DNA of 64,000 nt, taken from assembly GCA_046563655.1 (NCBI GenBank), contig CM102284.1, positions 7,502,001-7,566,000 on the forward strand. The letters run 5' to 3'. The notes below the pieces were generated by a model. It saw only the letters and a program-made list of their open reading frames with translations, was not told where the DNA came from and ran no database searches. The DNA is from Yuukianura sp. NJ FZ-2021. Taxonomy: Eukaryota. Positions 1 to 64,000 of the stretch are shown here, in pieces; within the stretch, counting starts at the first letter, position 1, and each line of letters opens with the position of its first letter. A program made the position numbers and the translations under genes.

Positions 1-1954
1 TTCTGGAAGCGATTGATCCAGCATAGTGCTGAGAATAAGGTGAAGTTGTCCTGATATAGAACGGATTGTCGCCAATTCTTGTACTTCCTTGTGTCATGTC
101 GCCAGATTTGACCTGAAGTCGTCTCGGTCGGCCAGAAATTGTTGTCGGATCTTCTTCCGAGTCAACCCAAGCTGCTGATGTGCGATGATACGCCTGGACA
201 TTGGATCCCTCCGATTCTGCAAATTCCGGAGCTTTCGGTTCTCCGTGGCCTCCTACTCGGAAAGCACAGGTATGTTAGAAAAATTGACCTTTGACCTTTG
301 ACTTTTTGACCTTTGACATTTGACCTTACCTGTTGTGATGAGTGACTCGTAGAGCCGTAGACCTTCACTTTCGGTTGCTGTGACTGCGCCGACTCCTCCA
401 GGACTGTAAGCACCTTCGACAATCGCCACGGTGTCTTTCGCGGTTCGTTCCGTTCCGGATCCAAGGTTATCAGGAGTCACTTGTCGCTTAGTTCGACTGG
501 CAGCGTTTAGTTTCTGTTTCCAAAAAAACACAATTTTGAAATGTAAATTTTTTTTTTCAATTTTAGATTTTCTTTTTTGATTTTTCAGATTTTCCTGGGG
601 AACACATTTTGGAAGAGTCAAATACGGAGAAATCCCAGAAGGCAGAAATTGCAATTTGAAATTGCACATCTTCTGTTCTTTTTTTTCTTGTTTGGATGAA
701 CTTGACATTGGAGTCAATTTTAGCCAAAGTTCAAGATAAAGTTGACCTTGGCATTCAATGTACATAGCAGAGGAAGTCTCTGGGCAAATCCATTTTAATT
801 TACGTCAGAACACAACAGAAAACAGAAACGCTTGTTCAAAAGAAAAAAAAGAAGCTTCAAATTTTGAATTTTTGATACTTTGTTTTCGTTTTTAAGCCTT
901 TAAGCATTTGTCTTGCTTAAGATTTCTGTTTTAAATCACTTTTCTCAAGGGACGTAGATTTAGAAGTGTCTAGAAAAGATTTACTTTTGCCAAAAAATGA
1001 AACAGATGAAAGATTTTTTTAGACGTTGGGTCACATAGGTCAACTTCGGATTCGGAAGCTGAGCCAAAACTTTGTACAAGGACAATTTTTAGCACGTTTT
1101 ATGCCAAATCACGTCCTTCGTTAGAAAGGGCATGGGCTTTCCAGTATAAATTACAATTGCAAATTGCCAAAAATTTAACCAGACCAACTTTTCTCAAAAT
1201 TTTGAACCATGTTCATGAATGGATTTTTTGAAAAATGTCACAATTTTACCCCAAAACAATTTCCTTTTCCCAAAATTTTGAACCATTCGACGAAATTATG
1301 GATGAATTTTTAGGAAAATGCCGGAATTTTACCCCAAAAACGGTTTCTTCCATTTCCTTTTCTCAAAATTTTGAACCATGACTAAATTTGTTTTTGAAAA
1401 ATGTCAAATTTTACCCCAAAGACAATTTCTTCCATTTCCTTTTCGTCATCTTCTTCCTCCAGGTCAATTCCTTCATCACTTTCGTCACTTACGAGAAGAG
1501 GTACGCCCATGTCATCTTCTTCTTCGTAACTTTCTTCATCATCTTCTGTGTCCTGATGTCCATTCGGCTGAGTCAGTCGAATTGGCACAACAAATGCTTG
1601 GGTCATGACCCCTCCGCGGTCATTGCTCAATCTTTCTGCCTCGACTTGTTCCAATTGACGCAGGAAATGAGCCAGGTCAGTTTCGAGTGCCGTGATTCTG
1701 GTTTCGTAATTTCCAAATTTCGTTTCATAGTGACTCAACAGACCCACTCCAAGGCCAAGACCAACAAAAAGTAACAGGAGACACGCAAAGAGAAGTGGAC
1801 AGGAACGAGGCAGTGTCCGGTTCCGGAAGGAAACTGTGGACGATACACCGACTTCCGGTGGCGGTTGACCTGGAACGAATCCCGGGTATTTCGATTTTAC
1901 TTTTCCGTCACTCCCAATCAGAACTTCGGTCAATTCTGGCTTCATTTTGGGCAA
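1..1954 (-). CDS. Type II single-pass membrane protein (TM, coiled coil, acidic stalk, RTKR furin-like site); 3' end outside window; Eiger/TNF-like or transmembrane-collagen-like layout
   Basis: ORF from ATG 1954 has TM LLFACLLLLFVGLGLGVGLL, heptad segment YETRITALETDLAHFLRQLEQVE and a D/E-rich stretch. Phase-0 donors after 1493 (GTAAGT) or 1415 (GTAAAA) join exon 513-330 (pyrimidine tract plus CAG; KLNAASRTKR...). A phase-1 intron 329-253 leads to exon 252-1, open to the window edge. TATAAAA on the minus strand at about 2119. Confidence 0.6.
284..326. repeat. Six-unit 7-bp tandem repeat (TTGACCT)n filling over half of a 77-nt intron
   Basis: ttgacct ttgacct ttgactt(t) ttgacct ttgacat ttgacct read directly. 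Confidence 0.85.
1189..1445. repeat. Degenerate tandem repeat, about 3 copies of 70-100 bp
   Basis: Recurring caaaattttgaaccat, aattttaccccaaa and tttccttttc blocks starting near 1196, 1272 and 1364. Confidence 0.8.
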
Positions 1955-3535
1955 TTTTTCAAAAAAATTTGCGAAATTTCGAAATTTTTGATCTCTTGGA
2001 ACTACTGTGTTTTTCTTAATGTTTGTAGAACATCACTTCACTTACTGGACGACTTATCACTTGGGCTGACGCACTGACTAAGATTGGAGCGAAGAAGCGT
2101 CAGCGCTGCTCTTTTTATAACTCCTTGGACACAAAATGAAAAGGAAAAGGAGATCTAAACTTTTTTGGAAGATGAGCACTGAATTGGAAGCGTTTAGAAG
2201 GAGACTAGTGTTGAGATACTAAAAAAACAACTTATAGTCTGTCTACTCTGCTTCTCTTTACTGCTTCAACTTAAGTTGTTTACTCGTTTAGTTTGAGTCT
2301 AAGTGGGATTTGATAAGAATGACACTTCAAACTCTAAAAAACTAACTTCTAAGACACTTTTTAATTTAATCCTCCTAACTTTAACGCACTGGATTTTTAT
2401 GACGCTGACGCTGATGACGAAGTTAGTAGCCCTGAAATTTCCAACGGTTTAGACTTAAGGAAGGACGTTGGTCCACCTACGACTGTTCCTTAAGCTTCCT
2501 TCCAGCGTCACTCCAAACACTGACACACAAAAAGGACATTTTACTACGCTCAGACCAAGATTTTGTGGCTTTTGGCACATTTCCTTCCTTTCTTTCTGTT
2601 TTTTAGCAAAAAATAAAATTGATGACACAATTATGACACTACTATGGTAGTACCTAAAACCTAAGCTAAACGAGTCACCTTACGCGTCAAACTTACTATT
2701 TATATGAGTAAATGGAAACAATGAAAGTGAAATGCTACACAAAACATAATTTTTTTTTCAGTTTTTTTGAAAATTTTGTAGACAAAAAAAGTTAACTTCC
2801 GCGACAGGTGAAATTTTACCGAAATTCGGACAGGTGGAAAACGCACCTTGAGGTTTTTTTTCATGAGTGGAGCATAAAGCAGACAAACAGGTTTTTTTTT
2901 TTTGTAAATTACATTTCAATTTATAATTAAAACTTATTAATATTATATATATCATTAATTAATTAAACTATTTTGATGAAACGAGTTTAGATAAATCGTT
3001 TTGAACTATGTACTTGATAAGAAGGATTTGCGCGGGACAATTCAAAGTGGAAATTCTGATCGGACGTTTAAAAAACGTAATTGGAGAGCGAATTTTGTTA
3101 TTCTTTTGTGTTTTTGTATTAATTAGTAGGATTGTTAATTGTTAATTACTGTTAATTAAGGCAATTGTTAACAGTGTTAAATGTTCAGGTCAAAGGTCAA
3201 CGGAATTTAAACGACGCTTAAGTTCGAAGGTGTAAGAAATGTGTGACAGGGCGGCCTCTAGGGGTGGAATGTTGCGAATGTGAAGATGACGATAACTTCG
3301 CAAAAAAGTTCGTTCCATTCATTCCATTGTTATTGTTCCCGCGTGCGTAGCATGTGCTGCGACTGATTTCATTGGTGCGGTGTGGCCATTCGTCGTCGTC
3401 GTGCCTTCGTGGAGGAGCAAACACAGATTGACCTGGGTCAACAACACTTTTAGGAGTATCATCATCATCATCATTATCTGCTTCATCGGCATCGATTGAC
3501 TCTGAACAGCGAATTGTCTACTCCCGGCTGTCCCA

Positions 3536-6046
3536 ATGTCTTCTCGCGTACTTCGTTCGTGGACAAAGAAGATGGACGAAATTACGTTCGGTACTGGTAC
3601 CAACATTCCTGGTAGAAATATGAACCTTGATGTCCGACTGTTTAGTTGACAAACCAGAACCTAATTAACCATTTAATTCCTGTTTAGGGAAAATTAACAG
3701 CCACGGACAGGCGAACAGAGCAAGAGCAGCGCCCAGAAAATACACGGATGAATTTAAACTTCAGGTTTGTAAACATTGTGAGAATGAAACGTTATTTAGT
3801 CTAACCTATTTAGTCGAGCTTTTTCAGTAGATATTGTATTTATTTAAATACTTCGCTAAAATCAGCAAGAAAGCAGAGCAGTCTTTTATACTAAAAAATT
3901 CTATTATTCCTGAATTGTGAATTGATATTTAGGTCGCGAAGAGGGCACTGGAAATCGGACCCGCTCCAGCAGGCAGAGAATTCAACGTTCCCAGCAGTAC
4001 ACTGTGGAGATGGATGATAAAGCTCAAAACGGATGGAAAGCCAGGAGTGATAAGCACTGAGGAACATCATGAGTCCCCAGCATCGGAAGCAGAAGATGTC
4101 ATCACGGCTGATGCCAGTATCCATGAACAAATCGAACCTACTGCTATTACTACTGAAGAAAATCTCAGACCCGACACACCAGCCTCAGACGTCGAACTTA
4201 CGTTCGGTACCAATATTCCTGGTAGAAATATGAACCTTGATATCCGACTGTTTAGTTGACAAACCAGAACCTAATTAACAATTTAATTCCTGTTTAGGGA
4301 AAATTAACAGCCACGGACAGGCGAACAGACCAAGAGCAGCGCCCAGAAAATACACGGATGAATTTAAAGTTCAGGTTTGACGCTAGTAAACATTGTGAGA
4401 ATGAAACGTTATTTAGTGTAGTTAGTCAAGGTTTTTCAGTAAATATTGTATTTATTTAAATATTTCGCTAACATCAGCAAGAAAGCAGAGCAGTCTTTTA
4501 TACTAAAAAATTCTATTATTCCTGAATTGTGAATTGATATTTAGGTCGCGAAGAGGGCACTGGAAATCGGACCCGCTCCAGCAGGCAGAGAATTCAACGT
4601 TCCCAGCAGTACACTGTGGAGATGGATGATAAAGCTCAAAACGGATGGAAAGCCAGGAGTGATAAGCACTGAGGAACATCATGAGTCCCCAGCATCAGAA
4701 GCAGAAGATGTCATCACGGCTGATGCCAGTATCCATGAACAAATCGAACCTACTGCTATTACTACTGAAGAAAATCTTGGACCCGACACACCAGCCTCAG
4801 ACGTCGAACTTACGTTCGGTGCGAATATTCCTGGAAGAAATATGAACGTTGGATTGGTGGACAAAGCCAGCAATGTTTACTTCATTGAGAAAATTGTGGC
4901 CAACAAATGGTGGTTTCCAGTGGAGGACCAACTGTACTTGTACGTCAAGTGGTGTGGGTGGGCCACGTAAGCAAAAGCTTGTTTATTTAAATGACTATGA
5001 ATTTAATACTCTGATTTACCTCGTTTTTAACATGCTTTTCTAAAATTTTAGAAAATATAATACCTGGGAGCCCCTGAAAAATCTAGTGGTCGACTGTCCT
5101 CTGTTGGTGGCAAAGTTTATGAACGAACTGTCTCCCCGCCTCAACGGAGCCAAGAAAGCGTCAGAATTTTGTAATTCGGCTTTGGAGGACAGCTACAAAG
5201 GAACTTCAAAACGTCCACAACGAACCTGCCAAGGTATTAAAATGCTAATACAACCTAACGTAATTATTATATTTAATTACATTTGAATCAAGCATTCACT
5301 CAAATTCAATTGTTTCAGGAAAAGCTGAAACCTCGGAGGAAGCAGTTCCATTGCCAGTTAAAAGGGGGAGGGGAAGGCCACGGAAATGTCCAGACGTGAC
5401 ACCCCGCGTTGTCGTCACACCACCTTCGACAAATGCTGGAGCAAGAAAACGGGAACCACAGCGGAAGGCTTCGACGCAAAGCCATGGGAGCACAGTTTCA
5501 AATGGCTCCGTGCGGAAACGAGTCCGAACTGGGAAAGATTCGGTTATGGAAGGTTCGTCTTCGGTGCGAAATTACCCGCCTGCTGGATCTACTACTCCAA
5601 TCAGAGAAGTGGCAGAAGACTTACCACCAACTGGACTTCGACGACCGCCGAATACACCGCAAATCGAACACGGAACACAGATCTCCTACGATATTCTGAA
5701 GAACATCAAGAAACTCATAGTCAGCGGAAAGGTAAATGAAAAAAGCGGAAAAAGTAGTAATCGGAATTGGCAGTACACTACTTTGTTTAAATGTTAGGTC
5801 ATGAGATGCTTGCCAGCATCCGCTTTTGAGGCTGAGGATAATCCAGCTCTTGATCCGACTCTGGAGATTGCAGGAGTACTGGACATTCCAGAAGTGAAGC
5901 ACAAGGCCTACTGCGTTCGATACGGAATGGACGAAGAGAAGTTCATTTTCGTGTTCGATGTCATTGCTGAAAAGTACATTCCGGAAATACTGGCCAAGTA
6001 TTTGAAGAATCCTGAGCGTTGGGTAACTGTTGAACGCGAGGAATAG
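3536..6046 (+). CDS. HP1-like protein, about 594 aa: 2x Brinker/pogo-type HTH, chromodomain, AT-hook, divergent chromoshadow-like domain
   Basis: Exons 3536-3611, 3688-3764, 3933-4221, 4298-4374, 4545-4966, 5052-5233, 5319-5731, 5798-6046; all GT-AG and phase-consistent (1785 nt). HTH RKYTDEFK(L/V)QVAKRALEIGPAPAGREFNVPSSTLWRWM twice. Chromodomain VYFIEKIV...[32 protein letters not shown]. AT-hook KRGRGRPRK. C-terminal LEIAGVLD...YCVRY...IAEKYIPEILAKY. Confidence 0.8.
3582..4850 (+). repeat. Intragenic tandem duplication, about 611-bp unit (2 full copies plus about 40 bp of a third)
   Basis: ttacgttcggt...attcctgg(t/a)agaaatatgaac recurs at about 3582, 4198 and 4810. The two full units are near-identical in exons and introns, with scattered substitutions and small indels. 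Confidence 0.95.
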
Positions 6047-9000
6047 GTATGTCTAAAAACGTTTTTTGAACGATTTCTATAGAATTTACTGAATCAGCTT
6101 GAGCCGTTCTTGCTAAAAACTGGTAGTTTGTAAAAGTCGAAGTTTTAATTCTGCTGTAAGGCGCGTCTGTTTAGTTTTAAAATGCATCGTATCTGGAATT
6201 TCTTGACCTAAACAAGTCATCTTTTCTTGTTAGGTTAAGTTTAGAGCGTTAAACAAGAAAAGATGAACCAGAAGCGCGGTTTGAAAGATAATTTGAAAGA
6301 TTGTGTTGACTTGAATTCCTTCTTTTGAAATTCTCTGATTGTTATTGCAGATCTGGCGAGTGGCGACGGACACATTGGGCCCTAAACATCCTCTGATGCT
6401 ATTGTTATACTTCACATCTCTACTTGTACTTCCCTCTGGTCACTTTAGGATTAATGGACATGACTTGACAGAAGAATGACGTTTGTACTTTTCAGCTGCG
6501 GAGTCTGTCATATGATAAGAATACTTGTAAGTACAATTTAAATTTATACGCTCCAACTTTGGCACCAAGCGTCTTGGCTCCAAAAACATTTTGGCAAAAA
6601 TGTTGGAGTCTTTTTGACCTCTATCTCATCTCTGGTCCATTGATCCACTTTGGTTCTACTTTTAAGTAGGCGGAAAGATCACAAGTGCAAAGTAAAGCGA
6701 TTTAAAGCGAAAGCTGACAAATCGCTTTGGCTTGGTTTGCTCTGCAGTGAAATTATGGCACTTCTGTGTTACGCAGATGAATTTTTTAAATGTTATCGCT
6801 GGATCTTTCCGTCTCCTAACCGGTCGTTGAACTTATTTTGCCAAAATAGAAAAACACAATTAATTAGTAGTTGGGATTCCATTCTTAGTATTTTATGTTA
6901 CTGTTGTCAGTTTTTAGTTTGTTGTCACTTTTTAGTGTAATTGTGACGTATTATGGTGACAATGACTTTAGTAGTTTCATACCATAACAAAATTTTGGAG
7001 TTTATTTTTGTAATTTTCAGGCCCATCGTAACTCTTTTAGGTGTTTAGAATGCCAATTGTGACGTGATGTGATGTTTTAGTTTTTAGAAAAAGTGGATCA
7101 AACTGGATGTTTAGAAAAATAGTTCAGACGAGATTGGAGATTGTCCTTCCGTGTTTACTTTTTTAGTTTTAGGACAAGGGGAGGTCAAGGTCAATTTAAT
7201 TTAGATTTTTTCACTTGGATTTGTTCAACTTAGATTTGTTCAACCGTGTCAATATTTCAATTAACTTTATTTTTCTGTTCAACATGACAAGTACATTCCC
7301 AGAATGTTGGACAATAACAATAGTAATACAAAAGAATTTAGAGTTCATAGTTGTTAGTTTTGGTAAATACTGGTTTTCAATGTAAATTTCAAAAGAGTAA
7401 TTGACAACAGTTGAGTGACAGAAACCAGAGACCAGAAAATTTGTGTTTTAAAAGAGATGAGCTTCAATTTAGGAAAAAACCGTTAGGATTTTAGATCATG
7501 ACACGCAGCTAAGCTGTAATTTAGAATTTAGTGGTAATTATTAGGGTGAATAATAGATTAGTGTAAGTTTTATTTTTTGGATTAGCCATGATTCAGTGTC
7601 TATTGTTGTTGTTTTGTTGAGACTAGGATAATAAAGTGATTTAAATTTTCCTGGAACTTTAGTGTTAGAAAAATTTTTAGCGTTCATTGTTTTGAAACCA
7701 TGACCTATGACAAAGTTTACTCTAGTTGTTCCACGAAACTGTAAAATTTAGCAGACCAGACAGGAAGAAAAATAAAACTGGAGAGTAGTATAGCGGTTGA
7801 TTCATTGTCTGGAGTTTAAAAAAAAAGTTTTTCAAAATCCAGAAACATTTTCAGGTTCTTCTAAGAGAAAAAGTTGCTTTTGGATTTTGAATTTCCGACT
7901 CGAGTGAGATAAGATGCTTAGGTTTTTAGAGAAAGTTTTCCGTTTCTGTTTTGAAAATGTTGGATTTGAGCTGCAGAACGTGTTAAAAACAGGATTTGAA
8001 AAACCAGTCACGTGGCGGTGGCAATGGTGACAGGTATTTAGGCTAAATTAGAAACTTGAAAGAAAAGCCGCTGAGATGGTGATGCTGCTGGTTATGATAT
8101 GCTGGGGTGACCAAATCCAAACTTAAGTACCCCCTTAAGTCCCCTGCTTAAAGTGGAAGTGACAAAGTAATTAGGATGATGCCAAAATAAATGATGGGGA
8201 TAAGCTGAAGTGCTTGGGCGGTCCCTGGTCACCGTCTGCTTCTTGTCTGAAACCACACGAAGGGCCCAGGAGCCCTTAGCAGGTTTCTGTGTGCTTTTTA
8301 GACAATACAAAGATGAGCAGACGGTCAACCCCTTCTTCTTTTGAATCAATTGTGTTTGTGTATTGGTCAATTGTCCACTACTGGGCCAGTGGGCCACCAG
8401 CAGGGTTCCATCAAAATCCAAAAGTGGACACACGACAAACACACGCATGAAATCAAGCGAAAGAGGATTTTCGGTGTTTCTGAAAGCTTTAGCACAGGAG
8501 GCATTTGGTTTGCAGATCAGTCCGAAGTTTTAGAATTGCGGAAGAGAAAGTTTAAAGTTTTTCAAGGCTCAGGTTTATGAAAAAGCAAAATGCCGAAGAA
8601 AAATTTCAAAATTCTTGAACTATGAATTTCATAAACTCATAGATAGTGAACTGTTACGGCGTTAAAACTCTGCAAAAAAAATCCTGCATTTTGTGTTTTG
8701 TAGAATTAATATTGAATTCTAACTTTTTTGTATTTGTAGGAATTTTTGAATTCATCTAAATTTTGAATTGATTGGAAAAGCTTCTTTCTTCTTGAAAAAA
8801 TGCTTTTTGTTGTTATAACTTTGGTTTTTAATGGAATATCAAAGCTTTTAGGATTAAGAAGTACTATGCATTCAAAGACATTTTAACGGAAAAATGCAAA
8901 TGTTGTTCAAAACTATAAGCTAAGGGCGGTGCATAGTACGCGTCCTATTGTTGTTCTTGGGCTTGTGATTGGCTGTCCATTGTCATGTTAAGTCCCCTAT

Positions 9001-9311
9001 GACAAATCCCGGCCTCTTTTCAGGTTATATGATGCTTGGAAGTATTTTGGAATTCAAAATCCAAAACAACATGTATGAACTATTGAGGGGTTAAGGTTTA
9101 AGGGACAGTGTAATGTTAAGGTAATTCAAAAATTGAAACAACTACAGTATCAGTGCTTAGAATTTTTTGGATTATTGAGGCAGTGACATCAAAGTGACCA
9201 GCAGAGTCTTTGAAAAAGTGTAGTGTTGTCTAGTAATCTTGGAGTTTTTGAAAACATAATCTTTCAAAAAGTTAATTTGTAGAGATAAACTTTTAAAAGT
9301 TAGTAATTGAC

Positions 9312-10436
9312 ATGGACGCTAGTGGTTCCTCCAAGGACGAATGTCAACATCAGTGGACGCAAGATGCTGGAAGCAGTACTGAATCACTGGGACATGGTCC
9401 ATGCAGCAGTACTTTGAGTACTGCCAGTAGTTCTGCGTGTTACCTCTGTGGGTACGAGTCTGCGCGACAATCAAATGTCATACGGCATATGAAAACGATG
9501 CATGAACCGACGCAGGCGCAAGACTTCCAGTGTTGTGACACAATGTAAGTGACTAAATTTATAAATTTTACTTTTTGATTCATATTCTTCGAAAAACACT
9601 GATTTTTTTTTGTGTTTTTTAGATTTCCTGACAAAGCAGAGTACAGAGACCATTGTCGCCAAGTTCACCGTGAAGGTCACCAGTGTCAGATTTGTCAGCG
9701 TCGCTTCACGCGTCGTGCGTTACTGCGTCGTCACCAAAGTGTCCATACTGGATTCAAGGAATTTTCGTGTCCAGCATGTACTTATGCGTCTTCCCACAAG
9801 TCCAATTTAGAACGGCATTTTAAAACACACGGAAGCGATTTCCCGCTTTCGCTTGGAAATAAGCCAAGAGCAAACCGGAAGCGGAAAAATCCTCAGCCGG
9901 ATTCAACTACGTCTTCTTCTACCGGCAACCTCGAGTCACTTGGCTACCAATTTCCGATTCTGCGCAACATACTTAAAGTCAATTCGTCACCTCCAAGCAG
10001 AACTAAAGTGCAACCAAAGTTAAGTCACTCTATCGAATCAATTTTGAATCGGAAGGAAGTGGGACACCGCGGAGAACAGTCGGAAGCTTCCAGTACAAGC
10101 AAGGACGAAGCCAAGACAAAAGAAGTCTGTCTACCGCCAATCATTAATCATTCCTTGTCATCACCCTTCACTTGGACACTGCCTTTTGGACAACAGCAGC
10201 AGGGGCCCTTGAAAAATCAAGGGCCTCCTGCCTTCTTACAGGGGCCCTTGAGAAGTCAAGGGCCTCCTGCGTTGTTACCGAGTCAGGATTTACGGATTTA
10301 TGGGAGAAGTGACTGGTTGGAGGTGCCACAGATTTGGTGGAATCCATTTTTCACACCTCAACAACACCTTGTGTCAACGACTAATTATTCTTACCCTAAT
10401 TACACAAATAATACGGATAAGGGACCCCCAGTGTAG
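9312..10436 (+). CDS. C2H2 zinc-finger protein, about 348 aa, 4 fingers, eh1-like motif
   Basis: Exons 9312-9544 and 9623-10436 (GTAAGT...TAG, phase 2). Fingers CYLC..H..H, CCDT..H..H (atypical), CQIC..H..H, CPAC..H..H with linker TGFKEF. Downstream motif HSIESIL. Confidence 0.85.
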
Positions 10437-10890
10437 CTTGTACCCTTATAGGACCCTTAGACTTTAGAATTGTGTCTATTTTCAAAGTTTGGTAGCATAT
10501 TTTTGAAAATCCTGCTTTTTACAGGATTTTAGACGAACTTTTTTAATAAAAGTTTCATAGATACTTGGCAGCATCAATATAAATATTTGACTTGTTGCTA
10601 TGGCGACAAGCCATCCCCTTCCATTATTGTTTGCGATGGATGTAAACTTTCTCATCCTGTTCTTTTTTTTCGAAAACTATTCAACTTTTTGAAAATTGAA
10701 AAAAAAATCATAATTTTTTCGAAAAAGTTATTCAGAGGAGTTGAATTTGTGAAAAAATGGCTAATTTTCGAAAACTGGTTGGCGAGCCCAGTGACCAAAG
10801 TTTCCGTACGTCACTGATTGTTGATTAATCTTTAGCAAAAATTCACAATTGATTTATACTATTGTCGTTGTTTTTATAGATACTGTGGAC

Positions 10891-11940
10891 ATGAATCCGG
10901 ATGGACGTCATGGCCGTGGTGACGAAATGTCGCCGTCAAAGCAGCGACACAAGCAAAATGAAGATGAGTTGCTCGGAACAGAATGGGACAAAATCAAGGT
11001 CAACGGGACGAGAGTTGCTTTTTCGTATGGAAAACCCGCTAAAAAGTTAGAGCCGAAGACGACACAAGGATTCGTCACCGCTGCTGGTCCGCGACTGCCA
11101 CCTTTCACCTGTAGTCTCTGCTTGGGCCCCGTGATTGAGGTCATGACCTTGAATTTACTTTTCAAAAACTTCAAAATTCAAACAATTAATTGACATTTTG
11201 AACTTTTCCAGGCAACCATTCCCCTCTGTGGCCACAGCATATTTTGCCGAAAGTGTATTGAAGAGTGCAAGAAGCATTTCAACGCTTGTCCAGTTTGTGG
11301 CGGATCTCTTGGTGACCTTGTTCGAGTGTACGAAGTGGACATGGTCATGGACGAGTACTTTGCGCATGACGCTTCGTCAGACGACATTCTGCGATATGCT
11401 GTTGCCAAGCAGAAGCGATTTGCTGAGCTTCTTGAAGCAACGGAGGCTCAGAAGACAAGTTACCGAAAAGCCCTGGTGAGGAAGCTGGAGCTGATTTGTG
11501 TTCGGTTTCGGACGAAGGGCGTTGGTGCTGGACTTGGAGCCGTCGTGAGCCAAATGTGTTGCCGTGCTAGAAGCATTTCCAGTACCAAGATTCAAGGCCA
11601 CTTTTGCACTGGAATTGTGATGGGCATTGTCATCGGCTTGATTATCGTTCTGTTTGGAGGCAGTACCAGTCCCGGCACAAGATTAGTCAACTTCTGCTGG
11701 AGTCACATTGTAGATGGATTCTGTAAATTCAGTAACCCCTGTGCTCAAACGGCAGGTAACAGTTGTTAATCCACGTAACCTGAGTTAATTGACATGAATT
11801 CTAGTAGGTCAAAGGTCATGCCATGAATCTTCATTCCAATAGGTGCACCACCTCCTCCTCTTCCTCCAGCATCCTTTGATCTCTGGGGTTGGCTTCGCTG
11901 TTTGATACCGATTCCAGGTTGGATTAAGTCCTGGTTCTAA
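10891..11940 (+). CDS. RING-HC (C3HC4) E3 ligase with hydrophobic TM segment, paralog A, about 296 aa
   Basis: Exons 10891-11139, 11212-11755, 11843-11940. RING CSLC..E|ATIPLCGHSIFCRKC..CPVC. TM GIVMGIVIGLIIVLF. Confidence 0.8.
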
Positions 11941-12479
11941 ATGCTCACAGCCCATTTCAACCACTCAAGAGTTCTATTACCAAGAAACGTACCAAAAATG
12001 CTTAAACAATGTGAAGTAATTAAAAAAAACAAACAATTAGTTGTTTCAATTAAAGGTCATGTAAAAAAAATTCTAGAGTTTTCGTAGTGTTAATAGGGGA
12101 CGCTATTTGGCTTAGTAGTGGCGCCATCTTTTAATTTTTTTCCCGTATCAGCTCGAATCAGCTGATCTCTGTTTTCATTCACGTTTTATTTTTCATTTTG
12201 TACGTTTGGTTATCCATTTTCGTTCTTAGTATTATGTCTAACCTCCATCCATTCACAACGTCAAGTGTTAATTAAGAACTCATTAAATTAATTAAAACAT
12301 ACGCACAACAAGTTACAAGGAGATTGTTTTCTAGAAGTGTGTTCATCCTTCATCGTAGAAACCGGTTATTGGTAAGTCATTTCTTTTTTAAGGCGATGTA
12401 ATTCTCCATTCAAAATCGTCTTTTTTGAATGAAGATTAATAACAATTGAATGAAGAACTACTAAAATAGGATTATCTCA

Positions 12480-13618
12480 ATGCAGGATATGCCGAGATTT
12501 CGCATATTCCGCCGTAGCGGACGACAAGTTCTGTCTCGGCAAGATGCTCAATCTCCTCCAATCATTCCTCTTGACGACGAAGACTCTGAAGAAGCTTGGC
12601 TGCGAAGGTTTATAGATGATGCAGCGTCTCCGTACCTTGTAGCCGCTGCAAGCGTTAGAGCTTCTGCGGGATCAACCTCATCTACGGGTTCAGACGTTTT
12701 GGTCAACTCCGATACGGATAGTAACGACGGTGATTCAATGACTACAGCTACTGGCACACGTCATCCCGCGGTGTCATATGCTAACGCGCCATTTGAGTGC
12801 CCAATTTGTTTCGATGCAGTTCATCAGGTGACTGACTACATTTAAGAGTTGTTAATCGGTTTGTATTACGAGTTACTATTCCTATGTTTTGTTTTAGGCA
12901 ACCGTCCCGATTTGTGGACACGTCTTCTGCCAGCAGTGTATCAAAACTTGCGTTCGACGCGGGAGCTCCGTTTGTCCAATCTGTCGCGGATCACTGCTAA
13001 TGCTTACTCGTGTCTATGACATTGATAAAGTAATGGATGCTTACTTCGTCTCAGTACAAAATGGCGGAGGGCCCATTTTCGTTACCCCGCGGCCAATCGC
13101 TTTTGGGGATCAGGATCAGGAACGGATTTCCGTTCAAGCTCGCAACTATAGCCTGAAGCAGCGCGTTCGAATCGAATTGGCTAACATTCGCTTGACGTTT
13201 CAATTGAAGGGTTGGATCGACGGGATTCAATTAATCTTCAAACGAATCTTCTTCATCATACGCTTGAATTTTCCAAAGACGCTTGTGATTGGGATTGTTT
13301 GTGGAGCAACGATTGGAATCGTTTTGTGCCATGTCGCTCAACCGCCACAAATCTGTCCGCCTCACGAATGTCACCTGAAAATGACAGCATGGGAACACCT
13401 TGTTGCAGCTATTCGATCTCGTAATTACTAGACTATATGACATCGTTATGATTTCTTAAAAAAGTGTTTTTCTTGTTTCAGTTCTTGGCCTCGTGCCTGT
13501 TCCGGAACCAGCTTTTGAGATTCGCTATCCACAAGTTGTTCAGCCGCAAGTCTTCGATGATGTGTTGGAGTACATTCAAGCAAAGTTGAATGCATTTGGC
13601 AAATTGCTCAATTACTAA
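12480..13618 (+). CDS. RING-HC (C3HC4) E3 ligase with SIM-like motifs and TM segment, paralog B, about 335 aa
   Basis: Exons 12480-12827, 12898-13420, 13482-13618 (or stop at 13431 if the last intron is retained). RING CPIC..Q|ATVPICGHVFCQQC..CPIC. TM LVIGIVCGATIGIVLC. Same intron position in the RING as paralog A. Confidence 0.8.
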
Positions 13619-13737
13619 TGGCCGAAACTACTTGCGTCAAACGTACACTTCGCCTTCATACAAATCAACAAATCGTTCTTCCTTCCGTACAATTAATTGG
13701 AACGTGAGCAATAACTGAAAACTATATATGTATATAT

Positions 13738-14336
13738 TTACTGGTTTAATTGATTAAAATATGTTTTCATCATGTACAAAAAGAGGAGAATAGGAATAGA
13801 AGTAGTGAATCCCAATACGAGGATTGCGACAATAGGGGCCATCGGAGATTGTGCTGAATTGGTGCCATGTGTATTCACATGTTTTCCGCTGTCCATTTCC
13901 GGTTTTGTTGGTGGTAGCGTTAACGACGTTGTCGTGACCTTCCCATTGACTTCTACCTTCTTACCAAGGATTGCCGCCAATGCTTCAGTATTTTCAGTCT
14001 TCTGGAGTACTTTCATTAAGGTACCAAATACTGCCAAACTATTTTTTTCCAAAATGATTTCGTAGAGTTTGATACATCGTTGGCTGTTCGTTGTGCACTT
14101 TTTCTGAAAACGGGTATTTTATTATTTCAGATCAGAGTTCGGTGATGAAGTACCAACAAAAGGAATGTTTTACCTACAATCAACGAAATGTCGTACAAGT
14201 CAATTGCGTCTTCATCTTCAAGATACTGAAGAACTTGGCTGAGATTCTTTGTTGTTTTGGACAAGTTGACTATATTGGCTTCGATGGCGAATCGGCTTTT
14301 CCGGTCCATTGCAGAATCAAATGACCCGGTCCACAT
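13738..14336 (-). CDS. CARD-like death-fold domain, T/P/S-rich linker, C-terminal TM anchor; 165-174 aa
   Basis: Exons 14336 (or 14309)-14178 and 14103-13738; 74-nt phase-0 intron GTAGGT...TTTTCAG. Spliced product MDRKSRFAIEANIVNLSKTTKNLSQVLQYLEDEDAIDLYDISLIKKCTTNSQRCIKLYEIILEKNSLAVFGTLMKVLQKTENTEALAAIL follows the six-helix CARD hydrophobic pattern. Tail PIVAILVLGFTTSIPILLFLYMMK. Confidence 0.7.
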
Positions 14337-15103
14337 TCTGATGAGGTCACTGCTAACTGCGACGAAAGTTTGTACGCGGACTAAAGTCGATTTGTTCCCA
14401 TCCTCCGTAATTTATAATCATTCTATCATTCTTTGCAAAGTTGATACCAGGTGAGATTGATGAGGCGAAGGTGATCAGTTCAAAGTACAAAAACTAAATA
14501 ACTTTTACAAACTGCGATTAGATAGTCGTAAAGTGCAAAAATATCCATTTGTACTGATCGTGACCTGAACGAAGGGTCGATGTTTTTTAGTTTACTTGCA
14601 TATGTCCGTGTCCGCCTCGAATATGCAAGTGATTGATTGGTCAGAACGACAAGTAGACCAGTCTTATGTCATACGCATCAATGTCCAGAAAGCTGCTAAT
14701 TTATGGTTTGCGAATGCATAAGAGCTGCAATCGACGCAAATTAAGTAATTGGTGACGCAAATTGCTATTTTTTAAGTAAACTGGTTTAGTGTGAGAGTTT
14801 AGGTAGTTCCGTCTCACAGAATTTGCTGCTCTTAACCGGAGAAAAGGCGCGAATCTACCCGAATGTTTTCTTCTCGTCATCTCATCCTTCCTGTGTCCTG
14901 TTCGTTTGTCATTGTGTGAATTTAAGTTCGTTTGATCGTAATCGTTAAGTTATTAATTGCGCTAATTAATACTGCGTAGTGTCATCAATTTATGTCATTG
15001 GTTTACCACTACACCGGGTACTCCGCTGCTTCCAGTGCTTTGAAAGGTAAGCATACGATCTTTTAACTCTATGATTTACTATGACTCTATGGTCAGTCTA
15101 TGA

Positions 15104-15810
15104 CATCCGGAATGAAACCGGAATCAGCTACCGATTTTTCAAAAATTTCAGCTACCGATTTCGGTAGCAGATTAAAAATGGCGGATTGGCGGAGCCGAAA
15201 AAAAAAACGTGAATTTTATCGCATGATATTAAAAAATCATTTTTTAAAAAAGAGATTACATGACCGTATTCGAAGGTGAGGCGATGTAAACTGCAGGATA
15301 ACCGTCGTTTTTGGTTGGAAATCTCTCAAAATGTAACTTAAAGCGAAGAAAAATCGGTTTCTGGGTCAAAAAACCCGAGAAAAATAGTCTTCTGGAGTCG
15401 TGAAGTTCTGACGATGAGAACGAACTTTTACGAAAAATCTTTTTCCAAATTCAAAGAACATTAGAAAAATCGGTTACGGAAGTCGAACTCGTCATAGAAA
15501 TCGTCCTCTGGAGGGAGCCGAAACACTGAGAAAATCAATTTCTGGAGACGATTTACTCTTTGAAAAAATCGATGTAGTAGTCGCGAGACCTGGAAATGCA
15601 GCTTTTTAAATGTTTCGCGCCTGTGGCGCGAAAGAAAATCTGGTTTAAGAGTTGTAGAATCACCCGCGCCGTAGGCGCGCAAAATTTTTCGTTTTTGGAG
15701 TAAAAAAAGACTCAATTTTCGAATTTTTCAGCTACCGATTTCGGTAGCTGACAAACCGACAATTTTTAAAGTGCTGCCGAAATCCTATTGTCGGTAGCTG
15801 ATTCCGGATG
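15104..15810. mobile_element. Non-autonomous foldback/MITE-like element with inverted termini and internal hairpins
   Basis: 15118-15134 ccggaatcagctaccga is the perfect reverse complement of 15791-15807; catccggaat 15104-15113 pairs with 15801-15810. Hairpin cagctaccgatttcggtagc at about 15149 and 15729. No TSD identified. Confidence 0.65.
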
Positions 15811-16124
15811 CCTATGGTTTGGTTTTGGTATGATTTACTCGCTCGCATATTTCTTAAATTATGCCTATTTGACAATTAGCTGAAGATAATTGCTAAAAAG
15901 AATTGCTCTTGGGTGCGATCACCAGAATCTGGTGACCAGATCCCTCTGGTCCTTACCTTAAAGTTGCTGGGTGTAGTATTACATTATTGATTACCGGGAC
16001 CGGGAGAAGTTAGTTTTGTTATGAAATCGAAACGGTACGTCTTCGTTTTTCTTTGAAGAAAATTTCAGACAAGGTTATTATTTTTTGTGGCTCAAGTTAA
16101 CAACTATTCAGAGGAGTGTTAACG

Positions 16125-17571
16125 ATGGAATCGAAATTACTGGAAGGTGACAAGGATGAGTGGTTTTATCATTCGCTTGGGAGGTACGTCTTACTACAAT
16201 CGATTTATTAAAAATTTTACATTGAATTGAACTTCATTTAGGGTTTGTGCTGTTTTCAGGTACAGGAATCTGTATATGTTTGAACTAGAATTCCCAGTGG
16301 ATGCGATTGAAGTAATCAACGAAGTCAATTTCTGCATCTCCGGGATTCAAAACTATTCCAAGAAATGCGAAATTCTCCAGTTGTCGATTCCACCAAAGCT
16401 ATTGCCGAAGGACGTGGAGGAAGGACTTTGTAAGGACAGAGATTTTACGATCATCAGTGGAGGATACACATCGGCCAGAATCCTTCAGGTTCATTTTCTC
16501 ATTCACCGATAATAACTAACTCTAAGCGATTAAGCCTATTCTGTTTCTTTCACAGATAAAACCAATTCCGGCAGTGGACAATTTGGTGGCCACAACACAA
16601 ATCGGTGTCAATGGAGTGACCCTGTTCCAACTAGGGGACGATGAACATGGTGAGAGCTGTTTATAGGTTCAATTTTAATCGTAATACCTTCGTTGAAGTC
16701 TCAATTTCAATTTGATGTTCAATTAGCTCTGGTAAAGGAAAAATCTACCCTGGATCTTCCTGAATCTCTTGGAGCTGGTGTCATTGACGGATATGAAAAC
16801 CGTTTAATTGCCACCGGTACTATTGGCGACACTCTCTACGAATGGATAATGGACACATCCGGAAACTTCTGTCTTTTCCCTCACAAGCTCCCTAAAAGCA
16901 ACGGCAGAATTACAAAAGTTAAATACTGTGATTCCTCCACGGTATCTTTCTGTACAGAATCCGGAACTGTGGCGTTATACGACACTCGAAGTGACAAGTT
17001 TATCCTGGAACTCAAGGCTACCAAAGCTGCCGAACTACTTCCTGGGATTCAGTATTCTTACGATACCATCGCTGCAAAGCAAATGATCGGCATAGTCGAT
17101 TCCTGTGGAGGCTACGAAAGTTACGACATTCGCAACATGACATCGTCCGTCCTGTGCCCTCGAGTCAATTTACCATGGTACTCCAGCAGTGATGGCATTT
17201 TGACTCAGAAGTTCAACATTCAGTATGATCCACAAGGTTGCTCAGGGGGTCCTTCCAATTTCATCGTCACTGGAATGAAGGAAGATTCAGTTCACATTTA
17301 CAGTGACACTGGAACGGAAGTTATTCCGCTGTTTACCCATGATGGTCATGCCAAGGTTGTCACTCACGCTCTTTGGCATCCGACCAGTGACAGGCTGATC
17401 CTGTCTTGTTCACTTGATGCTGTTTTGCATGCTTGGCAATATGAAATGCCTGACCCATGTCCAGATGAAGTGGGGAAAGTTACTGACGACGACTTACCGA
17501 AAACAGAAAATTCCAATAACACAGAGGAAGATGAGAAGATGACAGGAGCACCGCTGTTACGGAGTAGCTGA
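16125..17571 (+). CDS. WDR73: WD repeat protein 73, about 408 aa
   Basis: Exons 16125-16183, 16260-16488, 16556-16649, 16727-17571. DEWFYHSL, EILQLSIPPKL..GLCKDRDF..GG and LFTHDGH..VTHALWHP..LILSCSLDAVLHAW match remembered WDR73 motifs. Confidence 0.85.
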
Positions 17572-17886
17572 AAAACAAAATGTTTACTATGTTGCTATAA
17601 TGCGATGCTAATAAAACAGCTTAAGAAAACCACTTGTGATTAGCGGAGTGTTGTGGGTGGGTCGAATGATAAGAACTGGAGGTTGTGAAATACCCGAATG
17701 ACAAGAGATTAGCTAATGTGGTCACGTCATGTCAACTAAATGCTAATTTTTTAGACACTGATACAACAACTTAGTTTAGTTTATTTCCTGGAGTCTTCAA
17801 CCTGTTTGCTAACATTGCAGTTGTTTTTAGTCCAGTAATGCCATTGTGTTTTTATTTTGCAGGTTACTGAATTTTGAAAAGCCAAG

Positions 17887-20595
17887 ATGATGTCGCAAAT
17901 TTTTCGCTGGACAGCGCGTCACCACTGTCACCTCAAATCTAGTCGGTTTCTAACAACATGGTCTCCACTTGCAACTGCGTTCAATACGAAGCCACTCAAA
18001 AAAATGACGTTCAAAGGAAAGGTAATTTCTTTCTAATTTTTCTCCAGATCATTCAGGGTATCAGGGTTTGAATTCTTCTAACTTCGGTGTGTTGTTTTTT
18101 ATTATCATAGGCCGGCCTATTTGGAATTCCAGAACTAAAGGAAGCCAGTGGATTCGGCTTGCTCAAAGAAAATGCTATAATTGACTGTGAAATGTTAGTG
18201 GAGGAGTGCATGTCACCAAGCAGAGGGAGACGAATGGTCGAAGTTTTTGACAACCTGTCGAATACACTTTGTAAAGTGGCGGATATGGCTGAATTTGTGA
18301 GAGTGGCTCATCCTGATCACAGATTTGCTGAAGCCGCTGAAGATGCTTGTCTTTCCATAAGTCGTCTAGTTGAAAAGTGAGTAAAACTCAACTTTTGTGT
18401 TTTAGCGCAGAATTACATGATTAACTTTTTACAGATTGAATACAAATCGGGACCTCTATTTAGCTCTAAAGAATATCACGGGACACAACGATACTTTTGA
18501 GACTGATGCTGTTGATGAGCACGTTACAAATCTGTTTCTGTTTGACTTCGAGCAAAGTGGAATCCACTTGGACAGTCAAAAACGTTCAGAAGTTGTTCAG
18601 CTGAATGAACTGATTCTATACACGGGTCAACAGTTTAGTGCAAATTCCACACGACATGTTGCTGTTGAAAGGGATTCCTTGCCTCCTGGCGTCAGAAATT
18701 TGTAAACACACAGTACTAAAAATTCTGTTTATTTGGCTGGAAAATGTTTAACTGTTTTGTTTTTGTTTAGTTTTCCGCAAGACGGGAATAATCTTATCAT
18801 CACTGGCCTGTTCTCAGACGCATATTCGGAGAAAGCCAGAGAAACTGCTTACAAAGTGTACTTGAGACCGAATCCTCGTCAAGACGAACTGTTGGTGACC
18901 TTGCTGTCAGCTCGAAATCAATTAGCAGAAGTTTGTGGATTTCCATCTTATGCACACCGGTTAGTTTTATTAAATAATTCCCTTTATCGCAAGATCCTGA
19001 ATTTGTGAAGTTCGAAGTCTCGTTTGATTGCCTTTTTTAGAGCTCTTCAAGGAAGCTTAGCAGAATCTCCGACACTTGTAGCCAAATTCCTGGAAGATCT
19101 GGCTGATCTGCTTCTGCGACGTGCTGAAACCGATTTTTCGTTGATGACACGCATGAAGGGAAGTCTGGTTAACGTTTGGGATCCACCATTTTACATGACC
19201 GAAGCGAAGCGAACGCTGCTCCATGTGGATCGTTCTGATTTCATGCCGTATTTCTCTGTTGGAGCTTGCATGGAAGGACTGAATCTCTTGTGTCAAACTC
19301 TGTTCAATATTCAATTAGTCAATGAGGAAATGGAGCCTGGGGAAGTGTGGGACAGTGACGTTAGCAAAGTTTCAGGTAAATTCATTTTCATTTCATTTTG
19401 AAAAACTTAAAAAAACAACTTTCGTTTCTAGTTTTTTGAAATTTTTGAACAGTTGTACACGCCAAGGAAGGAAAACTAGGACATATTTACTGCGACTTTT
19501 ACGAACGTGAAGGTAAACCGCATCAAGACTGTCATTTTACGATTCAGGGTGGAAAGCGACTTGAAGATGGAACTTATCAAGTAAGTAATTAGTTTCTAAC
19601 TTTGAATAATTATTTGATAAACGGGAAATGTAACGATTTTCGTTTGTTTTTAGAATCCAGTGGTTGTGTTAATGCTGAATTTTCCCAGGATGTCTGGAAA
19701 TACTCCGTCACTCCTGACACCGTCAATGGTTGATAACTTATTTCATGAAATGGGCCACGCTCTGCATTCAATGATGGCTCGAACAAAGTATCAACATGTC
19801 ACTGGCACGAGATGCACAACAGACTTTGCCGAAGTTCCGTCAATTCTCATGGAGTACTTTGCATCAGATCCTCGCGTTCTGGCAACATTTGCACGTCATT
19901 ACCAAACTGGAGAAATTATGCCGGAGAAACTGCGACAAAAATATTCAGTGGCTAAACATGTCTTTGCTTCCTCGGACATGCAAATGCAAAATTTTTATGC
20001 TGCTTTGGATCAAACATTGCACACGGAACGATTTCCACTGGAGAAACCAACGATTCAGATTCTAGAGGAAGTGCACACGAAGTTCTATGGGCTGCCTTAT
20101 GTCCCACAAACGGTAAAACCGCTTCTATGAAAATGAATTTTTATAAAAATGAACGAGGCTTGGAAGTTTTTCTTGAAAAAGGAGACGTTATTGATGTTTT
20201 CATTTTGATTTTCAGGCTTGGCATCTCCGATTCGGGCATTTGGTGGGTTACGGTGCCAAGTACTATTCGTATCTCATGTCACGTGCCGTAGCTTCTTGGA
20301 TTTGGCAAGAATGTAAGTTTTTACTTAAAAAAAAACTTGGAACTAGCAGTATTTATTTCGTACTCTTTTGCATCTGAACTTTGTGCATTTAGACTTTGTG
20401 GAGGATCCACTGAATTCTTCAAGTGGTGACAAGTACAGGCAAGGTGTACTGGCTCACGGCGGCGGTGTTCCAGCAAAACGACTTGTGTCCAGTTTCTTAG
20501 GCAAAGCAATAACGTCAGACAATTTGACACAAGCGCTCATACGAGATTTGGACTCGACTCAGAAAAGACTGGACAAGTTTTTGGAGACGCAGTAG
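17887..20595 (+). CDS. MIPEP: Mitochondrial intermediate peptidase (M3 metallopeptidase), multi-exon
   Basis: Basic presequence then [35 protein letters not shown] zinc motif; [39 protein letters not shown]. Confidence 0.95.
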
Positions 20596-21039
20596 CAAAA
20601 GTACAACCTAAAGCCTAGTTGGTCAAAGTAATTAGTTCATACCTCTCGTTTTCTAATATCCCGAGTACTTTTCGAAATTAAAGTAACATTGTATTTACAT
20701 TTATATACATTTATATAGACTGGACAGTAGATTTGTGAATTTGGAATGTTAGCAATTTTTTAAAACAGGATCCTGGAACTTTTTCTGGATTGAATACAAC
20801 CCAAAAACCATTTAATTTGTTGTTTTTGTGGGCTTTTGAACTCATTCGTGAAGTTTTTCGGTGAATTATAATTCTACCGAATTATAATTCGGTGAATTAT
20901 AGTCAATTTTTAGATTTAGTATTTAGGGTTCAAGAGGTTAAACTACTTCTACAGTTTACGTTAAATTAAAAATGACGAGGAAATTGTAATTTAGAAAGAT
21001 CTTGCACGCCACGTAAAAAATAAAAAAAATTCAGATATG

Positions 21040-22430
21040 AGAACTCCATATGAAATATTTAGACTAGATTATTTTAAATTTTAAATGGCGTTCAGGAAAA
21101 CAAAGAAAAATATGTTTTTTTTTCCGACAACTTTTTTAAAAATTCAATTTTACAGCAATTTCTGTCGCTCTCCCTGGAAGACTCACTTCAGGGCTCGATA
21201 CTGCGTGACACTGTCGACACACAGTCTCGTTTTGCAATTCGCAAAAAAAATTATGCACACAACGGATCTTCACATTTTGCAAAAGGAAGAATTGGAATTT
21301 TTGAGGAAATCATGGATTTTTCGGAAAATCTCGATTTCGGTTTTTGGACTAAAAATATTCTTTGGATCATTGTGAATTTATTCGCGAAGGAATTGGTAAT
21401 TTATTGCATTCCTTTCTAGAGATATGAATTTTGAAAGTTTTCGAAATTTTAGAAATGAATTTTCCATTGTGAAGAAGGTAAAGGCGGTTGGAGATCACTT
21501 TCGCAGTCTGTTTTTCTTAGTCGATTTTTTCACATGGACATGCTCCATGATAACCGCCAAAATGACCTATACAAAAGTTGTTCCACTTGAAAAGATGTTA
21601 TCTCTGAGGTGTTATCTCAAGGTGAAGGTACGTCTCCTGGATTCTGGGTTTTAAAAAACCTAACTTATAGCCTCAGGGAGTCGTCCCAGGGTCATAGGTC
21701 ATAGGACAGAAAATGATCTACTAATTGAGCTGAACAACTTTTGTAGAAGTCATTTTTTTGATTGTCAGGACATTCTTAGTTGACCTTGACCTTTGACCCG
21801 AAGAAAGGGTCACAGAAAAAATGGTCTTAAAGAAAGTTGTAGCGTTTGAGGAGGGGAACAACTTTTGTAGGGACCATTTTGTCGGTTGTCAGGTAACGCC
21901 CCTTTTGACCTTGACCTGTGACCTCAAGGAAAGGTCGCAGAGAAAAATGGTACTAGGAAAAGTTGCTTATCTTTTCAAGTGGAACAACTTTTGTATAGGT
22001 CATTTTGGCGGTTATCATGGGGTATATCCATGTGAAAAAAACGACTAAGAAAAACAGACTGCGAAAGTGATCTCCAACCGGTAAAGGCTCCTCGAAAAAC
22101 TGACCGGAGCTATGCGGATATTACGCGAAACAGAAAGGTTCCTTTCCCTCCTCCACTTTTTTTTCCGCTGGCGGCCTCCCCATACAAAAATCCCAAAAGC
22201 AGAGAAGGGCTACCTGCCTCGTTGCTTCGTATGATCCCCTGTCAACTTTTCTGTTCTCCCAAAGGCCTCGCGTGTAAAAGACTCTTCAAAAACTTTAGCA
22301 TTCCCTTCCCATTTTAAAAAACTCTAAAAATTTCAAGCTTGCAGCCATTTCTGTTATTCCATCGCTGGACTCAACGTGCAAAACACCGTTTCGCATAATT
22401 CAAGTGCAATTTTTTTTTTTGCAAAAATCG
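21040..22430 (+). repeat. Dispersed host repeat, copy 1 (interrupted by the MITE)
   Basis: Shares tttattcgcgaaggaatt, ggctcctcgaaaaa, ctatgcggatatta, aaaagactcttcaaaaacttt and ccatcgctggactcaacgtgcaaaac with 34244-34660. Boundaries approximate. Confidence 0.75.
21486..22079. mobile_element. Mutator-like MITE, about 111-bp TIRs, 9-bp TSD
   Basis: TIRs 21486-21596 and 21969-22079 (GGTTGGAGATCACTTTCGCAG...) with few mismatches; direct repeat GGTAAAGGC at 21477-21485 and 22080-22088. Confidence 0.9.
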
Positions 22431-22566
22431 TACCGTACTTTACGTTACTTTTACGTTTTTTTTAGAGCGTTCGGATTAAGATTATACACATAATACCGTT
22501 TCAATTTTATTTCTTCAGCAGAACAATACTACGAGACTACGACCATTCAACAGCGTTCAGTTGACT

Positions 22567-23617
22567 TTATTGTGCACTGGAAGGCATGACCTGGACAAGT
22601 CCAATGTGTTCTCGAATGAACCCTCCAACTTCGCTGAAGACGCTGATTCCATTTTGGCCAGGCTTCATCCACGACGCTTGACGAAAGGCGTTATCACGAA
22701 CTGCCAATAGAATGGAAAAGGCTACTACGATACTTTTGACAACCAGGACGAGCGTTTGGTTATCCAAAGTAGGTTGACTCTGGGCTTGGGCAATCCCGAT
22801 AATGTTGTCAGCAGCGACATTGAGAAGGTGTGTAGCATCCGATATCATTTTTCGAGTTTCTGGAACAAAAATTGCTTTGATTTTTTAAGGGAAATATGGA
22901 GGATAATGCAAAGTATTTGCTGGAGTTACCTCCAACCGATGCTAGTTCTGTTTCCAGTGCTACCCGAACGTTGAGTAAATTTGATGTCTGACCATCAGCT
23001 TCCGAAGCAACTTGAAGTTTCATCTTCGTCGGGCGTTGACAACTGGGACAAACCAAACTGCCACTGGTCGGTTGTCCTTGCAGATTGACACGAACTTTGA
23101 TACTTTTGTTGCCATTTCCGGTTGGATTTTCCGCAGGGTCAGTGCTCACTCTAGCAGCAATTGCTGCAGGGATGGCAGCTGAGCAATAAGGACATGTCAA
23201 TGTCGCTGGCTGGTTCAGAGTGCATCCAGGTCTTGTGCCATTAGCTGTAGGATTGTCGCTGGACTGACGTCGACGACTGAAATCGCTGCTCAATGCAGTA
23301 TGAATCAAATTGACGTGGGCGTAGAAGTCGGCCTTGAGACGTTCAAAATGAGTATCTCCAGATGGAATCATTGCAAATGGGTTGATATTATTTTGTCCAA
23401 GGAGCAGCATGTTTTCAGCCAACATAACCAGCAGCGCTGCCAGTGCAAATACTTCACTCTCCAGCGGATCTCCTTTAGGATTCAAGCGATCGATTACCAA
23501 GCGTCGGGCGGTTTCAAGGTCTTGAATCACATCGACAATGTCCGTCTCCGTTCCAATTCCAACATGGCAGCCGCATCCCGGGCCATGTTGCTGGTGTCCA
23601 TCCATTGTACTCGTCAT
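22567..23617 (-). CDS. Uncharacterised protein, about 326 aa, with two CxxC motifs (possible zinc ribbon)
   Basis: Exons 23617-22930 and 22859-22567 joined by a phase-1 GTAACT...CAG intron; CPYC and CPSC motifs between helical segments. Confidence 0.7.
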
Positions 23618-24081
23618 GTCTAAAATCAAAAACAAAGTACTAAATTAACTTGTAGGAATTAATTCAGAAACATAACTTACTAGAATTTAGAAATTTAGAA
23701 TCCGTCAATCCCTGCTGCGCGCTACGTCCTCTCCGTCGCAGCAGCACTACTGTTTCTGAAAAGAATAACATTCTAAAACCGGAAACGTGAAACAAACATG
23801 CGTTTTTGCCTATCTCCATGCTAACTTACAATCAGGAAATCGCTGCAAGTTAAGGAAAGTTAGTTTTATTAACTAACTTATTAACTTTTTAGTTAAGTTC
23901 GTCCCAGAAGAAACGAACTACACTGCTAAACCTAACGTTGCATGGATCTCTTGCATTTTGTGTAAAGCTTTTTAACTTACAACCCAAACTTACGCAGTCC
24001 ACGTCGCAGAAATAACTTAGGTAACATTGTTTTTACTATAAATTATAGTTGTTATCGGACAGACTAATTTTGATGTAGATT

Positions 24082-27510
<3,429 letters not shown>

Positions 27511-28059
27511 GTAATCAACCAAGGTTTAGTAATTGCTACTACACTTTTATAACAGATTTTGATACAAATTTAATCGTGACTTGCTTTAATTTAACTTCTC
27601 GCCCTACTGCAATGTCCTTATGTCTTTTTTGTAATGAAATGAAGTTGATAAGAAGAGTGGAGTAAAAATGTGAATTCAAGTCGGAATTTTAGCAAAGTTG
27701 AAAGTTGGCGCTACGAAAATCTGTCGCGTTTGTTCTACCACGGAGAAAAGTCCGCGACGAATATTCCGCGGATCGTGTAGTTTTTCGCAAAAATCTCCGA
27801 ATCCGCATGCTTGTTAAATTTAGAGGTCTGTGTGAAGATGGTAGAAATCTATTTATAGAAATAAGAGACTCCTCTGAGGTAACAGAATTTCAGGAGACAT
27901 AGCCAAAATGGGAAAGTTTTATCCCTCGTCACTAAATACTGAAGGTGGAGACTAAACTATTGAAACAAGAAACGTCTATCCGTAACATTCTAAGATTATC
28001 GATATTTTGGAAACCAATATAGACACAAGTTAACTATGAAACACAGTTTCATAAAACTG

Positions 28060-29243
28060 TCAAGCATAATAATATAGGAAAAACAAGTAGTCAGCAGGAT
28101 TTCGAGGTTTCGGACATGCCCAGCCGTTGTCACTGTAGTTTTCGATTCCAACAGGTTGATTGAAGAGATAGTTGTGGTCATAGTCATAGTAGTCGGACAA
28201 TAGAAAGGAGATGACGAATCTTAGGAACAAGTAGAGTAGGAGCACTCCAACGGAAACGATTACCACGGTCCTGGGAACGGGCGACAGAATTGGTTCGTAC
28301 TGATTGTGTTGAATGAATCCTTCCCAACCACCACCGTCAGACAGAATCCATTCTCCCATGATCTGTTCAACGATTAGTCCAAAAGTGTCGACAACTTCTG
28401 TGACCCCTTCAGTATATCCTGCTTCAACAGAATCCACGGCCAGGGCTCCACAAAGACCAAGTAGAGAGATGAATTTGCCCCAGTTGTTTTCAACGTCTCC
28501 GTCACTGTTTTCAAAGACGTATTTCGCAATGGTCACAACAACTGCTTTGGGTTTCATGTCGTCAGGAATTCTGATTCCAATCTGAAAAGATATTGTTAGA
28601 GTGGATTAAAATGAGTAATGGGTTAAAGTTAGCTGTGATTTCGAGATCTTACCTTGCTTACAACGGAATCATAGATTTCAGGGTACTTGGACCGGAGTTC
28701 GTTAACAACAAATTGTACTGGAGGATATAGGTAATCAGCGTCTGGTTTCGATAGAAGTTCAACGGCAGAACGGAGTCTTGGAGCGACGTTGGTGATCTGC
28801 TCCAAGTACTGCTTCTCTTTCAGTCGATCAATGACATGTCGCGATGCAAGTCCTCGAGCCTGTGGAAAACAAATTACATATTACAGGGCGCATCATCGAC
28901 AAAAACACTGGAGTTTCTCGGTTGTTGACGTCTGTTCAATTCAAATCTCAAATGAAAGTTAATAATTAACTTATTAATTATTAATAGACTACTTAGCTAA
29001 ACTTACTTCGTCACCAACTTTTCTGCATGCCGGACTTGGCGCTTCTAGAATTTCTCTGGCGTATGACCAACTTTCATGATCGTAGTAAAGTCTGGATATT
29101 TTGGCCAACGGTGTACTCCATTCCTCGTCAACTTCCTCCACTGCAAAGTTCATTTCCGTGTATCCATTATCAAAATGATGAGCACCATAACCAGAACCAC
29201 TTTCCATTTCATCGCAAATTAAGCTTTCACTAAACAAATGCAT
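28060..29243 (-). CDS. Divergent Bok/Debcl/Buffy-like Bcl-2 family protein, 309-321 aa
   Basis: Exons 29243 (or 29207)-29007, 28859-28653, 28581-28060, all phase 0. BH4-like EARGLASRHVIDRL, BH1 NWGKFISLLGLCGALAVD, BH2 WILSDGGGWEGF, TM TVVIVSVGVLLLYLFL. Confidence 0.85.
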
Positions 29244-30610
29244 GTTCAGGAAGCAATCTCAACGTCACTGTGAAACCAGTCGCCTTTCTTCAGAAATCCA
29301 TGACTCAGATCTAGGGAAAACAAAAACGAAATAAATTCAAATTCTGAACGGTGGTTTAGTATACTTGCACGAGATTTCTTGAATTATTCCAATTAATGTG
29401 TGAATTCACTAAAAACCTGCTGAGTAGTCAAAATCAAGGAGAGCAGCTTTAGTTTACTTACACAGTTTTAATTCAATCAACTTACTTTATCTTTACTATC
29501 CAAACTACTGTAAAGTCCACGCCAAGAAATTGACACTCCCCCCACACTAATTAAGATCACCACAAACTAATTAATTACTAATTAATTAGACTTTGCAAAT
29601 GAAATCAATGGTCCAAATTTTCCAAATTATTTTCCTGGTCAGCTGTGCCTTCCTGCCATATGAATGAATACATGAAGAGTTTTCCTTTTGCCATGTTTTC
29701 GTTGGCATACATGGGGAAAAAAGCGGGAACCTTTTTGCTTCGCATAATATACGGATAGCTCCAGACGAAATCCGGAGAGTGCACTTTTCTGTGTGGCTCC
29801 TCGTTCGGAATTAAATTATTTTTTACATGGCGTATGGGATATTACTTCCTGAAATTTCTAAAAACTCATTTTTCGTTAAATTATCGGAAAAAATAACCGG
29901 AAGAGTCAAATTATAAATAAATTCTGCAGAAATTATAATAGTTAAGATGCAATTAGTAACAATATTTTTGGTTTTGCATTGTGCATGAAAAGCTGTTTGA
30001 ATAAACCATTAAAACGACTGGTGAACCACAGTTTACTTGTAGCATTGTGGTTACTCAAATTTCTGATTACATAAGTATACCCAATCTGTCACGAGCGTTG
30101 ACCTTTTAGCCGTTAAATAATCAATGGTGACCCGTAGCAAATTTTTGAAACACAAGTCCAAGTCGGCATTTTCAATAACATTTTTTAATTCATCACAGAA
30201 TAAGTTGAGCAGTTTCAAAACTTTAAAGCAAGTGTCAGTTATGTAATCATGGTGGGCATTCAATTAGTTTTAGTGTACTCTTTCTAGACGACGCTTCACG
30301 CTCGTGCCTAAAGCCCAAAATTATCTAATTGCTTACATCCTTATTTGCTTCCTTATTTTTGTTAGCTCTCAGAAACTTTCCCCTTTGACATTTACAATCA
30401 CGATTAAAACGCTGACCTGCATGGATTTTTTAACTGATTCAGCAAACTGAGAAAGTAGGACATTCGGTCACATTCTCCAAAGCGTCCAGGCATGGACGCT
30501 TCAGAATTTCAAACTAAAATCAAAACAAGTACAAAATACAGAACTTCATGAACTTTTTCCTTCAAATTTTAAAATTGTTCCAAAGTAAATACTGATTTGT
30601 GCAAATTACG

Positions 30611-32292
30611 ATGGACGAGTGGAAGTGGACATGTCTTTTACTTTGTGGTTTTGGACTTTTGAAGGAACTGCGTCCATCCGAGCCCTTCGTCACGGCGTAC
30701 ATAATTGATTTTAAAGATGTCACGACGGAACAGGTGAAACACAAATTTTTTAAAACAAAACTTTCGAAAATACAAATTTCTGTTTCCGTTTGACCCATGA
30801 CCTCTAGGTTATTCACGACATTTTTCCGATCTCCACCTACACTATTCTTGGAATGATCATCGTTGTCTTGCTAGTCACAGATTTCTTACGATATCGTCCT
30901 GTTATTATTTTCCAAGCCACTTCCTACGTTCTAACTTGGATCTTTCTCATCTGGGGCCAAACTTTGCTTTCACTTCAGGTAAAGGTCAAAGTTCACAAAA
31001 TTTTGTTTTCAGATCATTTTATTTACTCTGTCTCTACCACGTTTCAGATTGTCCAAGTATTTTACGGAATAGCAATTTCTACGGATGTGGCGTACTACAC
31101 TTACATTTATGCAAAGGTCAACCGAGGTCAATACAAAAAAGTGACGAGTTATACCAGAACAGCAGCTCTCATTGGAAAATTCTTTTCTGGAACGCTGTCC
31201 CAGATTTTGATCTCTCTTGACCTCATGAACTTTCACCAACTGAATTACATTACTCTTTCATCTCTAAGCTCCGCCCTCCTCCTTTCTCTTTTCCTCCCAA
31301 AAGTTCAGAGGTCGATGTACTTTTATAACAGTGAAGATGACAGTACTCGGATCGAGAAAGATCTCAAAACAGCGGCGCTGGAAATCGCTGAATTCCGTTT
31401 ACCATCTCTTTCTAAAGAACAGGCTACGTTTTACCAAAAATTGAAAACTGCTTATCCTCTGCTGTGGTCCGATTTTAAAAAAGCGTATAGAAATCCATAC
31501 GTTCTGAGATGGTCCATTTGGTGGGCCATGGCGACTGCTGGAATGCTCCAAGCTCAAAATTACATCCAAGCGTTGTGGAAGGTCGTAGAGGTCAGCGATG
31601 CAAATGCTGGATCAACCCAGTATAACGGAGCTGTCAATGCTGTTCAGTGTCTCCTGAGTATGTTCGAAACTCTTAAACTTTGAAAACAATATTTCATAAT
31701 TTCGTATTTTCTAGGTGCTATTTTTTCGTTTGCTGTTGGTCACGTCCATGTCAGTTGGACCAAATGGGGTGAAATATTCCTCTGCTTTATTTCTCTACTT
31801 CAAGGATTCGTCTTCGTTTGGCTATCGCTGACCAATTCGGTGTCAACGGCCTACGCTACATACGTGACCTTTCGTGTTTTGTATCAAGTAGTCATTACCA
31901 TTGCCAAGTAAAGCACTACTTATCAATCTGTACTTCCAAAAACCTGAAATTGCAAAATGAATTTTGAGAAAGAATGCTAAATTTTGTGTTGATTACTAAT
32001 TTCTAGTGCGGAAGTTGCTCAAGGCATCAGTAAGGACAGTTGCGGTTTGATTTTTGGAATGAACACGTTTCTGGCCTTGGTCATCCAGTCACTCTTGACC
32101 TTGATTGTTAGTGACACTAGAGGATTGGCACTTGACGAGAGGTCACAGTTCATCGTCTATGGTGGATACTTTGCTGCTCTGGGTTGTATGTTCTTCTTGG
32201 CAGCAATTGTGTCATTTATACGATCTGCAACACACTCTGAGAAAGGTCAAATGTCACCAGAGCTTGGCGGCTTGACTTGTGCCGCAAACTAA
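30611..32292 (+). CDS. SLC19A-family (thiamine transporter / reduced folate carrier) transporter, multi-exon
   Basis: LCGFGLLKELRPSEPF, LVTDFLRYRPVII, AYYTYIY..YKKVTSYTR, WSIWWA, YNGAV, LIFGMNTFLALVIQSLLT..RGLAL..QF. Confidence 0.93.
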
Positions 32293-32459
32293 ATAATAAT
32301 CCCACCCAAATGTAAAGTTTCCCTTTTTAAAATTTCATCAAATTTTGAGAAAACTCTGTGGTTCATACATTTTTCAAGGAAAGCTCCAAATATTTTACTA
32401 GAATTTCAAATTTTAGATTTAGACTTTCAATTCTACATTTAATTTCAGAGCAAGCATTC

Positions 32460-34700
32460 AACCTGCATGAAAAAAAGATTTTTTCTTGCTCGATTTCTAT
32501 ACCTAAAATGCCTTGACTGAATTATTTTAAATTTCAATTGGCGTCGAAGTAAACGAATAAAAAATTTCCGATTTTCTTAATTAAACTTTTAGAAATTTTA
32601 AATTTGCAGCGATTTCTTTCAGTCAAGCGCTCAATTCGGCGTTCACAACTTTTTTGCACACAATTTCGACAATTTTCCATATAACTTGCCTATAAAATTT
32701 GCAAAATTTTGAAAAAGAATTATCTGAATTTCAAATTGGCTTTTTTAGTTTAAAAATATTCTTCAGATCATTTTAGTCTTCTGGAGACGCACGTCTACGA
32801 CGTGCTGAAGAAGACTATTGATACGACTTTGTCTGTCCGTCCGTCCGTCCGTAACGTTTTTTAGGACCCATTGCACTGAAACATAAGCCCCATCGCAGTC
32901 GGGGGGTTATCTATGCCTCGAGTGTTTTTAGTAGCTCTGCATTGCACTCAAAGTCGTACATTAACAACGTAGAAGTGGGCGGCTACTTTACGTACCCGCA
33001 GTATCGTGCCTCCGCAAAACAGTTTTGGTTTCGATTGCACTCAAAGTATTTATAAACAACGGAGTTTTGATCTGGTCATTTCCTGGCAGTATGTTTAGTT
33101 ACGTTGTTAAATTAAGTCTGACTAGACGGTAGAAAATCGGGCTTAAATTCGTAACATGTAAACAGTGCATGCCAGGGTTCCAATTTGCCTTTGCAAGAAA
33201 TTTTTATAATTTTGATTTTAAACAAACTATATTCGACTCTATTATTTATGCACTTGATTTAACACATGGTGCATGTATTTGAACCGATTTTGATTTTTAA
33301 AAAAGCTATATTCGACCCTGCCCCTCAACGTTCAATTTTGTGCATCATGCACAAAGCTCAATTTCGATATTATTTTGATACCGTTCGGTTTACGCTGTTT
33401 TCGCTAATAGTACAATGCCATGGCAACAGAAAATACATTATGTGCATCTTGCTCAACAAATTGAGAACATCAATTCAGTGAAAATATTTTGGGGCTCAAG
33501 CGACACCCTTCCTTCAACGTTAAATTTTGTGCATGTTGCACACTTATTGCACATGAATGTAAAATTATGCAGATATTGTGGCCCTCAAAACTGAAACATG
33601 ACTTTGGTGCAATTCAACTCATGCACAAAATAAGATCTCACATTCACACTGAAAACTTTTAGCTACGTTTCAGAGCATCAATTACATGAAAACGGTTTTT
33701 CAGTTCGTCCACAATTTTTCGGTAGGCCGGTCTCAATGTCGCGTCAATTGTCAACTTCCTCCAGAAGACCTATGCTCAACCCTTGAGCATTGCCCTACCT
33801 TGTTTAATTTATTCGCGAAGGAATTAGCAATTTATTGCATTCCGTTCGTGAGATATGAATTTGAAATTTTAGATTTTTAATATTCAATTTTACAATAAAT
33901 TTTTTGAGACAACCTTCACGCATCACGCCACATGAAAACCGATTTTATTCTTGCATGATTTCCACACCTTAAACACCATGACTGAAACATTTTAAATTTG
34001 AATTGGCGTCTAAACGAAAACGAATTTTCCCAATCTTCTTAATTAAAATTTTGGAAAATTTAATTTTGCAGCGATTTCTGTCACTCAAGCGCTCAATTCA
34101 ACATTCACAACTTTTTGGCACACAATTTTGAGCAATACTTTTCCATATAATCTGGCTTCAAAATTTGCAAAATTTCGAAATAGAATTATGTGAATTTTCG
34201 AATTGACTTTTTTAGACTAAAACCAATCTTCAGATCTTTCTCAGTTTATTCGCGAAGGAATTAGCAATTTATTGCATTCAGTTCCTGAGATATGAATGTT
34301 TAAAGTTTTTGAAATTTCAGAAATTAATTTTCCATTTAGTTGGTAGAGGCTCCTCGAAAAAGTGACGGGACCTATGCGGATATTAGGCGAAGCAGAAAGG
34401 CTCCTCTTCTTTCCTAAACTTTTTCCACCTCTCACCTTCCCATACAAAAAAGCACACAAGATCAAAAGACCTATCTCGCCTCTTCGCTTCGTATAATCCC
34501 CGATCTACTTCTCTCCTTTCCCAAAGGCCTCCCATGTAAAAGACTCTTCAAAAACTTTCAAAAATATAAAGCGCTATTCCGAATTTAGAAAATTCGAAAA
34601 ATTCAAACTTGCAGTTTCTTGTTTCTGTAACTCCATCGCTGGACTCAACGTGCAAAACAACTTTTCGCATCAATTAGTGCAACGTTTTTGCAAAAAAATA
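32460..34700 (+). repeat. Dispersed host repeat, copies 2 (about 32460-33880, split by a HINE) and 3 (about 33930-34700)
   Basis: aattggcgtc, ttgcagcgatttct..tcaagcgctcaattc, ttcacaactttt and aaatttgcaaaattt are shared between 32530-32770 and 33990-34240; tttattcgcgaaggaattagcaatttattgcattc at about 33807 and 34244. Confidence 0.8.
32771..33805 (+). mobile_element. Helentron-associated / DINE-1-like non-autonomous element
   Basis: 5' subterminal gtcttctggag (32776) inverts to ctccagaagac (33759-33769). 5' hairpin gcacgtc/gacgtgc. (GTCY)n at 32831-32852. 3' stem-loop atgctcaa-ccc-ttgagcat 33772-33790. Inserted in a T-run with no TSD. Confidence 0.8.
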
Positions 34701-34973
34701 TTTCAGCTACTATAACGTATCGGTATCGCCATAATTGTTGCAACATTTTCCATTTGAACCGTTTAGTTTCTCTAAAGAACCAAACGCGGTAATACTTTTT
34801 GCAAAATTTGATCATCTGTTTACAGTTTTCCAAAGAATCTTTAGTTTTCATTTCAACTTTTTGGCAAAAGACAAAAGAGTTAATTGAAGAGCTGTGGAAA
34901 AGTTTAGGATTGATTGTCAATTAAGTTAATTATCTAAAGTTGACTGATTACAGGGAAGCCTGAATTCAAGCAG

Positions 34974-35311
34974 ATGAAGCCGACGACGGGTTCTTCAGTA
35001 GTTGACGAGATGTTCCCGGAAGGTGGTGGTTTTATGGAAGATGAAGTACGTAAATTAAGAAACATTTAATTTACATTTAAGGCTAACATCAACCAGGATT
35101 AACGTTGGCTGCATTTCTTAGGGTGGCTGCGGTAGCGGTGGCGGAAACGTTCTCCCCTTGGTAGATTCTAATCGTGAAGGAATCCATGCAGATTTCAAGA
35201 ACGGTGAGTAGAAGGCAATGATTTAGTAATTTGCGAAACCCCTTTATTTCACATTAATCATATTAAATTCCAGACTTTGGTGACATTTTTGACGACGATG
35301 ACTTCGCCTAA
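34974..35311 (+). CDS. COPS9: COP9 signalosome subunit 9 (CSN9/MYEOV2), 63 aa
   Basis: Exons 34974-35045, 35122-35203, 35274-35311 give MKPTTGSSVVDEMFPEGGGFMEDE...IHADFKNDFGDIFDDDDFA, matching the VDEMFPEG and HADF.NDF.D.FDDDD family motifs. Absent from the ORF track. Confidence 0.95.
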
Positions 35312-36590
35312 AGTTTCGCAAACATCTTCGCACACTCGCAAACCAACGTAATGACGATCCATCTGATACATTCATCTGAGGTCGATTGTCCTTACCTTAT
35401 TAGATCAGCAGGTCAACTCGGTTCTGTTTCGGCATACTCATGTAAATCAATGTAATAAAACACTATCCCACCAACGATTTTTGGAAATCATGTGGAAAAG
35501 ATTTCATTTTTAATACTTTTATTTCCATTTCATATCTTTTAACAATCCGTTTGAACTGTACTTCGTTTCAGAACCGAATTATAGTCAACACCATTTCAAC
35601 AAAGATCGCTCATTTTTCAGGTCACTGACGACATTTCTAAACAAGACTCAACTGCTTTTCCTCACTGTAACTGTAAAGTATTGCCTAAAGCGGAAAAGTG
35701 ATTTGAACATTATTGACAGTTTACACTGATATCTTGAGATGCTAGTTAATTAACTAAATTATAACAGATTATAAGGTAAAATTGAGACTCGAAAAATGTA
35801 ACGCTGATGAAGAATTACAAATTAGAGAAAGGTGACGACGCATTGTCTTTTATACGCCTCCAGTTGCTTTTTAACTACATTAGGGATTACACTTTTAAGT
35901 ATTAATTTTAAATGCAAGTGAGAATTTATTACTTTAGTATACAGATGCACTCGTTTCCATCCAGAAATATCACAGATCTTTGTTTTCTTATTACCAAAAG
36001 GAGACAATTATTAGGTGCAAAGTGATGATGTAGAAGTGCAAAAAGTTATTATTATAATACAAAAGGAGTTGTTGGAAAAATTATTGTGAAAAAGAGGCTT
36101 ATTTCTTCAGCAGATCCAGTACACTTTCGAATCTCAGTGAAAAAAATAGCTTCCTTAACTTATTGCGTTTTCTTAAGTTTCAAAATTTCATAAGGTAAAG
36201 ATTACTTTTTACATGCTAGGTTTCTTTCCTCGCTAGATTCCTCACCCCTTCTTAACCCAACTCCAACTCCTAAATTTCAAATTTTCAATTCGAAACAGTA
36301 ATTCCAGGGAACTTGCAGACTTGAAACTCTCAGCTTTAAATCCTAAATTAAATTGGTCAAGAAACTGACTTACTTTAGTTTTACAAAAGGCAAAAAAGCA
36401 GTGAAACCCCTTTTAAATTATTGCTAGAACACAATTACTAAAGATGTGATTAAATAAGGAATGACTTCATGGTTTTGTGTCTCTTTTCGCCTCCATTTGA
36501 TTTCAATTCTACTTAAAACAGTAGAAAACCAAAGAAACCGAAGATACTTTTCGTTCATTACACCCCGAATAAACATGGTAAAGCTTCAGC

Positions 36591-39500
36591 TCAACCTCTG
36601 ACAGCGTCTACTTCTGCTTGGAGATTCTCAATTCCTTGAAGGATTCTCTTGATGTGACCTACTTTCGTGATGCCTGAAAATATTACGAAAAAGGACCGAT
36701 TGAAATTTAAGTTCAAGTTTCCATTTGCGCTGCTACAACAATTTCACCCCTCACTGAAATATTGTAAATTTTTGAATTACAATTTGACATTATTACCGAG
36801 TTCCTTCAAATCCCGTCGTTGCAGACAAATAAGCTCCGCCCCCTGAATGTCATGTCGAGCAAAATGGTATTTGTATTCTCCCATTTGCAAGTGATCTAGC
36901 CATTCTCCAACTTCACTCAACGTCCATTTCTCAACTTCTTTCGATTCTGCAAAACCAGAGAATTGTAGTAAAAAAAAATTCAAAAGTTTTCGTTTGAGAA
37001 AGTCACAAGTTTTACCTAGCGAATAATTTTCATCGCTGAACCCATCAGACCCGCCATCCGGTGTGACCTCATCAGTTTTCTTGGATGATTTCTTGTGTGA
37101 ATGCAGTTTGCCAAGAGAGAATAGCTTCTTGTGTCGTTTTTTGTCCAACTACGTGCATCCAAAAAGAAAACAAAATCCAATATTTTTTCCAATTTCATTC
37201 CAAGAACATTCTCCGCAATTTTTCTTTGAGTCTATTCACAGAACTCACATCTTCATTTTCAGTGGAAGTCGGAGAAATTCCACAATGTTGTTGGCGTTGT
37301 TTCTCTTCCCAGGTTCTTAGAGACGATTCCAAGGCCTAAAAATTATAAGATAGAGCAAAGTTTTAGAAAAATCCTTCTTATTTCAGTTTAGTTTTGTCCG
37401 ATATGTAATGTATAATTACCCGATTTCGACAAAGCATCTGCATTCTATTCTTGTGAACAATCTTAATCACTCCAGGCGGTTGAAGCCATGCTTCTCCATC
37501 CACTTGCACAGGAATCGGATCATCTCCCATCAGCGTAATTTTTATACTATGACACTGCGCAATTCGATGATGCTGGAGATTGATGAGTCTCGAGGCTGCC
37601 ATTTGCATTGAGTCAAACACAGCTACAACTTCAAGGATTCGCTGAAAATCAAAAGTATTTCCTTGCAAACCATAATATTTATAAAGTATTTAGTAGATTG
37701 TATTGCCTTACGTCATCAAAAGAAGGTGCAAGGAAACAGTCATCCTCTTTCGTTCCACCCCAAAAATTGGTCCCACCCATAAAGCTGAAACAGAAAAATT
37801 AACTTTGTTTTTATCTATCATCTAATTAATCAATTCTGACATTTTTAATTCCCTTCGAGCTAAAATTACCTTTGAATGTTGAGTATCACAATTCCTTGGA
37901 GACTCGGCAAAGGAATTCGTTTTCCATCACATTCCAGTTGAACTTTTTGTTCTAAATTTTTGCACGTTTGTTGAACATATTCTTTGCTTCCAAGCACTCC
38001 ATACCACATGAAATTCTTAGTTCGACTTCTACATTTTTCTGGATGTTCTTCTCGTTTCAAATGAAAATCTGTAACAAAAATTACCAAAATGAGCAAGATT
38101 CCACTTTGAGATTGAACAATCTGCGCACAATGAATCTTTGAATCTTACCTAGAGTGATCTTCGCATCAATCCCAATTCCAAAATAGTTGTTCAAAACACA
38201 CTTTTCGTTGAATCCAATCATGAGATCATCTTCTAGGGGGTCCATTAGCGGAGATGCAATTGCGCAAACACTGTCAGCGTTAGCCAACAGCACTTTACTG
38301 ACGATTCCACCTGAACCAACTGCAGGCCACGATGGATGTGACACCAACGGGTTGACAATTGGTAGAGTTTTCTTTTGTGACCGATTTGGGCTATGAGTTG
38401 ACGGCGAATGGCTGTCCAGAAGATCAAAAAACGAATGCTTTCCATGCGGGCTTTTTGGAATTTCTACTTCCAGTGGTTTGAAAAGTGATCCCATTGAAAC
38501 TCTTCTAGAAGCTCGAGGACTCGCTCCAAAATTTTCTGGCGAGGTAGTTCCAGTGTTTGGCGGTGTTTGTCCAGGAGATCCACTGCTAAACGAATTCGGA
38601 CTTCCTGGAACTGTCAGCAAATTAGAAGAACTCGGCGGTGACAGTGAGGCTCTTTCGTAACCTTCTTCGGTATTACTCGATGAAAAGTCGGCTTCAATCA
38701 ATTCTGATTCTGGCGTTTTAGTTGCCGTTGAACTTGATGGACTCTCTACTTCAATTGTTGGAAAGGGAGTTAGCCGTTCTGCTTCATACTCCACCAAATC
38801 CTTCTCTGACTGACGATGATCTTTTTGTACTTTGGTTTCAATTCCATCTGCACTTGTGTTTGACGCTCTTCGTTGGAGATCAGCAAATTCCATTGGAACT
38901 GGAAGTGTCATGTTCGGATCAATTGGGCTCATCACTTCAGGCGGATCAATTAGCGAATCCAATTTGCTTAGATTCTGTTCTAGAGATTCTTTTTCTGATT
39001 CCAATTGAGACACGACGAGTGACATTGGGCGAACAATGACAACGGGTGGAGAGGAAGTGGTTTCATCAATAGCTTTTTCCGCATGCTCAATGATTTGACG
39101 AACAGCCTTTTTGAGACTATTGGCCCGCAGCATCAACGTATCCCGTTGTCGGAATCGATTTAACTTTTTTAGTGACGGTGGCAGAGAAGTAATTGCTCCA
39201 ACGTCCTGGCTCTATTACACAAAAACAAAAAATCAATATAAAGAATGAATTCGGATAAAATGTCGTTCATTTTGTTTAAATTGTATTGAATTTCTGGTCG
39301 TCACGACATGACCAACCCGAGATCAACTTACATCTTTAGGTTCCTCGTCCGCTTCTTCCGCTGCTGCTGTTGCTAATGCATAGCTCTCATTATCCGTCTC
39401 TTCATGGAGTGTTTGAAGTAACGAATCTAATTTCTGGCTCAAGGTTGCACATTTTGAATCTATCTCGCTGTCCTCACTGTTAGCCCCCAGTTTTCCAATC

Positions 39501-42500
39501 ATGTCACGAACAGTTTCACAAAGAACTCTGAAAACAACGAAATTAATTAAAAATTAATAATGAGCATTCGCTTGGAAAACGAAGTGTGAATGTTTAATAA
39601 AATCATTTTGAAACTCACTTTGCTGACTCAATGACCGTTTGATTCTGATCCGACTGCAGGATATTCTGGAGATGCGACACTACAGAATCCTCGTACTGTG
39701 AAATCTGAGGTTTCATCGTTCCAGTTCCATCAGGCAGACTCTGTCCTTGACTCATACTCGGTTTCAGAAAAACTCCGCGTTCAAATGTCATGACAGACCA
39801 ACGATCCAGCATTTTCGTCGTGGCCTTCTCATATTTCTCAAGCAAATGTGGCAAATTAGCATCATCATCACAGGACGCTCCCCAGCCTAGAACTCTCGCC
39901 AAATCGTTTCCTGTTCCCAGAGGCAGCACGCCAACTTGGCATTGACGGTGCATTGACAGCTTGTCAATCTCACTCATTACCCAGCCTACGGAACCATCTC
40001 CACCACAAACCAGAATACGGAATGGCTCAAAGTGTCTGAAAAACTCCAGTCCACGTCTCGGCCCACCTAAAATCATCAAAGGTCAATGTCAATCAGTGAT
40101 CATAACTTAATAGCACAAAACCAAATAAAAAATGCTTCCAGCATCTGGTCGGATCTGACTCACCATTCATCAGATCAAAAACTTGAGCAGGATTCAGCAA
40201 CTGTTTGAATCTCCTGAGGAATTTTAACCCCTGATGATCTCCTGACTTGGAATTTACAAAAACCAGGAGCGGAGAGCATCCGGCCAAAGAACGTGAACTC
40301 TCCCACGCATCATCATTTCCTGAAAAGTTCAAACATAAATCTAGTCAATTGGGACTTGGATTTTAATTAATCCGAAAGCACAACCACTAAAACCGGAAAG
40401 GTTACAACTGTCAGTTTCTCTTTTTCTAATGTTCACTCACCTATCGTATGTAGAGCAGTTCTAGAAAGTACAAAAAAAGAACATTAGTTAATCAGAACGC
40501 TCTGAAAATCAATTAACTACAAAGACTTACGGTGGAACTATACTAATTCTTCCAACTGGACACTTCTGACACATGATAGGTTTGCATGCAGTATGCACGC
40601 AGACACGACACCATAAGCATCTCAGATCCTGCAGTCTGAAACAATTAAACAGCAAACATCCATTATCGTGCATCAATTTCCTCCCACTTTCACCAAAAAA
40701 CTTTTCAGAAAATCGTTTTTTGACGTCAAAAATTCCATAATTTTTTTATTTCATTTTTACCTCAATACAGATCCACACGTCCTCTCACAAACTTCGCATT
40801 TAGCCGAAACTGGAAGATTTCCTTCCAGCCACTGATGCGGAAGAGAAAGTGTCTGTAAAAAAAAACACAAATACATAAAATTTGCAACTTCTCTTTGCAA
40901 AAGTTGCAACTTTGCATTTTTGCAACTTACGCCATCAATGTCCTCAATTATGTCTTTGCCCATTGAAGCCAACGTCGTCCACTTGCAGTTATTAATAGCC
41001 TTCGCTGCACATCGCTTATGAGCTTTAAATTTGCAAATTTCACAGCTCAGTCCTTGAGACGTCACCCCTGAAAACAGTCACAAAAAAAACCCCGGATTTT
41101 AGCTTTTTTTTGAAAGCTGCCACTCTAACAATACGTTTATTATTTGCTACGTTTCCTTCCTGTCATTTTCTAAAGTTAACTTTTGCTTTCTCACAAATGA
41201 ATGGCTAAAGTCTTCTTTTCAGAAAAACTATTTAGAACGCTGCTGGAGCAAAAGTAAATACGGAAATAGGAAAATTATGGTCTAAAATAGACCGAAGGAC
41301 GCCTACGTTTCCCCCTTCCCTTGCCAAAAATAACTTTTGCCATTTTTTGTAATCAACTTGCCAAAAAGTCGCATCACTTTCAGGACTTTCTCGCTCTTTA
41401 GTCTCTTTAGATGCTAAACAGATGCGTTCTTAGTCAAACCAAAAAGTTAACTAGAAAACAGCAATCCACAAATCTTCCGGTTTCAACACACAACAGCAGT
41501 CTAGCAGCTTTTTATACCTTTTCAGTAAACAACATTTGCGAAAAAGTGGTTTTCAAAAATTACAGAAGCAAAAAGTACAATGGGAAACTACCTGCCAAAT
41601 GCGTTTTGCCAATTTTTCATAAATTGGACTTCAGCAATAAACGTAATATGTTTTTCGCAAATGTCGAAAATAATCAACTAAAGTTGAAGGTTATTCTCAA
41701 CATTCCAAAAATACTTCTGTCATCTTCATCCAACATGATATTTCTCTTTTCAAAAATCCAATTTTCATCTCTTTCTTTTTTTCATTTTTCCGAAAATAGT
41801 TCAATTTAGTTTTCAAATTACACAATTATGGTAATGAAAATATTTTTTCTGTTTCGTTTCATAACTTCCAGCCAGCCCCATTGTCCCCGTTTTCGATAAC
41901 TTTAAAAATTGAAATTCAATTCAAATTTTCAATAAATTTTCATGTCAGGTTTACTTTAAGAGAACAAGATAAAGAAAGAAGAGAAAGTATGCCTTCCTTT
42001 TCATTCATGAAAACTTAAATCCAATGTAGAAAAGTTTGAGTAATAAATGCAAAATTTTGTAAAATGGGAATTTTTTTTTTAAACTAGGCCACAAAATGCG
42101 ACCTAGAAACCACTCAGCATGTTTTTTTTTCAATCTTTTCAATAGAAAGTAGGCGGGAGAAAGTAAAATAAAAAAAAAACTTCGTCTTTTATGGTTTTTT
42201 TTTCTGTCGTGAGTATTTTGACATTTCCATTTCTCTTATTCCTTTCCTTTTCTCTTCTTCCGCTTCCATGTAAGCATTAACTTACTTTCAATTTCCACAA
42301 AGGAAACCAACCTTTAGCAATTGTGGAGAACTTAGAAGAGAGTCATTTTGATTTCAAAAAATGTTCAATTTTTTTTTCAAAATGCCATCTGAGCCCAAAA
42401 TGAAATTACAAAGACTTACCACAGAGTTGGTCTCTACAGACGTTACAGTAGGTTGGACGAGCGTGAGATGTTGCGTACCAGACATGACTTCCGGCAAGTA

Positions 42501-45500
42501 AATTGGAATGATCCCCAGCCTAAAACGAAAAAGTAACAACAAACAACTAGGTTAGTTTTCTGTTTACTTGAGTGTGTTGAAAACTGGAAAAGAAAATAAC
42601 TTTACAAAAATCATAACACAAACACCATGAAAGAAAGTTATAATTACAAGCATCAGCAGTCTCAAAACCACAACTTTATTTTCACAAAAAGGAAAAAAAA
42701 ACGAATCTCAATTCTTTTCATTCGAGATTCTTACTGTCTGTAACCCAATTTTTGAATCCTTCGCCATAATTTCAATCAAAAAACCAATTTTTCTTCTAAA
42801 CAAGTCATTTCGAACTTAGTACGGAATAATTCATGCGAAAATCGGAAATCAATTCACAAGTCGCAAGTCCTTGTCAACCTGTCGAAAAAATACAATAACC
42901 TTGTTGTATTTGACCTTACCTCGTAAAAATTGGAGTCACTGGCTACCCTGATGACATGGACCCATTCATCCATGACCGTACGTGACTCCGATGCCAACAT
43001 CAGCGTTCGATACGGTGTAATCACCTATTCAAAACCAAAAACCAATCAAATCATTAAGGCGATCAATCAGCCTACGACTAACCTAAAGTACCTTTCTTTT
43101 CACAAAAACTATCAATTTTAAAAGTCCCAGTAGCACCATAGCCCATGTTTTTCATGACCTTGGTCAATTACTATCTTCATCACAGTCACAGTCCAATTGA
43201 GCCAAGTCCCAGTCAGCACTTTGTCCTGCCTTACCCTCTGAGGGCTCATGTCACGTTTCCACAAAAAGCACATTTCCTCTTACACTGTGTCGTGATCCAA
43301 ATCCATTAGTAATTCTACTCTCCTATCCATTACATTCTGCACCAACCCAACACAACCTGCCAAGGTTCTTAAACCTCAATTGCCCTGCCCATTGCGAACG
43401 CATCAAAAAAAGAAGGTTCACTTTCACTTCCAATTCCAGTGGGATTCCTCCGAGTTCTACTTCGATTTCATCAGGCCGCTTCAGTTCCCATTACACAGTA
43501 ACCACACAATCACACAAAAAATGAAATGGAAAAAGAACCCGCCACAATTCGATCGAGAAACGGTGTATTTCTCTACAAAGGTCAAAGGTTAGCATGGCAA
43601 AGCGTCTTCTTACCGTCAAATCTCACGGTTGCAAAAAATCCCCATCCTAAACCAAACGAATTTTGAAAAATATCTAGTAAGACAGCCAGCCAGCGGAGAA
43701 AAGGAAATTTTGAGCTTTTCGTTTTTCGAAATCTGCATTTTGAAAAGTATAGCCTAAAAAATACTTTCTCCTGCCTTAATATTAAGCTGAAGATTCAGTA
43801 AAACTTAAATCCTGTGCCAAATCCTAACTTCCACTTCCGAATCCTACTTCCTAGGAAAAAGTAATTTCCACTTTCACCAGAATTTCAAAGATTGCTTTAA
43901 CACAGAGTAAAAGTAAAGCCATGAGATCTGGATCGTCATCTTTACTTACTCGATTAGTCATGTAGCACCCTCCGTTACATAAAATAACCTCCCACACATC
44001 ACACAAGAGACGCTTTAAGGAGGATTCCAACTTTTAGAAAAACGACTTATCCTTATGACTAAAGGTCTCATAAAAGTCACTACTTTCTCTCCCGCTTCCT
44101 TTTAACTTTTTCATTTAATCCACTCATCGTCATAAAAACATTTTTCAAAAAAACAGAAAAGAGGCGCATCTTAACCCAAGTGCTCCAAAAAGTCAACTGA
44201 ACCGCCCAAAATCAAAGTTATTGCTTGCACAAAAGAAAAAGAAGCCGTTTTTACTATTTTCCGCTACCCCGATTATGAGTGTCTCCCTTCAGCATATTAA
44301 CATTTTGGCACAAGTTCAAGCTTTTTCCGTATTTACACATAAGAAACAACGAAAACGGAAAAGGAAAAATGAAAAAAAGATCTAAAAACTTAACTTTCCG
44401 CATCATTTTTTAGTCCCTAAAGCTACTACCATTACCATAGAAGGACTCGGCGGATCTCCTTCATCGCAGTTTTTTGTGCAAAACAAAAACTTTTTCGCTG
44501 TTGATAATCGGAAATTGGTTGGTTGAAAGTGAGTGAAAGCACCGCAGTCAGAAGCGCCGTCACAACACTCAAATGAGCTTCCAAAACCCTCCACCGAAAA
44601 AAAAAATTGTCACTTCGTCACTTTCTCTTTTGTACTTTTTTAACAAAATTGCACCAAAAACGAACAACCGAAAAACAAGTCTTTTGCAGGCACCTCGTTA
44701 ACTTTTAAATAGCAAAAATTCAGGACATTCTCTTTGCGCATCCCAGCAAGACGTAAAAACCTCAATCTAAAATGGATAGATCATCCAATATTGCTACGAA
44801 AAAAAAGAAGTAACAAAAATTTCAATATTCAAATCGTTTTTCACCGTTTGAAGATACAGAAAAGCAGAACTATCTCCCCTACTTTCTATAGTTCGTTATC
44901 TTCTACTAACGAAAAGTTAGTAGAAGATATAATTTATATTCTCTCTATAATTTTTTTTTCATTTTTTTAAAAAATTTTTTGGAGCTTCCAAAAAGACAGA
45001 AAAAGTAGCCTTTGACCTGTTCCCCGCTACATTTTTTGTCCTTGCTCTTGCTCTCCCATGGCCAAGGACACTTTCATTACTTGCTCTAAAAAGTGAAAAT
45101 GTAAAAAACAGAAAAACAGGGTTAAAAACATTTTCTCCCAGAACACGTTTCTCCTCCCTGACGTAGTACTGCTCACTCGGGATTTCAAATTTCCAGGGAA
45201 AGTTCAAACGAGTCCCACATCTCTCCACTTACCAAAAATTTCAAGAAAAAAAAAAGAAAGCACTTTCTCTGAAAACCACACACGCAACTGACAGTTCCGT
45301 TTCACTTGTTTCAATTTCCTCCGAAACTTTTAGTCTCTACAGCACTTTTGTCTTTTTCGAAAATAAAATTCTCAAAACATTTTGTCTTTTTCGACAAACT
45401 GCTTAGCCTATTTACTTTTACCTTGAACTGTGATGCCGTCAGCAGTAACCGGTCACCAACCTCTTCACATTCTTAAGTTTTAGAAAACACTTCAAGTGTA

Positions 45501-48500
45501 TTGAGATTTATTCCCTTCCGTGACAATTCCGTGACACCAATTCCGCAATTCCCTGAAACTTTTTCTTCCTTAAAAGCCTCATTTCAACTTCCCAGTTCAA
45601 ATTCGCACGAAAAGACCTCAAAGTCATAGTAGGCTCTTGGGAAGTCGTCTACTGTTTTCGCAATCTCATCTTGCGAGACGGTACTATCCTACGTTATTTC
45701 ATGAACAAAAGGAAATGGACAACACAAACAACTCTAAAGGAAACGCAGAAACGAAACAGACTTTCTATTTTGCACCGAACCAATCAGATTCAAGCAAACA
45801 AATTCCGCCTTTGTCCAAATTCGAAACAATAGATTTCAATTTACGAAGCCAAATCTCTCATCGTCATCAGCGTCAGCACGTTTGAAGGTCACGGTAGATA
45901 TTTTTCCATTCCAATTGGAATTGATTTTCTAATTAAAATTTTCGATTTTATAAGAACAATGTCCCACCTCAGCACAAAATTGACTCCCGTGACATACTAA
46001 CCATAAAATGCAAATTGCTCCACCTTTCTACTTTCTCCTGCCAAAATTATTCACGCAATCGGCATAATCGTAACATGGCTCACAATACAATGTTCCTCCA
46101 ATAAAAAACGTCATGAATATGCAACACTCCGTGAGTGTTCAACTTCAAAAAGAAAACCAAAAGTTTCAAATTGCGACAAACTTTGAAAAAAAAAACGAGT
46201 TCACCAGATTTAGATTTCAGACTGAAAATGAAATCTTTTCGATTACTAAGTTTCAATTTCCAAACAACTTCAAAGTTTGTTCAAAAGAAAGCTAACACAA
46301 ACAGACTCTAGAAAAAAAAGTTAAAGTAAAAAAAAAGTTTCCAACTTCTCTAATCATCCCAGTGTAATCCAATTTCACAAATTACTTTCTCTTTTTACAA
46401 AAATTTGCCAAAATAGCACTTTTCTTTTCAAAATTGGATCTCCCTTGATATCCAATTATTGAAAAGATTCAAAAATCTTCGTCATAAATTGCTTTTTTTC
46501 ATAAATTTAACTTTTAGCCAAAAGTAAAAACCATGTAAAACCGTTCAACGTGAAACCAATTTCAGCAAAAAAAAAAAAGAAAAGAAAAAAGATTCTTTCT
46601 TTGCAGTAAGTTTCAGGCTAGTCAGTTTTACCCGCACGAGCGTGAAAACTTTGTTTCAACGAACTAGATTTTTGAAAAAAACCTAAAACTAAAGTAAGAA
46701 AAGAAAGCTCTAGCGACTAAACTTTTTTCTGAATTCCACAGACCTTAATTTTTCTGAGAATATGAACCTCGTGTCTTACACTTCTCCAATTCCACATTCT
46801 AGGACAAACTATTTCCCAAGGAGGGCAAGGTGGATTACCGTCTCCATAAAAGCAGCAAAACAAAAACTAGCAAAACTAATTTGTCTGGATACAATTTTGC
46901 AAGTTCCAAAGCTCCTGCTCCACTTTTACTAAAAATCTTACCACAAAACCTTCGAAATTTTGAATCCCTTAAGGCTTCCTTACAAACTAGATTACTCATG
47001 CGCCTCTTCGTTCATAGAAGCCTAACAAAAATCTAACCCAACACAACCCATAGCAAAAAGTCCAACAAAAAAAAAGCATTCTTCGTCACGAATTGAACCG
47101 ATTCCAAAACCTCATCAAATTTTGAGTCGCAGAACAAACAAACAAAAAAGGAAGGAAAGACGTCAAAAGCTTTCGTGTCACAGTTACAGGCTACGCCTAT
47201 AAAGAGAAAAGCCCGAGAAAGCGAGTGAGAGTGGATTAAACCTTTGTCATATATTCCATATGCACTTCATCTGTTTTCGAGACATCGGAAAACACCCGGG
47301 TAGCGATGGATACCAGGGTAGCAGACTGCCGTAGTTGAACAGACTCACAAAAATATTGAATCATAAAAAGAAAAGCTTGTTTTCTAATCGGATTAGACTA
47401 ATAACCTCTCTCCGCCCTTTCACCAAAGGCTTCCAGTCCATTTCTCAAGGGGATTGCAACTTGACGCAAAGACAGTTGGGTAGCAACTCTATGCTTTCTC
47501 TAGCATGACCTAACCTTATTTTTTGATAACGTAGGGAGCAGCATACCCTAGCTTTTATAAAAGAACAAACTCCTGTCAACCAAACATCCAATTTCGAACT
47601 TTACTGAACGAGGACGCGGGAATTTTTGATTGGATGAAACGCTCCTTTGAACCTCTCTCCGCTCAAATCCCCAATGACTCAAATCAACTTTCTCTTTTTC
47701 CAAGCCTTCCAACTTTTCCACAGCCAAAAGCCAATGACAACTTCAGCGACAGTCAAAAGGACCCACGACAACTTCAGCGACAACCGTCGACAATATACAG
47801 CGAAAGAAGTCCATTCAACTATCCTGATACAATAATGAACCCAGAAGCCTTGCCAAAAAATAATTATGTGACATTTAAGCCAAAATCGTCTAATTTTATA
47901 CATAATTTTAATCATTTTTGATTTGAAACGCGAGTTAAAATCTGTTGGAAAAATTTCGGCACCGTTTTTTTTTCGGTGATTTCAATTTCGCTAAAATTGC
48001 TTTCTCAAAAAAAAAAGTTCTTCCAGACAACCACGTGCCCCAGGGAGGAGACGCTAAAGGAGGACACGTACGACACGTTTCTATCTCATTCCTCTAACAA
48101 AATCATCTTCATTTACTTTTCATCTTCCACGGGGAACTGGGGAACTCATTTTCCAAGCGTTTTCAGAATTTCAAAAATTCAGTTTCGAGGAAACTACACT
48201 TGATGAAGTCACTTCAAAAGTCTTCAAAAAAAAAAACTACTTGACACACATTTGACAAATGAACTCTCACATAAAAGTGAGAAAATCAAAGGTCCCTTCC
48301 AGGAAATGCTCCCATCCTTACAAAAACTTTAGGAACTAAAGACGTCACAAGGTGAAAACTACAAAAACTTTCGTAAGAGCTTTTGTAACTTAAAAATCCA
48401 ATAATAATCTTTCGAACTAGGAAACTTTTCGTTCTCCAGAAGAAAAAAACAATAATGCAAGCAGAATTACACAACAAGAACAAATTGGGTCGCTTGCAAC

Positions 48501-51500
48501 GACAACTTTTGTTGTCCAAAGTTATAATTTCGTTTGAATTTTTAAATTCAACAAACTTTTTATCAAATAAGGACCTCAACTTGTTCAAAATAACGAACTT
48601 GCACAACCAAACTTTTTAAGGGCCACTCTACTGTTGAGTCTCGACTTTCTCCGCTCAGGGACAAACTTATGCACGTAGGCTACCAACACGTAACATAGCT
48701 TAAGTTTAGTTTGAAGTAGGTTAAGCTTATGTTACGTTAGTTTTTAGTCCTAAAGTTTAAATTAATGTAAAAACTTATAAAGCTTAGGGAGTTTGGGCTT
48801 ACCTGAAAACAATGCTTGAAAGATTTGGACGTACTTTCAGCCAGGGTCACCTCTGCCAGAGAAATCTCATCAAAGATTTGCGCCTGAAATTACAAAAAAA
48901 AAAAGAAGCAATTTTTCAAAAAAACAAATTAGTACTGGAAAAAAATTTCAAAAATCTACCCGAAAAGAAAAGTTTTACAACACGAAACTTCCCAACTAAC
49001 TTTCACCATCAATTTTCTCCCACAAAAATTCACGCTCTTAAGTATCTCCCTTTTTCTCAGAAAAGTCGGAAATTGCAGAACAAAACAAAAAACAAAGTAA
49101 AACTTAATTCAATTTCCAAAGAAATTGAAGTGAAAAAAGTATCTGAGTTGATGCAGACGCTTTCGACTTAAGCTTTCTGCTTTCTCCATGACGTCATCGT
49201 CCTATGGCTCACTCCACTTTCCCCAGACAGAAACGTGATAGGCAACAAATTTTCAATTTTTGAAGCCATCAGTCTACCTCAATTTCCTTCTCTTTCTCTC
49301 CATTTCCATGTTATTTGAGAGTCTGAGAAGCTTAGAAAGGTGTCACTATTTCTCGGTTTTACGGAAATAATTAACCGTGACATCCTAAGCTCCTCTTCCT
49401 CCCAATTTTTAAGCTCCCAACCACATTTACTTACACTTTACACAAAAACCTACCACCAACAGCGCTTTAGTTAGTAACTACGGCGCGTGCCAAGGTGCTT
49501 TTCTAAAACAAGAAACACAACGGCTGCTTCCGTGCCTCGCTGAATTTGTTCCTGTCAAATTCCTTTTCCAAAACAATCGAAATAACGCGCCATGAAAATA
49601 AATAACCGAAACAGTTTTCTGTCAGTTATACTCCGTTTCTTCCCTGAAAAAGTGCAAAGATCTTCCAAAATCAACATTCTTGCAAGAAAAAAGTTGGAAA
49701 TTTGTTCTCAAAACTCATTACAGTTTAGTTTGTGTTTTTGTAGGCATGTGCAGAAAAAGTCCAAACAGTTCAGTAATTTTAGATTCGAGCCCAACCACTC
49801 TCCAACTGGATGCCGCAGTACTTTCACTCTGTAAATATTGACAACGGAGACTATCAAACCAATCTTCACTAGAACTAACTGAACTTCTGGTCCTAATCAG
49901 CCCCCTATCTACTATGTCTAACACCAAATAATAACATTACTCTACCAACTTTCACTACAAATACAACTCCAAACTCATAACAACCACACTCTCCAACTTT
50001 GAATCGAACCCACAGCCACTTCCATTTTGAAGGTCGTCCTAACCTCCTAGCAGTTGGCCCTTCAAACATAAATATTTGACAAAAAAATGTAATCACAAGA
50101 AGATCAACAAACTTTCACTACATCGAAAAAGCTCCGTTAAAAAAATTCACTGTTTTTGGAGCTTGACCTTTTGAAAATCGCGTGTGTTACACACGCCATG
50201 CCTTCGGCGGGACACAACTTTCTCTACGTACTTTGAACAAGTGCCAAAAAATTCATTTTTTCTACTTTTTCGATAAGAACAAACTTTATTTTTCGTTATT
50301 TTTGCGTGAAATCATGCAAACTAAAAACAAGGTTAGTAGTAACTTCGATTTTCCAATCTAAAACTTATAACTTCCTCAACCGGCACGTGTCGGACTCACT
50401 ACAAATCCATTAGCAAAAGTTTCAAAAGCAAAAAAAAAAATCCCATCCAAAAAGAAAAAGAGAAAAATCTTTAGCAAAAAACATCGTCTCCACTCCTCCC
50501 TTCAATCAAGCTTTTATAATTCATCATTCCGAAAAAAAAATCCTTCATTTTTCACAAAGAAGAATCTACGCGTCTCCGTCTAGTGCCTTAAAACGTTCAC
50601 TAAATTTTTTGTTCATGCCAAAATTTCTTTTTCGCTAGGGTTTTACACTTACACTATAAACCTACGCCTAAGTGAAAGTTTACATCGTAATTCCATTACT
50701 CTTTCAAAACTACTATCTCATTCACAGATCACGGGATTCACACATTCACGTCATTCCGAAGTTGTCATTCCTCCAAAAACAATAGGGAACAGACAATTTC
50801 GTCTAAAATTTACTACTATTATTATTATTTATATTATTATACATATTACAGAAAATATCAACAACACCAAAATCGAAACACTTTTATCTCTACTAGTCAA
50901 GAAAGTGAAAGTGACGTCACCTAAGGCATGGAGATTGCTTGAATGCCCATTACGTTTGAAGTTTGACATAGTTTCCAAAGAAATCTTCGCCAAAAAAGTA
51001 TACTTTCTGCCAAAAAAAATGTCTCTGGAAAAGATGAAAGCAGAGACAAAAAAAAACTGAGAAAGGAGGTTACGTTTGGCGTACATTCACCCTAACTTTG
51101 TATCCAAAATTTAATGCTTCCCGTCTCCGTTTCCAAACAGTCCCACAACTTTCTCTTGCCCTAGTGAAAACATTTCTCATCTTCACTGTCTCCAGTCCAC
51201 TTCCTATTAAAAATCATGTCATCGCCCTTTTACTTCCTGCTTCCCATCACTTTCTTCATAAAAAGAGAAAGTTGAAAGCCTTCCAGCTTTCTCTTTGACC
51301 CTATCACAAAAATGGCGACCGAGTTGAATAGACTCCCCATTTCAGTTCAGTCTACACAGAAAAGATTATTTTTTCTGGTTTCAAAAAATGCTTTTCCCAT
51401 CTTCCAATCTTTTCTCAAAAAAAATCTCGTGTCAGAGATGAGTTCTGAGACCAATGGAATTTCATTTGCTCTTTTCTCCCATCCCTCTCAGCCTCTAATT

Positions 51501-54285
51501 CACACCAGACAAAAAAGAAAACGAGAAAAAAATCCCGTTCAAGATAAGAAATTTAATACGTGCTTTCTCCTCAAACTTTTTCTCTCCTTTATCACCATCT
51601 TCATTCACTTTTACAACCATACCAACATGTCTTTTTTTTTCAAAAAATTCCCCACAAAATTGAAAATTTCAATCTCCCCAATCTTTTTCGCTTCGTTTGA
51701 GCTTAACCTCAACCACGTTCCAAGCCGCAAGGGAAAGTTAACTCAACAAATGGAATTTCAAAAATTGAAGAACGAAATTCTGAAATGAAAAAAAAAAAAA
51801 AAGGTACTAGCAACGACCTGCAGCGAGGTGAAAGTTCGTAACCTTACGTTCATTTTTTATTCATGAATCATTCTGATCCATTTTAAAACTAAAAGTCTCA
51901 TGTCGAAATTACTTTTCCAAATTCGAAATTTGAAATTCCTTTTTTTCTTTTGTGAAAGGAAAGTAGCCAGAGCGTGTTCCGTTCATGAAAAAGTACATCA
52001 ATTCTTAATCAAACGGATCCTGCCCCACGTTACTCGTTCTCAAAAAACTAACTTATAGCAGAATCTTCCATTTTCTAACTTCTGAAGTACGCTTTTTACG
52101 AGATATAACCTCACATAACCTTCGTTTTTCATGAATTTATCCATGGAAAAGTGGAGAAAGTAGCGGAAAACCCATCTCATCCATAATTCATCACTCCAAA
52201 CGTTGTTTAGAAACGGAAACAACGAGAGAAAAGTGAAGTGAAAGTAAAACAAAATACACAGATCACTATCCTTAGTAACTGCTCCACAAACTTCATTGTA
52301 TTCTTCAAAAAATATAGGTTTTTGAGAAAATGAATACAATTTGATCTCTCGTTAAAAAAAAAAGACAACAAAAAACTCTGGCTCAAGCAAAATCTTCCTG
52401 AGAACAAAAAGAAACAAGGCAACATTTGGCTTCTTGGGGTTCAAATTCAGCAGCATTACTCCTTTCACATTCAAAATTAGAAACGTTAACATTTTTCGAC
52501 AATTTATAAAGAAAATTCTCAAACATATATCCATACATTCAACATTTTTTAACACCCAAATGTTTTTTTTACAATCCAAATGGTCCCTGATCTTGAATAC
52601 AAAATTCCAAGAATATGAAGATACACAAGGTCTATTTTCTTTCAGATTTGCTCAATTTCCGTTTTTTCAAATTTCAAAAAAAAAGAGATTTTTTTAAAAT
52701 ATCGATCTAGAAGATCCTCCTGAACCAAAAACCGGAAATTTTTACTGGGAACATGACATTCGCATATTCGTAAAGTCCCTGTCAAGCCTCCCCCGAAACT
52801 CGTAAATCAAATGACAATGTATTTTAGGAATTCCAAAATTCAATTTTAAAAATTTCAAAGTTCAAATCTACATTCAAACTCCCTCAAACTTCGTGACCTC
52901 CGTGACCTCTGCCTTAGCACCCCGAGGTCATTCACCTCCATCTCAATTTAATAGCATTCCCAGAATCAATTTACTGCATAAACTTTCCTTTTCAAAAAAG
53001 TTTTGTATGAAACAAGCAACTTATGAATAAAAGACGCCAACTATCCCATGCTGTGCAACTTTTTCAATAAACAGAACAGCTACTAAACCCATTTCTTCAA
53101 AAAATAGAATCTAAACTTACTTTTATACATAAAACGAAAAGAAAAACATAAAATCTTCCATCATTTCAGCCTTTTCCTTTCTAAAAATTTCTCTCTCAGC
53201 GGGAGAACAATCAGTCTTCATTTCAGAAGAAAGAAAAAAATGCACAAAATTACAACAACAGAAGCCTTAATTTGAAAAACTACTCAGAAAAATTTCAATT
53301 TCTTTCTTACCAGCTTTGACAGGTTTAATTTCGCAGCTCTGGAGCTGCTTTCCGCTCGTTTCCCTCTTTTTCAAAAATTTCTATTCCAGTTCGGTCAAGT
53401 GACCTCAAAATTTCGAAAAACTGTTTCTGCACTTAAAAATTGCAGTCAAAATCGGTTTCAGAGGTAGAGCAGGTCGGAAATATAAAAAAGTTTGCGGCGT
53501 GGCAAGTTCGTCACTTGCGGTTTTCACTTTTGTCGGCCACGTGATAATTTGCAACCGATTCGTCGGATTTTGGTTTCTGGTTGTGGAAGGCTCACGTTTG
53601 CAAAAAGCCAAACATTTTGCAGAAATGTACAAACTCTAGTTGTAAAGTTTAAACTTTTCACTCTAGAGCGCCTAACTTTGAAAAATGTTGTGACAGTAAT
53701 ACGGAACTTCTAGAAGACTCTATAAAGACAACCGTCTGGTTCAAGAACCTAAAGCGAACTGATGCCAAGCGGGAGACCCGGGAGTGGATTTATTCCTCAA
53801 CCGAAAACCGAAAGCCGCTTCCACTCCAGCTACCTCCCAAAACTACCCGCATTCTTCCCTGACTGCCTTTCCCCCAACTTTTCCAACCTGCCTCGTGTCC
53901 AAACACTGCCTACTTTTCTAAAAACACAAACTTTTGTTCAAACAAGCCAATTCACGTATTTAAAACTTAGGTTTTAACAAACTTAATTTTTCAGTTTTGC
54001 TCCATTTAAACGCCAACAATCAATTTTCAAAAATATTCCATGATACTTTCCCCAATAACCAAAAAGTTAGCGGGTGCTCCTCATCCTTCTTTCAGCAAGC
54101 GAATGTTCAGAATCAAAATTTTGAAATAATTTTACCAAAATCAAATTTTTTGCAGTTCAAAATTTAGTTTGGCTTACCTTTTCATGTTTAGCGTAGAAGA
54201 GTCTGCGTCCTTTGATTTTAAAGTAGCGTCGATGCCATCGCTGGAACGAACTTTGTTTCATCAGGTAACCTTCCTTCAAGCTCAC
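36591..54285 (-). CDS. DGKH: Type II diacylglycerol kinase (eta/delta: PH, C1, C1, split catalytic domain, SAM); first coding exon not located
   Basis: PH exons 54285-54178 ([19 protein letters not shown]), 48883-48803 (IFDEISL), about 43024-42920 (VITPYRTL). C1 exons 42519-40531 ([26 protein letters not shown]). Catalytic [46 protein letters not shown] ending [15 protein letters not shown]; stop at 36591. Confidence 0.93.
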
Positions 54286-57200
54286 CTGCAAAACCGAAAA
54301 AAACCGAAAAAATATAACACAAAATTCTCAAATTCGTAACATACATGACTTCAAAATTTACATTTCTAGAAAAATCTAGTTTTTTCCGTGACAAAAATTC
54401 AGAACGTAGAATGGAATCACACGTCACACTTTTAGAGGAAGTAAACTAATTTGTTAAGATCCCACACCTAGATTACAAAAGTCCTTAATTACGCAATGAA
54501 CACACGAAAAAACCGGGAAAACCCACAACTTTTAATTGTGGTCCGAAAATTGCACGCAACCCGGGTAACTCCTCAGCTCTGTTCTACTTCTCCCGAATTC
54601 CACGTGCTGGACACTTCCAGAACTCACCATGACAAGGTCAAACCACAGCCCAAATGTCTTAAGCTTTTACTAATTAATTAATTCCTGCCACTTTTACCAT
54701 TTTGGATCTTGACCTCGTTTCCTGTGGGTCACTCCCAGCCACTTCTCGTCTGTCCAAGTCTTAACTCAGTTCCAAAGTGGCTCAATGCCAACAGAAAGAC
54801 AACAAACACTTCACAAATTCCACTTCAACATTTCTTCCTCCTAGCCCTAAAGTGCCTTCTCTACTAAATTGTCAATTCTTACTAGATCAAACCACACTTC
54901 ATCCAAAATATTGAAACCACTTGGTGCGAATTCGACTTTACACAACTCAAATTGCATTGTTATTACTTTCCCCTTCTTAGCCCATCAAAACAAATGATTC
55001 ATCTTCACTCTACTCCGAAAGTTGCTCAAAATCAACCCACTTTACAACAAAACCAAAATCAAAACAAAATTAAACTACTGTTTCCCAATCTTACCAACGA
55101 AATCATGAAAAAAAAACTAAAAATTCTACTAATATCCAATAACCTCTCACGTAAAAATTTGCAAATTTCAATTGAAACTGAAACTTGACCTCTGACCTCT
55201 ACGTTGAACTCCCATTTCAAATTGAACTCTATGCACTCCGTTCACTAAATCCTTCAAAATTGGTACTTGTAAAATCTACAAACTTTGCACAGATTCGAAT
55301 TTCGCTCGAATGGAATTAATTTTAGCTGAAATTCCAATTGAATTTGAAAACGATATTCTGAAAACTGAAAATGGATTCCGCTAAAGCACGTTTCAGTTAA
55401 GCACGTGGCAAAGGGCAAGTCTTAATTTCTTAATTGACCTTGTGACCCGCAGGGAATGTAGTCTCACTCTCATTGAATTTTTCATCAACCCCAAGACTTT
55501 CTCTTCCTTTCTCACTCAGTTACAGTCTCATGAATGTCGAGAATCCCTAGAGAAATGATATCCAAGAAAGCATCAGTAGCATCAGCATCAGCATCAGTAG
55601 CATATGGTATTACTACACCCTTAGCAAGAGCTCTTCACTGACACTCTCTCAATTTATAGACAAAGAAATGGAACCAGCTCCACCTACTCTTAACAATTTA
55701 AGTCAAACAGATACATCTTCCCAGGAGAGCCCTTCACAACCTGTCCACTCTCCAAAATCTTAATTCCTCTTAAAAGAATCTGAAACAGGAGAATCTGAAC
55801 TCGAAACTGGAGATTTTCCCAGGCGACTCAAAATGTCACCCTAAAAACACATTTTAGGAAACCCAGCTTAAAGAAATAGAACGATTCTAATAGATTGTTC
55901 CATCTTCTTTTAAGACGTTACTCAACAGTCGACCTACATTTGTGTCTGGACAAACAATTGCATAGATTCGCGTGTCCATGTCATGATAGGACTAGGACAA
56001 TCTTCTTTTGTCCAACCACGAAAATCTGAGAAAGAGGGACAATCGGAAAGAGGGTACCGTGGGACAAAGAGACAAAGAATATGACAAGTCTCACAAGAAT
56101 GATCACTCTATGCACCTTCAAGGCCCTCAACATTATTGATCATAACTTCACCGACCTACATTTTCTATAACCTAATCATAAAACTCTGAATAACCTAATC
56201 ATAACCTAGCCTAACTAGCTTTTAAAAAATTCACTTGAGCTTAGCCTAACAAAGTATAATCAACTTTCCCTCCGGTGTCTTCATCATTACTTTCTCTTCA
56301 TTCGTTTCCAGAAATAATTAATTTGGTTTTTCCTGACTAATGAAGTTGATTTCTCAAGTTTTTCAGAAAAACTTTTTCTGAAATGCATTTTCCAAAGTTT
56401 GTTTTCTCTTGTTATTTCGCACAAACGGAAGGAGAAAGTCATTGCGCTACAAAGAAAATTGTTCATGTCAAAATCAACATTTCTCAGACTTTTCCAAAAA
56501 AAAACATTTTTTTTTAGAAATAGTTTGTTGTTGTATTCACAAAAACAAACTTCCAATTTTCACACCTTTCAAATCATACCGCTTCATCATCACCATCTAC
56601 TTCTTCCATTTCACTTCCTCAAAAAATTCATACAATTTCGAAAATCCTACTTTCTCCAACCATTCATTTATTCTGTTTCCTTCTCAGAAATTCCATTTCC
56701 ATCCATAAATAAAATCCTCTCTTCCTTTCACTGCATTCATACTCATACCCAGAGAATCTGCTTTTTGTAAATTTCTTTTTTTCCTTCCTTTTCACTTTTT
56801 ACGGACTTTTTACGCCATTTCCAATCGTTTACCGCAAAAAAATATAAATCATATTTAATTATCATTATTTAATTTATTTCAATTTTCAGCTTTAGTTTCA
56901 CAAATAAAGTAAGTTAAAACAATTAAAAAAATTTTAGCTCCTACCCTAATCCATAAAAAAAATTCAACATCTTGCCGCTTCCTCGGAAAACAAGCGCTGT
57001 AAAAAACGCAGTGTTCTGGAAATCTATTGTTTCTTTCTCCATTTTGTTTTTGTTCTCATAATGAATTAAGGTCCAGTGCCCAAAATGGAAGCTAAATCTC
57101 CGCTTCAAGGCTACTGAAAATCTCAAATTTCCAGCCTTCCTTTCTCGTCTTACTTTCCACTTTCTCCTCTACAGGTCACACCAAAATCTTCGTCTCCTCA

Positions 57201-60200
57201 GATCTTCTGCTAAGATCAACTGAAAACTTTTTCTACGGTGTGAAGTTCCCCATTACTTTACTTTACAAAGATCCTTTTGACCTGGATTCTCCGCAACACG
57301 TAAAGTGCTTCAAGCTCCTTTCAACTTTCTCCTGTACAGGCGTGTCTTTCAGCCTAACATAACCTAACTCCAAAGTACACACAACCTAAATATGCAAAAA
57401 GTAAACCTTGAACCTTGAGTAGTCCATCACTACTACGCACCAGCCCTTAAGCCTAAGCCTTGACTTTCACCAGGGAGCGGCGAAACGAACAAAGATCAAA
57501 AGCCTAATTTAAAATTCCATTCCCGCGAGTTTAGTTTTCAGAAAAGCCTTTCGCTCCACCGCGTTTCACTAAACCTAACCACCGAAAAATCAAAAGAGAA
57601 CAAAAAAGAGCAACCACCATGAACGACTGAAGCTTTGTTCTTAAAAAACGTAGTGATGCGAAGTTAGTTTTAGTTGGCCTTCGTCACTTTCCTTTGAAAC
57701 CAGCCTTCGTCGTAATGAAAAAATGAATCTAATGGTCCATTCTACACTTATTTTCTCCTCCATTAACTTTAACAACCTCAAAAAACCTCGGAAATCTCTA
57801 CCAACCAAAAACTTTCTCCAATTTTGCGTTTCCCCAAACTTTAAACATTTTTTTTAATCCTAAAACAAAGCTTTATGCCACTCAACCAAAAATTTAATTT
57901 CAAAATCCGCCCGGCTGAACCGTCCAAGTTTGAAATTGTTGTTCATGGTATGACTTGAACAGTCATCTTTGAAAATTGTAACTCAAAATAAGTGACTACA
58001 TATTTAGATTAACTAGAATTCAAAAATTCAAAGAATTTTGAAAACGCACTTAATTTGCTTGTCTTTGTTACGAAAATGTAAGGATTAGGATTTTTTTAAT
58101 CTTGACGTTAAAAAATCCCAAACTTGACAAAACTTTTCGTTTTTAGTGACTCTGACCGTCTATCTTTTGTTTTATTTATATCTGACGTCATGCTTGTCGG
58201 TGAAAAGACTAAATGAAAAGCGAAAATGGTGAAAATTCCATCCTAAAAATAGCCTTCAAAGTAGTTCACAACTTACTTTCTTTTTTCGTTTACTGTCCCA
58301 AAGGAGAATCGCCCTAAAACTTTTACTTTCTGACAAGTTACACACTCTTAGTCATTTCTCCTGGAAATTTTCAACTTTCTCCTACGTTCTTATTCTAGGT
58401 ACGACGGTAACCTTACTCAAACCATGACTCAACTTTCACTCCTCGCACCTTTACCGTTTTGAAATTGCGTTTCTTCTTTTCATTTTTTCGCGAGTGGAGG
58501 CGTATTTACGGTTCTCATCTTTCTCTATTTCACAAATCGCATCGTACTCCTTCCCCCGCATTTTTTTTTGAATCGTACTTTTCACTTGCGGGCGACCGGG
58601 ATTATATTTTTCCCAGAATTCATACAATCCGAAAATCCTACTTCCCGCTTTTCCCAGAAAAAAAGCGAAAACATTGCATGACAAGGAGAAAACAGAGGTG
58701 GAAAACGTCATGTCACGAATTTGAAGCAAAAAACGTTTCAAAACACAAAAGCTCGTCCTTGAAACAGAAAACTTTAATACGAAACCTACACCTGGGAGAA
58801 AAATAAATCCTACAATTTTTTTCCTTTCTTTTTTTCTCCAAAAACGTTTTCGTTGGCCCAAATCTTCCGCTTTTGTCATAAAAAGCTTTAGTTCTAGAGC
58901 CTGCCATAAAGTTATTGGACAGCATAAACCTGTTTTTAGTGTATTCCAACAGCACATTTACAATTCTGTCGTACTTTTACTACTTAGAACTACTATGAGC
59001 CATCTCAGTTTTCCACGTGGCGTACTTTCTCTCTCAGGAAATGGCTTTTGAATTTTTTAGTAACGATGCTGATACGAATCTCTTTGTTCCTATCCTCGAC
59101 AACCTTAGTACTTTGTAACTCTCCTTCCACAATCCAATTTCCAGCGGAAATGAAAATATTTTAGTAGTTTCTAGATGTCCACCTCTACTAAAATTTCTTA
59201 TTTGAACAAAAGATAAGCGTGCCGTTCCAGAAACTACGAAAACTCTACCACACTGAACTAAATTTTCTCCAGTTAATTTCCTTGCCCAGGAGCCAAAACC
59301 AAAATATCATCATCATAACTAACATTTTGCACTGAAAGATCCCGATCTTATGGGGCTCTAAAACTAGACAACAAAATCCTATCATCATATCCTAAACTAC
59401 TGTCCCAAACTTTTATGTTTTCACTGTCCAATAGTCGTAAAAATGAAAATACATGGGCAAACTATCCTTACACTGCCATACTTACCTAAAAATCTCACCA
59501 AAAAAATACCTATTTTTTTCAATTCTTTTTCCAAAATGCCCAAACTAAACACCAAATCGAAAAAATATTATTCCTTTCTCCGCTTTTGTGATTTTGTTCC
59601 AAAGTTCCCCATCTGGAAGTCATTTTCTGCGCTTCGAAAAATGTGAAAGTTAAAAAATCCGGGGCGTTTTGCCCGGTCATGTTTAAATGTCATCTCATAG
59701 TCATAAACCCTTGTGCCAACTTTCGTTTTCTCTTGTGTTTCAGGTGAACCAAGTGAGAGACAGTTTATCAATAAACATAAAACATTAGAAGACCTTATCC
59801 ATTCAAGTCCACACGAAGGGCCGACAGTAACTAAAGCCAAAGCCTTTAGTCTTTCTCCATCAAGACACAAACAGGCTTTCTCCCTTTAACTCTGTCCCAT
59901 TCTCTATTATTTACGATTCCATCAATTCTGTACAACAATCATCAACGTCCCAATCTAACCAACATTCGGTTAAAACTTCATCATTTATTCACCACAATTG
60001 TCCTCAACCTAACCAAAAACAGCACGTTTTTCCAATCTACAAAACATTCCAAAACGACACTTTCTCCACGGATTCCAAAATTTCAAAATGTAAATTCTTA
60101 GATTGATAAGGCTGGATTAAACTTGTCCAAAACCTAACCTAGTCTAAAACCAAAAACTTTTTCAAACTTTTCCCTCGGTAGCATTTTAAACTCCCGAATT

Positions 60201-60528
60201 TTGTAAAACTCCCTCAGGTAGAATTTTGAAAAACTCGTAAAATTTTGGCAAACTCTCCTGAAGCCTGAATCCTCAATTTCCAAAATTACATTTTTACTTT
60301 GTGTTTCCACCCGAATTGTTTCTCTAAGAAAACTTTAAAATTTATTTATATCCAAAGCCATAAAGTTAATACTCCCGAGGGATTGTTTTGTCTAGAAACC
60401 CTCACTTTTTCAAAACTTCAAACAGAACAGACTCTACATCAACTTGCAAGTATTTCCAGTACTTGAAAAAACAAAGTACTTGGAATTTAAGTTCCCTTAA
60501 GAAAAGTCCTCCCGTTGTTATTCAATTA

Positions 60529-61595
60529 CCGTATTTTCCCAAATAGTACACCTGGTGTACTAATTTTGTTTTCGACTTCTGGGGGTGGTGTACTATTAGG
60601 GACCTGGTGTATTATTAGAGACGGTGTACTAATTAATTTTTTAAGAATGAGGATTTTATTCTTAACTAAAACGTTTAGGAATCAGGAGAAAATAATTTCT
60701 AAATTACTAAAAACTACTCCACTTCGTTTTCGGAAGCTTTCAGAGTTTTTGATTAGTTCAGTTGACAATGAATCCCAGACAATCTTCACCCATTTAGTCA
60801 TCAATTTCTTGGATGGAGCATTAAAAATTAAGAATTTATATAAATTATATTTAAAAGAAACCTACGACCGTACAAATTATTAGTTATGAAATACCTTCAA
60901 ATTCCCTCCTTTTGTATACTCCTTGTCGGAATCTCCTGCTAGCCAAGAATCGTAAAGTTCGGTAATACAAGCCTTGAAGGGTTTATTCCAGCACAAATCT
61001 GGAGCTTGAATATACTTTGTACATCCCCCGGGAATCACTGTCATTGTGGTGTTGTAGCCAATGAGTTCATTTTTAGTAGATTTACTGAAGTGACATTTGT
61101 AAGAATCCCAAGCTAACAAACGATGTTTGAAGGAAAATCGTGTGAACACAGTTTTCAACAAGTCACAGGTCAGATTATCGTTCATCCAACCATTTGAACT
61201 GCTACGAATTACGATCCCAGTTTCGGTTTGAAGCTTCGCTACCTCTCGAATTCCCTGTTTGAAAACGATGAATGGTTTCAGATTTGTTCCGTCACCTTTG
61301 GCCGCTAGAACAAGCGTAGCGTGTGCCTTGTCATTTCCAGTCGACTTTAGTTGAACAGTTTTAGAGAAGTAACGTGGAGATAAACACAACAAATGAAGAG
61401 CTATAATATTAGCTCAACTAACTTCTCCGGGTGTTATACTCCAAATGCTACATTACCAAAGACCTGGTGTACTATTAGAGACCTGGTGTACTATTTGGGA
61501 CGGTGTACTAATTAATTTTTCGACTTCTGGGGGTGGTGTACTATTAGGGACCTGGTGTACTATTTAGGTATGGTGTACTATTAGGGAAAATACGG
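60529..61595 (-). mobile_element. Internally deleted pogo/Tc2-like (DDE_1) DNA transposon
   Basis: TIRs CCGTATTTTCCC(A/T)AATAGTACACC at both ends; TA at 60527-60528 and 61596-61597; repeated subterminal GGTGTACTA. Transposase fragment 60880-61392 (STGNDK, LKPFIVFK, SSNGWMN, LLAWDSYKCH, IPGGCTKYIQAPDLCWNKPFK) lacks the N-terminal HTH region. Confidence 0.92.
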
Positions 61596-62649
61596 TATTC
61601 AAATCAGGTACTACTTGGTACATCCCCAGGAGAAAGTTAAACTTCCTTTCAAACTTCCCAGGCGACTTTCACTTCCCCAGAAACTAATTATTCAATTTCA
61701 TAATTTAATTCTCTCTTCCAAGAAACCTAATTTTTCAAGAAAAACGGAAAGAAAAGCTCATGAATTTCAAAAAACTTGTTTTCAAACTTTCAAACTTTTC
61801 CAAAAATCTGAAACTTTATAATTCCTAATCCTAATTTCCATTCCAACTTTGGAGAAGAAAGTCAAAGAACAAAACAAACTTCATAATCCTCAAACGGACG
61901 CTTCGGAGAAAGAAAAAACTAATTTTACAAATTGACCTAAAATTGTTATTTCAAGATCAAAACCAGGACATTATAATGTAATTTATGAGATCAAAACCTT
62001 TAAGCACACAAGAAAACAATCCACCCTCCACATGACGTCATTACTCGATTCTTTTACAAACAACTTTCACTCTTTGTCTTTCCCTACCGTAAACAAAGAA
62101 AATGATCTTGCATGCTCCACTTCTATCAGAATCAGCCACTTTGCGTGTCTCACTCCGTCACTTCCTGCGAAAAATATTCAATGATGTCACAGAATCACAC
62201 GTTTTCTTGTGTTTTTCTGTGGGCACGTGACCTTTACTCCCCCGATCTCACTTTGCTCACTACCACACGGAAATCCTACCTCATGACTTTCTCCATCTCA
62301 TTTCCCCAGTGACTCAAGAACAAACAAACAGCGTCACCCCATTACAATTTGAATGTGACGCAGAAAACAGAAAGTGTGCGACTCATCAATTTACTTTCAC
62401 AAGACTTTCTCCTTTTCCCCGAATTTCATAAGCCAAAAACAAGTTCCACTTTTGCTCGGGACGAAATTGGAGCAAATGGGCGTGGTTTGGCTGAAATTGA
62501 TGATTCTCCATAGTAAACGAAGGACACTCAAAACGTCGTCCTTGACCACTTACTTACTTTTACTTTGGCCCAAATAATAACAATGACTCAACTCAATTTT
62601 AGTAGTTCCAAAACAATCATTTATCAAAAACTCCACCCTTTCCGCTTCT

Positions 62650-63525
62650 AATAAACCGGTTGTAAACCGCGCATAACGAAATAGCTCAAGACAAAAGACA
62701 GTTTTCCCCCGTGTGGGGAATGTGGGGAGGGGGTGGGGTTGGTCACCCACGCTTTTCTCCGTATTCCTCAGCTTCTCCCCCCATGGGGGAGTTGGTGATG
62801 TGTGTTCCCTCCGCCTTTTTGCTCCGCACCCCAGGGAGCGTTGGGGTGGGTCCCCCTCTTTTCCGCCCCCCCCCCCGGAGGAGTGGGGGTGGGTTCCCCC
62901 CACTTTTCCGCCCCCCCCCCCGGGGGAGTGTGGGTGGGGTTCCCCCACTTTTCGGCCCCCCGGGGAGAGTGGGGGGGGGGCTCTCCCCACTTTTCCGCCC
63001 CCCCCCCAGGGGAGTGGGGGTGGGTTCCCCCCACTTTTCCGCCCCCCCCCCCAGGGGAGTGGGGGTGGGTTCCTCCCACTTTTCGGCCCTCCCGGGGAGA
63101 GTGGGGGGGCTCCCCCCACTTTTCCGCCCCCTCCCACCCGGGGGAGTAGAGTGGGTTCCCCCACTTCCCCACCTGGGATGCCTGCCTTATGAGAGAATGG
63201 GCAAGGTAGCAGGGTTGCCTTGCCCATCTATACTGTATGTTAATATGTTGACCTTTGATCCCGGTTTTGACCCCCTTGGAGGGGTCAGAGACCCATGGTT
63301 CATATACCAAAGTTGTTCCCCTCAATGAGAGGAACAACTTTTGTTAGGGTCATTTTCCCGGTTTTATATTCAAAAGGTCAATGACCTTGACCTTTGACCC
63401 GGTAAAAGGTCACCTATCCGGATGATATGATAAAATTGAACTGGTATACACCATGACATATCAATCGATGAAAACCCGGATGAAATTGGTCCAGTAGTTT
63501 CTGAGTTATTGAGGCTCATAGACAG

Positions 63526-63564
<39 letters not shown>

Positions 63565-63601
63565 TGAATCAGATTATTAAATAGCTTTCGCTATTTAATA
63601 A
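62650..63601 (-). mobile_element. Second Helentron/DINE-1-like element, reverse orientation, carrying a GC-rich minisatellite
   Basis: 12-bp perfect hairpin ttattaaatagc-tttc-gctatttaataa 63574-63601; (GACA)11 with one GACG unit at 63521-63564; aaatagc at 62679 inverts to gctattt; small stem-loop cggtt-gta-aaccg 62657-62669. Confidence 0.6.
62823..63172. repeat. GC-rich minisatellite, about 40-bp unit, about 8-9 copies
   Basis: Unit approximately ccccacttttc(c/g)gcccccccc..ggggagtgggggtgggtt with variable C and G run lengths. Confidence 0.9.
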
Positions 63602-64000
63602 ATTGGAAACACTCAAAAGACAAGAAAAAACTTTCTAAAAAAAAAACCCAAACTTGAAAGACGGCAAACAACCATTAGAAAATTACACAATTTTCGACAT
63701 CGCTATTGACAAATTTCGAAAACCCCGTTTCTCGATTTCTGCCTTCACCACATCATGCACAACTTTTGCAAATTATGCCACCCCAATTGCAAAAAAAAAA
63801 AGTAAAGTTTCTGCACAGCTCCAATTCGATTTTCAGCAAAAAGAACCAACTTTCCCCACATCTCCAAAAAAAATTGGTACTTTTCCAGAAAATACACTAA
63901 AAACAACAAAAGAAAATGTATTGTGCGTCCCAAGTTCACATTTTGGTTGACAAGGGCTGCTGTTCACATCAATAACATTACGTTGTAATGGAACCTTACT

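Follow-up and report, generated by a model that had tools for sequence, protein, structure and literature searches.

It is an open question how HP1-type readers reach particular stretches of DNA. Known guides include small RNAs and KRAB zinc fingers, and HP1 that is tethered artificially to DNA suffices to seed heterochromatin. HP1 proteins owe their sequence specificity to partners rather than to a built-in domain; for Rhino, one such partner is Kipferl, a zinc-finger protein (excerpts of PMC11245307). A locus of Yuukianura sp. NJ FZ-2021 raises the question of whether a single gene can join an HP1-type reader to DNA-binding domains of transposase type. The locus lies in a stretch of 64,000 nucleotides (GenBank assembly GCA_046563655.1, contig CM102284.1, positions 7,502,001 to 7,566,000 of the forward strand), which is the window of this report and to which all coordinates below refer. 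A preliminary description of the locus had proposed an HP1-like protein with a chromoshadow-like tail, fused to two DNA-binding domains (DBDs) of Brinker or pogo type. Two HTHs, an HP1-type chromodomain and an AT-hook do lie in one frame, whereas the chromoshadow and Brinker parts of the proposal gained no clear support from the scans. We lean, with slightly better than even confidence, toward one animal protein-coding gene in which a transposase DBD has been fused to a host reader of the HP1/CBX family.

Gene Model and Exon Structure

The gene model occupies 3536-6046 of the forward strand, from an ATG at 3536 to a TAG at 6044-6046. Its eight exons form a single open frame of 1785 nt, comprising 594 codons (594 amino acids) and a stop. 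All seven introns have GT..AG ends. Four of the junctions (3611/3688, 3764/3933, 4221/4298, and 4374/4545) had been named in the preliminary description, and each of them is GT..AG and leaves the frame open. The remaining three (4966/5052, 5233/5319, and 5731/5798) are also GT..AG. With stops scored, the model frame comes first of the six by codon usage in all eight exons; with stops ignored, it does so in six of the eight. We infer that the locus is transcribed and spliced as modelled.

Exon 1 (3536-3611) carries the start codon and ends in phase 1, and its final ~35 nt are the first copy of a short junction segment that recurs twice downstream. Exon 2 (3688-3764), which has a Pfam match to HTH_Tnp_1, supplies HTH copy 1 with its basic arm and first helix. 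The remainder of this HTH (to ~4043) is encoded by exon 3 (3933-4221), ahead of an acidic linker of low complexity; the 3' end of exon 3 is in phase 1 and carries the second copy of the junction segment. Exon 4 (4298-4374) is a duplicate of exon 2 and encodes the first helix of HTH copy 2. Exon 5 (4545-4966) contains the rest of HTH copy 2 (to ~4655), a further acidic linker, the third copy of the junction segment, and the N-terminal half of the chromodomain from 4872 onward. The C-terminal half of the chromodomain (to ~5130), with matches in Pfam Chromo and in the PDB, is in exon 6 (5052-5233). Exon 7 (5319-5731) encodes a basic, low-complexity hinge and exon 8 (5798-6046) a C-terminal domain (core at 5852-6043) and the stop codon. 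All eight exons are on the forward strand.

An HTH Domain Divided by an Intron

The preliminary description held that an HTH is split by an intron at this locus. Exon pairs were joined in a script and then scored against a custom HMM built from 59 bacterial HTH_Tnp_1 segments. The joined pairs reach 19.7 bits (copy 1) and 20.7 bits (copy 2), compared with 7.2 bits for the top one of 2000 shuffles and 10.6 bits for the top one of 2135 six-frame ORF pieces from the window, which bears out the claim of a split domain. The alignments of the joined peptides run over HMM positions 3-51, and the exon junction causes no break in them. Scored alone with this HMM, the halves reach 5.2 bits (exon 2) and 8.9 bits (exon 3), and the complete 594-aa model reaches 33.1 bits. 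The ORF piece at 3669-3827, which spans exon 2, ranks second among the 2135 window pieces. Smaller HTH_Tnp_1 HMMs were also run on the joined exon pairs. A comparator HMM for HTH_28, built from 29 segments, gave 0.7-0.8 bits, lower than its own shuffles. Judged by sequence, the match of the joined segment is specific to HTH_Tnp_1. Searches for other comparators returned 0 of 151 genomes for PF01710 at E<=1e-8, 1 of 121 in the phylum of genome G152, and 3 of 201 Bacillota genomes for HTH_psq, the last being too few to build an HMM.

The Pfam scans covered the separate halves and the read-through sequence. The matches to the two HTH halves are complementary and all lie beneath the gathering scores. 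The N-terminal half in exon 2 aligns with positions 3-19 of 75 of HTH_Tnp_1 (E=0.21; 12.3 bits vs a cut-off of 24.1), and exon 3 aligns with positions 22-35 of 45 of HTH_psq (E=0.025) and positions 29-43 of 53 of CENP-B_N (E=0.24). On the recognition-helix halves, HTH_psq scores 14.5-14.7 bits vs a cut-off of 20.4 and CENP-B_N 11.2-12.2 bits vs 21.2. BrkDBD (PF09607) has no match at E<=10 in the separate halves or the read-through. In place of Brinker, the half-domain scans return the three families just named. HTH_Tnp_Tc5 gives no match at E<=10 over the full lengths of exons 3 and 5 (108 and 140 aa), and Pfam finds no DDE domain in the gene. A PDB sequence search with exon 3 returned unrelated weak rows only. 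The background that the preliminary description had cited on these domains is in print: the first HTH of pogo transposases is of the CENP-B_N, HTH_psq, or BrkDBD type, and POGK combines KRAB with BrkDBD (excerpts of PMC7386202 and PMC13538051).

The choice of splice junction within the HTH is firmer for one copy than for the other. For copy 2, the 189 GT-AG pairs yield 4 open joins, of which junction 4374/4545 scores highest (20.7 vs 13.0 bits). The copy 1 junction 3764/3933, which had been put forward as the HTH splice, is indeed GT-AG and open but ranks third by HMM score among 25 open GT-AG joins. The two alternatives above it score 21.1 and 20.0 bits vs 19.7; both lie at sites of poor context, and the corresponding joins in copy 2 are not open.

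Tandem Duplication of the HTH Module

The gene has two HTHs because a two-exon module, introns included, has been tandemly duplicated in frame. The alignment of 3596-4230 with 4206-4842 has 642 columns at 95.3% identity and contains 18 mismatches and 2 gap openings, and the spacing between the module copies is 610-612 nt. This agrees with the earlier claim that the HTH is present twice. Unit 1 (3596-4205, forward strand) consists of the end of exon 1, intron 1, exon 2, intron 2, and most of exon 3, and unit 2 (4206-4817, forward strand) is its tandem repeat. Next, at 4818-4851 on the same strand, comes an incomplete third copy of the junction segment, with an in-frame ATG at 4842. The three copies of this segment (family D4) stand at 100%, 97%, and 85%. 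The first two copies of the segment form the start of an intron; in the third, GA takes the place of their GT donor, so the sequence is read as codons. The module is in phase 1 at both ends, and therefore the frame survives its duplication or skipping.

The coding parts of the two units differ at 7 of 363 nt and 4 of 121 residues, have no indels, and give dN 0.0144, dS 0.0374, and dN/dS 0.38. Their introns have 9 mismatches over 239 aligned nt and 12 gap columns. The duplication is recent.

It is unlikely, in our estimate, that the gene is an ordinary small chromodomain protein translated from ATG 4842 or nearby, with the HTH exons being remnants of a transposon or of another gene that lie outside the mRNA. 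This ATG is in frame and lies 30 nt before the chromodomain. The junction segment, part of an intron in its first two copies, is exonic at 4842, so the 5' part is perhaps a later addition. An orthologue of the long form was found neither in protein libraries nor in metagenome contigs: word-indexed protein searches, which cover longer proteins, gave no relatives of exon 5, exon 8, or the HTH half in exon 3, and the metagenome contigs gave 130 pattern matches for exon 5 and 366 for exon 8, of which 0 were confirmed. Against such a short protein stand the ~100 open codons that precede ATG 4842. They begin exactly at the AG acceptor, where the 141-codon ORF of exon 5 also starts, and this one ORF holds both helices 2-3 of HTH copy 2 and the N-terminal half of the chromodomain. 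The first 102 codons of exon 5 (4545-4850) remain open in only 105 of 20,000 shuffles. These codons encode the second half of an HTH, the first half of which is found in a correctly phased exon upstream. Both duplicates have retained their frame and splice sites, and they diverge less in coding than in intronic sequence (1.9% vs 3.8%), a difference that is not significant with 7 and 9 differences, respectively. Finally, the codon usage of the linker is as coding-like as that of the conserved genes of the window (0.19-0.22 vs 0.15 per codon).

A second alternative takes the gene to have a single HTH and the tandem duplicate to be an artefact of assembly, in which two diverged haplotypes were laid end to end. 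A copy difference of ~5% with small indels would suit allelic divergence in a highly heterozygous invertebrate. The unit, however, adds exactly 122 codons and retains both phase-1 boundaries, and the third partial junction copy, with its diverged donor (85%), fits unequal crossing-over between real repeats. We consider an artefact quite improbable.

Chromodomain, AT-Hook, and C-Terminal Domain

Exon 6 matches positions 29-52 of 53 of Pfam Chromo (E=0.0061; 16.9 bits vs a cut-off of 25.1). Chromodomains account for 13 of its 14 PDB sequence matches at E<=1, the best being CBX5 (E=0.0024). The half of the chromodomain that lies in exon 6 is, by this sequence comparison, of HP1 type. The N-terminal half in exon 5, taken alone, has no relevant match in Pfam, shorter cuts included, or in PDB phmmer; it is recognisable by eye, with the aromatic residues Y in VYFIE and both W in KWCGW. 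We tentatively take these three to be the methyl-lysine cage positions. The preliminary description of a chromodomain with cage aromatics has database matches for its second half, and for its first half the evidence of the eye.

An AT-hook motif, KRGRGRPRK, is read directly from the forward strand at 5360-5386, as had been reported, ~75 residues C-terminal to the chromodomain. It has the R-G-R-P core with basic flanks, the core being what we take to define an AT-hook. That core definition is consistent with the account in excerpts of PMC2784810. The Pfam AT_hook score for the motif (E=8) is uninformative because the motif is so short.

The tail of the protein had been called chromoshadow-like, and here the sequence lends no support. 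Exon 8 has no Pfam match at E<=10, shorter cuts included, and its PDB sequence search gave unrelated weak rows only. A full HMMER search with exon 8 over 1.84 billion representatives found no genuine relative; the sole match, P0001 (E=5e-5, 6 stretches), was dismissed as a spurious match to a bacterial surface protein with SpaA_2/DUF11 repeats. A Smith-Waterman comparison of the chromodomain with the C-terminal domain scored 23, against a shuffle mean of 23.1. The predicted structures are of low confidence. That of the whole of exon 8 has a pLDDT of 60.8, a best Foldseek E of 0.77 with no chromo rows, and a best VIA-wide Z of 3.7. The C-terminal core alone is predicted to fold as strand-strand-strand-helix (mean pLDDT 65.3). 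Foldseek with this core model lists chromo or chromoshadow entries in 18 of 47 rows, all weak at E 0.38-0.77 and rmsd 7-13 A, and nothing at E<=0.001. In VIA-wide and pdb_via searches with the core model, the highest Z was 4.2, and the best 50 rows include neither a chromo nor a chromoshadow chain. A chromoshadow identity of this modelled domain is unproven.

Such a tail brings up a Polycomb reader similar to CBX2 in place of an HP1. A chromodomain, an adjacent AT-hook, and a C-terminal box make up the CBX2 layout, and a protein of this layout would therefore read H3K27me3 and bind a RING1-type partner. In CBX2 the AT-hook adjoins the chromodomain, and the C-terminus of Pc proteins is a short box of beta-strand structure (excerpts of PMC2784810). 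The tail of the present protein is without a chromoshadow sequence signal, and the PDB matches of exon 6 include CBX4. That match (14.5 bits), however, is outranked by HP1-class chromodomains, namely CBX5 (21.6 bits), CBX1, CBX3, and Rhino. The AT-hook here is not adjacent to the chromodomain, no Pc (PcR) box family was matched by exon 8 in the Pfam scans, and the tail, which is predicted to form strands and a helix, has 64-82 residues, more than the 29-31 of such a box. We give the Polycomb assignment little credence and keep to a probable reader of HP1/CBX type.

Genomic Surroundings

That the locus is a mobile-element gene, encoding a transposon accessory or targeting protein comparable to the chromodomain-bearing integrases of chromoviruses and Mavericks, is extremely improbable: proteins of mobile elements do contain HTHs and chromodomains (excerpts of PMC10799480 and PMC7386202), but the gene has no flanking terminal inverted or long direct repeats, no adjoining transposase or integrase ORF and no second copy within the window, has seven introns of spliceosomal type, and has ordinary single-copy animal genes as its neighbours. 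The only transposase ORF in the window is a DDE_1 fragment (60880-61413) that has lost its N-terminus. The GGTGTACTA repeats, with 10 of 10 matches within 60544-61580 and none near the gene, are part of a deleted pogo-like element 54 kb away, and a sequence search of the window found no connection between them and the HTH of the gene. Rfam and tRNA scans of the window gave no matches.

Comparison With Known Systems

Members of the HP1 family (CBX1/3/5, Drosophila HP1a, and Rhino) share with this gene a chromodomain of the N-terminal type, a basic hinge, and a small C-terminal domain. Unlike them, the gene has an N-terminal extension of ~280 residues with two HTHs, and no chromoshadow signal is detectable in the sequence of its tail. 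The combination of a host domain with a transposase-derived first HTH is an established route to new genes (excerpts of PMC7386202 and PMC13538051). Host-transposase fusions resemble the present gene in that a first HTH of transposase type is joined to a host module for chromatin or repression (PMC7386202 and Cosby et al., 10.1101/2020.05.07.082677, each in excerpt). They differ from it in that here the first HTH is the only transposase part, has an intron running through it, occurs in two copies, and is unmatched by BrkDBD in scans of its halves; in contrast to the fusions with KRAB, the host part is a chromodomain reader.

The N-terminal HTH of bacterial IS3-family OrfA proteins (HTH_Tnp_1, PF01527) provides the only profile that spans the whole joined segment. 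The two also share a basic-aromatic start of helix 1 and a recognition helix with a conserved W. Between helices 1 and 2 the present HTH has a loop shorter by two residues, and the gene, unlike those of the IS3 family, is eukaryotic and contains introns. CBX2 and Polycomb proteins likewise have a chromodomain followed by an AT-hook (excerpts of PMC2784810), although the present chromodomain is nearer to the HP1 class, with a more distant hook and a tail that Pfam does not recognise as a Pc box. In the case of pogo-derived CENP-B-like proteins and POGZ, a transposase DBD and an HP1-type reader meet on the same chromatin (excerpts of PMC7386202 and 10.1101/2021.06.28.447216); these are two interacting proteins, whereas the gene model has both in one polypeptide. 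Full-text literature searches listed no description of a chromodomain or HP1 protein with an HTH of its own, and supplementary fusion-gene lists, such as that of the Cosby et al. preprint, may contain one. From the gene model, we read the fusion as probably lineage-specific.

Possible Function and Significance

The encoded protein would have, from N- to C-terminus, two transposase-type HTHs of ~45 residues, then acidic linkers and an HP1-type chromodomain, followed by a basic hinge bearing one AT-hook and by the C-terminal domain, and an intron would interrupt each HTH within its first helix. The HTH pair and the AT-hook would anchor the protein on particular DNA, most plausibly on repeats akin to the transposon family that donated the HTH. 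The chromodomain would recognise methylated H3 tails, and the C-terminal domain would serve in self-association or in the binding of effectors. Any silencing role, and the seeding of heterochromatin at transposon ends, we only infer. A more specific proposal is that the first HTH of a transposase was captured by a protein of the HP1 class, which for that reason binds defined DNA repeats by itself. It could then seed H3K9me chromatin or make it more stable with no need of adaptors such as Kipferl or KRAB-ZNF/KAP1, and an in-frame change in HTH copy number would retune site spacing or avidity as the target transposons evolve. We put this forward as a doubtful proposal.

If the fusion is true, the host domains that are known to capture transposase DBDs gain another member. 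A transposase-type DBD and an HP1-type chromodomain in one natural gene would be the genetic equivalent of tethering HP1, and a reader of histone marks may carry its own DNA address.

Gene Model and Its Surroundings

The window is animal DNA, and its other ORFs match the Pfam families Aconitase, DAGK_cat, Peptidase_M3, Folate_carrier, Bcl-2, SAM, WD40, C2H2, and RING. The predicted chromodomain gene lies on the plus strand and has eight exons, at 3536-3611, 3688-3764, 3933-4221, 4298-4374, 4545-4966, 5052-5233, 5319-5731, and 5798-6046. The four exon junctions named in the preliminary description were reproduced together with three more; all seven introns (66-170 nt) are GT..AG, and the joined exons give a single open frame of 594 codons. 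The intact frame and splice sites, the exon-5 ORF, codon usage, and the conservation pattern of the duplicate units all argue in favour of a coding status. Exon 5 is a single ORF that begins at the acceptor and carries half of an HTH and half of the chromodomain; shuffling its first 102 codons 20000 times left the frame open in only 105 cases. The frame of the model ranks first by codon usage in all eight exons when stop codons are scored and in six of eight when they are left out, the two 25-codon exons then ranking second. Against the model, the in-frame ATG at 4842 could be the start of a short protein that lacks the HTH, and no relative of any exon was found in the protein libraries or metagenome contigs searched. 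The eight-exon model has no second copy of any of its parts elsewhere in the window (tblastn), and a repeat search of the window found no terminal repeats bracketing the gene.

The TAG stop is immediately followed by a donor-like GTATGT, and an acceptor-like TTGCAG is found near 6351; the region 6044-6360 could represent an intron of the 3'UTR or else an alternative last exon. The upstream gene is on the opposite strand (1382-2032), and the 3' end of this minus-strand ORF is overlapped by three copies of a ~83-nt unit at 1183-1444 (repeat families D3, D5, and D8). Downstream, the RING-finger exons at 11194-11769 and 12898-13431 are same-strand neighbours with 31% identity over 149 residues (E=7e-18) and a hydrophobic stretch after each. 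These paralogues look like a tandem gene pair.

An HTH Split by an Intron in the Gene Model

The first HTH of pogo transposases is given in PMC7386202 as one of CENP-B_N, HTH_ABP1_N, BrkDBD, or HTH_psq, and the second as HTH_Tnp_Tc5. The same text derives POGK from the Passer family, with BrkDBD retained beside KRAB (PMC7386202), and PMC13538051 describes the CENPB and Brinker domains of human factors as derived from transposases. Our Pfam scans covered the separate HTH halves and the read-through, and the matches were sub-threshold. The recognition helix, in exons 3 and 5, matches HTH_psq (E=0.025-0.029, profile positions 22-35 of 45) and CENP-B_N (E=0.24-0.30, positions 29-43 of 53). Helix 1, in exon 2, was scanned as a read-through of the in-frame 168-nt intron 2 with stops as X, and matches HTH_Tnp_1 positions 3-19 of 75 (E=0.21). 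These matches are complementary, so that in related HTH profiles one exon corresponds to the first half and the other to the second.

The joined peptides were scored with our own HMMs, built from 29, 38, and 59 bacterial HTH_Tnp_1 segments. The score rose in that order from 10.3 to 14.6 to 19.7 bits for copy 1 (exons 2 and 3) and from 12.0 to 15.9 to 20.7 bits for copy 2 (exons 4 and 5). With the 59-segment HMM the alignment covers positions 3-51 and is unbroken across the splice junction, while exon 3 alone scores 8.9 bits and exon 2 alone 5.2 bits. The maximum in 2000 shuffles was 7.2 bits, and the top of all 2135 stop-to-stop pieces in the window was 10.6 bits, with the exon pieces of the gene at ranks 2-5. 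A comparator HMM for HTH_28 (29 segments) gave the joined peptides 0.7-0.8 bits, under its own shuffles (maximum 7.0). The same comparator does detect the HTH_Tnp_1 training set (median 22.6 bits), so the signal is specific and not a general "HTH-ness."

The HMM alone does not pin down the junction exactly. Copy 1 has 25 open joins among 123 GT-AG pairs, and the modelled pair is third (19.7 vs 21.1 and 20.0 bits); the rival joins use an acceptor without an AT- or pyrimidine-rich tract. For copy 2, the modelled join is the best (20.7 vs 13.0 bits) of just 4 open ones among 189 pairs. The modelled junction is the one common to both copies.

The label "Brinker/pogo-type" given earlier holds in part. 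A putative transposase-type first HTH is supported, but BrkDBD was not matched in the Pfam scans of halves and read-through. In contrast to pogo transposases, the gene has the first type of HTH without the second, which a Pfam scan of the exons did not find.

A Pogo-Like Element in the Same Window

An internally deleted 1.1-kb pogo-like element lies at 60520-61604 and has 33-nt terminal inverted repeats (88% complementary). It contains arrays of a 19-nt subterminal repeat that includes GGTGTACTA, present in 10 exact copies where chance predicts 0.05. A proposed link between the HTH and these repeats is unsupported; all ten copies are confined to the ends of the element. Its 177-codon minus-strand ORF (60880-61413) matches DDE_1 (E=9e-10) and lacks the N-terminal DNA-binding part. 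Because that part is lost, comparison with the HTH of the chromodomain gene is impossible.

On one side of the element, 41000-60000 probably represents a long AT-rich stretch of intergenic or intronic DNA, since it has no long conserved-looking ORF and its ORFs of >110 codons are low-complexity and K/F/S-rich. On the other, a G/C-rich tandem array in AT-rich surroundings (62843-63166; 45-nt unit, 7.4 copies, 77% matches) gives long spurious ORFs on both strands.

Tandem Duplication of the HTH Module

Both HTHs of the preliminary description are present in the model, and their sequences indicate that they are a recent tandem duplication. Positions 3596-4230 and 4206-4842 are 95.3% identical over 642 columns, with units spaced 610-612 nt apart. 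One unit runs from the end of an exon through an intron, a 77-nt exon, and another intron to include most of a 289-nt exon. Both of its ends are in phase 1 and it contributes exactly 122 codons, which keeps the duplication in frame. The coding parts differ at 7 of 363 nt and 4 of 121 residues with no indel (dN 0.0144, dS 0.0374), and the introns at 9 of 239 aligned positions plus 12 gap columns. Lower coding than intronic divergence is the direction expected if both units stay coding, with counts too small for significance.

A junction segment (family D4, ~35-50 nt) starts at 3596, 4206, and 4818 on the plus strand, its three copies sharing ~34 nt (3596-3629, 4206-4239, and 4818-4851). Copies 1 and 2 end an exon at a GT donor. 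In copy 3, GA replaces the donor and the bases are translated as codons leading into the chromodomain; the next 15 nt are intronic in the first two copies and codons in the third. As modelled, the segment provides a small-scale natural example of exon/intron interconversion. The arrangement may have arisen in one of two ways: from an ancestral HTH-less gene at which the HTH module arrived later, or by unequal crossing-over between junction copies that made the array.

Chromodomain, Hinge, and C-Terminal Exon

Exon 6 matches positions 29-52 of 53 of Pfam Chromo (E=0.0061; 16.9 bits, cut-off 25.1). Against PDB sequences, 13 of its 14 matches at E<=1 are chromodomains, namely CBX5 (three, best E=0.0024), CBX1 (three), CBX3 (three), Rhino (two), and CBX4 (two); the remaining match is a designed coiled coil. 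The half in exon 5 has the Y in VYFIE and two W in KWCGW, and had no match by Pfam or PDB phmmer when searched alone. The spacing from KW to NTWEP over the 4966/5052 junction is what we take to be canonical for chromodomains. The basic hinge contains KRGRGRPRK (5360-5386), a textbook AT-hook core.

The C-terminal exon, described earlier as chromoshadow-like, is where the "HP1" label is weakest. Pfam gives no family for exon 8 at E<=10, PDB sequences give no relevant match, and the exon resembles the gene's own chromodomain no more than shuffles do. Its lone match among 1.84 billion representatives is bacterial and was judged spurious. AlphaFold without an alignment gave a pLDDT of 60.8 for the whole 82 residues and 65.3 for a 64-residue core, whose model has three strands followed by a helix, an order that would fit a chromo-like fold. 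Foldseek with the C-terminal models had no match at E<=0.001. Among the 47 matches listed for the core, 13 are chromodomains, 3 are named chromoshadow, and 2 are HP1-peptide complexes; these 18 all have E 0.38-0.77 and rmsd 7-13 A, and their enrichment is at most a hint. VIA-align of the core, in a wide search and a second look, had no chromodomain or chromoshadow in its best 50 rows (best Z 4.2).

Proposed Function and Novelty

On balance, we lean toward a gene that encodes a chromodomain reader carrying a DNA-binding head of its own. The domain content is what the analysis shows, whereas every binding activity and any silencing role is inferred. The two HTHs and the AT-hook would bind DNA, and the chromodomain would bind methylated H3, probably H3K9me because its second half is HP1-class. 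The tail may serve self-association or effector contacts.

Host-transposase-DBD fusions and HP1 paralogues are each well known separately; a full-text literature search did not find an HTH-DBD combined with HP1 or a chromodomain. The words "HP1," "heterochromatin," and "pogo" are absent from the main text of the Cosby et al. preprint, whose gene lists sit in supplements.

Follow-up and report, generated by a model that had tools for sequence, protein, structure and literature searches.

A two-exon springtail gene predicted to encode a small, tail-anchored protein with a CARD-like domain

To our knowledge, membrane-anchored CARD proteins are few, consisting of MAVS, CARD19, and oyster MAVS, and they mark a point at which mitochondria, cell death, and innate immunity meet. 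Hexapods are generally regarded as having a small set of death-fold proteins. A 64,000-nucleotide stretch of the genome of the springtail Yuukianura sp. NJ FZ-2021 (GCA_046563655.1, contig CM102284.1, positions 7,502,001 to 7,566,000; hereafter, the window) raises the question of whether such a protein also exists in this lineage, as two short open reading frames (ORFs) were proposed in a first-pass annotation to encode a CARD, a linker, and a C-terminal membrane anchor. On balance, and with modest confidence, we favor a reading in which the gene encodes a protein of ~174 amino acids that would comprise a CARD-type death-fold domain (approximately residues 11 to 102), a disordered linker of ~40 residues, and a tail anchor. 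Coordinates of the gene, its domains, and its neighbors are collected in Table 1.

A gene model was assembled by joining the two ORFs across a single short intron. The initiator codon has an A at position −3, and the frame closes at a TAA stop (13740..13738), yielding a spliced protein of 174 aa from M1 or of 165 aa if the second Met (residue 10) is used. Stop-free, in-frame GT..AG pairs numbered 43, and acceptor 14104, used by 4 of these, is the sole one with a pyrimidine tract; among its four donors, 14177 is the only one resembling the consensus. The 14177/14104 splice was therefore chosen, as it joins, in frame, the one consensus-like donor to the one acceptor with a pyrimidine tract. A branch-like CTGAT is located within the intron at positions 14135-14131, and an intron of 70 nt in the neighboring RING gene indicates that short introns are normal in this region. 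The proposal that two short ORFs splice into a 165- to 174-aa protein is thus borne out by the coordinates, the phase-0 intron, and the consensus-like donor and acceptor. Upstream of the start codon, the single TATAAA copy found on the minus strand within 13300-14700 is a possible core promoter element, and it overlaps the in-frame stop that ends the upstream reading frame. Downstream, ATTAAA (13750-13745) and AATATA (13738-13733) are possible poly(A) signals.

Table 1. Features of the candidate gene and of its surroundings, in positions of the window
Feature	Position	Strand	Remarks
RING-plus-C-terminal-TM gene 1	10825-11769	+	tandem pair, 31% identical to second
RING-plus-C-terminal-TM gene 2	12465-13431	+	tandem pair; convergent with candidate
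C-terminal tail and TAA	13738..13767	-	9 residues, one Lys, net +1
Putative membrane segment	13768..13848	-	27-residue uncharged run, spliced residues 139-165
Polar linker	13849..13962	-	about 38-39 aa; variable, Thr-rich, predicted disordered
C-terminal half of CARD-like domain	13957..14103	-	exon 2 residues 1-49, spliced residues 54-102; two conserved Cys
Exon 2	14103..13741	-	121 aa, P0002, phase 0
Intron	14104..14177	-	74 nt, phase 0; ATT/GTAGGT ... CCCGTTTTCAG/AAA
Exon 1, coding part	14178..14336	-	53 aa, P0001; ATG 14336
TATAAA motif	14411..14416	-	75 nt 5' of ATG; candidate core promoter
WDR73-like gene	starts ~16128	+	divergent from candidate
M3 peptidase	19009-20130	+	
Aconitase	26172-27405	-	
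Bcl-2 family ORF	28063-28605	-	~14 kb from candidate
Folate carrier	30808-32289	+	
Diacylglycerol kinase	36780-41077	-	
Pogo-like remnant	60883-61413	-	

To evaluate whether the two ORFs represent a gene, we considered ORF length, codon usage, and homology. The 126-aa ORF containing exon 2 is unremarkable in length, as 75 ORFs in the window measure 100 aa or more from stop to stop. Codon usage was scored with a model trained on Pfam-supported ORFs from the same window; the exon 2 ORF ranked 36th of 75 in a list that includes the training ORFs themselves, and for both exons the candidate frame had the top score of the six frames (0.18 for exon 1). A phmmer scan with exon 2 against 1,835,955,588 representative proteins (E ≤ 0.001) returned four matches, one of which, P0004, was collinear. 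The remaining three (P0003, P0005, and P0006) are long repeat or low-complexity proteins matched in 9, 4, and 4 stretches, respectively, and were rejected as spurious. P0004 (127 aa) aligns as a single collinear stretch over query residues 1-115 with an E value of 1e-9 and 33% identity. It is an exon 2 ORF on a 1276-nt JGI contig, carries the source name "hypothetical protein," and starts two residues ahead of a conserved KKC, as expected of an ORF that reads through a CAG acceptor at the equivalent place.

Conservation between the candidate and P0004 is confined to two modules. Within the first 38 residues of exon 2, 20 positions are identical, the two Cys included, and 13 of 23 are identical in the membrane segment, including Thr, Ser, Pro, Tyr, and the LFLYM motif; the linkers of the two proteins cannot be aligned. 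Each module was compared by Smith-Waterman alignment with 2,000 composition-preserving shuffles. No shuffle reached the score of the helical part (z of 22) or of the TM plus tail (z of 10), while the linker score (z of 1.8) was reached by 135 of the 2,000. ORF length alone would be insufficient, but the homologue together with the shuffling results indicates that the candidate is more than a chance ORF, and P0004, at 33% identity, retains an intact reading frame, both conserved modules, and an end of the same 9-residue length, which argues for purifying selection on the protein.

Relatives beyond P0004 were sought by several routes. Exon 2 had no detectable relative in the named proteomes among the 1.84 billion representatives, a word-index search with P0002 passed none of 112 candidates, and, among 248 candidates in a search with the A1 profile, P0004 alone passed, itself being part of the query. 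No homologue was found for exon 1 (P0001), and neither the spliced protein nor P0004 revealed a paralogue when searched by tblastn against the window. An alternative is that the locus is non-functional, consisting of chance ORFs or of a decaying pseudogene, and both the mid-range codon score and the lack of a relative in the named proteomes searched are compatible with this; the conservation retained in P0004 argues so strongly in the other direction that we regard it as extremely unlikely. Overall, we conclude that the candidate is very probably a real gene, that it has been retained in at least one further species, and that it is fast-evolving.

Identification of the N-terminal domain relied on two methods applied to different sequences. 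In a Pfam scan of P0004, the top family was CARD (PF00619), with an E value of 0.0083 and 16.6 bits versus a cut-off of 23.9. Residues 3-48 of P0004 align to positions 40-84 of the 85-position profile, which places the exon boundary near CARD position 40, so that positions 1-39 would fall to the 53-aa exon 1. Separately, ESM Atlas features of exon 2 residues 1-50 were compared with named clusters, where CARD clusters occupied ranks 1 to 3 (0.88, 0.80, and 0.79). The top CARD cluster had 167 of 256 features in common with the query; both this count and the score of 0.88 fall below the guide values (170 shared features and 0.9), and by calibration a score under 0.9 is a lead only. DED and Death clusters followed, such that the best ten matches all belong to one clan.

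Other searches bearing on the fold were negative. Scanned singly against Pfam at E ≤ 10, the window's own exons gave no CARD match and only noise (GyrB_hook and DUF4431), and exon 1 including its read-through likewise gave noise only. ESM Atlas yielded no usable match when the entire exon 2 was submitted. All matches in searches of the PDB by phmmer and by profile (P0001, P0002, P0004, and the A1 profile) were of the TM or low-score kind, and none was a death-fold chain. AlphaFold models of the separate exon products contained no helix bundle: exon 2 alone, modeled with a two-sequence alignment, had a pLDDT of 48.8 with fused helices, at 8-35, 39-46, and 88-120, the last of them in the region of the membrane segment, and exon 1 alone formed one long helix (12-41, pLDDT of 79.7).

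These results also bear on an alternative in which the CARD signals arose by chance and the gene, though conserved, specifies a tail-anchored helical protein with something other than a death fold as its N-terminal domain. All of these signals lie under the thresholds of their tools, the window's own exons lack a Pfam CARD match, and the modeled pieces gave no bundle. On the other hand, two unrelated methods rank CARD first, among ~25,000 families in one case and among named clusters in the other, as had been hypothesized, and the Pfam match spans exactly the C-terminal half of the profile, beginning at the exon boundary. We consider a non-death-fold domain unlikely, though it is the most credible of the alternatives. 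The CARD reading is favored because two methods on different sequences agree on a family that had been proposed beforehand, and the helix pattern described in the first-pass annotation is one that we take to suit a CARD. Of the ~90-residue CARD claimed there, the family assignment is what stands, with PF00619 topping the scan of P0004 and CARD clusters nearest to exon 2, but neither signal reaches its threshold. CARD identity is therefore supported by two independent lines, each below its formal threshold, and we consider it probable that the N-terminal domain is a death fold.

Exon 1 would be the true first half of the CARD-like domain, because the CARD half encoded by exon 2 needs ~40 upstream residues, which exon 1 provides in the correct phase and next to good splice sites. 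The pairing was assessed by co-folding exon 1 with exon 2 residues 1-52, which scored 0.38 (0.38, 0.35, and 0.38 in separate runs) versus 0.00 for the best of three controls. Among 78 solved complexes, 51 pass the same mark as this score, compared with 2 of 108 mismatched pairs (39 of 65 solved and 2 of 126 unrelated pairs in eukaryotic sets), and scores of 0.60 or lower are the range of 5 of the 78 solved complexes and of all 4 passing mismatches (of 180). The runs share at least 90% of their contacts, with partner pLDDT values of at least 67, and likeness to solved CARDs may account for part of the pass. The co-fold weakly supports the view that the two exon products form one domain.

A gene model in which exon 2 is real but is preceded by one or more exons from another location, or in which a different start is used, must also be weighed; such a gene could, for example, supply a signal peptide and render the helical domain extracellular. 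Exon 1 rests on splice logic, has no homologue, and reached only the co-fold score given above, and a Thr-rich stalk beside the TM together with the conserved Cys pair would suit an extracellular domain as well. Against a different upstream region are the length and phase of exon 1 with its good splice signals, the in-frame stop and TATAAA located just 5' of the ATG, and the interval from 14412 to the next gene (~16128), in which no coding-like ORF was found and part of which is occupied by a MITE-like element. A misplaced or missing upstream exon is, in our view, rather unlikely, and the two-exon model is retained below.

The C-terminal region was examined by hydropathy. In Kyte-Doolittle profiles with 19-residue windows, the mean exceeded 1.2 only over residues 136-167, with a maximum of 2.56, and no N-terminal hydrophobic segment was present in the spliced protein. 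By this measure the candidate has one predicted TM within its last 30-40 residues, no signal peptide, and no other TM, the arrangement that defines a tail-anchored protein. In P0004, the membrane segment is likewise followed by a 9-residue tail with a net charge of +1. The hydrophobic tail with a short, K-containing end noted earlier is thus recovered as one hydrophobic segment plus a 9-residue end that contains a single Lys, and a tail-anchor layout is quite likely; the N-terminal domain would presumably face the cytosol. As a separate observation, a plain anchor does not explain the conserved Cys pair or the Thr/Ser/Pro/Tyr pattern of the membrane segment.

Between the two conserved modules, the linker had pLDDT values of 34-43 in the AlphaFold model of exon 2. 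It had been described as T/P/S-rich; a modest enrichment in Thr holds (7 Thr in 39 aa), but only 3 Pro are present, and this composition is absent from P0004, whose 45-aa linker is rich in Ser, Lys, Asp, and Glu. Consensus patterns for TRAF-binding and pLxIS-type motifs are available, and a regex scan of P0001, P0002, and P0004 with these and further patterns detected no TRAF2/3, TRAF6, pLxIS, DxxD, or BH3-like motif.

How far the likeness to known membrane-anchored CARD proteins extends was considered for MAVS and CARD19 in turn. MAVS is approximately three times longer than the candidate, its proline-rich region recruits TRAFs, and its CARD belongs to the RIG-I/MAVS-type CARD_2 model. The candidate has C-terminal residues 139-165 of 174 as its tail anchor (by hydropathy), but its linker of ~40 aa is unconserved and, unlike the middle region of MAVS, devoid of the motifs tested; the likeness to MAVS is therefore one of layout only. 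PF00619 was the only CARD model matched by P0004, and neither MAVS nor any annotated protein was among the four matches in the 1.84 billion representatives.

The layout itself is closely shared. MAVS, the oyster protein CgMAVS, and CARD19 are described as CARD proteins of the mitochondrial outer membrane with a C-terminal TM (PMC5557890, PMC6723221, PMC8997538), and MAVS and CgMAVS share with the predicted protein a cytosol-facing CARD at the N terminus, a middle part that is not globular, and one TM at the very C-terminal end (PMC5557890, PMC6723221). Their TM is reported to matter beyond anchoring (PMC5557890, PMC6723221), with TM-dependent self-association described for both oyster and mammalian MAVS (PMC5557890). 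CgMAVS carries a Death domain that follows its CARD (PMC5557890), whereas the candidate does not.

These parallels suggest an alternative in which the protein is a MAVS-like antiviral adaptor, whose CARD, on a signal from a CARD-bearing RNA sensor, would polymerize at mitochondria and engage ubiquitin ligases or kinases. The identical three-part order of CARD, linker, and C-terminal TM speaks for it (PMC5557890, PMC6723221), as do the conserved polar residues of the TM, which recall the self-association of oyster and mammalian MAVS (PMC5557890). Loss of all RLR genes has been reported for insects, and of the whole RLR-MAVS-IRF axis for Drosophila (PMC6723221), which counts against such an adaptor. 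Further evidence against it comes from the short, unconserved linker, in which TRAF2/3, TRAF6, and pLxIS-type motifs are missing from both the candidate and P0004, from a Pfam match to PF00619 and not to CARD_2, from the absence of a helicase-CARD gene in the 64-kb window, and from the lack of similarity to any annotated MAVS among the 1.84 billion representatives scanned. A MAVS-like adaptor is accordingly judged very unlikely.

For CARD19, a solved structure of the BinCARD CARD exists, and we know of no CARD19 orthologues outside vertebrates. No homology to CARD19 was detected in the PDB searches or in the scan of 1.84 billion representatives. In size and order of parts the two proteins are comparable: CARD19/BinCARD-2 has 183 aa versus 174 aa, with a CARD, a short spacer, and one TM (PMC8997538), and the candidate likewise has fewer than 200 aa and a CARD followed by one TM, the CARD being recognized at a sub-threshold level. 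CARD19 is reported at the mitochondrial outer membrane with its CARD likely in the cytosol, and its TM is classed by the authors as more central (PMC8997538). Its residues 147-183, the 37 that follow the TM, are needed for mitochondrial targeting (PMC8997538), whereas the candidate and P0004 have only 9 residues there, as in a true tail anchor. Interactions of CARD19 with MICOS/MIB are attributed to the TM and C terminus rather than to the CARD (PMC8997538).

By analogy, the candidate could have a structural role in which its TM and tail contact cristae-organizing or sorting complexes, with the CARD being of minor importance. The comparable size and the CARD-plus-TM order fit this alternative, as does a TM that is as conserved as the CARD half, given that the MICOS/MIB contacts of CARD19 lie in its TM and C terminus (PMC8997538). 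It is disfavored by the 9 post-TM residues compared with the 37 required in CARD19 and by the more central TM of the latter (PMC8997538). With no sequence similarity detected and no orthologues known to us outside vertebrates, we hold a CARD19-like role to be quite unlikely. The MAVS/CARD19-like architecture advanced by the first-pass annotation thus survives as a layout but not as homology, since no sequence relationship was detected, the linker motifs are absent, and the tail has only 9 residues.

Other small regulators offer partial parallels. Mammalian CARD-only decoys of the ICEBERG/CARD16-18 type have little beyond one CARD and compete in CARD-CARD assemblies; they are soluble proteins that arose recently by duplication of a caspase CARD. 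The candidate differs from these in its predicted membrane anchor and in having no detectable caspase relative. Members of the Bcl-2 family and Drosophila Hid combine a cytosolic helical or regulatory domain with a C-terminal anchor in the mitochondrial outer membrane or ER and a short, weakly basic tail. The candidate shares their tail-anchor layout, while its fold is different and, unlike those regulators, it has no BH3-like or IAP-binding motif. LEM-domain, SNARE, Fis1-like, and Hid/BH3-only readings were each considered and set aside, as no Pfam family match and no BH3 or IAP-binding motif was obtained. From its sequence, the candidate is best filed as a putative new, minimal member of the small membrane-anchored CARD class.

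The window was also surveyed for genes that might act with the candidate. Of 123 ORFs measuring 84 aa or more from stop to stop, 18 could be assigned a Pfam family, and no CARD, Death, DED, PYRIN, caspase, or RLR helicase family was found among the 123. No Apaf-1-like gene was present in the 64-kb window, which also gave no match in scans for Rfam families and tRNAs. For the WDR73-like gene, a single named relative was recovered, from the springtail Orchesella dallaii; the N-terminal exons of this relative are 85% (20 aa) and 68% (81 aa) identical to the window, which points to a collembolan as the probable source, a hexapod though not shown to be an insect.

The tail-anchored CARD reading suggests how the protein might work. 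It would be synthesized in the cytosol, and its C-terminal segment would insert post-translationally into an organelle membrane, with the mitochondrial outer membrane preferred over the ER and the CARD directed toward the cytosol. There, homotypic CARD-CARD contact would be made with another CARD protein, the likeliest hexapod partners being an initiator caspase of the Dronc type or a protein of the Dark/Apaf-1 type, and the partner would be either concentrated at the membrane or kept from its activating complex. The conserved polar residues of the membrane segment may drive self-association. The net role would be to adjust caspase activation, as a small adaptor or as a decoy; we infer the partner, the direction of the effect, and the membrane concerned, and a caspase-regulating function is offered as a tentative proposal that falls well short of probable.

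In searches of open-access full text, no listed title or abstract opening described a hexapod protein combining a CARD with a TM. A tail-anchored CARD layout is known from vertebrate MAVS and CARD19 and, as judged from this survey, appears not to have been reported in springtails or insects. That compact two-exon genes of this kind go unannotated is illustrated by the absence of any detectable named-proteome relative among the 1.84 billion representatives. In a far-reaching and very improbable version of the proposal, a minimal MAVS-like hub would persist in springtails and possibly in further early-branching hexapods, as a tail-anchored CARD that polymerizes on mitochondria and couples a CARD-bearing sensor to caspase or NF-kB activation. 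Under that version, the gene would have been overlooked because it is small, fast-evolving, and unannotated, and the hexapod line would not have wholly lost membrane-nucleated CARD signaling. If the reading favored here is true, a conserved, tail-anchored springtail CARD protein would be a new player in arthropod caspase regulation and would provide a compact, testable case of membrane-fixed CARD action.

Within the CARD gene, a two-exon gene encoding a CARD-like protein with a C-terminal membrane segment, two groups of residues are invariant across both known sequences, namely the exon 2 product and its sole collinear relative. The first is a pair of cysteines at exon 2 residues 3 and 10 (14074-14097), seven apart and positioned at the start of the second half of the CARD; the second comprises Thr, Ser, Pro, and Tyr residues within the membrane segment (13768-13848). 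The former would not be expected of a plain CARD, nor the latter of a plain anchor.

Features in the neighborhood of the CARD gene
Feature	Position	Strand	Description
First RING gene	10825-11769	+	Split RING finger, then C-terminal hydrophobic segment; tandem paralog
Second RING gene	12465-13431	+	Split RING finger, then C-terminal hydrophobic segment; tandem paralog
MITE-like element	15118-15807		Between CARD gene and WDR73-like gene
WDR73-like gene	16128-17568	+	Similarity to Orchesella dallaii (springtail) protein
Bcl-2 family ORF	28063-28605	-	Pfam match, E 2.1e-9; hydrophobic C-terminus
AT-rich stretch	41400-60000		Long; many ORFs
Transposase fragment	60883-61413	-	pogo/Tigger-like DDE_1, E 9e-10
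G/P-rich repeat	62550-63343		Low complexity; all six frames open

The MITE-like element is bounded by perfect terminal inverted repeats of 17 nt, and a 14-nt palindromic unit is copied internally. The N-terminal exons of the WDR73-like gene share 85% and 68% identity with the O. dallaii protein, while its WD40 part shares only 35%; nearer relatives (65% and 55%) were found on environmental or assembled contigs. These matches hint at a collembolan origin for the window, in a species with no proteome in the databases.

The many ORFs of the AT-rich stretch (85 to 170 aa, with abundant Lys, Phe, Ser, and Leu runs) were without any family match, and the stretch is probably non-coding, whether intronic or intergenic, lying upstream of the exons for diacylglycerol kinase. 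ORFs of 116 to 225 aa on both strands of the G/P-rich repeat likewise had no family match in Pfam.

The RING genes, whose products are 31% identical to each other over 149 aa (E 7e-18), are predicted membrane-anchored E3 ligases and carry no family assignment. The second is convergent with the CARD gene, with only ~300 nt separating their stop codons (13431 and 13738); a functional tie between the pair and the CARD gene is speculation. Separately, the Bcl-2 family ORF, ~14 kb from the CARD gene, constitutes a second predicted tail-anchored cell-death regulator in this neighborhood.
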